Made by a program: the position numbers and the translations under genes
Notes under the pieces: model-generated
What the model was told of the DNA's origin: nothing
The model's database searches: none
Seen by the model: the letters and a program-made list of their open reading frames with translations, nothing else
From: an uncultured Desulfobacter sp.
GTDB taxonomy: Bacteria > Desulfobacterota > Desulfobacteria > Desulfobacterales > Desulfobacteraceae
NCBI GenBank assembly: GCA_963665095.1
Contig: OY762069.1
Span: forward strand, 2,464,001 to 2,528,000
Direction of reading: 5' to 3'
Length of the DNA stretch: 64,000 nucleotides
Part shown: positions 1 through 64,000 of the stretch, piece by piece
How the letters are laid out: every line of letters begins with the position of its first letter
Numbering within the stretch: the first letter of the stretch is position 1

Positions 1-824
1 TCATGACTGACGCCCAATCGTTTAAGTCCGTTGCCGGTTTCATGAGCAATCATGGCAGAACCATTATCTGTCATCAAGGCTCTGGGAAGCCCTCTTTTGT
101 AAAACGCCTGGGACAAGCCGTGGATCAAAACCTCTGCCGTTTCATTCAAATACCATTGAATATGACAACACAGACGGGAGCGATCATCAAGAATGCACAA
201 TGCCTTGGGCGTATGCCACTGACCTTTTTCGTCCACCACGCGCCTGCTGCATTCGTGAAAGTCCAGATGCCATAATTCATGGATGTTTTCGGTTTCATAA
301 CTACGGACTTCATACGTTTCTAATCGCTTAAAAGCTGATTTCTGTCCGGATGTTTGATTTTTGTTCTTGGAAGCCTTTTTTCTCCAACCCCGTTCAACCA
401 TACGCCTTCTCACACTTGCATAGGACGGCGGATTCTCACACAGGCCCTGTTCAGCGATTTCAGCTGCCAGGTTGTCGCAATGAAGCTGATAGCTCCATTG
501 CGGATAAGTGTTGTACTGGACACCAAGAAGGCGGATCAATTCAGCATTCAATGCTGTGGATTTGCCCATATCTGAACGAACTTTACGGCCCAGAGCCAGA
601 ATTGGGTCCTGGCAATTTTTTGCCCTGTAATACCAGGCCTCAATTGTGGAAAAATGAAAACAGGTCGGTTTGTTCGTCACAGGATGAGAATAGATTTGAC
701 CTGCGAGCCGGGTCAGTTCATTTTGCAACTCTCCCTTTGCCGGAGGGCGTGCCAGTAAACCGCCGATAACCGAAAAGCGAAATAATGCCCACAGGTCTGC
801 CGGGTGCTGTGTTTTACCACTCAT
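1..824 (-). CDS. DDE integrase/transposase (rve-type, IS481/Mu-like), runs off the window edge
   Basis: Not in the ORF track (no stop in window). Manual translation from ATG 824 (SD AGGAG): MSGKTQHPADLWALFRFSVIGGLL...LWHLDFH...CILDDRSRL...RGLPRALMTDNGSA, which contains the first two catalytic Asp motifs of an rve fold. Confidence 0.85.
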   Translation of the reverse strand, partial: MSGKTQHPADLWALFRFSVIGGLLARPPAKGELQNELTRLAGQIYSHPVTNKPTCFHFSTIEAWYYRAKNCQDPILALGRKVRSDMGKSTALNAELIRLLGVQYNTYPQWSYQLHCDNLAAEIAEQGLCENPPSYASVRRRMVERGWRKKASKNKNQTSGQKSAFKRLETYEVRSYETENIHELWHLDFHECSRRVVDEKGQWHTPKALCILDDRSRLCCHIQWYLNETAEVLIHGLSQAFYKRGLPRALMTDNGSAMIAHETGNGLKRLGVSH

Positions 825-930
825 AAATCAGGCTCCTTTTTAATTTCAGGTTAAAATTTCGGATCAACGTCTGAAATCAGGTGGTAAAACAGCCTGCATA
901 TATTTGTCTATGTTCATCCTCTGCGCGAGA

Positions 931-1506
931 TTATCCGGCCCTGATTTTGGACCCGCCTGATAAGATTATCAGGCTTGATACAAGTGCGTTTTCGGCGTTG
1001 GATTTCACCGCCCGGCAATAATTGATGAAACTTGACGGCAGACGGCTGTTACTGACACCAGCGGATATCTGCCCCCGAAGCCTTCGCCAGGTTCGGCTCA
1101 CTGGAAATGTATCCTGAAAAAAGGCAAGCCAGCGGTTTATTGTGTTCCGGCTAATGCCAGTTCGTATGGACAAATCATAAACGGTGATTTTTTCATTGGT
1201 ATTTTGCCAGTCTGTTAAAACACACAGAATAACTGCAAACCAGTAGACTTTTCTCCCCAGAAAACGGCAGGACGGCGGCATCAATCTTTTGCGACACCCT
1301 TCGGTTCCACAACATAGGCTGAACTGAATAAAGAATTCCTCCGGCACGCCCTCAGGCTCTCCCCGGGGCTTGCGCATGTAATTGCTGAAATATAAGGGGC
1401 CTCCACAATGCGGACAAGGCAACTGTCTGTACTGTTTTGCTGTATTTTTATCGATTTCGTAAAGATGGAAAAAAAGATTTTTGTTTTTAATAAGTTCTGA
1501 TAGCAT
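931..1506 (-). CDS. Transposon-associated Zn-ribbon + HTH protein (DUF6431-like)
   Basis: CPHC...CC..C Cys cluster, HTH-like LSIRTGISRNTINRW; directly upstream of and co-oriented with the transposase. Confidence 0.6.
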   Translation of the reverse strand: MLSELIKNKNLFFHLYEIDKNTAKQYRQLPCPHCGGPLYFSNYMRKPRGEPEGVPEEFFIQFSLCCGTEGCRKRLMPPSCRFLGRKVYWFAVILCVLTDWQNTNEKITVYDLSIRTGISRNTINRWLAFFQDTFPVSRTWRRLRGQISAGVSNSRLPSSFINYCRAVKSNAENALVSSLIILSGGSKIRAG

Positions 1507-1664
1507 ATCTCCTGCCCTGTTAGGGTAATAGGGGCAGAAGTTCCATTGATTATTTGCGAGATAAACGGGGGAGCTTCTGCCTCATCCCTGGCATATCTTG
1601 CAAATTATCTTTAATTTTTCCATGATTTTTTGTGATCATTCTCAGTATATAAAGAAGATGGGTG

Positions 1665-1778
1665 CGTTATTTCGGTGCGCTCTGACCTGGCGTCCATGAC
1701 TTTTTGGATGGCCTTTGCAATTTCAGGTTTTCTCAGGTTTTCAAAACCAATTTGCCCCGCCCTTTTTGGAGCATACCC
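1665..1778 (-). pseudogene. Phage terminase small subunit fragment
   Basis: Manual translation GYAPKRAGQIGFENLRKPEIAKAIQKVMDARSERTEIT matches the AGYS.KTA..IG.ENL.KP.I...I......RS.RTEIT pattern of Terminase_2 proteins; no start codon or full ORF. Confidence 0.7.
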
Positions 1779-2320
1779 GTCTGTGAAGATAATTTTTTTT
1801 GCCCTGTTATATTTCCCCTGAGCGCCGGATTCAAGTTTATCCGGTATTAAATGTACTTTTCAGCATAAAGGCTCGACTACATCATATTGTGGTTGAGGAT
1901 TTTTTCAAGAAAGTGGCTATCATATCTGTAGTTTATATTTATCACAAATTTTTAAAAGATGGCTTAAACTCATTATCACTTCATCACTTCTTAAAATATT
2001 TTTGATTATGATTGAGCCATTAACTCATTAATCCTATTTTAATTAGGTTCTGTTTTCAGATTCACTATGAAAACTATCGCTTAATTTTTGCGTCTGTACT
2101 TTCGTATTCGCAAGCCCTTGCCGTTCGACCTGACACCTCCCCTAAAAGCGATTCTATCATCCGATATGTCATCAGCTAAAGGATCTCATCGTGGAAATAC
2201 TGAATCAGAATATCCCGTCAGATTTTATAACCCTCTAAATACGCATTTCTACCAATATATTTTTCCCGGAAAAACAAATAAAATGATTGTCAAGCAATTT
2301 AACTTTATGGAGGTTTCAAG

Positions 2321-2929
2321 ATGGAAAAAGTAAAATTTAATTTAATAACGGCATTCTTTTTATTGTTATTTGTTTTTACAGGAGTATCTAATAGTACGAC
2401 TATGTTAGGCGAGGAAAACGACGTTGTCAATTCTACTTGGACTTTCCACGATATAAGTTCCGGCCTATACTATCAGAGTTTTATAAGCGCCTACAATAAC
2501 ATAGTTGGAGCAAGTTTTTTTCTTTCCGACCGGGAAGGTGACACTAATGGCGAGGTGACGATATCTCTGTACGATACAATCGGTAATACAGCAATTGCGT
2601 CTGGTACAGTAACAGCCAGTGAGAACACATGGGCCGAGGTAAGCTTTTCTCTCACAGCTTTAACTGTAGGCACTGAATACTATTTATTAGTCCAGTCCGA
2701 CTCTTCATTTTATTCAAACTACTCTAACGGCGATGCTTATGCAAACGGCACGATATATAATTCTTCCGGAGGCGTATGGGAATCGGGCGAGTCTCCACGT
2801 TTAGACATGACATTTAGGACATATTACGACGATGGATATGATGGTGGACAAGTTCCAGAACCAGCAACAGCATTCCTTATTGGTATGGGCTTAATAGTGC
2901 TTGCAGGAGTTGGCCGAAAAGATAAATAG
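2321..2929 (+). CDS. PEP-CTERM sorting domain surface protein
   Basis: N-terminal signal peptide, Ser/Thr/Tyr-rich body, C-terminal VPEPATAFLIGMGLIVLAGVGRKDK; SD GGAGG. Confidence 0.9.
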   Translation: MEKVKFNLITAFFLLLFVFTGVSNSTTMLGEENDVVNSTWTFHDISSGLYYQSFISAYNNIVGASFFLSDREGDTNGEVTISLYDTIGNTAIASGTVTASENTWAEVSFSLTALTVGTEYYLLVQSDSSFYSNYSNGDAYANGTIYNSSGGVWESGESPRLDMTFRTYYDDGYDGGQVPEPATAFLIGMGLIVLAGVGRKDK

Positions 2930-2953
2930 ATTAACATTAAAAACATCTCCAAA

Positions 2954-2974
2954 GGAGGGTTGAAAATACCCTCC
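2954..2974 (+). terminator. Stem-loop after the PEP-CTERM gene
   Basis: GGAGGGT-tgaaaat-ACCCTCC. Confidence 0.45.
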
Positions 2975-3578
2975 AATGAAAAACAAGAATCAATATGTTA
3001 TAATCCTAACTAAGGAAGCATACCTAAAATTCTTTGTTAATAACCGGAACATTAATGGTTGCGGGTATCGTACAAAAAAAGCCTGCAAAGGAAAACGCAT
3101 TAAATCAAAGGCCAATTAAGGCGCTTACAGCAATAACAACTTTTTTGAGAGCAGGGTGACCAACATAACATTTATTTCTCAGGGTCTGATTCCTATAAAT
3201 CTGAATTTTTCCTAAGAACGGACTTGGTATGAAGGAACCCTTTTTCCCGAATTATCAGACCACCAGATATTGTGTCTACCCGGAAACGCCACCAGTAAAT
3301 TTAATATATTATTATCCTCGATCAATAGAATAGAGACGTGCACAATATGTTGTTCCCAGCACCAATCTCCGAAAAGTGAGCCTTGAAATAGACATAAGGC
3401 TCGCTCATTATCCAAATCAAAAACCCCGGAAAAACACGCAATCTCAAAGTGTTGAATATTAATAATAGTCTGGGGTTTTATACCCTACATTTTGGGGATT
3501 TCGTTTTTGGCATAGTCCTCACTTCACACTGAAGATTCATTTCTGTGAAGGATGAGGAAATAGTGTGAAACAGGAACA

Positions 3579-4334
3579 CTAAACTTTTAATTTCAAAAGC
3601 TCATCATCAAGACCATAATGAGCGACATTTATTCGGTCACTGTTTTGTGTAATATAGTCAGCGGTTAATAAAGGGGCCTGGAATGGAAAAAAACCAGGAT
3701 TATAAATTAATCCTCCCAATGCACTTTTCCCTTCCGGTAAAGCATGTAATGCCGACTCAAATAATAGAATAGCAACATTGGGGTCATTAATGATGTTGTT
3801 ATCAGTTTTTTCATAACACCCTTTTGTATTGGAATCTTTAAGGACATTCCAGGAAACGAAGGACCGTACTGTATAACGGGCAACTCTGGCAACTGTTTCC
3901 CGGTCACCGTATTGTTCTTTCAATCGATCAAAAATTTGCCGTTGCGTTACCTTATCCTGGAGACTTAAAATCCGGCCGACTTGTTTGGCGACACTAAACC
4001 AGAAGGGATATGAAGCGGATATTACGGCCCAGTGAAGCGGAAGCCACTCTGAGGGTTGGGTTGAAGATGCTAAATTCAAAGCGGATTCACAGAACGGCAC
4101 AAGTTCTTTTTCTTTGGGGAACCATGAACCAAGTATTCCAATAGCCTTTTTTTTTGTTTCCTCGCTTCGTTTACCGGTTCCACCTTTGGTCCCCTGGTCC
4201 GTAAGGTATTGATCCAGGTCTTTCCGGATCTCTGATTCAGACATGCCGGCAAGCAGCATCTGCACGACACGGTCCATCCATTCAATTTGGATGATCTGTT
4301 TTATTCCCAATTTTTCATGTCTTCCGATTGTCAT
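3579..4334 (-). CDS. brxA: BREX-3 BrxA-like protein
   Basis: Last gene of the operon, ATGA overlap with pglZ; LHWAVISASYPFW...YGDRETVARVARYTVRSFVSW pattern and size fit type 3 BrxA. Confidence 0.7.
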   Translation of the reverse strand: MTIGRHEKLGIKQIIQIEWMDRVVQMLLAGMSESEIRKDLDQYLTDQGTKGGTGKRSEETKKKAIGILGSWFPKEKELVPFCESALNLASSTQPSEWLPLHWAVISASYPFWFSVAKQVGRILSLQDKVTQRQIFDRLKEQYGDRETVARVARYTVRSFVSWNVLKDSNTKGCYEKTDNNIINDPNVAILLFESALHALPEGKSALGGLIYNPGFFPFQAPLLTADYITQNSDRINVAHYGLDDELLKLKV

Positions 4335-6337
4335 CGTGTTCTCCTTTTGAAATTCACCAACGGCACGATGACTTCCTCTATAGAAACGCCTCCATGACCG
4401 ACTACTGTACTTCCTTGGTGCGTAAATGCATCTTTATCACCAGCGACAAGTGGGAAATAATCCGCAGGCAGGCCAATAGGTTTCCACACTTGTGCAAAAT
4501 CAAATTGGTCTGCTATCTGGGATCTTAGTTCTTCAGACGGATAGATACGAACTCTTTCTCCTCTTGTTTCTGCAATGACACCTTCTGATGGGTTGCCCTT
4601 CCCGGTACACTCGATATTTCCATGGTCAGATGTCATCCAGACATCGTATCCATTGTTCAACAAAAAATTTATTAATGACTGAAGAAACCCTTTCCGGCAC
4701 CATTGCCTGATCTGGTTATGCATCCCCGCTGATCCAAGCTGCATACCATGCATTATTTTGTCTATTTTATCAATTACAAGCCCGACGGCTTTAGTTTTTC
4801 CCGGGTTAAATATAGAGTCCATTACATTTTCAACATCACCATCGCTCAACCCTCGCGCATATGAAATATCCAGCCGGGATACATTGTGATTTTCCCAAAA
4901 CTGCTTCCATAATTTTCCCTCATTGTTGGTGGTTTTAATTGAGGAGGGAAAATAGTAAGGCGCTTTACCGGAAAAAATGGATTGTCGAGATACGGATGTC
5001 AATGTAGGTATCCAGGCAAAAACAGCAGATTCGTTTATCCACAGTTCGCTGTCATTACCTTTAAGGATTTGCCTGATGCTGATCCATTGATCAAGTGAAA
5101 GACCATCAACAACAATCAATGCCAAAAGTGCGTCCTTAGATTGCTCCATCTCCATGGATAAGCGTCTTGGAATATGATGCAGCATGGCTGGGTTGATTGC
5201 CGGAAGACTCATTAAGTTGGAATAGTTTTCGTCCAACCACATTGAGAAAGATTTATTGATTTCATTCCCAATATCGATAAACTGAGACTGAATTTCATCA
5301 TCTTGATTATGGACCCGGTTATGAATGAGGCACGAGAGTTCAGCCCATTTTAAAGCATAGTCAGTCCATTTCGTATAAGAGGCTTCTTTGTTCGGAAAAG
5401 TATCTTTTAGAAGCTTAAACAAACCTGAAATACGGAAAGTGCCATCAGTATCATGTTTTTTGATGCCAACATGAATCCATGAGTCCGTATCCGTATCTAA
5501 TTCTATCTTTTCAACCGGGGTAAGTTTCCCTTCAAGGAAGAGATTGTCGATATAGACCTTAATATCCTGATGGTTAAACGGCAATAACTCCGGCCCTTCA
5601 TACGTCAAGTCAAATGCAGATCTGTTTTCTTCGATACCCTCTGTTTTAGAAATCTGATCTACAAATATTGGCCATCTCTCATCGAGAAACTTATAAAAAG
5701 CTTCTTCTTTAAATACGATTTCATCCAAATTCCATGTCTGAAACGCAGAATTCTTGTTCAGAAGATGTGCCAACCTTTCTGAAAGAATCTCAGGTAGTTG
5801 TAGTGTGCCGTAATGGATTCTTAAAAGAGTTCGCAAAAGAGCGGTGTCATCTACAATCGTATCCAATGGAATATTAAAAACATGATGCAGGATGAAATCC
5901 TTAGTTTTATTTTCTCCCATAACATCAAACGGCTTGCCTTGTTGAGCACTGAATAATGCATCCAGTAAGGAACGGTCCAAGGCTTCCACTATTGGGTAAC
6001 TGAAATTTGGGAATAAGTCCCCAAGAGTGAAAGCCAGTTTTCTTCCTGCCTGGAGCAGATCATATGGTAAAGAAGACAGCGCGGCTTTCGGTAATCTGAG
6101 GATAACCACCAAATCAGTATGTTCACCCCTGTCCCAGGCAGATCTGTATTTAGATTCATAGGCGTAACGAAATTCAATGGGATCTTCAAATTCTATAAGA
6201 TCAAACCCTTTTTGCCGTAATTTCAGTGCAAGCCTTTCTTCTGTCATCAGGCTGTCCGGATCTGCAACCAGGGTGAGATGACTTACATTCGGGATAAACT
6301 CTTCAAGAATTGAATTCCTCCAGTCTTTCAGTGTCAT
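4331..6337 (-). CDS. pglZ: BREX-3 PglZ phosphatase-domain protein
   Basis: IVVDGLS, PTLTSVSRQSIFSG, TSDHG and GHGGVSIEEVIVP motifs of PglZ. Confidence 0.92.
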   Translation of the reverse strand: MTLKDWRNSILEEFIPNVSHLTLVADPDSLMTEERLALKLRQKGFDLIEFEDPIEFRYAYESKYRSAWDRGEHTDLVVILRLPKAALSSLPYDLLQAGRKLAFTLGDLFPNFSYPIVEALDRSLLDALFSAQQGKPFDVMGENKTKDFILHHVFNIPLDTIVDDTALLRTLLRIHYGTLQLPEILSERLAHLLNKNSAFQTWNLDEIVFKEEAFYKFLDERWPIFVDQISKTEGIEENRSAFDLTYEGPELLPFNHQDIKVYIDNLFLEGKLTPVEKIELDTDTDSWIHVGIKKHDTDGTFRISGLFKLLKDTFPNKEASYTKWTDYALKWAELSCLIHNRVHNQDDEIQSQFIDIGNEINKSFSMWLDENYSNLMSLPAINPAMLHHIPRRLSMEMEQSKDALLALIVVDGLSLDQWISIRQILKGNDSELWINESAVFAWIPTLTSVSRQSIFSGKAPYYFPSSIKTTNNEGKLWKQFWENHNVSRLDISYARGLSDGDVENVMDSIFNPGKTKAVGLVIDKIDKIMHGMQLGSAGMHNQIRQWCRKGFLQSLINFLLNNGYDVWMTSDHGNIECTGKGNPSEGVIAETRGERVRIYPSEELRSQIADQFDFAQVWKPIGLPADYFPLVAGDKDAFTHQGSTVVGHGGVSIEEVIVPLVNFKRRTR

Positions 6338-9204
6338 GCGACATCCTCTTCAATTCCCATCAGAATTAACGGACGCATCTCTGGTAAGACTTGACGTGCG
6401 GATTCCAGTTCAGCTTTCCATTCCAACTCTTCTTCTTCGCATCGATTCAGCCGGTATTGCCTCACTTCGGGAAGTCCGACTTTTTCTATTGCTTTTCTTC
6501 GGGCTGCAAATGCAATAGCACCACGATTTTCTTCCCGGGAAATTGAAAAATCATGATTTTTTTTAAGATCCTCAAACAGCTCCAAGCCCGATTTTTCAGC
6601 CTCATGACTGAGTAAATTGAATAACTCTATTGACTGCTCAGGCTCGGTTATACCGTGAATCTTGGGGTCCGTTGTCTGTATTGAATCCCATATATGTCTC
6701 GCCGTCGGCAAAAACACTTTTTTATCATGGCTGATAAAAATCGTAAGATATCGTTTTCTTACCATTGGTATTCGAATATATTGACTGTCTGAGTTAAGCC
6801 CGGCCTGCAACCGTATTTCAAATAAACCCCACACGCCTTTGACAGTGGAAGGTAAGCCATCTATGCTGACAACCGGGATGGGCTGCCCCACAGGGAATCC
6901 CGGAAGGTTTAACGCAAGCCCTCTGACTCTGTTATTTTCAAGGGTTAAAACATTGGTGTTCGAGTCGGCATTTTCTGATTGAAACTGTACATTGGCACTA
7001 CGTTCGCCATCGGGCCAGACCAAATTCCATCCAAAGAGATCTTTTCCAACTTTACAGTTCTTCATTTTAAGAAAACTGATGGTCATTCTTTCAACCCAGT
7101 AGGGTAAAGGGTGTGTTCTTATTTTTTCTGCGGTTTCAACCTCAGGATCCTCAGAAATGCCATAAACCGCAGAATCTTCACGCACAGCCGTTATTTGTCC
7201 TCTCAGATCGCTGATCGCCTCTTCTACCCGGGTATCCGGATCAGCATCTTCCATAAGGACCTGGGTCATCATCTTTTCAACCATTTCACCGGAAAGAGAA
7301 GAATCCAGGATATCATCTGTTTTATCAATTCCAAGTTCATCAAGAATTACAGCCAATTTTGTTTCTAAAACTTCCCGGACCCTGTCTTCGACCGAGTTCT
7401 CATACACAAAATTAATTGCCTTAACAATCTTATTTTGTCCTATGCGGTCAACACGCCCTATTCTTTGCTCAATACGCATCGGATTCCAGGGAAGGTCATA
7501 ATTAATGACCACATGGCAGAATTGGAGATTCAATCCTTCGCCACCGGCATCTGTTGATATAAGAATTCGTGCTTTTTCACGAAAGATTTTCTGGGCTATA
7601 CGCCGTTCTTCCATACTCATGGACCCATTGAGTCCGGCACATTCTATCCCACGATCTTCAAGAAATTTTTTGAGCATCTTCTGGGTCGGGATAAATTCGG
7701 TAAAGATCAACAATTTCAATTGATCATCATTTTCCTGACCCTGAAATTCATATATCAAGTCCATCAAAACGGTCGTTTTAACATCAGGGCCTGAATTTTC
7801 TGCATCCCGTGCCAGTGATAATAAAAATTTTACCCGATCCATTTCGGCGACTCTGCCGGGTTCATTCACTTCGATCAGTTGTTCCAGCAGTTCCTGACCG
7901 TCTAATTCAGGGAACAAGGCCATATCATCTTCATTTATCGAACTTTCCTGATTGTGAAGATCTTCAAGAACATTCAACCGTCTTTCAAGCGTACAACGAA
8001 TGGCATATGTGCTCGAAGTAACGATACGCTGGAGCAACACCATCAAAAAACCGATATGGGGTTTTCGATCTTTGATGGCCTGGTTGTATCCCTCTTTTAC
8101 ATAGGCCGATACCTCTTCATACAGGTCTACCTGTTTTTGATTTTCCTGAAGATTGATTTTTTGAGTTCGAGTTGTTCGGGGTATAAAAAGAGGTTTGCCC
8201 TGGGAAGTGACAGCTTTACGCTTTTCTGTACGAATGACAAATTCTGATACCCGGGCCTGGGTAACGCTTTCTTCATCCGGGAACGTCATCGGGTCCAGCA
8301 AACTCATCAGCCTTGCAAAGGAGTCCGATTTGCCCTGATGTGGTGTCGCGGAAAGTAAAAGCAGATATGGTGAGGCTTCAGCCAGCCCCTGGCCCAGTTT
8401 AAATCTTGCAACTTGATCCGTACTTCCCCCCAGCCGATGGGATTCATCCACAATGATTAAATCCCATTGTCCGTGAACCAGTTTTTCATATCGATTTAAA
8501 TTGTAAAACTGTATTTTTTCTTTAGACCATCCGCGGCGCTTGGTCAGAGGTTTGACCGCATCCAATGTAACAACAGCCTGGGGGAATCTAAGCCAGGGAT
8601 TATAATCTTTCGACGATTCAGTATCAAACATCCTTTCCGGACGTTCCAATCTTTCCAGCGCATCAAGATCCCCTGGATTGATCAAGGCAAAGGTTTCGTT
8701 GAAGTGGGTGTTCATCTCCCCGATCCATTGCATGGCAATACTTTTGGGTGCAACAACCAGTGTTCTTTTAACCAGCCCTCGTAACTTCAGTTCTCGTAAA
8801 ATCAAACCGGCTTCCACTGTTTTTCCAAGCCCGACCTCATCTGCCAGCAGGTATCGGATTCTGTCGCCTGAAATGGCTCTGGATAATGCATGTATCTGGT
8901 GGGGAAGGGGAATCACCCTTGATTCCATGGGGGCCAGAAGCACATTGCCGTCTGATCCCAAGGCGCTTCCTTCAAGGACCTCGGATACTTTTGCTGCCGC
9001 AGCAACATAGGCAATATGGGCCTGTTCTATTTCCGGATGGGATTGTGTGGCTAACGGCTTTAATGTAGATTTTGGGACTCTGACAACGACACCCTGGTCA
9101 GGCAGCCATATCCGACAGATTGCCCGGCCCCATAACGTGTGCTCTTCAACTACTTTGCAGGTGCTGTTATGGGATGTGCTGTATTGCCATGCGTCATTCT
9201 GCAT
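6334..9204 (-). CDS. brxHII: BREX-3 SNF2-family helicase BrxHII
   Basis: LLADEVGLGKT, DESH, SATP, GGEGLNLQ, QRIGRVDRIGQ; ATGA overlap with pglZ. Confidence 0.85.
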   Translation of the reverse strand: MQNDAWQYSTSHNSTCKVVEEHTLWGRAICRIWLPDQGVVVRVPKSTLKPLATQSHPEIEQAHIAYVAAAAKVSEVLEGSALGSDGNVLLAPMESRVIPLPHQIHALSRAISGDRIRYLLADEVGLGKTVEAGLILRELKLRGLVKRTLVVAPKSIAMQWIGEMNTHFNETFALINPGDLDALERLERPERMFDTESSKDYNPWLRFPQAVVTLDAVKPLTKRRGWSKEKIQFYNLNRYEKLVHGQWDLIIVDESHRLGGSTDQVARFKLGQGLAEASPYLLLLSATPHQGKSDSFARLMSLLDPMTFPDEESVTQARVSEFVIRTEKRKAVTSQGKPLFIPRTTRTQKINLQENQKQVDLYEEVSAYVKEGYNQAIKDRKPHIGFLMVLLQRIVTSSTYAIRCTLERRLNVLEDLHNQESSINEDDMALFPELDGQELLEQLIEVNEPGRVAEMDRVKFLLSLARDAENSGPDVKTTVLMDLIYEFQGQENDDQLKLLIFTEFIPTQKMLKKFLEDRGIECAGLNGSMSMEERRIAQKIFREKARILISTDAGGEGLNLQFCHVVINYDLPWNPMRIEQRIGRVDRIGQNKIVKAINFVYENSVEDRVREVLETKLAVILDELGIDKTDDILDSSLSGEMVEKMMTQVLMEDADPDTRVEEAISDLRGQITAVREDSAVYGISEDPEVETAEKIRTHPLPYWVERMTISFLKMKNCKVGKDLFGWNLVWPDGERSANVQFQSENADSNTNVLTLENNRVRGLALNLPGFPVGQPIPVVSIDGLPSTVKGVWGLFEIRLQAGLNSDSQYIRIPMVRKRYLTIFISHDKKVFLPTARHIWDSIQTTDPKIHGITEPEQSIELFNLLSHEAEKSGLELFEDLKKNHDFSISREENRGAIAFAARRKAIEKVGLPEVRQYRLNRCEEEELEWKAELESARQVLPEMRPLILMGIEEDVA

Positions 9205-9212
9205 TCTCTATA

Positions 9213-10103
9213 CTAACCATTAACCCTTGAGCTTATCAGCTCTTTGAGTACGGTAAAGTCATGGGGCTGAACTTCGGTTTCTTTTTTCAGCAGATCTTTG
9301 ACAACCGCATTCAGTTTATCTTTTCCGCTTAGGTTGGAACCGTCAGTGGCCTGGACTTTGAAGCATCCTGAATGAATAACTTGAGTTAACACCTTTTTCC
9401 CCTGGATCATATCGATCCATTTACCTTCACCGAAAACAGGTTTATCTGCGTCTCCCAACATCTGGTCAACGATATGGTTAAAACGATTCTCCAATTCATC
9501 GGGGGAAATAATCTTACAGACATCTGTTCGATGGGTTTTAAATTCACTTGCACCCTTTAATTTTTCAAGGGCAGCATCTTTAGAAGAAAATTCATCCAGG
9601 TTTGAAAATTTTTCAATCCAGTTCTTTTTCAGTTCCTCCCGAATGGATGTAACGACATAATTTGCGGCATCCATAAACAGCCTATCTTCAACAAATTGAA
9701 GTATTTTTCGTTCAATTTCCTCCTGGCTCACTTCACGATATTTCGACTGAAACAGATATCCGGGCTCAAGAAAATAGTTTTCGATTTCCCGCTTTTTCCA
9801 TATGAGCAGATTATGCTTATCCGGATCAGGAAAATTGGCCCAGCATTGTTCAATGAAATCATCTCTATGGTGATCTCGGTCAATCAAAAAATAATAGGAA
9901 GGATGATAACTATACAAGGCCTGTGCAACACTTTTTACCGAATAAGACGGGCCTAAGGGTTCAATTTTAATATGATCCTCCCCAAACAGCTCATTTAATA
10001 CCTGCGGATCAACAGAGTTGCGGTCTTTGCCTTCAACAAAGAGGACATGCCGGCTTTGCTGGCGGACTTCCTCCGGACGGATTCCACGCTCAAGACGAAC
10101 CAT
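9213..10103 (-). CDS. TOPRIM/DUF4435-like nuclease (PARIS AriB-like)
   Basis: LFVEG..D, LIDRD, REIENY motifs; TGATG-coupled to the upstream ABC ATPase. Confidence 0.7.
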   Translation of the reverse strand: MVRLERGIRPEEVRQQSRHVLFVEGKDRNSVDPQVLNELFGEDHIKIEPLGPSYSVKSVAQALYSYHPSYYFLIDRDHHRDDFIEQCWANFPDPDKHNLLIWKKREIENYFLEPGYLFQSKYREVSQEEIERKILQFVEDRLFMDAANYVVTSIREELKKNWIEKFSNLDEFSSKDAALEKLKGASEFKTHRTDVCKIISPDELENRFNHIVDQMLGDADKPVFGEGKWIDMIQGKKVLTQVIHSGCFKVQATDGSNLSGKDKLNAVVKDLLKKETEVQPHDFTVLKELISSRVNG

Positions 10104-11182
10104 CAGGCATTCTCCCGGTTATTGGTCAACAGGACCCGCCTGTCTTTCTCCACAGAGTCCATAACATCCTCGGAGTGCGTTGCCATGATATATTGATTGT
10201 TCGGAGCCAGAGAGATCAATCGTTTTACAAAGCTTCTATGCCATTGTGCATTCAAATGAAGTTCAGGTTCATCGATAAAAACAACCGAGGGTTTACCCCT
10301 GGTATGGTGCCAAATCAGAAAAAGGGTTGCAATGATCTCTTTTTGTCCTGAACTTAATCCGTCAAAAGTCATTGATTTTGGGCCGCCATTAATACCGATT
10401 CTAATATCTACGGTATTGTCGGATGAAGGTCTTAGCTTATGAATCGTACCACCGGCGTAGGCCATGACAAGTTCATTTAATTTATCAATTGTCTCATCCG
10501 GTTCCTGATTTTCACTTGTTTCAAAAAGGTCTGCCTGGTTCATTAAAGCCCGAAGTATCTGGAGCTTGAACTCACTCAAGGGGAATTCATACATGCTGTT
10601 ACGGTACATCCGGCCTGACCGCTGGGGCTCTCCCACCATCATCCCCAGTTCAGGATTGCCTTCCTGTACTTTCCGGTAGCTGTGAAAAAATAAAAAAGAA
10701 TTCTCTATCACTGGATTGGGAGATAATCCACAGATGGCCTTGATCAAATTTTCCGTATCGGCACCCGGATCAAATAATCCTTTATCCATCATGATATTGT
10801 GAAAATTATCCCCGGTGGCTTTCACAACACCATTTCTGTCAATCCGGATCTGGATACTGACAGTCTCGTCACCAACGACAATGTCTCCGGATATTTTGAC
10901 CGCCTGACTCCCGGCTCGAATCAATAAATCCGGGACATCTATGGTTGAATGTTTCTCTCGTAATTTGAACCGACCCTCTCTGATGGTCAAGGACAGCAGT
11001 AACAGGGAACAGCATTCCATGATAGATGTTTTTCCAAGACCATTCTGACTGCCCATGATCAAAATATCCGGGTCATCCGGTAATTTCGGGATGGGAAAAT
11101 CCATTTCAAGATGATCAATTCCCTTATAGTTATTGATCTCCAGTCGTCTTAATTTGATTGGAATATTTTGTTCTCGTTTCAT
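10103..11182 (-). CDS. AAA_21/ABC-type ATPase (PARIS AriA / OLD-like)
   Basis: INNYKGI, Walker A GSQNGLGKTS, signature LSSGQ, Walker B FIDEPELHL, H-loop ATHS. Confidence 0.85.
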   Translation of the reverse strand: MKREQNIPIKLRRLEINNYKGIDHLEMDFPIPKLPDDPDILIMGSQNGLGKTSIMECCSLLLLSLTIREGRFKLREKHSTIDVPDLLIRAGSQAVKISGDIVVGDETVSIQIRIDRNGVVKATGDNFHNIMMDKGLFDPGADTENLIKAICGLSPNPVIENSFLFFHSYRKVQEGNPELGMMVGEPQRSGRMYRNSMYEFPLSEFKLQILRALMNQADLFETSENQEPDETIDKLNELVMAYAGGTIHKLRPSSDNTVDIRIGINGGPKSMTFDGLSSGQKEIIATLFLIWHHTRGKPSVVFIDEPELHLNAQWHRSFVKRLISLAPNNQYIMATHSEDVMDSVEKDRRVLLTNNRENA

Positions 11183-11196
11183 AATATTCCTCCTTG

Positions 11197-13995
11197 CTAA
11201 TCACCAATTCTTGTGACGGATTGATCATACCACATGAGCAGTTTGGGATCTTCTTCAAGAATTTTGTTTGGTATCTTTTCGGCCACCTTTACAATGACAG
11301 CGTAATCTTTATCCTGCCAGGCCTTCTTAAATCCTGCTCTAACTGCCTCTAAACGGAACACTTTCAGTTTCTTTTTGGCTTGCTTATATTCTTCAAACTC
11401 TTTTAACAGTACCTTTTCACGAAGTTTTTCAAGATCTCCTGCTTTGTTTGGATCGGGTACATACCAGCGGTCTTTGGCTTTGGCTTTTAGAACAGGATCG
11501 TCTTTTTCAAGGTTTCGCATGTCTTTCCAGTTGGAGGACAGATAGGCATGAATTTGCTCTGGAACGTTACCCTCTCCCAAAAAACAAAGAAAATTTTGTT
11601 CAAGTAAGGTTGAGAGTTCTAAGGATTTTTCATTTTTACTCCATCCTCCGATGTCTCTTATAAATTGAGGATGTAATTCTTGGAAACTTTGTGGTTTGTC
11701 TCCTAATCGCTCTCTAAGCCATTGGCGTGCTGAATTTTCATCTGTGATAAAAAGAGATAATTGTTCAATTTCTCTAACAGTTATTCGTTTTTTGTCATAT
11801 TCAACAACTTGATCTGGTAAAAAAAACATACCATCTCTTTCAGAAAAGCGCTGAATTAATCCATTATAGAATTCAGCTGAAGATAGTGGAATAGATACTC
11901 CTCGCTGGACATGAAAAGCAACCATTCGATCATAAAGAAGAAAATTCTGTCGTTCTGCTAAAATCTCAAGTTTTTGTCCTTTCGACACAAAAACAGGAAG
12001 CTGACTTAGATGTGTTCTAACAAACTCCCAGGCACCATCTTCGGTACCTGCTTTTTGAATAAATCTTTCCTCAAGCCCACCGTTAGGTTTGTATGCTGAA
12101 ATTATTAAATCCTGTTTTACTGAATTCGAGAATGTTAACTGCTTTGTTGTTCCCTTTTTTTTATCCATTACCCGGACATCTGCAACCACTAATCCAGCAG
12201 CTTGTAAAGCTTCATTGATAGCTGTCCACACGACATTCTTTGAATTATGGAATTCCATTGTCAACCACGCCCCTGATTTTAAAACCCGAACACATTCCTT
12301 GAGAGCGAGACCCATTAACGATTTATAATCATAAATGCTTTTATTCATTGCGGGAGAGATAATAGCTTCAGGAGATCTATTAGAAAACAATCCTATCCAC
12401 CATTCCCAAAGAAAGTTTAATTCTGAGTAAAATAGATTTGCGCCAAATGGGGGATCCATAAAAACGTAATCGATTGAACTATCAGGTAGTTGACTAATAT
12501 TTGTTGCAGACTGTGTAGAGCAAAAAGAGTTATTTGGGAAAGAATGTTCCCATAATTTCTTGATATCTTTTATCTTGCTTTTTATATATTGAATTGGATT
12601 AACTTCAATCCCTATTGCTGGTATATATAATGTACCAGAAAGAGGCCCGACAACTTCTCTGCTTCTATTACCTCTGTGTTGTGGCATATATCGATTCATT
12701 TTAGACAATCTAAGTGCCGCACTTGTTAGGGCAAACCAGAGTTTCCTGTTTTTCAGTTTATTGCGCAGCAACGCCATCGCATACAAATTTCTGTTAGTAT
12801 AAAAATGATGTACATGTGTAACGCCTAAATGCACACCGGCCCGCCATGTATCCCCCCAAGCCTCCCCCTTAAAAATCATTGGCACGGCTTCTACATCAGA
12901 ATATAAAGTGTCACTTGATGAGATGATGTCAAAGTCTTCTTGAGACGGGTACTTTTCATAGCGTTTACCTCCGTATTCATAGCTTATTAAAACAGGTTTT
13001 CTTTTATGTCTTAATAGAGCCGATTTTACTATTGGGTCAAACCATGTCTCTGTGGCTCTTTCAATTAATTGGGCAGGACCCTTTTTGACAAATTTGGGTT
13101 CTTTGCATAGATTTACTGAACAAGTAGGACATTTAAAAACATCCAAAACTTGACAATGGAAAAGTTTAACTGCCTCTTCCCAATATGTGAATTCTTCTCC
13201 ACATTCAGGACAAACATAAACGTCACTCCATACAGTATAAATGATGACGCCATATTCATCAGGGCTACAATCTCTATTTTGGGGCTTTACCTTTTGGGAA
13301 CGAGCTATATTAGCGGGCCATCCATTATGTAATGTTCTGTAATATTTTTTACAATCCTCAAAAGTCGATTCAATTTTCTCTTCGAGAGACTTAATTAAAT
13401 TGTTTGGTCTCTCAATTGAATGTGAATAATGAGACGCAATGTAAGAAGCGATAGGACTAAGTTCATTTAAAATTACCCGTCTTGGTTGCTCAGATATATT
13501 TTCCTCATTACACTGGGCCACGGCAACTGCAGTCATACCTGTACCAGCAAACGGGTCTATAATAATATCTCCAGGCTCTGTATAATGTTTGATTAATGGA
13601 GCGATTGCTTCGGGTGGGACTTTCGTATGGTATGTATGAACATTATAAATACGACCATGTTTACTTCCTGTCAGGTCGTCTGAAAAGGCCGTTTTACTAT
13701 CTTGTTTTCTTTTTTTATTATTTGCCGAGTCTATTACTATTTGGTCTAAGAAAGGATTAGGACAAGCTGTATAATATGGCGGATCACTCAATGCAAGTAT
13801 GTCTTCATCTTCACCAATGGGAAAGCCTTCAATTTCCCTAAACTCGGGATTTTTTAATTTTTCACGTAAAAGTTCGGTGAAATGATCTCTCCTGTCCTCG
13901 TCATTCTCAAATTCCATTCCAAGACAGGTGACAGGCCCATGGGAGTTGTTTTTCAGGTCAATATCAAAACCAGGTAATTTCATCTCTTTACTCAC
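11197..13995 (-). CDS. pglXI: BREX-3 DNA methyltransferase PglXI
   Basis: N-terminal FPIGEDEDILALSDPPYYTACPNP, HTYHTKVP, DPFAGTGMT (SAM binding), DPPF (catalytic), WYVPDPNKAGDLEKLR C-terminus; likely start GTG 13995 (SD AGGAG, GTGA overlap with the upstream gene). Confidence 0.85.
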   Translation of the reverse strand: MSKEMKLPGFDIDLKNNSHGPVTCLGMEFENDEDRRDHFTELLREKLKNPEFREIEGFPIGEDEDILALSDPPYYTACPNPFLDQIVIDSANNKKRKQDSKTAFSDDLTGSKHGRIYNVHTYHTKVPPEAIAPLIKHYTEPGDIIIDPFAGTGMTAVAVAQCNEENISEQPRRVILNELSPIASYIASHYSHSIERPNNLIKSLEEKIESTFEDCKKYYRTLHNGWPANIARSQKVKPQNRDCSPDEYGVIIYTVWSDVYVCPECGEEFTYWEEAVKLFHCQVLDVFKCPTCSVNLCKEPKFVKKGPAQLIERATETWFDPIVKSALLRHKRKPVLISYEYGGKRYEKYPSQEDFDIISSSDTLYSDVEAVPMIFKGEAWGDTWRAGVHLGVTHVHHFYTNRNLYAMALLRNKLKNRKLWFALTSAALRLSKMNRYMPQHRGNRSREVVGPLSGTLYIPAIGIEVNPIQYIKSKIKDIKKLWEHSFPNNSFCSTQSATNISQLPDSSIDYVFMDPPFGANLFYSELNFLWEWWIGLFSNRSPEAIISPAMNKSIYDYKSLMGLALKECVRVLKSGAWLTMEFHNSKNVVWTAINEALQAAGLVVADVRVMDKKKGTTKQLTFSNSVKQDLIISAYKPNGGLEERFIQKAGTEDGAWEFVRTHLSQLPVFVSKGQKLEILAERQNFLLYDRMVAFHVQRGVSIPLSSAEFYNGLIQRFSERDGMFFLPDQVVEYDKKRITVREIEQLSLFITDENSARQWLRERLGDKPQSFQELHPQFIRDIGGWSKNEKSLELSTLLEQNFLCFLGEGNVPEQIHAYLSSNWKDMRNLEKDDPVLKAKAKDRWYVPDPNKAGDLEKLREKVLLKEFEEYKQAKKKLKVFRLEAVRAGFKKAWQDKDYAVIVKVAEKIPNKILEEDPKLLMWYDQSVTRIGD

Positions 13996-14663
13996 GACAG
14001 GCAACTCCTTAAATCTACCCACAAATGGGAAAGTTTAAAATCCGAAGGGACCACATGTTTTCTGTTCAAATCAGTACAGCAGCAATCGACCGTTACAAGA
14101 GAGTTAAAATATAAAACGATTTTTGAGGGCACTAAATTAGCATTTACTTCTTTGAGAATGCTGTCAGGTGCCATACTGATAATATATCCGATCATCATAC
14201 CCGATGAGACATCTTTACCATATTCATGATTTTGGCAATCAAACCGGAAAACACCATCGGTCACATAATTTTTGTTCAAAATCCAATTTTTGCTGGTTGG
14301 ATCGCCCAGCAATTTGCATTCAACATCGAAAAAAAGGTTTTCCCCTTTTTCAGGGTCAAATTTAGGGCATATAAAATCCGGTTTTGGTAAAGAATTAAGA
14401 CTTGTTTTAATTGCCTTGTCAGGATCTTGTTTCGGCAGTTGCGCCAACGGTGCCGGTATTTCGGCTTTTTTTTTCAGCGACCATGATTTACAAACGGTTT
14501 TTAAAATACCAAATAAAACGGCACTGATTTCATCCTCTTTTTGGGGTAAAGAGGTTCGTTGTTTCAATTTTTTTAAAGAGTGGAAAAATACGCTTTGATA
14601 CAAGGCTGTATGTTCCGTCCAAAGATTTCTTTTTTTAAGGGAGAGTGCCTTTCGTGCCATCAA
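13992..14663 (-). CDS. Putative PD-(D/E)XK endonuclease
   Basis: KPDF...FDVECKLL (PD..ExK), YVTDGVFRF, GMMIGY; coupled to the MTase upstream and pglXI downstream. Confidence 0.6.
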   Translation of the reverse strand: MMARKALSLKKRNLWTEHTALYQSVFFHSLKKLKQRTSLPQKEDEISAVLFGILKTVCKSWSLKKKAEIPAPLAQLPKQDPDKAIKTSLNSLPKPDFICPKFDPEKGENLFFDVECKLLGDPTSKNWILNKNYVTDGVFRFDCQNHEYGKDVSSGMMIGYIISMAPDSILKEVNANLVPSKIVLYFNSLVTVDCCCTDLNRKHVVPSDFKLSHLWVDLRSCLS

Positions 14664-17600
14664 GCCCCCCCCTGGTTGGGTTGAATTTCCAGCTTCATGG
14701 CTTTAACCAGGGTTGAATCCGCATCCTCACGTGCCAGGCTCCGGGTCCAGAACCGTTTTTCATTGCGTTTAATGACAATGATGCTGTTATCGCTCACAAT
14801 ATGAACAATCCCATCTAATAGAATTTGAGATGTGCCCATGGGATGTGGCAGATTTTTTCCGATCTCTTCAAGAACATATCCCCAGGAATCAATCCTGGGG
14901 GTTAAGTCCCACTTATCTCCAATGTCTGCCGGATAAAACTCCATGGCAACCATATTGCCGGATGCTCCTATATGAAGATCCGCCCGCATAACTTCATCTT
15001 CATTTAAATACGGTTGCCAGCGTTTTGCAAACCGGTCAGCATAGTTCAGCATCCAGAGGCTCTTTTTATCATCGACGGCAGGCATTTTTCCAACACTTTT
15101 ATAAGGCTGATAAAAAAACGGTATAGTGACCTCACAGCAATCCCGTATCAGGTCCCTTTGTTCGTCCGTAAAATCATACAGGTCAAACACGGCCTCATCC
15201 AGTTCAGTTTCCCATTCTTGCCTTGTGGTATCTATTTCTTCCTGAGGTACCCCATTCGGGCAGGTGATGTCTCTTACTTGAGGATGATAATCGCGAAGAT
15301 TGTTAACAATTGAAACAATTTTTTGGCTATATAATTGCGACAATTTCTCAGGCAATAAAAGATGTAACAATTCCCCGAGTAAAATTTTATGATACCATAA
15401 TCCCCAGTTGGTACTCGTATTAAAAAAAAAGTATCGCGCAAAGGATGACCACAGAATGCCAATAATTAATAAGTAATCATTTTTATAATGGCTTTTTAAT
15501 TTAAATCCGTATACGGAACGATAGAAACTAAAATCTGTATCCTCAAATCTCGATAATATTTCCCCGTTTTTATTTCCTTTCTCAGTGATTCCTTCATTAA
15601 AGATAATTTTATCTCCAATGTATGCGTCTGTTGGACCGGTATTATATATAAACTCAGGTGTGGAATTTAAAGGCAATGTCCCATATCTTTCCGGAATAAC
15701 TCTTAATGTCTTTTCAGGGAGCCCTTTACTGCTCATTTTTTTTTCATAAGTTTGATATCCGCGTCCACATCCTTCCTTGTTATCAGCGATTAGTCGATTC
15801 AACATGACTCCAGACAAGGATCTTATGAAAATTGTATCGGCATATCTTCCAAACCAGTTAATCTTCCATGTTGTTTTGTCCGTTAAATCCTGCTGGATAA
15901 GAAAAGAACGATCATATTTAGTAAGTAAAATTGCTTGCGTGGCTTTCAAAGCCGAGACCTGTTTAAGTGACCAATACTCAACAGGCGTTTTCTCTTGATT
16001 CGCTTTTTTGAAATGAATTAAGAGAAACGGTGAATTTGCTCCTTTGAAATAAAATTTCCGTACATGTGTAAAATTGAAAACTTCTTTTATACAGACTTTA
16101 TCCATCCATTTTTTTCGAAAAGCCTCACTTTTCGAACTATATTTAAAAAGGACACCCGCAGAAACCAACAAGGCACCGGCACCTCCTGATTTCAAGAAGT
16201 CTTTAGCCCTCCAAAGAAACGCCTGGGACGGCTCCTTATTACCAATTGGAAAATCTCTTTTTTGACACCATTGCAGCATAATGTTTTTACGGTTGATGGT
16301 TTCGTCATCAGCTTTGTTCCCAGGATCACCCCATGGGGGATTCCCCAAAACAATATCAATGTCTTTGATGTCAATTTTAAAAGCATTGCCGACATGAATA
16401 CTCCCATCCTGGCCTTCATACTCATTTTCTGGAACAATCAGACCTGGAAGCCTGTTGCCTTTTTTTATATGATCAATGATAGACGGTGGATCAAGGTAAT
16501 GCAACATGGCCAGATACAGGCTGAAAGCTGTTATGCGAGCCGCCTCTGCGTTAACCTCAATGCCAACGATCTGCTGTGCAAGAACCTGTTTTAGTTCATC
16601 GAATGACGGCATCTCAGAAGTTTGTTTAATGCGGTAACGAACTATACGGCGAAATGCTTCCACCAGGAAAATTCCCGATCCGCAGGCCGGGTCCAGTATT
16701 CTGGGGTTCTGTCTTAGAATTTCAGGGCTTAAAACCCGGGAGCAGACAAATTCTGCCAGAACCGGGGGGGTATAATATGCGCCATCCTGTCTGGCTTTTT
16801 TCTTTTTTTGCTTTTCGTCTGACGCGGGGTCATAAAATTCTTCATAAATGGCACTAATTAAATCAAGAGGAATAATGTCAAACCGGTATGAAAAAAAGAA
16901 AAGCTTTTTTTGTATTCCGGCATCACCGTATAGCAAATCCAGGATAAGTTTAAGATGCTTTTCTTCTATGACCCGTTCTTCATCATCAATATCCGGGAAC
17001 ATATCCCCGTTAAAATCGCCTGACAACTGCCGAAATAGAGCATAGGTGAAAGATTTATCTTGAAGAACTCTCGGATAAAAGGTTTTCGTACCGGAAAAAT
17101 CAAAGAGTTCCTTTGATAACGGCTGGCTCAGAAGATTTTTCCATTCTTCTGAGCCCCTTGCTATTTTGTTAAAATATTCATTATTCAGAATTCCCCTGTC
17201 TTCAAGGTAACGAATAAAAATGGAACGGCCAATCAATGCATGAACATATGAAACATGATTCTGCAAACCCAGGCCCAGCAGTTCTCTTCTGACGGTTTTC
17301 AAATCTGCTATCAGCGCTTTGTCTGCCCTGTTTTTAATATTTCCAAAACGACCTTGTTCAAACAGCTTACCGGATTCAATATGATCCCTGTGAAAATCTT
17401 GCAGTTTTTGGGACACCGCTTTGATTGACTTAAGGGTAGCAAGTGTTTTCAACTGTGGTAACTTGCCTGATTCTTCAAAACGAACAGGAGGCTGGGCCAT
17501 ATCCATAACTGTCAATTCCCCCTCGGATTCAAGAAATAGTATCCGCGGCCGGGACAGACACCACAACCTGTTAAACGCTTCAATCCTGGCAAAATCTCCT

Positions 17601-17806
17601 TTGCCGCATCTGGCAAAGACAACTACGGGGTTGTTATCAACAAAAAATATTTTTTCCGCACCTGCTTTTTGGGCTGCAGAAAACCAGTCTCCCAGGTTCA
17701 GCCATTCCTCATCACCAAGGGTTCTTGCGGGTTCTGATACGTCATGCAGTCGCCCCTGCTTGAAGTCAAGTTGTTCTATTGTTGATTCCAGAAGAGTTGT
17801 TACCAT
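14660..17806 (-). CDS. Large N6-adenine DNA methyltransferase (Eco57I/HsdM-like, with TRD region)
   Basis: GAYYTPP, ILDPACGSGIFL, GNPPW motifs; 1048 aa; SD AGGAGG. Confidence 0.88.
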   Translation of the reverse strand: MVTTLLESTIEQLDFKQGRLHDVSEPARTLGDEEWLNLGDWFSAAQKAGAEKIFFVDNNPVVVFARCGKGDFARIEAFNRLWCLSRPRILFLESEGELTVMDMAQPPVRFEESGKLPQLKTLATLKSIKAVSQKLQDFHRDHIESGKLFEQGRFGNIKNRADKALIADLKTVRRELLGLGLQNHVSYVHALIGRSIFIRYLEDRGILNNEYFNKIARGSEEWKNLLSQPLSKELFDFSGTKTFYPRVLQDKSFTYALFRQLSGDFNGDMFPDIDDEERVIEEKHLKLILDLLYGDAGIQKKLFFFSYRFDIIPLDLISAIYEEFYDPASDEKQKKKKARQDGAYYTPPVLAEFVCSRVLSPEILRQNPRILDPACGSGIFLVEAFRRIVRYRIKQTSEMPSFDELKQVLAQQIVGIEVNAEAARITAFSLYLAMLHYLDPPSIIDHIKKGNRLPGLIVPENEYEGQDGSIHVGNAFKIDIKDIDIVLGNPPWGDPGNKADDETINRKNIMLQWCQKRDFPIGNKEPSQAFLWRAKDFLKSGGAGALLVSAGVLFKYSSKSEAFRKKWMDKVCIKEVFNFTHVRKFYFKGANSPFLLIHFKKANQEKTPVEYWSLKQVSALKATQAILLTKYDRSFLIQQDLTDKTTWKINWFGRYADTIFIRSLSGVMLNRLIADNKEGCGRGYQTYEKKMSSKGLPEKTLRVIPERYGTLPLNSTPEFIYNTGPTDAYIGDKIIFNEGITEKGNKNGEILSRFEDTDFSFYRSVYGFKLKSHYKNDYLLIIGILWSSFARYFFFNTSTNWGLWYHKILLGELLHLLLPEKLSQLYSQKIVSIVNNLRDYHPQVRDITCPNGVPQEEIDTTRQEWETELDEAVFDLYDFTDEQRDLIRDCCEVTIPFFYQPYKSVGKMPAVDDKKSLWMLNYADRFAKRWQPYLNEDEVMRADLHIGASGNMVAMEFYPADIGDKWDLTPRIDSWGYVLEEIGKNLPHPMGTSQILLDGIVHIVSDNSIIVIKRNEKRFWTRSLAREDADSTLVKAMKLEIQPNQGGA

Positions 17807-17897
17807 GTCAATTCCTCCTTTGAATCAATGTTTTGACGCTCAAAAAGAAGCACTTAAATTTATCCTTACCAGTGAATCTGTTCATCTTATTTTCTTA

Positions 17898-17924
17898 ATC
17901 TGCGTAATCTGCGGATTATTCAAT
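17898..17924 (+). repeat. 27-bp direct repeat, copy 1 (REP-like half)
   Basis: ATCTGCGTAATCTGCGGATTATTCAAT; 1 mismatch to 20239-20265. Confidence 0.85.
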
Positions 17925-17925
17925 C

Positions 17926-18942
17926 TTAAAGATCCATATCCATTTCACCCGCAATTTTTTCAGCCAACAGCTTAAAATCTTTCCGGGCATCGGCAACGGC
18001 ATTGGCGTGGCTACCGATAGCACCATCTGCGGATGTCAGTCGAAAAATCGGTTTGCGGTGTTCCTGGGCCATGGGAACAAGGCTGCGGTAATGTTTGATT
18101 GTGGCAAGGCAATAGGGGTCATGCTGCTGTTTGATTTTTTTCTCAAGTTTCTCATTCATAACAGACTCCCTGTATACCTGGGGAATACGCTGCACCCATT
18201 TATCATAGGCTTTAACCGGACGATCCAGCCGCACACTGTGTTGCTGGCATAAATACCCGACAGGTTTCATGTCCCCGGCAGGCAAAATAAAATCCGGATA
18301 GTTTTGATGGTCTGAACTTTCCTCCCAGTTAACCAACCGTTTTTTCCACAGGTTCTTCCAGCTTTTCAGGGTGGGTCCCAGGTTTTTTAAGCCCTGCAAA
18401 GAGAACAGGTCCGCCCCAAGAGGGATGGCGACATAATCAGTTGCCAACAGGACGGATCTGTTTATGGCCCCGAGGTTCGGGCCGATATCCACCAGTATGA
18501 TATCAGCCTGGACCTTGGCGGAAGCCTTTTGCATCACCTGCCAGAATGAGCTGAGAATCCGCATGGGACGGTAAAGATTATAATCCCCCATACTGTGAGG
18601 CCATTCGTTTGATAATGAATCCTCAAAACCGGAAAGTTCAACATCACCGGGAAGAAGATAAAGGTCGGTCGCAATATTCTGCAACTTGGGTTCAAGGATA
18701 TCACCCACATCGGTCAACGGCTTTACACATTGATAAATGGTATGCCCTGACCGCTGTTTACTCCATAACGCTTCTATTTCATCTTCAGTCAGAAAAGCAG
18801 CCGTGAGATTTGCCTGGGGATCAATATCAACAACGACCACCCGTTTTCTAAGGGATGCGTACATCCAGGACAAATGGTAGATCAGGGAAGTTTTTCCTAC
18901 CCCGCCTTTATTGTTAAAAAACGTCAAAACCGGTGTCGTCAT
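17926..18942 (-). CDS. ParA/MinD-family ATPase (defence-island type)
   Basis: FFNNKGGVGKTS deviant Walker A, DIDPQANLT, VDIGPNLGAINR; likely start ATG 18942 (SD AGGAG, ATGA overlap). Confidence 0.85.
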   Translation of the reverse strand: MTTPVLTFFNNKGGVGKTSLIYHLSWMYASLRKRVVVVDIDPQANLTAAFLTEDEIEALWSKQRSGHTIYQCVKPLTDVGDILEPKLQNIATDLYLLPGDVELSGFEDSLSNEWPHSMGDYNLYRPMRILSSFWQVMQKASAKVQADIILVDIGPNLGAINRSVLLATDYVAIPLGADLFSLQGLKNLGPTLKSWKNLWKKRLVNWEESSDHQNYPDFILPAGDMKPVGYLCQQHSVRLDRPVKAYDKWVQRIPQVYRESVMNEKLEKKIKQQHDPYCLATIKHYRSLVPMAQEHRKPIFRLTSADGAIGSHANAVADARKDFKLLAEKIAGEMDMDL

Positions 18943-20147
18943 AATTTGCTCCTGATGATACATTGAACCGTACTCTGGTTGACTTCGAATTGTAATTCAG
19001 GATTCCCATTATCCCTTAATTTTTTGCGGGCAATCTCAATCCCCCTGCCAAAGGCCTGGACATAGCCGAATGTCTTCAGGATATCTGCGATATTGGGATT
19101 GCGATAATCCGTTACACCCGGCGTTCCAAAATTTTCAACAGTGACATTTCCGTAAGGCCCTCCGGGGCTTGTAATCTCAATGCGGTCATTGAACCAGTAA
19201 ACCATTATGGGCGCGTTTGTTTTCTCATAGGTCCTGTGGAGAACCGCATTATAGATAATTTGATGAGCAGCCGCCAGGGGATAGGGTTGCGTTATATCAT
19301 GAGTGGCGGCAGAGGTCACATCAACGGATGTCCGATTGTGGGCGGTTAATTTTTCGTCAATCCGACGTAACATTTCAACAACTGCGCCGCCAATATCTTG
19401 TTCATCGATTACCGGGTCTGCCCATTCAACCCCGTCAATGCGCAGAAATTGAATCCGGGCGCCTGTGATAAAATCCTGGGGGCTTTTACCGATGGCCAGC
19501 AGTCCCATAATTGTCGGTGTCGTATCTGTTGGAGAAACAATTATTTTACAGGATGCCAACCGTTCTTCATAGGTGCGTCCATTTGATTCAAGAATATCCT
19601 CGGCAAAGGCAGCCGGGAGATATTCACTTTCAAAAATCACCCGGGACAGATCCGACAGTGTCGCGGTGGGTACCGGATAAAGATCAAAAGGAAGGCTTTT
19701 GTACCGTCTTTTTTCATTCAATATCCGTTCTTCCTGTTCGTTTGCAATGGAGCGGCGGGGACCCGTTCGGACCCAGATCCGGCCTTCATATTTAACCGGG
19801 GGCATGTCCGAGGGCATCACCGTAACAATTGCCATTTCAGCATTTTTTAAGACACGTTTCTCAACGGACAGAACCGGCAAAGGTAATATGTTTCCATCGG
19901 TCTTCATGTCGGCAAGCGCAATAAGCAACTGGTCGGTGATTTCAAGGTTTGATGGCTCTCCGTTATCTTGCGCGCCTATGAACAACACACCCGGCTCATT
20001 ATATCCGGGCAGATCATTGGCAAAAGCACAAACCGCCTGGCGGGCCTTTTTGGCAATACCTTTGGAGAAGGACTCTTTCCTTTCGGCCCGGTCGGATTCC
20101 AAGTCATTTAATAAGGCCAGTAGTTCATCATCAGTGAGCCTGTTCAT
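18939..20147 (-). CDS. AlbA_2/Schlafen domain + HATPase_c_4 protein
   Basis: ESDRAERKES...VCAFAN...GVLFIGAQDNG (AlbA_2), NAVLHRTY, DRIEITSPGG, RNPNIA...GYVQAFGRGI; no C-terminal HTH. Confidence 0.85.
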   Translation of the reverse strand: MNRLTDDELLALLNDLESDRAERKESFSKGIAKKARQAVCAFANDLPGYNEPGVLFIGAQDNGEPSNLEITDQLLIALADMKTDGNILPLPVLSVEKRVLKNAEMAIVTVMPSDMPPVKYEGRIWVRTGPRRSIANEQEERILNEKRRYKSLPFDLYPVPTATLSDLSRVIFESEYLPAAFAEDILESNGRTYEERLASCKIIVSPTDTTPTIMGLLAIGKSPQDFITGARIQFLRIDGVEWADPVIDEQDIGGAVVEMLRRIDEKLTAHNRTSVDVTSAATHDITQPYPLAAAHQIIYNAVLHRTYEKTNAPIMVYWFNDRIEITSPGGPYGNVTVENFGTPGVTDYRNPNIADILKTFGYVQAFGRGIEIARKKLRDNGNPELQFEVNQSTVQCIIRSKL

Positions 20148-20183
20148 TATCTTTTCCTATATCCCATATATATCCTGTCAACT

Positions 20184-20265
20184 ATCCGCAGATTACGCTG
20201 ATTCTCGCAGATGATTTTATATATCTTTTTCTGCGTCCATCTGCGTAATCTGCGGATCATTCAAT
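20184..20265. repeat. REP-like palindrome plus copy 2 of the 27-bp direct repeat
   Basis: ATCCGCAGATTACGC (20184) ... GCGTAATCTGCGGAT (20257) inverted arms; 20239-20265 = ATCTGCGTAATCTGCGGATCATTCAAT, overlapping the brxC stop. Confidence 0.85.
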
Positions 20266-23200
20266 AACGATCCTCACTTTTGACGGCTCTTTTCCCTGGG
20301 TCAGTTTGTCTATGTAATCCTCAAAACGTTTCTTCATCTCCGAAGGGGTGCCGGGTCCGGAATTGGCCTGGAGTTGTTTTTGCAGGTCTTCAACCTTTAT
20401 GGAAACTTTAACCAATCCGGATAATACTTCTTTCAAGCCATGAACAAAATTACTGTCAATGGGTGTCGGCAATTTTTTAGATTTAAGAAACCCATCCAGT
20501 TTTTTACGGTCATCTACCTTGAGCAAGTCCATATTGGCCTGTGTAATGGGATCTTCCAGGTTTGAATACAAAATCATGGTCCAATTGTTCACAAGCTCAT
20601 CGAGCTGTTCATCAAATTGATCCATTACATTGCTTTGTATAGCCATTTTCGTTTCTAAGGATGGCCTGAAACCACAATGAGGACAAATAGGGGAAGAGTC
20701 CAGATCTTTCTCCATCAGTGAGAAACAGGTTTTCAGCCCGGCCAGCTTGTTCTGGTACTCAGTCAACTGCTGCCTGGGCATCAGATCTATACCCGCCAGT
20801 TTTAACAACGTCTGCAACCGTTGATCATTCATTAATGATGATTTGCGCTTGTCGTCGTTTACCCCTAACCGGGACTGAGTATGCAGATCAACATAAAAAA
20901 CCAGATATTCTTTTTTTAACTTTGACAGTGTTATTCCAATCTCATTGGATTTAGCCGCCACTTCTGACGGCTTGATTCCTTTGAGGGATTCCAGAACGCT
21001 AAGTTTTGCCTGCTTCATATCTACAGTCCATTGGTGATCTGAAGGCAGGACGGCTTCGGCGGTGGTCAGCCAGGATGCCTGTGGCCCATACTCCATTACA
21101 AATTCACGCAGGGCTGCCAATTCATCAGTAACCCTTATGGCCTTTTGATGTTCTAAGATCTCATCAGAACTGTATTTGAAATTTTTAAGTTTCCCCGGTG
21201 ACGAGTAGGCCTGGAGGGATTCAAAAAAGGTTTTTGCTTTGTTCAACGCATCAGATCTGTCCTTGGCACCTGTAATATTGAGAATATCAACACCCCAGAA
21301 CGTAACTCCTTCACGGATAAACTGCTGACTCATAACAATACGCTTAACAAGCTTATTCAATTTTGTCTGGAGTTGCTGAACCGGTTCGTCTTTTCCTTTG
21401 GTTACCATCTGGGCCATGCCGGCGGGTAAACCCACCATCTCAAATAATGTCTTTAACGCCGGTATATTCCAGTCTTTGGGCTGTTCCAGATGTTTGAACC
21501 GGACTAAGTCTTCCAACTTTGCAGCAGCAAGCTGGGGCAATGCGGTAGCATCAAACTTTTTACCCGGCACGGCAAGAACGATTTCCCCTGTATACACCAA
21601 TGAAGCGACAACCACGATCACCCATTCCGGTTCCAGCCTTGAACCACCGGGGTTCATATATTCCAATCCCTGATCATCATGAATGATCTCATTGCGGTTG
21701 ATTACCTGGCCGTGTCCCTTTCCTTTTACAATATCAAGGATGAACCGGGTGTATGGCGATTGGTAGGGATCGATTTTTTCTCCATCGAGAAGGTCTAATG
21801 CATCGAGCACGGCAGTTGCCTGTTTGGTCCGTTTCTGCCCGGCAAGACTTCTGAGTGCGTCCTGGGCAGCCTGTTCCCGGTTGCGCCCCGTAATCAATAC
21901 GGAAAAGAAAGGATAGTCAGGCGCCTGGTTTTCAAAATGCGGGGCCAGACAAATCCCTGATATGGTATTTACAAGGTCACGGAAGTTAATGGTTTCATCA
22001 GGTGCAAGCCCGGTTAAATCCCGTATGGATTTTCCTTGAGCCCATTTTGTCATCGGCTTGGTCCGGCCTTGGTAAGTCACTTCAAAAGCATCTGACATAT
22101 TTTTCTGCAGCCATTGGACCAACTCCCGCAAGAAACCATTTGCCTTTGATTCATATGTTGCTTTAGCGTGACCTGAGGAGGTTTGTGCCAGACCCAGGGC
22201 AGCCGCATAATTCTTTAAAGATGCAGTGAATTCTTCATCTGTCTTTTTCAACCTGAAGAACAGCTCATCGCCTCTTTTCTCATCCGTGAACTTGGGCGGG
22301 TCATTGGGTTGAATAAAATACAGATAAAAATCCCTTTGGGGAACAACGGTTGACCGTTGGTTGGGCGCCCCAAAGAACAGGTATCCTGTTCTGGCGGCTT
22401 TACGATCCTGCCAGGTCAATTCATGCTGCCAGATGCTGTACCCGGTAACGTATGTTGTCGTATCCTGGCATTCCATCACCCGTTTAAGGGCTTCATAATA
22501 AAAACGGTCAAGCTGGGGGTTCCCAAGCGTATCCGCCTTGCTTTCGATAAGCGCATCAAAATCGTCGGTCTTTTTAAGATCTAAATAATATTGCTGGTTG
22601 TTCTTATTATGGGAGATGAACTGCCCACTTACGGTTTTATGGATTTCACGCAGGACCGTTTCTACATGGCCCCGCATATCCTTATCAACTTCATCGCCTC
22701 CAAGTTCAGCAACCATGGCGTCAAACAGGCATAACCGGTCCCTGAGTTCCTCGGCGGTTGCTCCCATGGGAGCATAGATGTCACCGGTTGTCAGTCTGTG
22801 AACGGAAAGCGCATGAATCAGACGAATCGCCATGGGCTTGTATTGCTTTCGGGTAATCGCATTATTGATCCGGGATTCTAACACCTGGCTGCACTCTATG
22901 ACGGCACGGATCTGTGGAATGGATCTAAAAGAGGCATTCTGATTCAACGTATTCCAATAGGAGTCAAATGCAATCAGTCCAGGTTCATCCTGGGGAATCT
23001 GCCTATCAAGCAGGTTCTTCATCCCAAGGGAGAGAGTTTTTAATATTTCCCTTTTCTCAACAACAGTGACCCTTTCAAACGTATCTATATAATCCGGATG
23101 AACAGGAAACAATCTGACGAATTCATCCATTCTTTCATTCATGTTTCCATAAAATTTTGTGAAAGGTAAAAGATAATCACGAATCAAGGACTGCTGCTCT

Positions 23201-23991
23201 GCCGTCTTTTTTAAAAGTCGTTCTGCAACAACGAATTTCACATCATTGCGTGCGATCAGAATCTGTTCAAACCTGTCTTTTACCCTTCGGATGCTGTCTG
23301 CGACAAATGCAAAACCCGGGCTATCAAAAATAGCTTCCTGAACCCCGGCCATGAACCTGAATCTCAAATCTTTACAGACTTCACCAACTTCACGTAAAAA
23401 ATTCAGATCAAGTATTATGTCATGGTCCTTACGTGTTTTGAGAAAATCAAGAAGCTCATCAACGACAAGGAGAAGTCCCTGATCCGGATAAACTTCACCA
23501 AATCGAGTCATCATCTCTTCAAATGCGCTTTTATGGTTTGAAATCGAGTCTGCTTCGGGGAAGACATAATCGACGCCAAGATTATCAAGACTCTCTTCAA
23601 GTTCTGCCACAAGTATGTCACGTAAAGACATGGTAGAGTATCCGATTTCAGTCCGGACGACTTTAAACCGTCCTGCTATCTTTGCAGCCTCTTTTTTGAC
23701 ATTGGGATGATTGATGCTATCCAGTAAAGAGGCATCAGCGGCAACACATGAAATTACAGACATCAGGTGGGATTTACCTGTACCGTAATTCCCGACAATT
23801 AAAAGTCCCTTATTGTCAACAGGCTGATCAAACTGAATCTGTGGAATGGCTAGTTGTGCCATCCTTTCAGCCATTTCATCGGATATCACATAGGTGTCCA
23901 CAAGTTGCTGTGCGGACTGGGACTTGTCCGCATCACGTAGCTGAACAATCGTTTCGATGGGATCAAATTGTATCAGTTCTCCGTATTTCAT
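20257..23991 (-). CDS. brxC: BREX-3 BrxC/PglY ATPase (DUF6079-like)
   Basis: [11 protein letters not shown]alker [12 protein letters not shown]alker B, FPVHP, C-terminal CPHCGF; 1244 aa. Confidence 0.88.
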
Positions 23992-24503
23992 GCCGGTCCT
24001 GCCTCTCTTATATTTTTTTCAATATCAATTGTAGATGTCCCATCCATACCTATGATTATTGTGTCTTCGGGGGCATAGGCCTTATATTCAGGATGGTCAG
24101 GTTCTGCATAGATAAGCTTATTTTTTTCGTACACGCCATTCCAGGATGCGACAATGGTCTTGTTCCTGGATAATCCCTGCAACAGTTTTAACGGATCTTG
24201 CTTTAATCCTTCGTCAAATAAGATTTCATTATTATCAAGGATCACTAATGGGCCGGCTTCATTAACGATTGCAGATATCACCTTCGGCAGTCTTAAAATC
24301 CTTCTCTTTGCCGTAAGCTCTAACAATTGTTCAGAAAGGACAATATTTGTATTTATTACCTGTGTCTCATACTCTTTTGCAACATCCGAAAGCACTGCTG
24401 TCTTACCGGAACCGCTTTCTCCCACCACCAATATCAACCTGTTGTATAATTCTTCAGCAGTGGGCAGCATTCCAATTATCTGGTTTTGTACTGACTTAAC
24501 CAT
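23988..24503 (-). CDS. brxF: BREX-3 P-loop protein BrxF
   Basis: [44 protein letters not shown]; probable start ATG 24503; ATGA overlap with brxC. Confidence 0.88.
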
Positions 24504-24513
24504 ATTAATTCCC

Positions 24514-24729
24514 CTAATTATCTGAATTAGACCGCTGGGCTTTATTGGCTGCGCAACCTTTTTCAACCCATTCATCAACTTGAATCTTTTTGAATTTCCA
24601 GAGGCGCCCTATCTTATGAGCAGGCATCCCCTTATCATTGATCCACCGATAAATCGTATCTCGTTTGACTCCAAGATATTCTGCAATTTCATCAACTGAC
24701 AACCACCTGTCTTCCATGTTATTTCCCAC
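24514..24729 (-). CDS. Excisionase/MerR-like HTH (HTH_17) protein heading the BREX operon
   Basis: RWLSVDEIAEYLGVKRDTIYRWI..GMPAHKIGRLWKF. Confidence 0.85.
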   Translation of the reverse strand: MGNNMEDRWLSVDEIAEYLGVKRDTIYRWINDKGMPAHKIGRLWKFKKIQVDEWVEKGCAANKAQRSNSDN

Positions 24730-25662
24730 CCCATGGTCATTTCAAAGCCTCTTTCTATTGGCTATTATAACCAAAACAGCCTTTTCCAAGCTTAATCAAA
24801 AAGCAATAACTCAAACGAATTACATTGGAGATTACAAAGATAGGGAATAAAAATCAAATCGATTCTTTTCGATTTTAACCTATTTTATTGGGTTGTTTTA
24901 TAATTTAAACTCACCTTGAGGCAACAGACAATACCAACCTCCTGTGATTATAGGGGAAATGATGCTTGTGATAAATCTTGATCTTGTGTTCAGAGGAGGG
25001 GGCGAGGACTATGTCAAATATGAGGTCCGCTTTTCAGAAGAATGAACACAGTAGACTATCCCTGTCAGTACACACTTTTTAAATCCTCAAACCGGCGAGC
25101 AATATTACGTGTATCCTGGGGGTTCCGATTCCTACTAATTCAAATTTTTTAGCAGACCGCAATAATGGTATCTAAGCTCGTTTTTTCTCCCGATCCCCAA
25201 CCACAACATCTGGTATGTGGCCATATTCTGAACTTGTGGGAAAAATCAAGATTATGCCCTGTTAAATATCCTCGAAAGGCAGGACTTACAGAACAAAAAA
25301 AAGGCCCCACATTAACCGCAGAAGCGCCTTGCTTTTGGACCGGTTCAGCCTGGCAGGGTACCAGGGGCTTAAACGGGTCAGATTATGAATTCAACACATG
25401 CCGGATATTACCAGCCAAGGTTTTTAAATTCCAGTCCTCCTGGTCCTCTTCCATCTGCCGGGCCAAGTCAGTCATGAAACGCTCAAGCCGGTCTAACCGG
25501 TTAGAATTAAGATTCTTCCATCCATTTGTGATATTTTATAATTCCCCATTTTTCTTCATCCTCTTCGGTCCATTGATCTTCATTTTTTGGCGGCTTTTTT
25601 TAGGGAAATCAAGTGCATTCACGGCAAGGACATATCTTGTGTCGCTTTGCCCGGGGAAGGGG

Positions 25663-26670
25663 TTAGCTGTATCTCAACTCAAAACCACACAATAAATTCA
25701 TGATCAGCCTTATTATGGTGTCTTTCTGATTCGGTGCTGATTCCGCCACTAACAACGTCAAAGCAGCCAAGCCGGTATCGTTCATTATGGGGTTTCCATC
25801 TGGGTTCAGCAGCCGCCCATTTCGGTGAAGGAAATCCACGAATAAAAAGGCTCCGCTACGCTTATTGCCATCAATGAATGGATGATTCTTAACGACAAAA
25901 TAAAGAAGGTGGGCAGCCTTGCTTTCAATGGTGGGGTAGGCAGGCTCACCAAAAACGGTTTGATCCAGGTTGCCAAATATTCCGGCAAGGCTGTCAGGCT
26001 TGGAAGATTTGGCAAACAAATCTGAAGCCTGCCCCTGATCCATCAATTGAGATTATAACTTTACCAGTGATGCCATTGCATCCTTTGGGCTCAACAACAA
26101 TCCTCCCGCATGCCCTTTAGGATCTTCTAAAAGCCCTTCATCATACTGCTGAAGCCATAGAAAGGTTTGAGTATACCGGCCCATGATATCCACCAGGCCC
26201 CGGCCCATATCTGTCTGCAAAGAAGGCGATTGAGCAGCCCGCCGGATCAGGACAAGCGCCTGTTCAAGTTCTGCTGCATTTTGCTGGAATCGTTGCTGGT
26301 TGACAGAGTATCCTTTAACCAAATACTCCTTTAACCGGTGGGTGGCCCAGATACGAAACCGGGTTCCTTTTATAGAATTAACCCGGTAACCCACCGAGAT
26401 AATGGCGTCCAAATTAAATTATTCCACCTGATACGTCTTTTGATCTGCAGCAGTTGTTGCAAATTTTGCAACAACTGAGTCCCGAACAAGTTCGCCGGTT
26501 TTAAAAATGTTCCTTAAATGTCGGCTTATGCCTGATTTATCCACCCCAAACAATTCAACCATTTGGGCCTGGGATAACCATATAGTATCTTTTTCAAGAC
26601 GAACCTGTATCTCGGTTTGCCCATCGTCTGCCTGATAGATTTCAATCTGCCCGCATTTTGTCCAGGTCAC
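25663..26670 (-). pseudogene. RhuM-Fic/DOC family protein interrupted by two in-frame TAA stops
   Basis: Three same-frame fragments: TIWLSQAQMVELF...VAKFATTA; LDAIISVGYRVNS..GTRFRIWA; HPFIDGNKRSG (Fic motif). Stops at 26419 and 26053. Confidence 0.85.
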
Positions 26671-26699
26671 TTTGCCTGGGGCTTAATTTCACCTCAGTA

Positions 26700-27764
26700 T
26701 TACCTGATTTCCCTTTTACCGTCTGTATATTGAGAAAACCGGCCCTGCTGGGAACCATGTACCGGATCCGGCCGGGACCAGGGCCATCCGCCAAACTGTG
26801 TTTTCTGGTAATCATCATAGGCCTGTCTGATCTCTTCCTGGGTGTTCATGACAAAAGGTCCGTGCCGGGCCACGGGTTCGTTGATTGGTTTCCCCTGCAG
26901 CAAGAGCAGGCCGGCCTCGTGATTGCCGTTTTTCAGGGGTACCGGATGACCGGAAGCCAGATCCGCCGAATGGTAATTATTGATCATTGTTCCGGCAGCC
27001 TGGATCGTATCTCCGTTATAGAAATAGAGGGTCCGGTTGATACCCGGCGACGCTGCAGGAAGTGTCCATTGGGCATTTGCCCCCATTTTTATCAACCAGA
27101 TAGCCACCTCATTGGCCGGATCATTGGCCCAGGAGTCAGGAGCAGGCCCCGGGGGAACGGTATCCTGGATCGCCCCGGCAATCACCCTTATATCAATGGG
27201 TCTGCCCTGGGCGTCCTTTTCGTGGCGGGTGGGGATCTGTTCGGCCCACAGCATGGCGTAATGGGGGCATGCAAATTTTTTCCTTCGCGGCAGGTTCAGC
27301 CAGATCTGGAACAGCTCAAGGGGGTTGGATTTATCCTGATGAAGCAAAGGAAACATTTCAGCATGCTGGATGCCGGCTCCGGCCGTCATCCACTGCACAT
27401 CGCCGTTGCCGTAACGACCGGCAGCTCCCAGGGAGTCGGAATGGTCCACAAACCCGTTTAAAACAATGGTAATGGTTTCAAAACCTCTATGGGGATGGAC
27501 GGGAAAGCCCGGAACCCTTTGTCCATGGTACATCCGCCACCCATCCTTTACAGTAAAATCCTGGCCGATATCCCTGCCCGCCAAAGAGGCGTCAGGCCCC
27601 AACTGTTCGTTTCCTGTCGGGTAATTGTCCTTGTGATGGACACAAAAAAGAAACGGATTGACCGTTGGCCAATTAAACCCCAAGGGTTCAATGTTTGAAA
27701 CGATATTTAAAGCAGCTCTTTCAGACATTTTTCTCCTCTTTGTTTTTCTTACTTCCAGTTCCAT
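26700..27764 (-). CDS. Pirin family protein
   Basis: GFPVHPHRGFETIT, HSDSLG, VQWMTAGAGIQHAEM, FQIWLNLP, GPFVMNT. Confidence 0.93.
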   Translation of the reverse strand: MELEVRKTKRRKMSERAALNIVSNIEPLGFNWPTVNPFLFCVHHKDNYPTGNEQLGPDASLAGRDIGQDFTVKDGWRMYHGQRVPGFPVHPHRGFETITIVLNGFVDHSDSLGAAGRYGNGDVQWMTAGAGIQHAEMFPLLHQDKSNPLELFQIWLNLPRRKKFACPHYAMLWAEQIPTRHEKDAQGRPIDIRVIAGAIQDTVPPGPAPDSWANDPANEVAIWLIKMGANAQWTLPAASPGINRTLYFYNGDTIQAAGTMINNYHSADLASGHPVPLKNGNHEAGLLLLQGKPINEPVARHGPFVMNTQEEIRQAYDDYQKTQFGGWPWSRPDPVHGSQQGRFSQYTDGKREIR

Positions 27765-28214
27765 TCGGGCCAGGGCTGCCTGTTTTCCAGATTATAATGG
27801 CTTTGCTCAGCGGTTCCCTTCACTGGAACAATTATATTTCGCCCTGCGGGCTAATTACCGAATCCAACAGCTTTGATTTATAACTTAATAATCTTTTTCC
27901 ATAACGCAACGGGCATGCCCCGGGATAAACAGCCACAGGTTGCTTGGCTTGTTTTGCCCTGGCGTTCTTAGAATAGATCATTCGCTAAAAAATTTCACAG
28001 GTCACCAGGTTTGTTTTAGGTTTCCTTGAAAACGATGATCACCGGCATTGAAAAGTAACGTCCGTATAACAGGACCTTAAATTTAATAACTTACTATTTT
28101 ACTAAATAAAAAGTAATTTTGTTCCCTATATATTTGACAAAAACTAATTTTCTGTCTTAATAAGCATATATTATGCAACATGGATCTAAGTGGATCAAAG
28201 TGCTCTGAGCGTTC

Positions 28215-29348
28215 ATGATGTTTGAAAAAAAATTTGAATCTAAGGACAAAACTATGGTGACAGAACAAAAAAATATACACCAGGCAAATGTCTGTGCATC
28301 AATTATCGATACCGGACTTTGTACTGGTTGCGGCGGATGCGTGGGGTTTTGCCCCTACCTGCGAAGCCATAGGGGCGCAACGGTGGCGCTGTTCGAGTGC
28401 GACCGCCAGGATGGGAGATGCCGACGCTATTGCCCACGTATGGAAACCGATTGGGACGCGGTTCGCCAAAATTTTTTCGACGCAGCCGAACTCACCCCGG
28501 AAATTGGGGCATTCAAGGGACTTTACCTGACCCGGTCCACAGACCCCGATATTCGTTCAAGAAGCCAGCACGGCGGCACCGTAAGCACTCTGGTTTGTTT
28601 AGCCCTGGAACAGGGTCTGATAGACGGCTGCGTGGTGGCCAAAGAGGAAATGCCCATGCTGCCCCAAAGCATAACAGCCCTCAATCGCAACGAGGTGCTC
28701 GCGGCAGCCGGCAGCAAATTCGGAAACGCGCCGTCGGTGGCTGAATTCAACCGTGTATCTGCAAAAGGCGCAGGACCGCTTGGGGTTGTGGCAACCCCCT
28801 GTCAAGCCCGGGCACTGGCCAAGATGCGGACCAACCCGGCCGAAGGGGACGCCTCCCGGATGGACCGGCTCAAGCTGGTGATCGGCCTGTTTTGCGGCTG
28901 GACCCTGGATTGGCGGCAGCTCAGACAGATGGTACTTGATGCAACCAATGGCAAAAAAATCCTTGGCATGGACATTCCCCCCTCCAGTCACGCCTGTATG
29001 CAGGTGGAAACCAGTGACGGCACAATCGAAATCCCCATTGCCCGGGTCAACGACTGTGTCCGTGAATGTTGCGACTACTGTACAGACATGACAGCCGAGT
29101 TCGCCGATATTTCAGTGGGATCTGCCAGAAGCCCCGAGGGCTGGGATGTGGATCGGCACTGGAACCAGGTGATCGTTAGAAGCCGGGCGGGCGAGGCACT
29201 AATATCTCTGGCCAGGGAAAAGGGTGTTCTGGAATTCAAGCCGGTTCCCCAGGGAAACCTGGATAAGCTTAAAAGTGCAGCCGCGGGTAAAAGGAAACGG
29301 GGGGAGTCGAACCTGAAGAATATGGAGGTGCGGGAATGTCGATCATAA
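28215..29348 (+). CDS. FrhB/FdhB-family (F420 hydrogenase beta-like) Fe-S flavoprotein
   Basis: CTGCGGCVGFCP ferredoxin, QHGGTVS, VATPCQ, IGLFC, CDYCTDMTAEFADISVG. Confidence 0.85.
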   Translation: MMFEKKFESKDKTMVTEQKNIHQANVCASIIDTGLCTGCGGCVGFCPYLRSHRGATVALFECDRQDGRCRRYCPRMETDWDAVRQNFFDAAELTPEIGAFKGLYLTRSTDPDIRSRSQHGGTVSTLVCLALEQGLIDGCVVAKEEMPMLPQSITALNRNEVLAAAGSKFGNAPSVAEFNRVSAKGAGPLGVVATPCQARALAKMRTNPAEGDASRMDRLKLVIGLFCGWTLDWRQLRQMVLDATNGKKILGMDIPPSSHACMQVETSDGTIEIPIARVNDCVRECCDYCTDMTAEFADISVGSARSPEGWDVDRHWNQVIVRSRAGEALISLAREKGVLEFKPVPQGNLDKLKSAAAGKRKRGESNLKNMEVRECRS

Positions 29349-31288
29349 CGAGCAGTAAAAATAAAGGCGAACGCCTTTTAATGATGGGCAACGAAGCCAT
29401 TGCCCGGGGCGCGCTGGAGGCCGGTGTCAACGTGGTGGCCGCATATCCCGGTACCCCCTCATCGGAAATTCCCAAAGCTCTCGGGGATGTGGCCGACGAG
29501 ATGGGGCTTTATGTGGAGTGGTCCACCAACGAAAAAGTATCCCTGGAAGTGGCTGCGGCGGCGTCGTATTCCGGCCTGCGTGCCCTTTGTGCAATGAAGC
29601 AGGTGGGGGTGAACGTGGCCTCGGATTTTCTGCTTCACCTGGCGGAATACGGATCCCGGGGAGGGCTGGTGCTGGTGACCTGCGAGGACCCCGGCTCCCT
29701 GTCCAGCACCAACGAAGGAGATTCCCGTCCCTACAGTAAAATGATGGAATTCCCCCTGATCGAACCCGGGGATTTCCAGGAAGCCAAGGAGATGACCCGC
29801 TGGGCCTTTGAGCTTTCCGAAACCATCAACAATGTGGTGATGTTGCGCAGCGTGACGCGGATGTCCCACGCGTCGGGCAATGTGGTCGTGGGCGACCTGC
29901 CAGAAACCCGTGTGAAGGCCGAATTCCTGTGCAACGGCGGTTTTTTCGACCAGATGACCGGTCCGGTGATGACCCTGCCCGGCACGGCCCCTGTTCAGCG
30001 TCTTCGTCAGCTGGAAGGGTTGGAAAAGGCCATCGCGTGTTTCGAAAAGAGCCCCTTTAACACCTACTCAGGGCCAAAAGAGCCGGAACTGCTCATTATC
30101 ACCAGTTCTGCAGCAACCCTTTACTGCCGGGAAGCCATCGACAGCTTAGGTATCCAGGAGCGGGTGGGATTATTAAAGCTGGGCACCACCTGGCCCTTGC
30201 CGCCGCGTCTTTTGGAAAAACATCTGACGTGTGCCCACCGCGTGCTGATCGTCGAGGAGGGCACGCCTTTCATGGAAGACAACATCAAGGCCCTGTTTGC
30301 CCAGCGGGCCGAGGCCATCGGACCAACCCGCTTTCACGGCCGGGCGGATAAGAGCATTCCCCTGGTGGATGAACTGAACCCGGACCGTGTCATGGCGGCT
30401 CTGGTGAAAATTCTTGGCCTGCCGTATCAAGATGCCAATGCTGATTACAGAGAAAGCATCACCAAAGAGCTGGACAGCGGCATCCCGAGTCGCCCCATGG
30501 CCTTTTGCCCGGGCTGTCCCCACCGCGCCTCCTTCTGGCTCCTCCATGAAGCCATCCAGCTTGATAACCGCAGGGGATTCATCGCCGGCGACATCGGCTG
30601 TTATGTCATGGCTGTGTCGGACTGCGGGTTTAAGGCCGTGAAAACGTGTGCCGCCATGGGCTCGGGCATCGGTATGGCCTCCGGCTTCGGCCAGCTGAAG
30701 CGCTTTGGCATGGACCAGCCTGTCATGGCGGTTTGCGGGGATTCCACCTTTTTTCATACCGCCATGCCGGGTCTGGTGAACGCGATTCATAACCAGGCGG
30801 ACGTGGTTATGGTGATCCTGGATAATTCGGGAACGGCCATGACCGGTTTTCAACCCCATCCCGGTATTCCCATTGGCGCTAACGGAAAACCCCTGCCGGC
30901 CCTGGACATTCCCGATATTTGCAGGGCCATGGGCGTGCGCGTGGAAATTGCCGATCCTTTCAAGTTTGACCAGACCCGTCAGGCCATCGCGGATTTGATG
31001 GATGATGCCGGCGGCGTCCGGGTGCTGATACTGAGGCAGGCCTGTGCGCTCAGCCCCACCCGCAAGGGCAAAAAGGCGTGGAAGGTGACCGTGGATACGG
31101 ACAAATGCATGGCCGAATCCTGTGGTTGTAACCGGCTCTGCACACGAATTTTTAAATGCCCCGGCCTGACCTGGGATCCTGCGGCAAAACAAACACGAAT
31201 TGATGAATTCGTCTGTGTCGGTTGCGGTGTTTGCGCTCAGGTGTGCCCGCACAACGCAATCACGATAGAAAAGGTGGAAAGATCATGA
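29336..31288 (+). CDS. iorA: Indolepyruvate:ferredoxin oxidoreductase alpha subunit
   Basis: GNEAIARGA, YPGTPSSEI, MKQVGVNVA, FCPGCPHR, GDIGC, GDSTFFH, DNSGTAMTG, C-terminal CVGCGVCAQVCP. Confidence 0.92.
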   Translation: MSIITSSKNKGERLLMMGNEAIARGALEAGVNVVAAYPGTPSSEIPKALGDVADEMGLYVEWSTNEKVSLEVAAAASYSGLRALCAMKQVGVNVASDFLLHLAEYGSRGGLVLVTCEDPGSLSSTNEGDSRPYSKMMEFPLIEPGDFQEAKEMTRWAFELSETINNVVMLRSVTRMSHASGNVVVGDLPETRVKAEFLCNGGFFDQMTGPVMTLPGTAPVQRLRQLEGLEKAIACFEKSPFNTYSGPKEPELLIITSSAATLYCREAIDSLGIQERVGLLKLGTTWPLPPRLLEKHLTCAHRVLIVEEGTPFMEDNIKALFAQRAEAIGPTRFHGRADKSIPLVDELNPDRVMAALVKILGLPYQDANADYRESITKELDSGIPSRPMAFCPGCPHRASFWLLHEAIQLDNRRGFIAGDIGCYVMAVSDCGFKAVKTCAAMGSGIGMASGFGQLKRFGMDQPVMAVCGDSTFFHTAMPGLVNAIHNQADVVMVILDNSGTAMTGFQPHPGIPIGANGKPLPALDIPDICRAMGVRVEIADPFKFDQTRQAIADLMDDAGGVRVLILRQACALSPTRKGKKAWKVTVDTDKCMAESCGCNRLCTRIFKCPGLTWDPAAKQTRIDEFVCVGCGVCAQVCPHNAITIEKVERS

Positions 31289-31905
31289 ACAAAATAACAT
31301 TGAAACATGACCCCTACAATCTGATTATCACCGGTGTCGGCGGCCAGGGAAATGTTCTGGCCAGCCGGATGGTTGGAGATATGCTTTCCCGCCAGGGGTT
31401 CGACATCACAATCGGTGAAACCTTTGGTGCCTCCCAGCGCGGCGGGTCGGTGATGAGCCATCTGCGTATATCCGGTAAGGGAAGCCTGTCTCCCCAGATC
31501 CCCATGGGCCGGGCACATATGGTGGTATCCCTTGAACCTGTGGAGGCCCTGCGGGTGATAAAGGACTATGGCAATCCGGAAGTTAAAGTGATCACCAACA
31601 TGCGGCCGGTGCGCGCCATGGGCGTCATCAGCGGTGAAGAAGAGTACCCGTCACCGGAAGCCATCATGGCATGGATCAATAAATATTCAGCCGCAGCCTG
31701 GTTTCTCGATACCACTGAAACAGCGACCCGGCTGGGCAATCCCATTTTCGGCAACGTTATGCTGGTCGGCGCCCTGGCCGGAACCGGCGAACTGAACCTG
31801 GATCGCGAGACCTTCGAGGCAGTGGTAAAAAGCAGGATGCCCGCATCTAAGGTACAGGTGAACCTGGAAGCCTTTGATGCAGGCAAAGAGCTGATAAAAG
31901 CATAA
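31285..31905 (+). CDS. iorB: Indolepyruvate:ferredoxin oxidoreductase beta subunit
   Basis: GVGGQG, ETFGASQRGGSV; ATGA overlap with iorA. Confidence 0.92.
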   Translation: MNKITLKHDPYNLIITGVGGQGNVLASRMVGDMLSRQGFDITIGETFGASQRGGSVMSHLRISGKGSLSPQIPMGRAHMVVSLEPVEALRVIKDYGNPEVKVITNMRPVRAMGVISGEEEYPSPEAIMAWINKYSAAAWFLDTTETATRLGNPIFGNVMLVGALAGTGELNLDRETFEAVVKSRMPASKVQVNLEAFDAGKELIKA

Positions 31906-31954
31906 ACAACCGTACGGGCTGATCCTCCCAGGCTCAACCCGCAACGAAAGTTAC

Positions 31955-32008
31955 TGATAAAAATGAGGCGCATGAAATAATACTGTCATGCGCCTCGTTT
32001 TTATATCA
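31955..32008 (+). terminator. Stem-loop terminator after iorB
   Basis: GAGGCGCATGA...TCATGCGCCTC followed by a T-run. Confidence 0.65.
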
Positions 32009-32544
32009 GCAAACAATTTTATGGCTTGGTTGATGTCGATACCTAACTTGTCCCCTTGAAGATACTGATAAATCAAACAGTTGTACCATCAGTATCTGCC
32101 GTAATCTCAAACAAGATGCTGTCATACGACAAGGCTGAGGCATGTGGCAACGGAGCTGTTCTCTTCGGTGTCTACTACGCTCTGGGCGCTGTTTGCCGGA
32201 TACGACACAATAGTCATTTCCCCGTCGCTTGCTTTGGCTTTTGTTGCCCGGACACTAAGGGTAAACTGACTGAGGCTGTCATAGTCGGAAAGCAGTGATT
32301 GAGAAGTGTCGTCATCTGTTTCCAAACCGCTGGAAATAAGGGTGGCCAGATCTATTTTGAAGGGCTGCAATATCGTCCTGCTCTTCCTGGTTCAGCTCTC
32401 CTTGAATCTCTATGGACACGGTTTCACTTGGCACTTTGATCATCAAGTAGTCCCGGGACATCTATGCCCTGCTCCCTTATATAGTAGTAATCGACTAAGG
32501 TGGCTTGGTTGGTCAAGGTCACTTGGTCTCCCTGGGCGGTAGTA

Positions 32545-33500
32545 ACTTCAACGGTCGTCTCGGCGGTGGATATAGCAGGTCTGATGTTTCCATATAATGT
32601 TTACTCGAAACATCTGCCACCTGGTGGTTGGTAAGAAGATCAAATTTCCATTTCTCAATGCCATTTTCAACGGCTATGGCCTTAAAAGTCCTGCGCAAAT
32701 CGTGGGCACTTACATTTGATTTAATGGCCGCTGATATCTTTTTCATGGGAGCCAAGACCTCTTTGATATGGCCATACTTTCCCTTGGAAGCAAACATGTA
32801 TTCATTGACTCTGGGCCGGCTGTCTATGATCTGACAGGCAAGGTCTGAAAGGGAAAATGTAACGGCCGGTGATTCTTGGGGTCGTCCAGGTACCACCACT
32901 TTTCCTCTGTGTTCACCCGGTCCCAGGTCAAGGTCGTGACTTCATCAACGCGGCCTCCAGATAAAAGGATAACCATTGTGGCATCCACCATGGTTCTGCT
33001 GGCCGGTATTCCAAAGTTTTTGCTCAGATATGATGTTGACAGGATTTTCACCAAACACCGGAGAATCATCCGGGTACCTGTATTCAGCGACAGCATAGTT
33101 CCACAAAGCACGGAACACCCTGAATGCCTGGTTTGCCTGGGCAGGTGACCTTTCGCTTTTTTCCACAAACTTCCTTTTCACTTCGTCCCTGTTTATTCGG
33201 GATAACGACCTCTTTTTCCAGGCTTTAAAATTCAGGTCACTATGGGTTTTAATGTCTTTTATGGATAGTGGTTTTAGTTTTTTGGATTCAACATATGATT
33301 TCACCACCGTTTCAAGGGAAACAGTCTCAGCCTTTTGCCTGGGTCGCTCAAATTAAGGGTCCTCACCCTGAGCAATTTTAGCAAGTTCCATCTTTGCCAT
33401 GTCCCTTGCCTGTTTAGGTGTCAAAGCCCCATATATACCTAATGTAACCCGTCTATTTTCCCCCCTGCCCTGGCCTGCGCTTCAAGATACATATGATTTG
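32545..33500 (-). pseudogene. Tyrosine integrase (P4-like, arm domain) pseudogene
   Basis: Fragments in several frames: RVTLGIYGALTPKQAR (arm), PAQANQAFRVFRALWNYA, LLSGGRVDE, SAHDLRRTF, LTNH...HY. Confidence 0.85.
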
Positions 33501-33540
33501 AAATGTTATTTATCTTTTCCCGAGCAATAGAATCCTCCTG

Positions 33541-33765
33541 CTATCTGGCTGTATTTTCAAGGATTGGTCCAGACCCAAAACCATATACGAATACACAATC
33601 CAGTTGATCGGTTACCTTTTCAAGCGTTTTGATGGTCAGTGCCCCTGAAAGCTCATCCTGCTCATTTTTTTTACAATTCGGAATTGACTGCCCCCCCAGG
33701 CGGTCTGCCAACTGCCGCATATTCATCCCAGGCGCATCCCGGATCGCACGTATCCATTTTCTACG
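33541..33765 (-). pseudogene. Mobile mystery protein A-like HTH fragment
   Basis: WIRAIRDAPGMNMRQLADRLG...EQDELSGALTIKTLEKV..QLDCVFVYGF. Confidence 0.7.
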
Positions 33766-33779
33766 AACCGTGCAAACAC

Positions 33780-34431
33780 TACTTGCGTGCAATATCCATA
33801 TCCATCGGCCTCAGCAGCTCTCCAGGGTCCTGGATCTGACAGACCTGAATCCCGTCGCCAGCATGGCGTCGGCAACAATGCCCTGGTCAAAGGGTTTAAA
33901 GGGGGAATTGTGCATGGCCCAGGCCATGGTGGAGATGACAAAAAACTCAGGGCAAGTGGACTCATGGGTCAGCCCCTCGGAACAGTTGATAAAGACCCCG
34001 CCTGGGTTGAGCGCATGATAAATTTTAGCCATTACCGATCCAAGATCGGGCTTGGCAAAATTCAGGGTGGAACCGGCCCAGATAAAGTCATAGCCCTGCC
34101 CTATTGCGTCGGTGTTGTAGTCTCCGGGGCACACCGTCACTTGCGCCTGCATGCCGTATTCGGCGATGAATCTGCGGGCGGCATCCATGGAGGACTTTCT
34201 GTCAAAGAGCACCCCTGTCATATCCTTCATCTCCCTTTGCATCAGAAAACTTTTTCCGAGGTAAGAGGGACGGCCCGAAATAAGGAATGCCTCGGCCATC
34301 AGGGTATTGGAAAAGATACTTTGTTCTTTATTCAAAAGCCCCAGGGCCGCAAGGCCATTGAGGAAGAGGCCCGTATTGACCGGGTCCAGCTCCAGGCGCC
34401 CGCAATTTATGGGCATAAGTTTCCCCTTCAT
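33780..34431 (-). pseudogene. SAM-dependent O-methyltransferase with internal deletion
   Basis: FLNGLAALGLL..NT..AEAFL (dimerisation domain) joined directly to GVLFD...PGDY..D; the DLGGG SAM motif is missing. Confidence 0.7.
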
Positions 34432-34459
34432 CGCTTAAAGGGTCAAACTCGGCAGTAAT

Positions 34460-35202
34460 AATATATGCCGGAGCCAGGCCGGTGAAATCCTTTTCTTTTA
34501 AGGGAGAAACAATCGGATCCGACAGATTTCCTCCTGCATATAATTCCCCCATGGTATATTTAACAATATCTGTTTGGAGGAAAGTACTATGCTCTATCCG
34601 ACTCCTGGTTTCACACGCCACATCCACCACAGGATAAATCGGTATCTGGAGCAACGGCTGTGGGGTACCTTCCCGTTTAGCTTGATGGGTCAGTGCACAG
34701 GTTAGATATCCTCCGCCGCTGTCACCGGCAATGGCGACCCTGTCCTGATCTACGCCAATCTCATTCCCGTTTTGCTGGAGATACCGTAAAACTGCGTAAC
34801 AATCCGCCAGGACTGCCGGGCATTTATGTTCCGGGGCCAGACGGTATGCAGGCGCCAGGACAATACAATCGGCTTCTTGGGATAATACGGAATTCTGACC
34901 ATGGTAATCATCTGGAGACAGAAGGCACCAACCCCGCCACCGTGGAAATAGGCCAATGCCGGCAAGAGCTGATCTGTTTTTATAGAGACATAAAGCTTAC
35001 AGCGAATTTCACCTTATAGGCCGGGAATGTAAATATCTTCCATTCTGTAAAGATTCCTGACCGGGGGATCAACGGTTTTCCAGAATTCACTGTTCATAGA
35101 TCTCCATTCTTCCATGGGGATGTCCCTGGGGGAAGGAGGATTTTCCATACCTTTCAGGAAAACGTCCAGCCATGCATTTACCTGTGGGTTTTTGCATCTC
35201 AT
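34460..35202 (-). pseudogene. HSL-family alpha/beta hydrolase (esterase) pseudogene
   Basis: Fragments ALAYFHGGG, VAIAGDSGGG (about 34715-34740) and LQIPIYPVVD in different frames. Confidence 0.7.
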
Positions 35203-35625
35203 TATCGTTATCCTTTGCCAATTTAAAAATTCAGTACCAACAACTATATATTGATATATAAATTCATATCAGGTACTACATATTGTATTTGAGATCAAGT
35301 GAATTATCCTATTTATTAGAACAGCAGCCTTTTTTTGCCGAGCTGCAACGGATCAACTACAAGTGGATCTGTAACAGCCGGTCTCGAGCTATTTTGAAAA
35401 AAGTTCACCCATTAGCCCATTCTTTTGGCATAGTGGAAAATTCAGAATGGTTACGCCACTTATTGAATTAAAAATCTCTGCCAGTAAAAAGATGAAGGGG
35501 ATTGGTCAAATTCTAACCCCCCAATAATAGAAAAGCCGGCAATTATATTTTGTTTCAGCACAATATCGACAGGTCATAAGCATCGCTTTTGTTATTTAAT
35601 GTACCGACTTTATTTGTGAAAATGA

Positions 35626-35657
35626 AAAAGCCCCTGAGTAACGGCTACTCAGGGGCT
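35626..35657 (-). terminator. Terminator downstream of the cold-shock gene
   Basis: AGCCCCTGAGTA-acggc-TACTCAGGGGCT with an A-run on the + strand (U-tail on -). Confidence 0.75.
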
Positions 35658-35684
35658 ATAATGTCACTGGGATAAAATGGTATA

Positions 35685-35888
35685 TTAAATCACGGTCACA
35701 TTTGCAGCTGACGGGCCTTTGGGACCCTGTTCAATGTCGAATGAAACTTGATCACCCTCATTGAGAGTTTTAAAACCAGTTGCATTGATGCCTGAATGAT
35801 GGACAAATACATCTTTGCCACCACCTGCATGTTCAATAAATCCAAAACCTTTTGACTCGTTAAACCATTTTACGATACCGTTTGCCAT
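35685..35888 (-). CDS. Cold-shock protein (CspA family)
   Basis: [34 protein letters not shown]. Confidence 0.96.
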
Positions 35889-36056
35889 GTAGGCGTTCTC
35901 CTAAATAAAAATAAAAAAAATCGTCTCGATCTTAAAGAATAATCACTGATTTCTCGGGGAAAATATCTAAGGAAGAAACTAAAGCACTTAAAAATAGTGC
36001 AATGGGTACAGAGCATACAGGAAAAATTGAGTATGTCAAGAAAATTAAATTTTATA

Positions 36057-36790
36057 GTAACTATTCAGCAAAAAAAACGCATTTGATGTCATTTTTTCCT
36101 TGACAGGGGTTTTGGCGAAAAATTTGAATTTTCGGTTTCATATACAAAACCCTTCATTGGGGAGGGTTATAACGGATATCATTAGATCCACTGGTTTTTA
36201 GCCGACAGATGAATGGCCAGCCATATCCTTCATCAGACCCCAACCGAGGAAAAAAAGAAGAAACCTGGCCCCCGTAAACCCGGAGGACAAAACGGACATG
36301 TTGGAACCACCCTTCGAAAATTTGATACCCCTGATCAAATCGAGAATATCCCTGTAGACAGAAAAAAACTTCCAAAGGGGAAACGATACACAGATCCCTT
36401 TCCCGAAGGGATTAATCGCCCGGTACAATATGGCATTGATGTAAAAGTACATTCCGTGTATATGTCGCAATATCAGTTGGTGCCGTATAAGCGAATTGAA
36501 GAGGACTTTCAGGATCAGGTAAAAATTCCGATCAGCGCAGGGACGGTTTTCAACTTCAACTATGATGCCTATCATAAACTTGAGGCTTTTGAAGCCATGG
36601 TTAAATCAAAATTGATTGCGCCCGGCCTTTGTCATGCAGATGAGACCGGTATCAATATCAATGGGAAACGGGTTTGGCTGCATTGTGTATCCAATCCTTT
36701 ATGGAGTTATTATCTTCCCCATGAAAAAAGAGGTTTAGAGGCCATGGAAGCGATGGGAATATTGCCTCATTTCAACGGGGTCCTCTGTCA
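36057..36790 (+). mobile_element. IS66-family remnant (left end plus 5' transposase part)
   Basis: Terminal GTAACTATTCAGC at 36057; KPGGQNGHVG, PVQYG, HADETG; nearly identical to the reverse complement of about 54605-55227. Confidence 0.85.
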
Positions 36791-37196
36791 AGTATTCCAA
36801 AAAATATCAGGACTCGTGCGTCTGTTTGATGGGGATTGGAGACACAAAACAATAGCTCGGGTCGCCGATTGCTTATGAGAAATTCATTTTTTATAACACG
36901 CTTGTTTTGGAATTAATTTCGCGCTAAGGCGCGAGGATTTAACGCATTAAGGACAAAAACATGGGGGAAAGGAAGCATACATCGGCGTGCATACTGTCCC
37001 CCATGTTCTCGTCACCAGTCACGGCGCTCAGGTTGCTTCCCAGCATTGCCCTATCCTCCGAACTGGCGGCGGCCACAGTATAATGATCTTATGAAATAGC
37101 AAGAGAGATCTGGCAAGGAAGGAGGGCGTTACCGCCAGATCTGACAAAGGATTCCCAAAAAATGTAGCTTAAAAAAAGTCAAAATCGGTCTTGACA
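36786..37196. mobile_element. Non-coding MITE/IS derivative with TGTCAAG...CTTGACA ends
   Basis: 7-bp terminal inverted repeat; several internal hairpins; both neighbours are truncated exactly at its borders. Confidence 0.55.
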
Positions 37197-37422
37197 TTGG
37201 GTCCACTTCACACCTTTTGTATTGCTCAGGCTCAGTATGATGATTTCTTTTGATTGTGCGAGTTCCTCCAATGGATGAACCTGCAAGGCGCCTTGGCTCA
37301 ATACTTCTTTCACAGTCGCACTTTGGATTCTGGCAAAAAAAATCCACCTCATATCCGGCATCAAGCAAATTCAGCACCATCCCGACACCCATTTTTCCAA
37401 CACCAATATAACCGATTTTCAT
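37197..37422 (-). pseudogene. NAD(P)-dependent 3-hydroxyisobutyrate/tartronate-semialdehyde reductase family, 5' fragment
   Basis: MKIGYIGVGKMGVGMVLNLLDAGYEV then a frameshift to LEELAQSKEIIILSL; truncated at the MITE. Confidence 0.75.
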
Positions 37423-37756
37423 TATTCCCCCCTTCACTCGGCTTTATTAGTTTTGGATGTGCCGGGAATGATTTATTAATATTCCACCCAAAGCCTGGCA
37501 CAGTCTCTGTCTTAGCCCACATAAGGTTAGACGTTGTTTATTCTGGGTAAATTAGGAGTATTGGAGATTACCCTGACTGACTTTGAGAAGGCAAGAGTGA
37601 TTTTAAGCACCTGGCTTATGATCTGATTTGATGGCTTGATTGAGCGAATTTGAAAATCAAACTGAGGTGATTGAGGCCAAGGACTACTTCAGCTCGGGTG
37701 CCATTTCTGAATAGAGCTTACCTCCTATACTTTACCGCAGTGATACTTTTGGGCTC

Positions 37757-38551
37757 TTAACGATTTTTAAGAATGTGTTCGGCGAGCTGGGCAAATCCGA
37801 TTCCGCCCTGGCCCTGTGTGATAAAACCGGGTTTAACTGTCAGCTGATTTTCAAAATTCAGGATATTGTTCACGCCAACTGAGAGGGGGAAATAGTCAAA
37901 CATGGGTTCGTCATTGGGAGAATCTCCACAAAAGACACATCTGCTTTTCTCGGTGGCAAGATCAATTCCCCAAAGATGGGCAGCCATTTTCTTTGTCATG
38001 CCCAGTTTGTTGTAGTTGCCGAACCAGCCATTTACATGGATGGAAGAGACTTTGTAGGTCGCGCCGTGTTTGTCAAAAATTTTGCATATTTCCTGGATTT
38101 GTTTTTCATCAAGTGGGGATACATCCTCACAAAAATCAATGGCCAGGTCTGCCTCTCTGTAGTTTTGGTCCGATGCAATGCCTGCGCCGGGGATGGTGGC
38201 CAACACCTCTTCTTTAATGCGGTTTAGACGCTCACGTTTACTTAACCGGACTGCAGGTTCGTCATAAAAACAGGTTTTAAATGCCCCTGTATTTTTGTCG
38301 CACCAGAAAAAAAACGCGCCGTTTTCCCCAACCACCGCATCAACAGGCCACATCCGGGAAATATGATCGCACCACCCGGCAGGCCTGCCCGTGATCGGCA
38401 CCAGACGGATGCCGGCATCCTTTAGATTCCAGAGTGCGGTATAGGCCTGGGGCAAAATTTTGCTGTGCAATGAAAAGGTGTCGTCTATATCAAAAAACAG
38501 TGCATTGATCTGTTTTATCTGATCCGGCCCAAGCTGTTGGAGTGGCTTCAT
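37757..38551 (-). CDS. HAD-IIB family hydrolase
   Basis: FDIDDT, ITGRP, GENGA, GDSPND. Confidence 0.88.
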   Translation of the reverse strand: MKPLQQLGPDQIKQINALFFDIDDTFSLHSKILPQAYTALWNLKDAGIRLVPITGRPAGWCDHISRMWPVDAVVGENGAFFFWCDKNTGAFKTCFYDEPAVRLSKRERLNRIKEEVLATIPGAGIASDQNYREADLAIDFCEDVSPLDEKQIQEICKIFDKHGATYKVSSIHVNGWFGNYNKLGMTKKMAAHLWGIDLATEKSRCVFCGDSPNDEPMFDYFPLSVGVNNILNFENQLTVKPGFITQGQGGIGFAQLAEHILKNR

Positions 38552-39471
38552 TATTTTTCTTTTTCCACCAGCCCTTTAACAAACCAGCGCTGCATAAAAA
38601 GCACCACAAGAACAGGGGGCAGCATGACCAGCAGGGCCGCACCCAGAGCGATATTCCACTCCGGCAGGTCATCGGCCTGGGGAATGAGATTCTGCAGCCC
38701 GATAACGGCTGTGGTCATCTTGGGGTTGGTGGTGATCAGCAGGGGCCACAGATACTGGTTATAGCCGTAAACAAACTCAATGACCACCAGGGCGGCAATA
38801 TTGGTCTTTGACAAAGGAAAAAGAATTTTCCTGAAAAAGGTCATGGGAGAGGCACCGTCGATTTTGGCCGCCTCGCACAACTCGTCCGGAATGGTCAAAA
38901 AGAACTGGCGAAACAAAAAGGTGCAGGTAGCCGAGGCCACCAAGGGCAGAATCAGCCCGGTATAGCTGTCCAGAAGGCTCCAGTTCAGGGTCACGGACAC
39001 ATCATTTTGAGCAAAAAAGGAGACAACGCCATCCAGGTGCAGAAAATCCCAAAGGGTTTGCAGCGGGCTTAAAACATTGGCGGCCATCTCGTAGGTCGGC
39101 AGGATCCTTACCTCCACAGGCAGCATCAGGGTGCAGAAAACTGAAGCAAAGGCAACCACTCTCATCCGGTAGTCAAAATAGACAATGGAGAAAGCCCCGA
39201 TCATGGAGACACATATTTTGCCCGCAGTAATGCCTGTGGCCATGACAAAGGAATTAAAGATCTGGGTACCGAGATCTCCTCTGCTCCAGGCCTCTTTCAT
39301 GTTGACCCAGAACTGGTCCCCGGGGATCAGGGGCATGGGTACCTTGGAGACCTCATCCAGGGGAAGGGTCGCCGCAATCAGGCTGTAGATAATGGGGAAT
39401 CCCACAATCAGAATCCCCAGCATCAGGAAGGCATAGGTAAAAAAGTCGAGAAAAGGTGTTTTTTCAACCAT
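38551..39471 (-). CDS. ugpE: Glycerol-3-phosphate-type ABC permease
   Basis: TLMLPVEVRILPT, EAAKIDGA, NQYLWPLL. Confidence 0.8.
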   Translation of the reverse strand: MVEKTPFLDFFTYAFLMLGILIVGFPIIYSLIAATLPLDEVSKVPMPLIPGDQFWVNMKEAWSRGDLGTQIFNSFVMATGITAGKICVSMIGAFSIVYFDYRMRVVAFASVFCTLMLPVEVRILPTYEMAANVLSPLQTLWDFLHLDGVVSFFAQNDVSVTLNWSLLDSYTGLILPLVASATCTFLFRQFFLTIPDELCEAAKIDGASPMTFFRKILFPLSKTNIAALVVIEFVYGYNQYLWPLLITTNPKMTTAVIGLQNLIPQADDLPEWNIALGAALLVMLPPVLVVLFMQRWFVKGLVEKEK

Positions 39472-39476
39472 GATAT

Positions 39477-40367
39477 TTATCCACTGTATTGTACTTTCTT
39501 TTCAACAAACCGGAACTGCAGAAAGGTGATGATGATAATTAAAGACATCAGCACCACGGACTGGGCCGATGATGACCCTAGATTCAGGCCCACAAACCCG
39601 TCCTGGTAGACCTTGTAGACCAGGATATTGGTGGATCCGCCCGGCCCGCCCTGGGTCACGGTATGGATAATGCCGAAGGTCTCAAAAAACGAATAGATGA
39701 TATTCATGACCATGAGAAAGAAAAAGGTCGGCGACAGCAGGGGCAGGGTAATGGTCCAGAACCTGCGGAACGGACTTGCCCCGTCAATGGCAGCGGCCTC
39801 GATCAGGGACTTGGGAATGGCCTGCATGCCGGCCACAAAAAAGACAAAATTATAACTGATCTCTTTCCAGGCGCTGGCCATGACGATCATCACCATGGCG
39901 TCGGTGCCGTATAGCACCGGGTTCCAGTCAAATCCAAACACTTCTTTAATGGCAATGGCCACAATTCCGTAAGAGGGGTGGAGCAGAAAAAGCCACATAA
40001 TGCCGGAGATGGCCGGGGCCACGGCATAGGGCCAGATCAGCATGGTCCGGACCAGGGCCTTGGCCTTAAGGGCCCGGTTGGCCATGGCCGCGATAAACAG
40101 CCCCAAAGAGATGGAAACGGCTGCTGTGGCCAGACTGAAAACAAAAGTAATAAAAATGGATTTCAGGTAGAGCGGGTCTGTGAACAGTTCAACATAGTTT
40201 TGAAACCAGACAAATTTAGACCGCCGGCCAAAGGGGTCACTCAATAAGAATGACTGGCAGATGCCCTGAATTGCCGGCCAGTAAAAAAAGGTCAAAGTGA
40301 CAATGGCCTGGGGCAGAATCAAAATATAGGGCAGATATCTTGATTTAAAATGGGCGCGTTTTATCAT
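39477..40367 (-). CDS. ugpA: Glycerol-3-phosphate-type ABC permease
   Basis: IWPYAVAPA, IPKSLIEAAAIDGA, LLSPTFFFL, SSSAQSV. Confidence 0.85.
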   Translation of the reverse strand: MIKRAHFKSRYLPYILILPQAIVTLTFFYWPAIQGICQSFLLSDPFGRRSKFVWFQNYVELFTDPLYLKSIFITFVFSLATAAVSISLGLFIAAMANRALKAKALVRTMLIWPYAVAPAISGIMWLFLLHPSYGIVAIAIKEVFGFDWNPVLYGTDAMVMIVMASAWKEISYNFVFFVAGMQAIPKSLIEAAAIDGASPFRRFWTITLPLLSPTFFFLMVMNIIYSFFETFGIIHTVTQGGPGGSTNILVYKVYQDGFVGLNLGSSSAQSVVLMSLIIIITFLQFRFVEKKVQYSG

Positions 40368-40380
40368 GGTGGATCAACAA

Positions 40381-40406
40381 GAAGCCGGGCAGGTCCGCCC
40401 GGCTTC
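40381..40406 (-). terminator. Intercistronic stem-loop after the binding-protein gene
   Basis: GAAGCCGGGC-aggtcc-GCCCGGCTTC. Confidence 0.6.
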
Positions 40407-40429
40407 GATGTCTTTCTATCTATAGGTTT

Positions 40430-41758
40430 TTATTTATAGGTTTGCTCAAAGGTCCTCAGCTGGGCGTTGCTTCGGTCAACGGCCGCGTCAAGTGCCTGTT
40501 TGGGAGACTTCTTGCCGTTCCACACCATTTCAAGTTCTTCATTGATGATGTTGCGGATCTGAACAAAGTAGCCCAGGCGAAGGCCCCTGGAAATCTTAGT
40601 GGGTATGGCCCGGTTCAGCTGGCTGATACCGACTTCCTGAAGGGGATCGGATTCGTAGTAGCCTTTGGCTTTAAGGGATTCATAGGCATCCACTGTAATG
40701 GGGAAATAGCCGGTCTCTTTATGCCAGTATTCCTGCATATCGTTGCTGGCCAGGAACTTGAGGAACTCGGCAACCCCTTTGTACTCTTTCTTTGAATGAC
40801 CGTTGAGTACCCACAGGGAGGCCCCGCCGATGATGCTGTTCTGGGGTGCTGTCATGCTGGCCTCAACGGGAAGCGGCGCTGCATCCCACTTAAAATCCTT
40901 GGCTGCTGTTTTCAACTTGGCAATGCCGCTGATGGAGTCCATATAGACAGCTGCATTCTGGGCCAGGAATTCCGCCTTGGGGCCCTGGTATTTCTGGCCG
41001 CCGTACATGAACTGGCCGGTGTCAGCCCAGGATTTAAGACGGGTGATATGGTTGATCACCATGGGATTGTTAATCTGAAGCTCACAGTCCAGACCTTCAT
41101 ATCCATTGGCCTTTGAGGCAAAGGCCTGGTTGTGAATGGCGCTGTAGTTCTCGATCTGAATCCAGGACTGCCAGGCCGTAACCATGCCGGCCGGTGCAAT
41201 TTTGGCATCCACGATCTTTTTGGTGATGTCACCCAGCTCGTCCCAGGTGATTGGTTTGGTCTTTGACAGAGGGGCGATGCCTGCTTTTTCAAACATATCC
41301 ACGTTATAGTACATGATGGGGGTGGAGGAGTTAAAGGGCATGGACATCAGATTGCCGTCGGCATTCATGTAGTAGGCCAGCACGGCCTGGAGATAGCGAC
41401 TCCAGTCCACGTCAATGCCTGCATCCTTCATAAGTTCATATACCGGATACACAGCGCCTGACAGCATCATGGTCTGGGTGCCCACCTCAAATACCTGGAG
41501 GATATGGGGCTGTTTTTTGGCGCGGAACGCTGCCACGCCTGCGTTCATGGTTTCATCATAGTTTCCTTTAAAGGTGCCGACCACCTGGTACTCGGACTGG
41601 GAGGCGTTGAAATCCTGAATCATTTTTTCAACAATTTCCCCCCTGGCACTTCTCATGGCGTGCCACCAGTTAATAGTAACCGGTTTGGCAAAGGCGGATG
41701 CCGGAAAGATCAAGCAGGCCGCCAGGACTGGCAAAACGAACAATTTCGAAAATTTCAT
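40430..41758 (-). CDS. ugpB: Glycerol-3-phosphate-type ABC substrate-binding protein
   Basis: Signal peptide; INWWHAM, QVFEVGT, SMPFNSSTP, NSIIGGASLWV, WHKETGYFP. Confidence 0.88.
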   Translation of the reverse strand: MKFSKLFVLPVLAACLIFPASAFAKPVTINWWHAMRSARGEIVEKMIQDFNASQSEYQVVGTFKGNYDETMNAGVAAFRAKKQPHILQVFEVGTQTMMLSGAVYPVYELMKDAGIDVDWSRYLQAVLAYYMNADGNLMSMPFNSSTPIMYYNVDMFEKAGIAPLSKTKPITWDELGDITKKIVDAKIAPAGMVTAWQSWIQIENYSAIHNQAFASKANGYEGLDCELQINNPMVINHITRLKSWADTGQFMYGGQKYQGPKAEFLAQNAAVYMDSISGIAKLKTAAKDFKWDAAPLPVEASMTAPQNSIIGGASLWVLNGHSKKEYKGVAEFLKFLASNDMQEYWHKETGYFPITVDAYESLKAKGYYESDPLQEVGISQLNRAIPTKISRGLRLGYFVQIRNIINEELEMVWNGKKSPKQALDAAVDRSNAQLRTFEQTYK

Positions 41759-41970
41759 CTCTCTTCCCTCCTGAACTAAAATGTTTTTCAGTGTTTATTC
41801 CATTGGGTTAAACATAAGAAACTTGACCTGTACAACCTACCAAGGTTTATTAGGATCTGGAAACTGTGTCAAGAAGTTAAATTGAAAATCATTGCATTCT
41901 GATTGCTTTTATAGTTTTATGATCGAAATGAAAAATTTATGAATCAAAATAGAAACGCTACAGGGAACAG

Positions 41971-43071
41971 ATGGCTGAATTAAACTTAAAAAATGTTGTA
42001 AAAAAATATGGCAAGACTCAGGTGATTCACGATCTGAACCTCGACATCCGGGACAAGGAGTTCCTGGTGCTGGTCGGACCGTCAGGCTGCGGCAAATCCA
42101 CCCTTCTGCGGATGGTGGCCGGGCTTGAAGAGATTACAGACGGCACCATATCCATCAACGGAAAAATAGTTAATGATGTGGCGCCAAAGGACAGAGGCCT
42201 GTCCATGGTCTTCCAGAACTATGCCCTGTACCCGCATATGAATGTTCATAACAACATGGCCTTTGGACTGAAGCTGAAAAAAACGCCCAAGGCTGAGATC
42301 AAACAGCGGGTGGAGGAGGTGGCAGGCATCCTCGGGCTTGAGAACCTGCTGTTACGCAAACCCCACGAACTCTCCGGGGGCCAGCGCCAGCGGGTGGCCA
42401 TGGGCAGGGCCATGGTGAGAAAACCATCCATCTTCCTGTTTGACGAGCCCCTGTCCAACCTGGACGCCAAGCTGCGCATCCAGATGCGGGCCGAGATCAA
42501 ACTGCTGCATCAGCGGGTTGATTCCACCGTGATCTACGTGACCCATGACCAGGTCGAGGCCATGACCCTGGCCGACCGCATTGTTGTTCTCAGGGACGGA
42601 TACATTGAGCAGGTAGGAACACCTTTGGAGCTGTTTTCAAAACCGGCAAACACCTTTGTGGCAGGATTTATCGGTACGCCACCCATGAATTTAGCAGCGT
42701 GCCGCATCAAAAAGACAGAAGAGAAGACCTCCCTTGAATTTGACGACGGACTTGAAATCCCGGTGCCGGAAAAAGAGAACACCCATTTTGAACATGGCCA
42801 GGCGGTGGTCATGGGACTGCGCTGTGAGGAGATTACCCCGGCGGCCCCGGACCGGGAGGGATCAAATTCCAGCCTGCGGTTATCAGGCGTGGTGCGCGTG
42901 GCCGAACCCTTAGGTAATGAAACCCATCTGCATATTGACATTCAGGGCGTGGCCTTCATGTCCAGGGCTGAGGGGAAACAGATTTTCAGTATTGGCCAGG
43001 CGGTGGATATCGTGATGAACCTGGATCAGCTGCATATATTTGACGGCAAGACCACCCAGGTCATTTACTAA
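41971..43071 (+). CDS. ugpC: Sugar ABC transporter ATP-binding protein (UgpC/MalK family)
   Basis: GPSGCGKST, LSGGQRQRVAMGRA, DEPLSNLDAKLR, TOBE C-terminus; divergent from ugpBAE. Confidence 0.85.
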   Translation: MAELNLKNVVKKYGKTQVIHDLNLDIRDKEFLVLVGPSGCGKSTLLRMVAGLEEITDGTISINGKIVNDVAPKDRGLSMVFQNYALYPHMNVHNNMAFGLKLKKTPKAEIKQRVEEVAGILGLENLLLRKPHELSGGQRQRVAMGRAMVRKPSIFLFDEPLSNLDAKLRIQMRAEIKLLHQRVDSTVIYVTHDQVEAMTLADRIVVLRDGYIEQVGTPLELFSKPANTFVAGFIGTPPMNLAACRIKKTEEKTSLEFDDGLEIPVPEKENTHFEHGQAVVMGLRCEEITPAAPDREGSNSSLRLSGVVRVAEPLGNETHLHIDIQGVAFMSRAEGKQIFSIGQAVDIVMNLDQLHIFDGKTTQVIY

Positions 43072-43174
43072 TGCGGGGCTCCTTCTATGCACTGCCTGGT
43101 GCCGGGCTTCAGTTGCCTGGCAAGGGGCCTGCTTTCCTGATCTGAATACAAACGGTTTTTATGTTTTCAGTATG

Positions 43175-44317
43175 TTATAGATAAAATTCCACAATAGCCC
43201 GGATCTCTTTGTTTTCCAGACAGCGGCCCAGGGTGATGCTTTTAAGTTTGATGTCTGAAGTAATCCTGTCCAGTACAGCAGCAGAAAAGGTATGACCGGG
43301 AATTTCCCGGTTCAGGTATCGGCTGACCAAACCTTTGCCGCACAGTACGTTTAAATAAAATTTCGGATCCCGAATGGTTCCGAACTCTTTTCCGGCATGG
43401 GTGCCTGCCACATGGGTCCGGATTCCTTCCCCGAATCCGGGAAATGTGTATCCCAGAAGATGGGCCCCGGTTTGCTGATAAACAATCGTATCAACAAAGG
43501 AGTAATACTCCTTGAACAGATGAACGTTATCAAGGTTCAGGCCGGTATGGACCCCCTGGTTTTCCAGAAGCCGGGCCGTGGCGTAAAGGTCGCAGATGCC
43601 GTTTCTTTCCCCAATCCCCAGGGCGGAGGCCTCAAGAACCCGGGCCCCGGCCATGATCCCCATAAAGGCGTTGGCTGATGCCGCGCCCATGTCGTTGTGG
43701 CAGTGAACGGAAAGGACCGCCTGCCCGGACAGGGCACTGGCGGTCTTGATTTTTTCATATACCTGGACCGGGGTCATGATGCCCGAGGTATCAGGCAGGG
43801 ATATCATATCAATGGCCATTTTTTTTCCAAGAAATTCCAGGCAGGTTTCCAGAAGGTCAGGCGCGGTTCTGCCAAGATCCAGCATGGCCATACTGATGCG
43901 GGCACAGGGACTTTGGGCGCGGACAGGGGAGATCACATGCTCAAGGTCTTTAAACAGGCCTGCCAGATCCTCCTTTCCGGCCAGCGGGTTGACATGGAAA
44001 TGAAAATGGATGTCGTCCACTCCGGTGCTGATCATGGTGCGGGCATCAGAAGTTACGGCCCGGCCCAGTGCTGCCGTCCGGATGCTGAACCCGTGTTCCT
44101 TTGCATGGGCTGCCACCTGAGCCACAATGTCAGCCTCTTTTTCATGGGCAGCCGGGTAGCCTGCCTGGCAGACAGACACACCCAGCTGCTCCTGAAACTC
44201 CAGAATTTTGAGCCGCTGCGCCAGGGAAAACACAACGCCTCTGAACTGCATGCCTTCCCTTATGGTCTGGTCAATGATCTGGATTTTTTCATGGTTCTTG
44301 TTCAGACGGTTTTCCAT
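43175..44317 (-). CDS. DRE-TIM metallolyase (isopropylmalate/homocitrate/citramalate synthase-like), no regulatory domain
   Basis: DQTIREGMQ, LPDTSG, HCHNDMG, GIGERNG. Confidence 0.8.
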   Translation of the reverse strand: MENRLNKNHEKIQIIDQTIREGMQFRGVVFSLAQRLKILEFQEQLGVSVCQAGYPAAHEKEADIVAQVAAHAKEHGFSIRTAALGRAVTSDARTMISTGVDDIHFHFHVNPLAGKEDLAGLFKDLEHVISPVRAQSPCARISMAMLDLGRTAPDLLETCLEFLGKKMAIDMISLPDTSGIMTPVQVYEKIKTASALSGQAVLSVHCHNDMGAASANAFMGIMAGARVLEASALGIGERNGICDLYATARLLENQGVHTGLNLDNVHLFKEYYSFVDTIVYQQTGAHLLGYTFPGFGEGIRTHVAGTHAGKEFGTIRDPKFYLNVLCGKGLVSRYLNREIPGHTFSAAVLDRITSDIKLKSITLGRCLENKEIRAIVEFYL

Positions 44318-44349
44318 GGTGTTCCTTTGGGAGATTAAAATACCAGTAA

Positions 44350-44920
44350 CTAATTAGTACCATACCCTTCAGCAAATTGGTATTTCCAAGTCCCATGATC
44401 AGCGTCCTTTATAAAGGGCTGTCTTTTCATGGAAAAGGAGCCCACAAACTCTTTGAAATCTTCTGTAGCCACCGCTTCCCCGAGAAAGCGGTTCTCGCAG
44501 TCTAATGTGTTTCGGATACTTTCCACAACAGTGGCATAAAGGACCTGCTTTGTCATCTTTACAGCCAGGCCGGGGCCTGATGGCGGATTCAGCTGCACTA
44601 CTTTGTTTTTCACATAGGGATGAACCTGAGCGACAAGCGCTTTTGTGCAAGATCCAGGGGTTCCATTTCTGACTGAATCTCCTTTGGCAAGGGCTCATCC
44701 GGTTCACCGATCACCCGGGTTTTGGGATTTAAATACCCGCCGCTGCAAAAAAACTCTTTTTGTGGGTCTGCGGTATGGGGATCATGTTTTCCTATGAAAA
44801 TAACAGCGGTTGCAGCCTCATCGGATTGCGCCATATCCAGTGCCTTACACAGCTTCCAGACCGTATTGAGCGTCAGGGCGCTTTTTTGTCTAAGGGCGGT
44901 TCAGGACCACGGTTACAATC
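44350..44920 (-). pseudogene. Enoyl-CoA hydratase/isomerase (crotonase) relic
   Basis: RPDALN...AVIFIG...FFCSGG fragment and PGLAVKMTKQVL...TEDFKE fragment; middle missing. Confidence 0.65.
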
Positions 44921-44972
44921 CCAGTATTTTCTTCCTTATTATATTCAATGTCTTTAAATTGCTTCATCGGCT

Positions 44973-46329
44973 TTACTTTTCCATGAAGTCTTTTTTCAAA
45001 ACATGTTTAAGTATCTTTCCGCTCGGGTTGCGCGGCAGGGTCTTGAGAAAATGAATGGCTTTGGGCCGCTTGAATCCCAACAGCTTTTCCCCGGTAAAGG
45101 TATTGATCTCATCCGCCGACGCCTCTTCGCCTTCCTTGAGAACGATGGCTGCATGCACTTTTTCTCCCCATTTTTCATCCGGCAGTCCGAACACACCCAC
45201 TTCCGCCACTTTTGAATTGCCCAGCAGGACATCTTCCACTTCTTTGGCAAACACATTTTCTCCACCGGTTTTGATCATATCCTTGAGGCGATCCACAAAA
45301 TACAAAAATCCGTCTTCATCCGCCCGGACCACATCACCGGTATGCAGCCATCCGTCGATGAAGGTCGCCTTTGTTTCCTCCTCCCGTTTGTAATATCCCT
45401 TTATAATCTGAGGGCCTTTTAGCAACAGTTCCCCTGGTTCCCCCCAGGCACATCTTTGCCAAAACCATCAATAATCCGGTGCCCGAGCAGCGGGTTGGCA
45501 TGCCGATGGAACCGGTTTTACGGAAGGCGTCGCCATGCAGCAGTGCAGTGGCGTTTCCGCCGCTGGATTCCGTCAGGCCGTATACATAGAGAAGTTTTGC
45601 CTTTGGCATATATTTGAGAACGCTTCTTTTCAGATCATCCGGAAAGGTGGTGGCAGCGGTCACAAAAAGACGGACATGGGTCACATCGTATGCGATTGCT
45701 TCCGGGACTTTCATTACCCAGGCAAAAAGGAACGGCGGAACAACAGCGATGAATGACACCTTCTCTTCAGAAATGGTTTTCATGAAAGCAACTTCTTCAA
45801 AACGCCTCATCAGAACAACCGTGGCACCGGCAGCCAGACAGGGATTGATGCAGCCGTTCACGATCACATGGCAAAGGGGCATCACCTGCAGGCCGATATC
45901 ATCCTCGGTAATTTCAAACTGGCCCATGGCGCTGTATTGTCACCAATCCGAACAAACTTCTTCACCTTCGGCAGTCGGGAGCGCATCTCTTCAACCAGGG
46001 ACCGAAAATCCGTATGAAACACCAGAACCTTTGCATCTGACAGATCAATCAAAGGAAGGATATCACCGGGTGCCATCCCGGCCATTAAGGGGAAATATAC
46101 AGCCCCGGGCCTTGGCACAGGCAAAACTGGTCTCTACAACACCGGGATCATTCTCAGACAGCACAGCCACCTTATCTCCCTTTTGGAGTCCCTGCCCCAT
46201 CAATGCATGGGCCAGTTGGTTTACACGTTCATCCAGCCCCTGCCAGCTTAAGCGTTTTCCTTCAAAAATAAGGGCGGGTTTACTTCCATACTGGCTGGCA
46301 TTTCTTGTCATGATGTTTCCAATATTCAT
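44973..46329 (-). pseudogene. Long-chain acyl-CoA ligase pseudogene (frameshifts and deletion)
   Basis: Four fragments: LDERVNQLAHAL, YGLTES, GWLHTGD, DRLKDMIKTGGENV, LPRNPSGKILK; the AMP-binding TSGTTG motif is absent. Confidence 0.85.
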
Positions 46330-47133
46330 GTTTCCTCTTCTTTCATTCAGGCAATGAGTTTAAGTCTTACCAGGTTGGACCTGACCGGCAAAATAATCTG
46401 CTGGCAAGGACATTGTGTTCCTGTATCAGGGTGGTGGTGATAAGATTTTTGTATTCACTTTATCTGTTGTATAGCCTTCACACAAAGCTTTGAATTTAGC
46501 ACCTATTCAGAAAAAAACGGTCATCAAAATCGGCAATCAGACGAATAACTGACTGAAAAATCGCTTCTTAGTTCAATAAACAATCCATCAGTACAAGTTT
46601 CATCCAACGACAACCAGCATCAAAGCTTTTTCTTTAAAAATAAAAAGTTACAATACTTGATACCCATCATTCACACCTGCACCACAAAGGTAAAGCAATG
46701 TATAACCCTGGGTTTACAACAGCATTTCCCCCTATTTGCACCCTGAACTCTGACATAAATGTATGTCAAACTAAAAATTTGATGAATACAATTCAACACA
46801 TATCAACTCGATATCTGTTTTGCCAATAGAATAAACTCAATAATTATTTTACTATTGAATAAGAAAATAAGGAGGTTAGAAAAACAAAAACGAGACGTAC
46901 TTTTTGTTTAATATTTTTTATCTGAACTATAGTCCCACACTATCTATGAATACACCCCGGAATCCCTGCACATCGCATGACCGCACCCCATCGGATTGCT
47001 TCATCAGAACAATCAGACAAAACAGGTACTACCGCTGGGGCACCCATGACCACAACAAAACCGGAACCTCACCAATCACCTGGATCTCCACAGAAATTTC
47101 AAGAGCCCCTCTCGGCCTGATTCAAAAGAAAAC

Positions 47134-48294
47134 TCAAGGCAGCGCGGCAGCAATAAACATATCAGTCACCGCGTCAATCTCATACAGCTTGTCAAAGGAT
47201 TTTTCCGGAAAAACAATCCATCGCAGCGCCATGTGAATAGAGGTCCCTATAAACATATTAACAAAGACGCGAATATTGAGATCCTGCCTGAAATCACCAT
47301 TTTCAATCCCTTCTTTCAAGACGGCTGAAAATTGACTCAGGTAATTTCTGAATATGTCATATGCAGAGGATTTGTAAAATTTGCGGTTCAATACAGTATC
47401 AAGAATAAAAATATTAAGAAAATTTCTGTTTTTTGAAAAAAGCGAAAAGTGCAACTTGATCAGTCTGCGCAGCTTCAGGATTGATTTTTTTATCGTGAAA
47501 GACTGTTCCATTTGTGAATCCAGCTCGCCAAGCCGCAACTTGATAAGAGAGAACAGAAGATCATCCTTGTTTTTAAAATAGTCATAGATTGAACCCTCAG
47601 CTACACCGGCCTCAACCGCAACTGTGGCGATTTTTGATTTCCTGAAACTAGATTCTCCAAAAACCTTTTCTGCAGCCCGGATGATCTGCAAATCTTTGGG
47701 CAAATCAGCGCCGGCTCCCGAAAAGGGCTCAAGGATTCTCAATAAAATAGATACAATATCCTCCCAGTTCTCACTGCTTTGTTCAACCTCATTCACCAGA
47801 GTACAGTTGACCGCCTCTGCATCCAATGTCCCGTTAATAATCTCCCGGACAAGGTAAAGGTCAACATCACCCCGAAATTGCTTCTGCTCGACACCGAGAA
47901 CAAGTATCTCCATGCAGATCTTCGCATATTCGCGGATCAGCTGATACGCCTTTGTTTTAAAAAATTCAAGATTTGAACGATAGTCAAATACAAGATTCTT
48001 TACATAGTCCTTGTGGGTGTCATTATAATGCAGACCATACCAGATAAATTTACTCAGGCGTGATTTTGGATCCAGAATCCCCTGGAGCTGATCCCTGCAC
48101 TCCTTGACCATGGAGGTCAGTCGCTTCTCTGCAATACTGAACACCAGACCCTCTTTCCCCTTAAAATACTGGTACGCATGGGAGTCGGCCACCTTTGCCA
48201 TCCTGGCTATTTCTGCAATGGTTGTTTCCGAGGCGCCCTTCACAGACAACAGCTCTTCTGCAACCGAAAGTATTCTTTTTTTTGTGTCATTCAT
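47134..48294 (-). CDS. Tandem-domain TetR/AcrR (FadR-like) regulator
   Basis: Two HTHs: TTIAEIARMAKVADSHAYQYFKGKE and IATVAVEAGVAEGSIYDYFKNKDDL. Confidence 0.9.
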   Translation of the reverse strand: MNDTKKRILSVAEELLSVKGASETTIAEIARMAKVADSHAYQYFKGKEGLVFSIAEKRLTSMVKECRDQLQGILDPKSRLSKFIWYGLHYNDTHKDYVKNLVFDYRSNLEFFKTKAYQLIREYAKICMEILVLGVEQKQFRGDVDLYLVREIINGTLDAEAVNCTLVNEVEQSSENWEDIVSILLRILEPFSGAGADLPKDLQIIRAAEKVFGESSFRKSKIATVAVEAGVAEGSIYDYFKNKDDLLFSLIKLRLGELDSQMEQSFTIKKSILKLRRLIKLHFSLFSKNRNFLNIFILDTVLNRKFYKSSAYDIFRNYLSQFSAVLKEGIENGDFRQDLNIRVFVNMFIGTSIHMALRWIVFPEKSFDKLYEIDAVTDMFIAAALP

Positions 48295-48327
48295 AACAGT
48301 TTCTCTTTTCTTCTATGCACACAAATT

Positions 48328-48616
48328 ATGAGTTATATTCATAGATAAATATTCCACCTAAAGCAACTTAATTTTTTAAAACCATGAACATACACTCAAA
48401 ATATAGGGCACTATTTAACATATTGAATCGCCTAAAGGTCAAACCCAGCTAACAATAACCGCAATATTTTTTAAATATGAACACACTTCAAATCTGTAGG
48501 TCATCTACATATTTGGAAAAATATTTCATAAAATTAGTATATTATAAAATTTAAATTTTAGTTAAAATAAATATTGACAGCTAAATATCCCCTTGATATG
48601 TATGAATACAGCTCAT
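48328..48616. promoter_or_regulatory. Divergent promoter region with repeated ATGA-N7-TCA(T/A) boxes and TTGACA -35
   Basis: ATGAGTTATATTCAT (48328), ATGAACACACTTCAA (48477), ATGAATACAGCTCAT (48602); TTGACA-N17-TATGTA near 48574. Confidence 0.55.
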
Positions 48617-48675
48617 ATAAATTCATATATGAGCTTATATCCAAATTCTATTGAAAGAAAAAAGGGAGGGGTGTC

Positions 48676-49955
48676 GTGGAAATCGTAGAACTAGGGAATC
48701 AGACAATTGTTTATGGATCCCGATCCAGACAAAATGCGGGACTTTTTTAAAACCAAGAACAGGAAAATGACAAATAAGGTCATGGACCTGAAGGATGCAA
48801 TTGCAGCGTATGTTCATGACGGTGAGTATCTTTGCATTGGTGGATTCGGTGCAAACCGCACGCCCATAGCTGCCTGTCACGAAATCGTGCGGCAGGGACG
48901 CAAAAACATGGGATTCGCAGGGCATACCGCTACCCATGACATGGAAATACTCAGTGCCGGAGAAGTCTACGACCGTCTGGATGTTGCCTATGTGATGGGG
49001 CTGGAGGCAAGAGGCCTTTCCACCTGTTCAAGAAAATACGTGGAGAGCGGCAAAGTAGAGGTCACAGAATGGACCAATTATGCACTGACACTGAGGTTAA
49101 AGGCAGCGGCCATGGCCGTCCCGTTTCCGCCTGCCCGGAACATGATGGGAACCGATACATTTAAGTACAGTGCAGCAAAGGCCGTGCATTGCCCTTTCAC
49201 AGGAAAAAAAATAAATCTGCTTCCTGCGCTCTGCCCGGATGTGTCGGTTATCCACGTTCATGAAGCAGATGTCTATGGCAATTGCCGTTTCAAAGGGATC
49301 GGCGTGGTCGATATCGAGCTGGCCAATGCCAGCAAACGGTTGATTATTACCACTGAACGACTGATTCCCGTTAGTGAAATTAAGGCTGAGCCATCTTTGA
49401 CAAAGATCCCTTATCACCTGGTGGATGCGGTATGTGTTATGCCTTATGGTGCGTACCCCGGAACAATGCCCTATGAGTATTTCAGTGATGAGGATCATCT
49501 TAAAGAGTGGTTGTCAGTCGAAAGAGACCAGGAACAATTTCAAACCTTTTTAAAGAAGAACATCTTTGATTGTAAAAGCCATGAAGACTATATTCTGCTG
49601 GAAAATGATGGTGATGACACCTCAAAACGCCAAAAGATTCGTTGAAAAGGTTGAATTTTTAACTACCCCCGGGTGGATTGACGGCGGGGATTCAAGGGAA
49701 AAAGCCTGGCTTCCGCCCAATGCGGGACCATACAAAGTGATCACCGACATGGCTATCATGGACTTTGAAGCGGACAGCAAACGGATGCGGGTCATCTCTT
49801 TGCACCCGGGGGTGGATCTGGACACTGTTAAAGAAAATAGCGGCTTTGAGTTGCTGGTGGCCAACACTTTGGAGACAACAACCCCGCCAACGGAAGAGGA
49901 ACTCAAAGTTCTCAGGGAAGAAGTTGATCCTTACGGATACGTTATCGGGCGTTAG
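48676..49955 (+). pseudogene. Family I CoA-transferase (GctA/GctB-like) alpha-beta deletion fusion
   Basis: Alpha subunit (IGGFG, PDVSVIHVHEADVYGN, PYGAYP) joins at about 49592 the C-terminal third of beta (FVEKVEFLTTPG, VITDMAIMDF, SLHPGV, PTEEELKVLR); 5' frameshift after GTG 48676. Confidence 0.8.
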
Positions 49956-50194
49956 ACCGTCCTGCGGCCTGACGCAGAGCCGTCACTATGATTACGATGA
50001 CGCACTTACGCCGGTCTGCATTCATGAGTGCATTATGGACAATGTCCTCCTGGAATATGCATAGGTGAAAAATTATCAGGCTTGTCCGGGAACCGGGACC
50101 TTATTGATTTTTCACCCTCCAAAGCGATACAGTGTCATTAATTAAATCAACCTGCCGGGTCACCCGGTGTCCACGAAACTTACAAGGAGGTTTT

Positions 50195-50977
50195 ATGAGC
50201 GAAAAAGTACTCATTGTCGAAGAGAAATCAGGGGTCTCGATTCTAAAATTAAACAGGCCTGATATGATGAATGCGCTGAATTTTGAGTTGCTGAACGCTC
50301 TGAAGGATGAGGTGGACCGGCTTAAATTCAGAACAGATATCCGGACCGTTATTATCACCGGTGAAGGCGAAAAGGCCTTTTGTGCCGGGGCGGACTTAAA
50401 AGAGAGAAGCACGCTGAGCCAGGAGGAAGTAAAACGCTTTATCGTCACCATTCGGGATCTGCTGACATCCATCCAGCAACTGCCTGTTCCGGTTATCTCC
50501 GGTATCAACGGGATTGCCCTGGGGGGTGGCACTGAGGTGGCGCTTGCCTCGGATATCCGCATTGCTTCTGAAAAGGCGTCCATGGGGCTTACGGAAACCC
50601 GGCTGGCCATTATCCCGGGCGGCGGCGGAACCCAGCGCCTGCCCAGGATCATTGGCGTTGCCAAGGCCAAAGAGCTCATCTTTACCGGCCGGCGGGTGGA
50701 TGCAAAGGAGGCGCTGGCCATCGGTTTAGTCAATCAGGTCGCCCCTTCTGAAACGCTTCTGGATGAATGTGTGAAAATGGCTGAAATGATCGCGGAAAAT
50801 GGTCCCATTGCCATAGAGATGGCCAAATATGCCATAGACAAGGGCATTGAAACCGATCTGGCCACGGGCCTGGCCATAGAGTCCAACGCCTACAGGATAA
50901 CCATCCCCACGGAAGACAGAATAGAAGGGCTGACAGCTTTCAGGGAAAAGCGCAAACCGGTTTATAAAGGGAGGTAA
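50195..50977 (+). CDS. Enoyl-CoA hydratase (methylglutaconyl-CoA hydratase-like)
   Basis: LNRPDMMNAL, FCAGADLKER, ALGGGTE, ETRLAIIPGGGGTQRLPR; start ATG 50195 with SD AGGAGG. Confidence 0.9.
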   Translation: MSEKVLIVEEKSGVSILKLNRPDMMNALNFELLNALKDEVDRLKFRTDIRTVIITGEGEKAFCAGADLKERSTLSQEEVKRFIVTIRDLLTSIQQLPVPVISGINGIALGGGTEVALASDIRIASEKASMGLTETRLAIIPGGGGTQRLPRIIGVAKAKELIFTGRRVDAKEALAIGLVNQVAPSETLLDECVKMAEMIAENGPIAIEMAKYAIDKGIETDLATGLAIESNAYRITIPTEDRIEGLTAFREKRKPVYKGR

Positions 50978-50981
50978 TGCC

Positions 50982-52571
50982 ATGAGCGAAAACAAAAAAT
51001 TCTGGGAACAGGAGGAAGCACTGCTTGAAGAAAGACGGCAGGCAGCAACGTGGCCGGGGGGGCAGGCAGCGGTGGATACCCTTGCAAAAAGGGGTAAACG
51101 CCCGGCCAGGGACCTGATTGGCGACCTGATTGACCCCGGTACGAGCTTTTTTGAACTCTCCATGCTGGCCGGCTTTGGTGTGGGATATCCCGGGGTGGAG
51201 GATGTCCCGTGCGGCGGCATTATCACGGGTATTGGGAAAATTCACGGCAACTGGACCATGATCATGGCCAGTGACAGCCGGGTAAAGGCCGGCACCTATT
51301 TTCCCATCACACTGAAAAAACATATGCGCGCCCAGGCCATTGCCGAGCGGTGCGGGCTGAACTGCGTATATATTGCCGATTCCGGCGGGGCCTTTCTACC
51401 CATGCAGGCGGAAGTATTCCCAGATGACCAGCATTTCGGCTCCATCTTTTACAACATGGCCAGAATGTCTGCCAAAGGGCTTCGCCAGGTTACCTTAAGC
51501 ACCGGCGGCAACACGGCCGGCGGTGCCTATATCGTGTTCATGGCCTGCGAATCCATCATGATCGACCAGCACTCATTTTCCTTTCTTGGCGGGCCGCCCC
51601 TTGTCAAAATGGCAACCGGTGAAGTAATTTCCGCCGAAGATCTTGGCGGGGCCAAAACCCATACACGGATTTCCGGAGGCGCGGATCACCTATGCGGCGA
51701 CCAGGAGCAAGCCGTACTAAAGGTCAGGGAGCTGCTCTCTTTATCAAAACCCCAGGCCACCCATCTTCACCGGTATGAAGAAAGAGCCCCCCTGGTACCG
51801 GTGGAAACCCTTTATGATGAAATGCCGGCATCCCCGCATCAGGGCATGAACGGCTACAAGGTGCTTGAAGCCCTGGCAGATGATTCCGTGTTTATTGAGG
51901 CAAAAAAGGAGTTCGTCCAGGGGTGCGGCAGCAATATCCTCACCGGAAAAATCAGAATCAAGGGGCTTCCTGTGGGGGTGATTTGCTCAAACGGGGCCGG
52001 CATCATTTTCCATGAAGCCGCCAAAAAAGCAACCGAGTGGATCGTTCGGTGTTCCTATGAAAAGATCCCACTTCTCTTTATCCAGGGATCGCCGGGATAC
52101 ATGATCGGATCAGATTCAGAACATGCCGGTATCGGCAAATACGGGGCAGACATGGTCCGGGCCGTCTCCTGTGCCCAGGTCCCCAAGGTTCAGCTGGTCA
52201 TCGGGCCGGACAACGGGGCTGCTAATTACGGTATGTGCGGAAGGGCCTACCGCCCGGATTTCCTGTTTACTACCATGAGGGGCCGGACAGGTGTCATGAG
52301 CGGGCGAAGCGCTGCCGGTGTTCTTTTGAGCATAGAAAAAGCCAAAAGGATAAAGAAAGGCAATCCCATGACGGAAGAAGAGATCCAGGATTTTCAGCAG
52401 AAAATGATCGACAAGTATGACGGTGAAGCCCATCCGTTTTTCTGTGCATCCCGGCTGCTCAATGACCGGGTGCTGAAATTTTCCGAGATCAGGGACTGGC
52501 TGGCCATGGCGTTTGAAGTCAGCCTGATCAGGCCCATTGATGATCCGACATTTGGAAATTTCCGATTTTAG
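50982..52571 (+). CDS. Acyl-CoA carboxylase carboxyltransferase subunit (methylcrotonyl-CoA carboxylase beta-like)
   Basis: DSGGAFLP, GGNTAGGAY, GGPPLVKMATGE, GAANYGMCGRAY, FGNFRF end. Confidence 0.9.
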   Translation: MSENKKFWEQEEALLEERRQAATWPGGQAAVDTLAKRGKRPARDLIGDLIDPGTSFFELSMLAGFGVGYPGVEDVPCGGIITGIGKIHGNWTMIMASDSRVKAGTYFPITLKKHMRAQAIAERCGLNCVYIADSGGAFLPMQAEVFPDDQHFGSIFYNMARMSAKGLRQVTLSTGGNTAGGAYIVFMACESIMIDQHSFSFLGGPPLVKMATGEVISAEDLGGAKTHTRISGGADHLCGDQEQAVLKVRELLSLSKPQATHLHRYEERAPLVPVETLYDEMPASPHQGMNGYKVLEALADDSVFIEAKKEFVQGCGSNILTGKIRIKGLPVGVICSNGAGIIFHEAAKKATEWIVRCSYEKIPLLFIQGSPGYMIGSDSEHAGIGKYGADMVRAVSCAQVPKVQLVIGPDNGAANYGMCGRAYRPDFLFTTMRGRTGVMSGRSAAGVLLSIEKAKRIKKGNPMTEEEIQDFQQKMIDKYDGEAHPFFCASRLLNDRVLKFSEIRDWLAMAFEVSLIRPIDDPTFGNFRF

Positions 52572-52612
52572 CCGCTTTTTAATTTAAAAATATAATGACC
52601 AGGAGAAACCAC

Positions 52613-53779
52613 ATGACAGAGTATGATTACTGGAAAATTTTTCCAAGAATGCCCAGGAAAGTAACCATCGGTGACATAACGATACGTGACGGATTCCAGC
52701 ATGAAGAGAAATTTATCTCCACTGCAGCTAAAAAGTATTATCTGGAAGAATTGATTTTTGCCGGGTGCCGGAATATTGAAGTGACGAATCTTGGCAATGC
52801 CCACATCATGCCGCAGTTCAGCGATGCTGAAATACTTCTGGCCCATTTGAGATCGGATCGGTTTCGTCAGAAATGTGAACGCAAAGGGATTAACTACGAT
52901 GAGATCTGTCTAACTGCTGTAACGATTCGTGAAAAAGCGGTTGACAGGGCCATTGAATTGAAAAAGAAGGGTGTCGGACCGGACCGGCTGCTGATGATGG
53001 TATCCACGGAGGAAGAGCATCATTTTGCCAATTCAGGCACCACTTTGCCGGACTATTGGGCTGAGTGCGAACGAGCAATAAAAAAATGCAATGACGCAGG
53101 GCTTAAGATGTGCGGCACGGTGAGTACCATCTGGGGCAGCCCCATTGGCGGGGCAACGGATTTGAAAGATGCGGTTGAGTTTTCCAAACGGTGGCTTGAA
53201 ATAGGTGCCTCTGATATCGAGCATGCGGATCACGATGGAAGCGCATCTGCTGCGGATGTTTACAGATACTTTTCAATGGTGCTGGATGAAATGCCTGATA
53301 CCAGCCTTCATATCGCCCACTTTCATGAAACCAAACGGGTGACATCTGCATCAGTGCTTGCAGCACTTCAGGCGGGAATCACCCATTTTGAGGCCACCCT
53401 GGGGGGCCTGGGCGGACAGCCCGCCAACTTCATGGACGACACGCCGGTCAAGGGAACCGGGGATTACTATTATGACGACCCAAGGTATGTGGGCCTGGTC
53501 TGCCTGGAAGATACCCTGGTCCAGATTGACGAACTGGGCATTGAGCATGGCTGGGACGTTGACAAGGTTCTTGTTCTGGGCCGCCAGATGGAAAGAACCA
53601 TTGGCCGGCGCCTGCGTTCCGATGTGATTTATAACGGAAGAACCTTGAAAGACGGTCATATGGAGTATGCACGCCCCGGACTTGCCAGACGAAAAGAAAA
53701 CCTGGGGGAAACACCGGGACAGACACTGCCGGGTGAATGGAAAAAGAACGCTGTACTCCCTGAAAAGTACAGACCATAG
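52613..53779 (+). CDS. HMG-CoA lyase-like DRE-TIM protein
   Basis: IGDITIRDGFQ, HFHET, TLGGLGG; context next to the hydratase and carboxylase. Confidence 0.8.
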   Translation: MTEYDYWKIFPRMPRKVTIGDITIRDGFQHEEKFISTAAKKYYLEELIFAGCRNIEVTNLGNAHIMPQFSDAEILLAHLRSDRFRQKCERKGINYDEICLTAVTIREKAVDRAIELKKKGVGPDRLLMMVSTEEEHHFANSGTTLPDYWAECERAIKKCNDAGLKMCGTVSTIWGSPIGGATDLKDAVEFSKRWLEIGASDIEHADHDGSASAADVYRYFSMVLDEMPDTSLHIAHFHETKRVTSASVLAALQAGITHFEATLGGLGGQPANFMDDTPVKGTGDYYYDDPRYVGLVCLEDTLVQIDELGIEHGWDVDKVLVLGRQMERTIGRRLRSDVIYNGRTLKDGHMEYARPGLARRKENLGETPGQTLPGEWKKNAVLPEKYRP

Positions 53780-53815
53780 CAAATAACCAATTCATTTTTA
53801 AGAAAGGATCGTTCA

Positions 53816-53975
53816 ATAAGTAAAGAAATTTTAGCGCCAATGCCGGGAACCATCGTCAAAGTAAATGTGGAAACCGGTCAGAATGTTGCTGAAGGCGAAA
53901 AATTGTTAATTCTTGAAGCCATGAAAATGGAGAACCCCGTTGTATCTACGGAAAGCGGCATAATAAAAAATATCG
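53816..53975 (+). pseudogene. Biotin carboxyl carrier protein truncated by IS66
   Basis: Manual translation (ATA)[41 protein letters not shown] with the biotinylation motif AMKM; ATA sits where ATG is expected after SD AAAGGA; ends at the IS66 terminus. Confidence 0.85.
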
Positions 53976-55227
53976 GTAACTATTCAGCTCCCCTGAACAA
54001 GATTATACTATCTTGAGGTACCTCGGAATCACTCATGTAGAAAATCCGGCAGGTGGCCTTCAAATAAAATCCGCAACGCCTCAGTTGCTCTCATTCCATG
54101 TTTTTTACACGTTGACAGATAACTGCGAATTCGACAAAAAATTGCAGCGCCCTCTGTTGAACGAAAACAGCCGGATATTTTTTGCTGAACTTTTGTCATC
54201 CTGGTGTCGTTTTCGCCCAGGTTATTGGTAAAGGGGACATGCCCGTCATCCATAAAGCGGAGGGTTTCTGTTTCATAATCAATCAACCGCTCCAGAATAT
54301 TTCTTGCTTTGGATCGTTTTGTTCGGCCCCGCTTGTTTTTTCTTTTGCTTTCATCGGGAGGCGGGCATTCAATCTGGGCCTTGTCCAGCCGGTCCCGGTA
54401 TTGTTGTCGATATTTCCGGGATTCTGCCGTTTCCAGTTGCCCTCCGGCATTATCTACCGCTTGATTAATCTGCAATAAGAGATCTCTTATGTCCCTGGCC
54501 CATTCCTGGTTGTCCTGATCCCAGGCCCTTTCAAGCTCCCTGAGGTGATAGGCATTACACAGGGCATGCTGGCAGTCAAACCTGAAATACGGTTTCCAGT
54601 GATCATGACAGAGGACCCCGTTGAAATGAGGCAATATTCCCATCGCTTCCATGGCCTCTAAACCTCTTTTTTCATGGGGAAGATAATAACTCCATAAAGG
54701 ATTGGATACACAATGCAGCCAAACCCGTTTCCCATTGATATTGATACCGGTCTCATCTGCATGACAAAGGCCGGACGCAATCAATTTTGATTTAACCATG
54801 GCTTCAAAAGCCTCAAGTTTATGATAGGCATCATAGTTGAAGTTGAAAACCGTCCCTGCGCTGATCGAAATTTTTACCTGATCCTGAAAGTCCTCTTCAA
54901 TTCGCTTATACGGCACCAACTGATATTGCGACATATACACGGAATGTACTTTTACATCAATACCATATTGTACCGGGCGATTAATCCCTTCGGGAAAGGG
55001 ATCTGTGTATCGTTTCCCCTTTGGAAGTTTTTTTCTGTCTACAGGGATATTCTCGATTTGATCAGGGGTATCAAATTTTCGAAGGGTGGTTCCAACATGT
55101 CCGTTTTGTCCTCCGGGTTTACGGGGGGCCAGGTTTCTTCTTTTTCTTTTCCCGGTTGGGGTCTGATGAAGGATATGGCTGGCCATTCATCTGTCGGCTA
55201 AAAACCAGTGGATCTCATGATATCCGT
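53976..55227 (-). mobile_element. IS66-family element (right end plus transposase ORF 54029-55186, 5' truncated)
   Basis: Terminal GTAACTATTCAGC at 53976; HADETG, HDHWKPY, CNAYHLREL, PFTNNLGEND.RMTKVQQKISGCFRS. Confidence 0.9.
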
Positions 55228-55401
55228 CGGACAGCTGAAGCCCAACCCAAGCAGAAAAAGAAACGCCGGTCCGGACAAAAACTGTAAACCTTGGTTATCG
55301 AACTCAGGCAGCATTGTGACAAAAGCAAGTTTGCCGCAAGTTGACTTTTTTATCCCAGCAAAGGGCTGCCTGTTCGCAGGAGAGTGTTGGAAAATATCAT
55401 G

Positions 55402-55635
55402 TTAGCTTTTCAATATTTGAGCGATCTGCTCATCCCGTTCCTCTTGTGTGATGTATAGTTTTATTCTTATGTCAAATATTTTTGCTTTCCGTTCATTTCT
55501 TCTGAAAACGGCCTGTTCTGCTTCCATTCCGGAGAAGGCACAGGACACAGTAGATCCTCTTTGGCGAAGACGCTGGGCAAGGGTTTCAATAAAGGGTTTT
55601 TCATCATCGACAAGTAAAAAACTAATTGGGATCAT
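55402..55635 (-). pseudogene. Response regulator receiver with internal deletion
   Basis: LLVDDEKPFIETLAQRL...AFSGMEA joined directly to the C-terminal helix; the phospho-Asp strand is missing. Confidence 0.7.
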
Positions 55636-55750
55636 ATACCATCCCCCTCCGATCACCTCATGGATAAAAAGCCAATGTATAATGGTTTTCAGGCAGACCT
55701 GATAACCGGCTCCAGTACTGAAGCCAGGTGTTTTTCACTTTGATCTGGCA

Positions 55751-56524
55751 CTAACGGGCCACAATAATTTTCAGGCCGGCTGCCTCAAGTTCCTCTTTCA
55801 CCCCTTTTTTGATGCCGGCATCGGTGATAAGGATATCTACTTTTTTAATGGGGGCGGTCACGAAGTTGGAGACCACGCCTATTTTGCTGGAATCCGCCAC
55901 AACAATAACCGGTCCGGAAGTCTGATCAATCATGAGTCGGGCCACGGCTGCCTCCTCCTGGACAGGTGTGGTCAGCCCGTATTTAATGCTGACGCCGTCC
56001 ACACCGATGATGGCCTTGCTGCCGCAGACATTTTTAAGGGTATTATGGGCCAGATCCCCGATCAGGGAGTTGGACTGACGACGGTACTGGCCGCCGGTGA
56101 GAATGACTTCGATATCTGGATTTTCAATTTCAGCCAGGGCATTGGCATTGCTGGTGATGATGCGGATGTCTCTGCCGCTTATGTGGCGCAGCACCTGGGA
56201 GTTGGTGGACCCGGTGTTGATCAGTACGGTATCGCCGGCCTCAATAAGCTGGTTGGCTGCGAGACCGATCTTCTCTTTTTGCAGCCGTTGCGTCTGGTCC
56301 TTTTCCGAGTATAAATATTCCCCTTTCACCCGCCGTCTGAGGATGGCCCCGCCGTGGGTCCGTTCCAGGATGCCCTTTTTTTCAAGTTTGCCGAAATCCC
56401 GCCGGATGGTCAGTTCCGTCACTTGGAACAGCTGGCTGAGTTCCGCCACTTTGACGATTCCCTTTTCCTCAATAAGGCTCTGAATTCTGGACTGGCGGTC
56501 TAATGGTATGAGGGACTGGGGCAT
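55751..56524 (-). CDS. DeoR/GlpR-family transcriptional regulator
   Basis: VTELTIRRD, RTHGGA, NTGST, VADSSK. Confidence 0.93.
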   Translation of the reverse strand: MPQSLIPLDRQSRIQSLIEEKGIVKVAELSQLFQVTELTIRRDFGKLEKKGILERTHGGAILRRRVKGEYLYSEKDQTQRLQKEKIGLAANQLIEAGDTVLINTGSTNSQVLRHISGRDIRIITSNANALAEIENPDIEVILTGGQYRRQSNSLIGDLAHNTLKNVCGSKAIIGVDGVSIKYGLTTPVQEEAAVARLMIDQTSGPVIVVADSSKIGVVSNFVTAPIKKVDILITDAGIKKGVKEELEAAGLKIIVAR

Positions 56525-56635
56525 GCTGGATTCCTTTAGGCCAAATGAAAAACATATAGCAGAAATCAGCGTTTGGAATCAATCCCCCCATCACCGGCAT
56601 AAAATTTAATTAGTGCCTGAACGCCCTCCCGTGTT

Positions 56636-56780
56636 TGGTGTTTGGACGAACAGTTGCCCGGATGCAAGGCGCAAGCAACGCTGCAACCGCAAGCGTACTT
56701 TAGTACGTGAGGCCCTATGATATGATTTGGCAGCTTTGTGCAGCAATGCCGCAGGAAGGTGACTGTTCGTTCAAACACTA
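56636..56780. repeat. Palindromic MITE/REP-like element
   Basis: Terminal inverted arms TGGTGTTTGGACGAACAGT ... ACTGTTCGTTCAAACACTA; internal GATGCAAGGCGC, GCGTAC..GTACGTGAG, GCAATGCCGCAG. Confidence 0.7.
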
Positions 56781-56781
56781 A

Positions 56782-58323
56782 TTAAAATTTAACAATGGTG
56801 GGGGCCAGGGCTGTCACCATGGTGGCAATGTCTTCAATGCTGGCATTAGAACACTGGACCTCCCTGGTCCCTTCAATGGCAGCGGTTTCAACATTCACTA
56901 TTTTGGTGGTTAATATTAAAAGGCTGCCCAGTTTATTGAGGCTGCCCAGAAGGATGTATTTTGCATTGAGCTGTTTGCCAATGGAAATCGCATCATCGGT
57001 GGTCAGTCCGCTCATCTGGTAGTTGAGCTCATTTAAGACGTTATCAATCTGATTTCTCTCAATCAGATCAACCTGGGGGCTGTTTCCCAGCTTGGATTCC
57101 AGAAGATAGGTGGCGGTTTTGGAGATATCTTCAGGCACGCCTAAATGGTCAAAATGAATCACGGCAAGTTTGCGTTTTTCACCAAACTGGATAATGGGCT
57201 GGGTCGGGGTGGTGATCTTAATGGCACTGCCAAAGCTGGAGGCCTGCTGGGTCTGCACCTGGGTACCATAGTTAAAGCGCTCGAATCCGGTAACCCCTGA
57301 CACCTTGTACAGGCTGACAATGGAAGACTTTTTGGACTTCTGCCATGCAACCGTGAGCCACTGGCCGTTTCTGGCAGAATTAAGGATAGAGACATCTCCG
57401 TCAACATCCTTGTTCTGCTCGATAATGCCTGAATTCAGGTTCCAGATGGAAATTCTTTTTTTGCGCAGGGATGAGTTATCTGTGATGATATATTTTTTAT
57501 CCGGGGTGATACTGAAACTGTTAATCTGACTTTTGTTCCCCTCCAGGATTTCAATTTCAGAGCCGGTCTTCCACTCATAAAAGACGAGGTTATATTTAAA
57601 ATTCATGCCTTTGCGGCCCAGGCGGGTTTCCTGGTAGCCGATACCAATAATCTGCCTGTCGGCACTGCACAGTGCGGTTTTCAGTTCAATTCCGGAATCT
57701 CCCATTGTGGAGGGCTGGATCTCCCCTTGGCGAACAATGCGAAGGTTCAGCGGATTCCAGAAGATCATTTTATTGTCATACCCAATGGACACCACTTCAT
57801 CACCATTCAGATTAAAATCCAAAAAGACAATCCCTTTCCGATGTCCGTTCTTCATACTGCCTTTGGGTTGACCGCCGGGAAACTCGTATAAATAAATTTC
57901 CCGGCGCTCCCCACCCACTGCAAGCGTGCGGTCATCAGGGCTCAGTGTTACCTGACTGATGGATTTTCCAAAATGGCGGCTTTCAGAAATCCTGTTTCCG
58001 GAATACAGATCCCAGACACAGACCCGGCCATCCTGCGCACCAGTTATCAGATAGCGATTTTTGGAATCAAAGGAGATATCTGTCACTCTTTTATTATGCC
58101 CTGCCAGCTCATGCAACTTGCGATTGGCCTGAACATCCCACAAAAGGACCTTGCCTTCATGGGTGCCAATGGATAAAAAGCGGCCGTCAGGGCTTGTCTG
58201 CAAGCAACTGACGGCCCGGGTGTCAATGGACAGATTCTGTTCCAGATACATGTTCATTTCACCTGAAGCATTTTCAATAAATACCATCAGGAGAATCAAC
58301 AGGCTGATAAATGTTTGTTTCAT
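56782..58323 (-). CDS. Secreted WD40-repeat protein with C-terminal CsgG/TolB-N-like domain
   Basis: Signal peptide; GH...WD repeats; LIERNQIDNVLNEL..QMSGL...IGKQLNAKYILLGS. Confidence 0.8.
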   Translation of the reverse strand: MKQTFISLLILLMVFIENASGEMNMYLEQNLSIDTRAVSCLQTSPDGRFLSIGTHEGKVLLWDVQANRKLHELAGHNKRVTDISFDSKNRYLITGAQDGRVCVWDLYSGNRISESRHFGKSISQVTLSPDDRTLAVGGERREIYLYEFPGGQPKGSMKNGHRKGIVFLDFNLNGDEVVSIGYDNKMIFWNPLNLRIVRQGEIQPSTMGDSGIELKTALCSADRQIIGIGYQETRLGRKGMNFKYNLVFYEWKTGSEIEILEGNKSQINSFSITPDKKYIITDNSSLRKKRISIWNLNSGIIEQNKDVDGDVSILNSARNGQWLTVAWQKSKKSSIVSLYKVSGVTGFERFNYGTQVQTQQASSFGSAIKITTPTQPIIQFGEKRKLAVIHFDHLGVPEDISKTATYLLESKLGNSPQVDLIERNQIDNVLNELNYQMSGLTTDDAISIGKQLNAKYILLGSLNKLGSLLILTTKIVNVETAAIEGTREVQCSNASIEDIATMVTALAPTIVKF

Positions 58324-58346
58324 TAAACCTTAACCATGTTCAGGCG

Positions 58347-58868
58347 TTAAAAAACATAGGAAATACCGGAGACCACCATCATCATGCCGTTGTCGTCGTC
58401 AGCAAAAAAATTTTGACCATAGTTGATGGATGTATCCAGAGATAGATTCTCTGTAAAGAATATATTCACCCCAAACCCCACTTGAATATACGTGTAATCC
58501 TGAAGGTCCTCATTATCTTCCGTATCGAATTTCTGCTGATAGATAGAGGCTTTTAAATAGGGAATGGTTTGTTTTTTCACACTGAAATTGAACTTGGTGA
58601 ACAGCTCAGTGCTGAAGTCAGTTTCTTCATCCCCGTCAACAGTGGTGATGGTAATGCCGGGTGCAAGCCCCACCAGCCAGTTTGCCGAGGCATAATACCC
58701 AAAACGCAGATTAATATTTCCCGATGAGAAATCGCTGTCAGAGTTCACTGTGGAAAAATAGGTTGCAAAGGCTGCGACTTCTTTGTCCCCGGCTTCAATC
58801 ACGTCGTTTCCGGCCATTACGGTGTGAGGAAAGGCAATTAAAAGCAAAATAATAAGTAGTTTACGCAT
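58347..58868 (-). CDS. Outer-membrane beta-barrel protein
   Basis: Signal peptide, alternating strands, C-terminal GISYVF. Confidence 0.75.
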   Translation of the reverse strand: MRKLLIILLLIAFPHTVMAGNDVIEAGDKEVAAFATYFSTVNSDSDFSSGNINLRFGYYASANWLVGLAPGITITTVDGDEETDFSTELFTKFNFSVKKQTIPYLKASIYQQKFDTEDNEDLQDYTYIQVGFGVNIFFTENLSLDTSINYGQNFFADDDNGMMMVVSGISYVF

Positions 58869-59017
58869 GATACCCCCTTTGAAATAAAAAAATTAGATTA
58901 ATCGACATTTCATTACATGTCGGAATTGCTGTGAACATATTGTCAATATCTCTTGTCGCCATAGGATATAGAAGTCTACTTATAAAATATTTTTGAATAA
59001 TTCAACATATAAAACGA

Positions 59018-60598
59018 TTAACCGTTATTAAGCTGTCTGAACAATGATCTGTTTTTCCGGTAAAACCGCAGAAACACCTTGTAAAGCGAGTCATAAATTT
59101 TGCGATGCGCCGGATTTGGCACAAATGTCTTACGGATTCCGGTCAGGCCGGGGATATCATCAAAGGTGATATGGCCAAGGCCCACTGAAGCAATCAGTGC
59201 GGCACCCCGGGCATTTGCCTGCCTGGGGTTTTCCACCTGCCGGATTTCCCTGTTCAGCACATCGGCAAAGATCGTGCACCACACTTCAGACTGTGCACCG
59301 CCGCCAATGAAGTTGATAACAGACAGGGGACGACCGATAAATTTCTCCACATGGCGCAGACTCCAGCAGGTATTATAGGCCACACCTTCCATGACCGCAC
59401 GGATCATGTGGTCCTGGTTGGTGGTTTTGGAAATATTGAAAAAACAACCCCGCAAAAAAGTATTATCCACCGGAGTCCGTTCGCCATTGAGCCAGGGCAG
59501 GTATATCAATTGGCGACATCCTGCAGGCACGGCCCCGGCAATGGCGTCAAGATGCGGGTACGGGTCAGCACAGGAACAATTTTTCAAGGCGTTATTGTGA
59601 AACAGGATGTTGTCAAAAAGATGGGCAAGGCAGCCGCCGGCCATGTCCTGCTCATTAACGGACTGGTACCTGCCGGGGATGGCTGTGGGAAACGAGGCAA
59701 TGGAATGAAGTACATCGGTCTTTTTAAAAGGAATCACCGCCTGCACCCAGGAAGAGGTGCCGATATACAGATGGCCTGAAAAATCCTTTACAGCCCCGGC
59801 CCCGATACAGGCGGTCTGGTGGTCCGGAGAAGAGCACACCACCTTTACTTTGTCATTCAGCCCCATGGCAGCGGCCACCTCTTTTTTCAAAGTGCCGATA
59901 ATATCGGTGGCCGCAGTCATGGGCGGCAGCTTGTCCTTTGAAATCCCCAGCAGCGAAATCAGGGTGTCATCATAGACAATATTATGGCTGTCCCGGATAT
60001 CTGATACCCAGAAAAGCTGCATGGAGTCATAGGAAGCAGTAAACGCGCCCGTAAGCTTCAAATTCAGGAAATCCTTGCTGGGCAGAAACATGCGGGTCTT
60101 TTCGTAGACGTGGGGAAATTCGTTTTTAATCAGCAGCACATGGGCGATATCATCCTTGCCGGAAAGGGTTGGCCCGCCTCCGGTCTTTGGAATCCAGCGC
60201 ATGAGTCTGGAAATCTTGTACCCTGCCACACTGGGGTACCCGCCCATGATTTTTTTCACATGCCCTGCCCCCCTGGAATCCATCCATGTCAGGGCCGGCA
60301 TAAGATGACGGCCGTTCTGGTCCACCGCCACAGTGGTTGAAAATGTGCTGGAAACAGCAATGGCCTCAATGGCCTCTGCGGGAACCGTCTTCCTGGCCAC
60401 CAGCCGCCCGCAGGCTGTTATCAGCGCCTGCCACCATGCCTCCGGGTCCTGTTCCGCCCCGCCGCCGGCAATAAAATGGATGGCTGTCTTCTCATATTCG
60501 TAATCCACGACCCTGCCATGGATAGATACAATGGCGGCCTTAATTCCTGAAGTGCCGTGGTCAATGGCCAGAATATATCTGCTGTTCTTCTGCTTCAT
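59018..60598 (-). CDS. FGGY-family carbohydrate kinase (xylulokinase-like)
   Basis: LAIDHGTSGIK, EQDP..WW, WMDSR, YIGTSSW, PWLNGERTP, GGGAQS. Confidence 0.9.
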   Translation of the reverse strand: MKQKNSRYILAIDHGTSGIKAAIVSIHGRVVDYEYEKTAIHFIAGGGAEQDPEAWWQALITACGRLVARKTVPAEAIEAIAVSSTFSTTVAVDQNGRHLMPALTWMDSRGAGHVKKIMGGYPSVAGYKISRLMRWIPKTGGGPTLSGKDDIAHVLLIKNEFPHVYEKTRMFLPSKDFLNLKLTGAFTASYDSMQLFWVSDIRDSHNIVYDDTLISLLGISKDKLPPMTAATDIIGTLKKEVAAAMGLNDKVKVVCSSPDHQTACIGAGAVKDFSGHLYIGTSSWVQAVIPFKKTDVLHSIASFPTAIPGRYQSVNEQDMAGGCLAHLFDNILFHNNALKNCSCADPYPHLDAIAGAVPAGCRQLIYLPWLNGERTPVDNTFLRGCFFNISKTTNQDHMIRAVMEGVAYNTCWSLRHVEKFIGRPLSVINFIGGGAQSEVWCTIFADVLNREIRQVENPRQANARGAALIASVGLGHITFDDIPGLTGIRKTFVPNPAHRKIYDSLYKVFLRFYRKNRSLFRQLNNG

Positions 60599-61824
60599 AT
60601 ATCCATGGTTTCCACATTGCCGGCGGCATCAATCTTTTGCACCAGCACCCCGGAAAATTCCTCATGGGTATCCTTGTGTTTTTTATCAAGGCGCATCACT
60701 TTAGTAATCAGTTCAATAAAATCCACCGGATTAACGCACCCTTCCGGTGGGAGGACTCCTTTTTCAATAATTTTTCCCTGCTGCATAAGAATTGCGCCCA
60801 TGGCCACAGGAATTCCTGTGCCCTCCCCTAAGGCCTGGCTCCGGGATGCCATGTGGAACCGGTATTCACAGTATTTCCCATCTTTTTCACCTGTTGCCAC
60901 CACAGTGCAGCAGCCGCGCTGGGAACCAAAATCAGTCTCCTTTAAAATCCGCTCCCGTTCACGGATGATATATGCCATGGCAAAATCGTAAGGAATGACG
61001 GATTGGCCGTTCACCATCACAGGCTCCCGGCTGGCAAGGCCTGCTTTGCACACATCCTTGGTCAGGGAGTAATATGCATCCGGTAGCACGGTTCCCCGGT
61101 TGGTAACCTGTTTGAGCTTAATATATTTCGGGATGGTTACCTGTTCCGGGTGGGGATAGGGATAAACCTTGATGTCATTACCCAGTGCCGGGAAATCAAA
61201 GGTCTGTCTCAGAGCCTTTCCCCCTTCTTCAAAAAATTTGACATAGGTCAGTTCACCGTCCAGAAACATGGGAATATCAATGCTCATGCAATGGAAGCGG
61301 TGACCGATCACCCCTTCGCCTTCAACGGGTTCACCGCCATGGGCGTGGAAAATGTCAACCATATGGGTTTCATCCAGTAAATGATCTGCCGCAAATTTAG
61401 CCAGAAGATTGGTGGCCCCCGGGGAACTGCCCATACCGATCAAGGCTGTAATACCAGCCTTTTTAGCCTGTTCATCCAGACTGAAAATATCCAGGGTGAC
61501 ATCCACATCGTCACACACATCCACGTAATTGATTCCGGCTGAAATCACCTGTGCCAGAATGATCTTAACAGTTTTATAAAACGGCCCGATACAGTTGACC
61601 ACAAGATCACATCCGGCAATGGCTGAGCGGATACTTTCACCATCCAATGCATCCACCCGGATAAAAGAGATATTATCTGTATTGGTTTCGGATATAATTG
61701 CTTTGGCCCGCTGTGCATTTATATCACCGATAATAATCTTTGAAAAAATATCCTGCCGGGCCAGGGTTTTGACCGCCACACTGCCCACGGCACCACAGCC
61801 ACCAAGAACCATTACATTTGCCAT
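60595..61824 (-). CDS. Saccharopine dehydrogenase-family NAD(P)-binding oxidoreductase
   Basis: VLGGCGAVG, NCIGPFY, NYVDVCDD, GMGSSPG, GVLPPE; start ATG 61824 after SD GGAGG. Confidence 0.85.
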   Translation of the reverse strand: MANVMVLGGCGAVGSVAVKTLARQDIFSKIIIGDINAQRAKAIISETNTDNISFIRVDALDGESIRSAIAGCDLVVNCIGPFYKTVKIILAQVISAGINYVDVCDDVDVTLDIFSLDEQAKKAGITALIGMGSSPGATNLLAKFAADHLLDETHMVDIFHAHGGEPVEGEGVIGHRFHCMSIDIPMFLDGELTYVKFFEEGGKALRQTFDFPALGNDIKVYPYPHPEQVTIPKYIKLKQVTNRGTVLPDAYYSLTKDVCKAGLASREPVMVNGQSVIPYDFAMAYIIRERERILKETDFGSQRGCCTVVATGEKDGKYCEYRFHMASRSQALGEGTGIPVAMGAILMQQGKIIEKGVLPPEGCVNPVDFIELITKVMRLDKKHKDTHEEFSGVLVQKIDAAGNVETMDI

Positions 61825-61981
61825 ACCCCCTCCGTCTCCCTGAAACTGGTCAGAATTTATTGAACATGTTAATTGAACACTGTTCAAACTAACTAATATC
61901 TGTGTCAGAGGAATGCAACAGGAAAAAATGACTTAAGCCCGTACGATCAGCAAAATAAAATTCTATCTGGGGATGAAAAAA

Positions 61982-63427
61982 TTATGCATTGCAATCAAGT
62001 GAATTAATGACAATATCGTTGAGCTGAGGATAGTATTGTTTCTTTTTGGCAGCTTGCTTGACAGTATCTTCCCACTGGTTAAACGAATCCACATGCCTCA
62101 GGGTGTGATCAGCATCCTTCGGGTTTCCCCTTTCGGCAATTTCACGTATGCCGGCAAGTGCCTGGCAGTCGCCGGGAAAGTACATGGGTATCACACCTTT
62201 ATCTTTTGGCATGGCATCAAATGCCTTCCGGGAGCGTCTTTCCCGCACACAGTCCTCTAAAAATTTTTCCAGACTGAAAAAATTAAGGCTCCCCAATGCC
62301 CCCATGGCGTGCCGTATAATATGCACCCCATACTTACGCAACGCATTGCGGCTCAGTTCAGAATCAAAAAGCGCCTGGGAAGTTAGATCCCCCAAAGAGG
62401 TACTGCCTCCGGTCTGTGCGGATGGAAAGCCTGTAATCCAGGTATTGACCCTGGCCAAAGCCGCGTTAATAAGGGTTTGATGGGAAGAACTGTACGCAAG
62501 ATTGCCATCGGCATCCAGGACACTGGGGATACCGCAATGTATGCAGGATATCCCCGGATTGACGGTCTGGGCAACAACCATCATAAAAATCACCTGGGCA
62601 TGGTTCTGGGTCAGGAAAGACTCCGGACTGGCAGGGCCGGATACCCCTGCAATGCTCTGGTCAATCAGTAACAGGTTATTCCCTGTGCGGGCGCTGCGTA
62701 AAAAAGGCTCAACCATGTTGTTCATGGGCGTCAGAAAGGAGATCAGGCTGGTCCCGTCAACCCAGTGAGTCTTGTCTTTCAGAAAGGAAGCCTCGCTGTC
62801 ACTCATGGTACTGGTAGTGATCATCTTAAGTCCCGGGTATTTTTTTTCCATTAACCGGGCGATCTCGAAAAGGGAAATACTTCTGTCCGGGGCCACCGGC
62901 AGACTGAAAATACCGGCAACATCAATCTGCTCTCCCACCGTGGAGACGATTTCCTCATATTCCTTGCGGTTCGCAGGTCGCAGCGATTCCTTGCCGGCCC
63001 GCTTCAGAAAAGGAGCTGTTGCACCGGTACCAAAGGTGTTCATTCCGGGATCTGCGGGGATACTGCGGGGACACTGTGCCAGACAGTGGTCGATATAACC
63101 CCGTTTCAAAGGAATAAAAAGAGCTGTTTCCTTACCAAAATCCACAGCATCGGCTTCCATTAGAAGGTTCATAAGGGGCTCATTCCCGCTGATATTTATA
63201 CCGATTTCTGTGAGCACCTGCTTTGCGTTTTCGTCAATGCGCCGGTAAACTGCCTTTTCTGCTATCAGATCATCCATGTCTTCCAACCGGCATTGGATCT
63301 TTTTCAGCACAGATGCGTCGGAGGCATGACGGAAGAGATCTTCATAAACAGCTTTGGCCTTTTCAAACTGTGCATCCTTTTCCAAGCCGATTCCTTTGGC
63401 AAAGGTTTCGCCAGCCATCTCCTCCAT
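61982..63427 (-). CDS. Trimethylamine methyltransferase (MttB)-superfamily-like protein
   Basis: AKQVLTEIGI, AGVSGPAS, AQTVNPG, HAMGALGSLNFFSLEKF resemble MttB patterns; divergent. Confidence 0.55.
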   Translation of the reverse strand: MEEMAGETFAKGIGLEKDAQFEKAKAVYEDLFRHASDASVLKKIQCRLEDMDDLIAEKAVYRRIDENAKQVLTEIGINISGNEPLMNLLMEADAVDFGKETALFIPLKRGYIDHCLAQCPRSIPADPGMNTFGTGATAPFLKRAGKESLRPANRKEYEEIVSTVGEQIDVAGIFSLPVAPDRSISLFEIARLMEKKYPGLKMITTSTMSDSEASFLKDKTHWVDGTSLISFLTPMNNMVEPFLRSARTGNNLLLIDQSIAGVSGPASPESFLTQNHAQVIFMMVVAQTVNPGISCIHCGIPSVLDADGNLAYSSSHQTLINAALARVNTWITGFPSAQTGGSTSLGDLTSQALFDSELSRNALRKYGVHIIRHAMGALGSLNFFSLEKFLEDCVRERRSRKAFDAMPKDKGVIPMYFPGDCQALAGIREIAERGNPKDADHTLRHVDSFNQWEDTVKQAAKKKQYYPQLNDIVINSLDCNA

Positions 63428-63597
63428 TGTCGATACGACATCCTTTTGGGTTTCAACCAGTTATTATAAAAGTCAAAAGTTGCAATCCACTCAGGGGCTT
63501 GCCCTGTGTATGGATGGAGCAGCAGTTGACGGCATCACATCTTGTGTCGTATCATGAATATACGTTTTTTTTCAATTACCTGTTATTAAATGTAACC

Positions 63598-64000
63598 ATG
63601 ACTGAAAAAAATTATCTTATCCAAATGTTGACAAAAAAAATAAAAGTATCCGGTTCTTTCAGAATCCTCATCCCTTTGTACGCCACATACATTCTCTTTG
63701 CCTTTAGCTTTTTTTTCATCTTTATTCCTCAACAGGAAGCACAGCTGCTGAATCAGAAAAAAGAGGTCATCCGCCAGTTGATCGATAATGCCATCAGCCT
63801 GTTATCTGAAATAAATTCAAGGGTTGAACAGGGGGATATACCCCTTGAAAAAGCCAGGGCCCAGGCAGTAAGTCAAATTCGCACCCTTAGATACGGCCCG
63901 GACGGTCAAGACTATTTCTGGATTATTGATACGCATCCATCCATGATCATGCATCCCCATCGCCCGGATCTTGAAGGCAAAGATTTAGCTTTGATTCAAG
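63598..64000 (+). CDS. Cache_2-domain membrane sensor, N-terminus (runs off the window)
   Basis: Manual translation: TM segment then ARAQAVSQIRTLRYGPDGQDYFWIIDTHPSMIMHPHRPDLEGKD. Confidence 0.85.
   Translation, partial: MTEKNYLIQMLTKKIKVSGSFRILIPLYATYILFAFSFFFIFIPQQEAQLLNQKKEVIRQLIDNAISLLSEINSRVEQGDIPLEKARAQAVSQIRTLRYGPDGQDYFWIIDTHPSMIMHPHRPDLEGKDLALIQ

What the first reader, a model, noticed from the sequence alone, without database searches (positions are those of the whole stretch)
17926..20147. AlbA_2/Schlafen-HATPase + ParA-like ATPase pair: candidate undescribed defence module
Seen: a 402-aa AlbA_2 + HATPase_c_4 protein without the usual C-terminal HTH, ATGA-coupled to a ParA-family ATPase, with no parB, parS or plasmid replication genes nearby, sitting inside BREX. 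Established: AlbA_2/Schlafen domains are RNA-binding/tRNase-type effectors, and orphan ParA proteins of the FFNNKGGVGKT type are frequent in defence islands. Inference: a sensor/switch ATPase controls a Schlafen nuclease in an abortive-infection or toxin-antitoxin-like system. I know of no named system with this exact architecture.
Basis: partly seen in the sequence, partly recalled or inferred. Interest (0 to 1): 0.8.

Follow-up and report, generated by a model that had tools for sequence, protein, structure and literature searches.

The report
Schlafen nuclease paired with ParA ATPase
Two overlapping genes, a Schlafen-type RNA nuclease with an ATP-binding domain and a ParA-type ATPase, recur together across several bacterial phyla and likely form an anti-phage module whose layout a 2026 preprint has already predicted but which appears never to have been tested.

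Summary
A 402-aa SLFN_AlbA_2 + HATPase_c_4 protein (a "Schlatpase") overlaps by ATGA a 338-aa ParA, inserted after brxC in a type 3 BREX locus. The pair is a conserved unit independent of BREX: 15 of 15 ParA relatives follow a Schlatpase, 61 of 73 evaluable Schlatpase relatives precede a ParA, and 19 of 53 loci have defence neighbours (control 2 of 40). My searches found no experiment on it. Added here: (1) within this clade ParA and a fused C-terminal tail are mutually exclusive (25 of 28 tail-less linked, 0 of 10 tailed; only 3 independent events); (2) the GHKL glutamate needed for hydrolysis in RzAgo is glutamine in 120 of 120 close homologues; (3) intact Schlatpases without ParA occur, which argues against a strict antitoxin role. 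Best reading: ParA likely acts in trans as the sensor/switch of a tRNA nuclease. Ordinary-to-moderate interest.

The parts
18939..20147 (-). Schlatpase gene, 402 aa: Schlafen (AlbA_2) RNase domain + GHKL/HATPase_c_4 domain, no C-terminal tail
   Evidence: fold matches 3LMM and histidine-kinase/PDK ATP domains
20076..20099 (-). Schlafen catalytic motif Ex4ExK (E17, E22, K24)
   Evidence: 119, 120 and 120 of 120 top homologues; motif defined in PMC13056530
19248..19262 (-). GHKL N-box Q296-x3-N300; Gln stands where generic Schlatpases and RzAgo have the hydrolytic Glu
   Evidence: RzAgo E314/N318
17926..18942 (-). ParA-family ATPase gene, 338 aa
18889..18909 (-). ParA deviant Walker A, KGGVGKT (K12-T18)
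18939..18942 (-). ATGA overlap of Schlatpase stop and ParA start
   Evidence: conserved in 75 of 81 linked loci as NTGA
20184..20257 (.). Hairpin repeat (28-nt arms, 86% complementary) between brxC stop and Schlatpase start; local flank, not a conserved part of the system
17898..17924 (.). 27-nt direct-repeat copy (26 of 27 identical to 20239-20265) just after the ParA stop
20257..23991 (-). Context: brxC (BREX type 3), directly upstream
14660..17806 (-). Context: type IIG restriction-modification-like gene, a second insert directly downstream
11197..14022 (-). Context: pglXI methyltransferase of BREX type 3

Best explanation
The two genes are a conserved, horizontally mobile pair that likely works as an anti-phage module, in which the ParA ATPase likely acts in trans as the infection sensor and switch and the Schlafen domain likely cuts tRNA to arrest the infected cell. 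Shown here: gene linkage, intact Schlafen and ParA motifs, defence context, exchange of ParA against fused tails, and the Glu-to-Gln change. [quoted passage not shown] Inferred: this clade lacks a fused sensor and uses ParA instead; an ATP-bound ParA dimer on invader DNA (or on disturbed host DNA) would cluster and activate the Schlatpase, and in the Gln296 branch the GHKL domain would bind but barely hydrolyse ATP, leaving the hydrolysis cycle to ParA. It is a member of the predicted ParA-effector systems, Schlafen type, and in this genome serves as a likely backup layer inside BREX-3.
For: Linkage: 15 of 15; 61 of 73 evaluable metagenome loci; in an even sample of 350 genomes of the own phylum 7 of 7 distinct places at >=35% identity linked versus 0 of 14 generic Schlatpases. 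In 1,200 genomes of three other phyla, 25 of 28 tail-less clade members are linked and 0 of 10 tailed ones; 12 of 16 tails scanned match a wHTH/Fic-like_C family; two clade members carry SAVED instead. No clade ParA was found anywhere in 7 of 7 draft genomes with tailed members. Defence neighbours 19 of 53 vs 2 of 40 control sites. The 4 next-nearest ParAs in the phylum sample (29-31% identity) sit beside SIR2_2 (1), HEPN (2) and a cyclase-like unknown (1), the partner types listed by Li et al.. Prokaryotic Schlafens cut tRNA in defence; RzAgo tetramerises through the same GHKL family. Intact tail-less Schlatpases without ParA exist (8 of 73), as expected if ParA activates rather than neutralises.
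Against: No activity data for the pair. 34 of 53 loci show no PADLOC hit within two genes. Schlafen-HisKinase fusions were among the architectures tested in E. coli and were not among the two that protected (whether those had a ParA neighbour could not be found). In RzAgo the E314A mutant lost most protection, so Gln296 could mean an impaired rather than rewired switch. Gln296 is not tied to ParA: linked members are 12 Glu and 13 Gln. Tail-versus-ParA exclusion rests on 3 independent tail gains (sign test median p 0.5, FastTree), and ParA is also lost without any tail gain. DNA binding by this ParA was not tested; conserved basic residues (K283, R286, R296, K297) are only consistent with it.
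Confidence: 0.45

Rival explanations
1. Toxin-antitoxin or guard logic: ParA binds and holds the Schlatpase inactive, and phage infection (ATP drop, a phage protein, loss of ParA from DNA) releases the nuclease.
For: Translational coupling. A Gln296 GHKL domain could stay ATP-locked and so need a restraint (inference). One relative keeps an intact ParA behind a Schlatpase cut to 106 aa (L018). The pair is found behind brxC remnants in decayed loci (L002, L006, L070), as an addictive module might be.
Against: 8 of 73 metagenome loci and 2 of 28 genome loci have an intact tail-less Schlatpase with no ParA beside it; in those 2 draft genomes no clade ParA was found at all. The putative toxin gene comes first.
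Confidence: 0.2
2. Li et al. model: ParA is the first-line effector that coats and sequesters invader DNA; the Schlafen is a loosely coupled suicide backup released when that fails.
For: Stated for all ParA-effector systems. Related ParAs pair with unrelated effectors, which suits a ParA-centred function.
Against: ParAs of this clade were always found behind a Schlatpase gene or its remnant (15 of 15; 7 of 7 genomes), whereas the Schlatpase swaps ParA for fused tails. The C-terminal region said to evolve rapidly is among the most conserved parts here (residues 281-320: 0.92 and 0.84).
Confidence: 0.15
3. Not anti-phage: a stress-response or regulatory pair, or a passenger that spreads with defence islands.
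For: 34 of 53 loci lack defence neighbours. The 96%-identical copy in L001 lies beside two-component genes. 30.4% of prokaryotic Schlafens are not near defence genes, and tested HisKinase fusions were not among the protective ones.
Against: Defence enrichment over control; repeated position directly behind brxC; intact RNase motif under purifying selection; patchy spread over distant phyla.
Confidence: 0.15
4. A dedicated BREX accessory that works only with BrxC/PglXI.
For: 11 of 53 loci adjoin BREX genes, mostly between brxC and pglX(I). Schlafen-histidine-kinase genes are reported as frequent BREX backup effectors.
Against: 42 of 53 loci are not beside BREX genes; hosts include type I RM, Shango, Ppl and AbiE loci; BREX-3 without the pair exists in relatives (L022, L025).
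Confidence: 0.05

Closest known systems
[quoted passage not shown]
   Same: Two-gene coupling of a ConB1-type ParA to a Schlafen + histidine-kinase-like ATPase protein; sister ParAs with Sirtuin and HEPN partners.
   Different: Purely computational there. The sections read do not mention the Glu-to-Gln change, the exchange of ParA against fused tails, or orphan Schlatpases. No upstream wHTH gene here. C-terminal region conserved rather than fast-evolving within this clade.
Schlatpase supradomain and SLFN-pAgo of Runella zeae (bioRxiv 10.64898/2026.05.29.728809; seen: sections 5, 9 and passages)
   Same: PF04326 + PF13749 domain pair; N-box Asn, Ex4ExK nuclease motif.
   Different: No Argonaute sensor; the Glu equivalent to E314, needed for hydrolysis and defence in RzAgo, is Gln; partner is a separate ParA gene.
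Prokaryotic Schlafens pSlfn (PMC13056530; seen: section 6, passages, one supplement search)
   Same: Catalytic Ex4(E/D)xK motif; Schlafen-HisKinase is the commonest architecture (34%).
   Different: Protective examples are single genes with fused sensors (Ig-like, DUF262); ParA is not mentioned in the main text (0 whole-word hits).
Schlafen backup effectors in BREX loci (PMC12839542; seen: passages)
   Same: Schlafen + minimal histidine kinase genes inside BREX operons.
   Different: Described with a fused wHTH and no ParA (0 whole-word hits).
PDB 3PG5 (DIP2308) and 3LMM (DIP2311), uncharacterised structural-genomics proteins
   Same: Best structural matches of the ParA (TM 0.66, E 3e-17) and of the Schlatpase (E 3e-15).
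   Different: 22% and 19% identity; 3LMM keeps the Glu (REAMLNAMIHR) and is longer (583 aa); no function given.
ParABS partition ParA/Soj
   Same: Fold and ATP motifs.
   Different: About 80 aa longer, no parB or parS, no relative at E<=1e-60 in 72,556 plasmids.

Membership tests
ParA-effector systems (Li et al. 2026) | ParA core motifs: Walker A KGGxGK[ST], sensor DxD, Walker B DhhhhD | tested here: met
   K12 63/64, K17 63/64, D39 and D41 64/64, D147 63/64, D152 64/64 (definitions)
ParA-effector systems (Li et al. 2026) | PriB1/ConB1 marks: Asn before Walker A, Val in Walker A, Gln two after DxD, Lys not Arg | tested here: met
   N10, V15, Q43 each 64/64. Weakly diagnostic: housekeeping Soj shows the same letters
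ParA-effector systems (Li et al. 2026) | Conserved two-gene coupling to an enzymatic effector, here Schlafen fused to a histidine-kinase-like domain | tested here: met
   PF13749 is called histidine kinase-like; fold hits to kinase ATP domains
ParA-effector systems (Li et al. 2026) | Same ParA branch carries variable effectors (Sirtuin, HEPN, cyclase and others) | tested here: met
   4 of 4 next-nearest ParAs: SIR2_2, HEPN_RiboL-PSP twice, one cyclase-like lead below the Atlas 0.9 bar
ParA-effector systems (Li et al. 2026) | Rapidly evolving C-terminal extension of ParA | tested here: inconclusive
   Within 64 clade members residues 281-320 are conserved; variable blocks are 201-220, 261-280, 321-338. 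Tested within one clade only
ParA-effector systems (Li et al. 2026) | Placement in the authors' ConB1 tree and accession lists | not testable with these tools
   Figures not held; bioRxiv supplements closed
ParA-effector systems (Li et al. 2026) | Enrichment in multicellular taxa | not tested
   -
Schlatpase supradomain | SLFN_AlbA_2 plus PF13749 in one chain | tested here: met
   definition
Schlatpase supradomain | Schlafen Ex4(E/D)xK active site | tested here: met
RzAgo-type hydrolytic GHKL switch | Glu four residues before the Mg-binding Asn | tested here: not met
   Q296 in 120 of 120 top homologues; Glu in 14 of 14 generic Schlatpase ORFs read in L123-L140 and 3 of 3 paralogues in this genome. 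Position assigned by motif and the 3LMM alignment, not by aligning RzAgo itself
ParABS partition system | Adjacent parB and parS, or plasmid location | tested here: not met
Type II toxin-antitoxin pair | Toxin not kept intact without its antitoxin | tested here: not met
   8 of 73 and 2 of 28 intact orphans; drafts may be incomplete
BREX type 3 core | Constant component of the locus | tested here: not met
   42 of 53 pair loci not beside BREX genes; BREX-3 without the pair in L022, L025
Anti-phage system | Protects against phage | not testable with these tools
   needs bench work

The most novel reading that the evidence does not exclude
A Schlafen tRNase whose sensor has been moved into a separate protein: a chromosome-partition ATPase replaces the fused wHTH/SAVED/Argonaute sensor, and in a large branch the nuclease's own GHKL switch has lost its hydrolytic glutamate so that ParA supplies the ATP cycle. 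This would be the first experimentally tractable case of ParA acting as an immune sensor that activates a nuclease.
Probability: 0.3. Interest if true: 0.65.

Novelty: new member of a known kind. Interest (0 to 1): 0.38.

Why it matters
The layout is already predicted in a preprint, so the finding is not a new system. It matters as a compact test case: my searches found no experiment on ParA-effector pairs, and Schlafen-histidine-kinase proteins are the commonest prokaryotic Schlafens (34%) yet were not among the protective ones when tested, which a missing partner could explain. The natural Glu/Gln and tail/ParA variants give ready-made contrasts for asking whether ParA senses, activates or restrains.

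Tried and rejected
Complex prediction of Schlatpase with ParA: no verdict (score 0.01, mark 0.32); not used for or against binding. Hypothesis that Gln296 marks the ParA-linked proteins: rejected, linked members are 12 Glu and 13 Gln, and 13 unlinked ones are 10 Glu and 3 Gln. Hypothesis that the flanking hairpins define the module: rejected, only L001 and L072 among pair loci then held carry the core. Excision between the direct repeats: joints 17915-20230 had only 20-21 letters on the short side and are explained by the same hairpin elsewhere, so no evidence. Expression: no RNA holder listed. Viral contigs: no relative; phage records: one distant ParA at 26%; plasmids: none at E<=1e-60. PADLOC and NCBIfam have no model for the pair. 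Promoter and terminator scan at chance level. The Schlatpase model is mediocre (pLDDT 68) and was used only for fold matches. The careful tree did not finish; the quick tree shows BREX-associated pairs in several branches but its change count covers only 20 labelled rows of 62. A supplement search in PMC13056530 returned only organism names. Papers 10.1101/2025.09.30.679545 and PMC13552941 (passages) do not mention ParA. Literature searches without an experimental report of the pair.

Full report
OBSERVATION. Both genes are as described. The Schlatpase spans 18939-20147 on the minus strand (402 aa; SLFN_AlbA_2 17-132, HATPase_c_4 312-397). The ParA most likely starts at 18942 (338 aa), where its ATG overlaps the upstream stop as ATGA; homologues start at the same place. 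The locus order on the minus strand is brxF, brxC, Schlatpase, ParA, a type IIG RM-like gene, a 223-aa unknown, pglXI, an ABC-type ATPase with a weakly AriB-like partner, brxHII, pglZ, brxA: a type 3 BREX locus with three inserts. The genome's housekeeping parA-parB is elsewhere, and there is no parS above chance or Rep gene among 51 window ORFs scanned.

THE PAIR IS A UNIT. With ParA as query, 15 of 15 genome loci have the Schlatpase gene directly upstream, one truncated and one frameshifted; record titles span Thermodesulfobacteriota, Pseudomonadota, Spirochaetota, Acidobacteriota, Actinomycetota and Verrucomicrobiota. With the Schlatpase as query, the best 80 of 303 metagenome loci were kept; 73 had at least 300 bases downstream, and 61 of these have ParA. 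In an even sample of 350 genomes of the own phylum, all 7 distinct places at 35% identity or more are linked, against 0 of 14 evaluable generic Schlatpases (one more had a short flank and one gave no tblastn hit). The closest copy (L001) is 96% identical over 2,253 bases from the Schlatpase ATG to just past the ParA stop and lies in a different neighbourhood. Codon differences to it are mostly synonymous. A contig of a second coded sample spans 9000-25088 with 2 differences, which may not be independent.

CONTEXT. From 81 linked loci I dropped 7 duplicates and 21 with under 3 kb of flank; for the other 53 the two nearest ORFs each side (175 proteins) were scanned against PADLOC at 1e-30. 19 of 53 have a defence neighbour: 11 BREX (9 type 3, one type 1, one type 2-like), plus type I and IIG RM, AbiE, Ppl, Shango and a PLD-SNF2 gene. 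I discounted sigma-54 RtcR, GlgB and a zero-stretch mad3 hit. Control: 2 of 40 evenly spaced sites of the own genome (136 of 150 proteins; two RtcR hits discounted likewise). Fisher p 3.5e-4 overstates, because kin are not independent and the control is one genome. 34 of 53 loci show no defence neighbour.

ANATOMY. The Schlafen motif E17-x4-E22-x-K24 is intact and matches the motif needed for defence in RorSlfn5. The GHKL N-box reads Q296-x3-N300. RzAgo uses E314 and N318 here; E314A keeps ATP binding, loses hydrolysis and loses most protection. Gln is invariant in 120 of 120 top homologues; among 116 of the 150 distant representatives in which the site aligned it is 56 Gln, 59 Glu, 1 Arg; generic Schlatpases have Glu (3LMM). 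ParA keeps all ATP motifs, folds confidently (pLDDT 91) and is closest to 3PG5, then Soj.

WHAT PARA REPLACES. Three further phylum samples (400 genomes each) gave 47 loci; after removing 3 centre genomes, 3 partial genes and 3 short flanks, 38 remained. 25 of 28 tail-less proteins are followed by ParA (one of the other three has ParA 1.3 kb further on), and 0 of 10 tailed ones. 12 of 16 tails scanned match wHTH or Fic-like_C families, and two unplaced clade members carry SAVED. On a FastTree of 74 rows the clade is separate from generic Schlatpases, tails arise 3 times, each without ParA, and ParA state changes 9 times; three contrasts cannot reach significance. No clade ParA was found in 7 drafts with tailed members nor in 2 drafts with intact tail-less orphans (incomplete genomes do not prove absence). 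ParA linkage is wider than the Gln change (12 Glu, 13 Gln).

MECHANISM. By homology to RzAgo, the small Schlafen domain needs GHKL-driven assembly to form its active cleft. The clade couples this module to interchangeable sensors, fused or, most often, ParA in trans. Orphan Schlatpases (8 of 73; 2 of 28) favour ParA as activator over antitoxin. I put this at 0.45, antitoxin/guard at 0.2, ParA-first with Schlafen backup at 0.15, non-defence at 0.15, BREX-only at 0.05; a defence role of some kind totals about 0.85. Activation, DNA sensing, tRNA cleavage and any physical contact are inferred, not shown.

COMPARISON. [quoted passage not shown] The next-nearest ParAs in my sample pair with SIR2_2 and HEPN genes, also on their list. 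All testable defining features were met except the fast-evolving C-terminus (inconclusive); their tree and accession lists could not be seen, so exact clade identity is likely, not proven. The domain pair is the Schlatpase of Kuzmenko et al.. PADLOC and NCBIfam have no model. Searches found no experimental report; the library lacks most subscription papers.

FLANKING REPEATS. A hairpin at 20184-20257 and a 27-nt copy of one arm at 17898-17924 bracket the pair; an 18-nt core occurs only there and once weakly elsewhere in the 6.9-Mb genome. In relatives the same hairpins flank small PDDEXK_3 genes (GxxExxY type; name recalled) in polysaccharide loci, and L001 has a full hairpin after ParA. They may have helped move this copy (inference) but are not part of the system.

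VERDICT. Real, conserved, probably defensive, already predicted in architecture, untested as far as searched. New member of a known kind; interest 0.38, up to 0.65 if ParA proves to be a trans-acting sensor for a hydrolysis-dead Schlafen-ATPase.

Noticed in passing
window 20184-20257 and 17898-17924; L021, L024, L026, L031, L034, L035: A family of intergenic hairpins (core near ATCTGCGTAATCTGCGG) occurs in clusters in relatives, flanking small PDDEXK_3 (GxxExxY-type) genes and toxin-antitoxin-like genes in polysaccharide loci; a literature search for GxxExxY listed 2 unrelated papers. Possibly a little-studied mobile cassette element.
   Followed up: partly
window 13992-17806 (-): A type IIG RM-like gene (1048 aa) overlaps a 223-aa unknown with PD-(D/E)XK-like letters; Atlas finds unnamed clusters, nearest named ones are restriction endonucleases below the bar. 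A second insert in BREX-3.
   Followed up: partly
window 9213-11182 (-): ABC-type ATPase (AAA_15/AAA_21) plus a 296-aa partner with weak AriB/DUF4435 matches between pglXI and brxHII; PARIS-like, also in L037 and L064.
   Followed up: partly
window 25663-26670 (-): RhuM + Fic/DOC gene in three pieces at the island's upstream edge.
   Followed up: partly
window 25051-25200: A 100-150 nt repeat with about 9 blastn matches elsewhere in the genome marks the island edge; many variants in sequencing runs.
   Followed up: no
window 32519-33307 (-): Fragments of a tyrosine-integrase-like gene (judged from sequence; no Pfam hit at 1e-5); IS66 transposase pieces at 36213 and 54029.
   Followed up: no
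P0130, P0152: Gln-type Schlatpases fused to a C-terminal SAVED domain, suggesting use as cyclic-nucleotide-activated effectors.
   Followed up: partly
L080:2011-2481, L083:1515-1997: Close Schlatpase homologues (about 71%) with an unknown acidic 160-aa C-terminal domain and no ParA.
   Followed up: partly
L055, L071, L073, L077, L078: A second, generic Glu-type Schlatpase follows a Ppl gene a few kb downstream of the pair.
   Followed up: no
PDB 3PG5 and 3LMM: The best structural matches of both proteins come from one organism with close locus numbers (DIP2308, DIP2311).
   Followed up: no
L018, L020: Two same-genus relatives hold decaying copies at one shared site: Schlatpase cut to about 110 aa in both; ParA intact in one, truncated with a Walker A change in the other.
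   Followed up: partly
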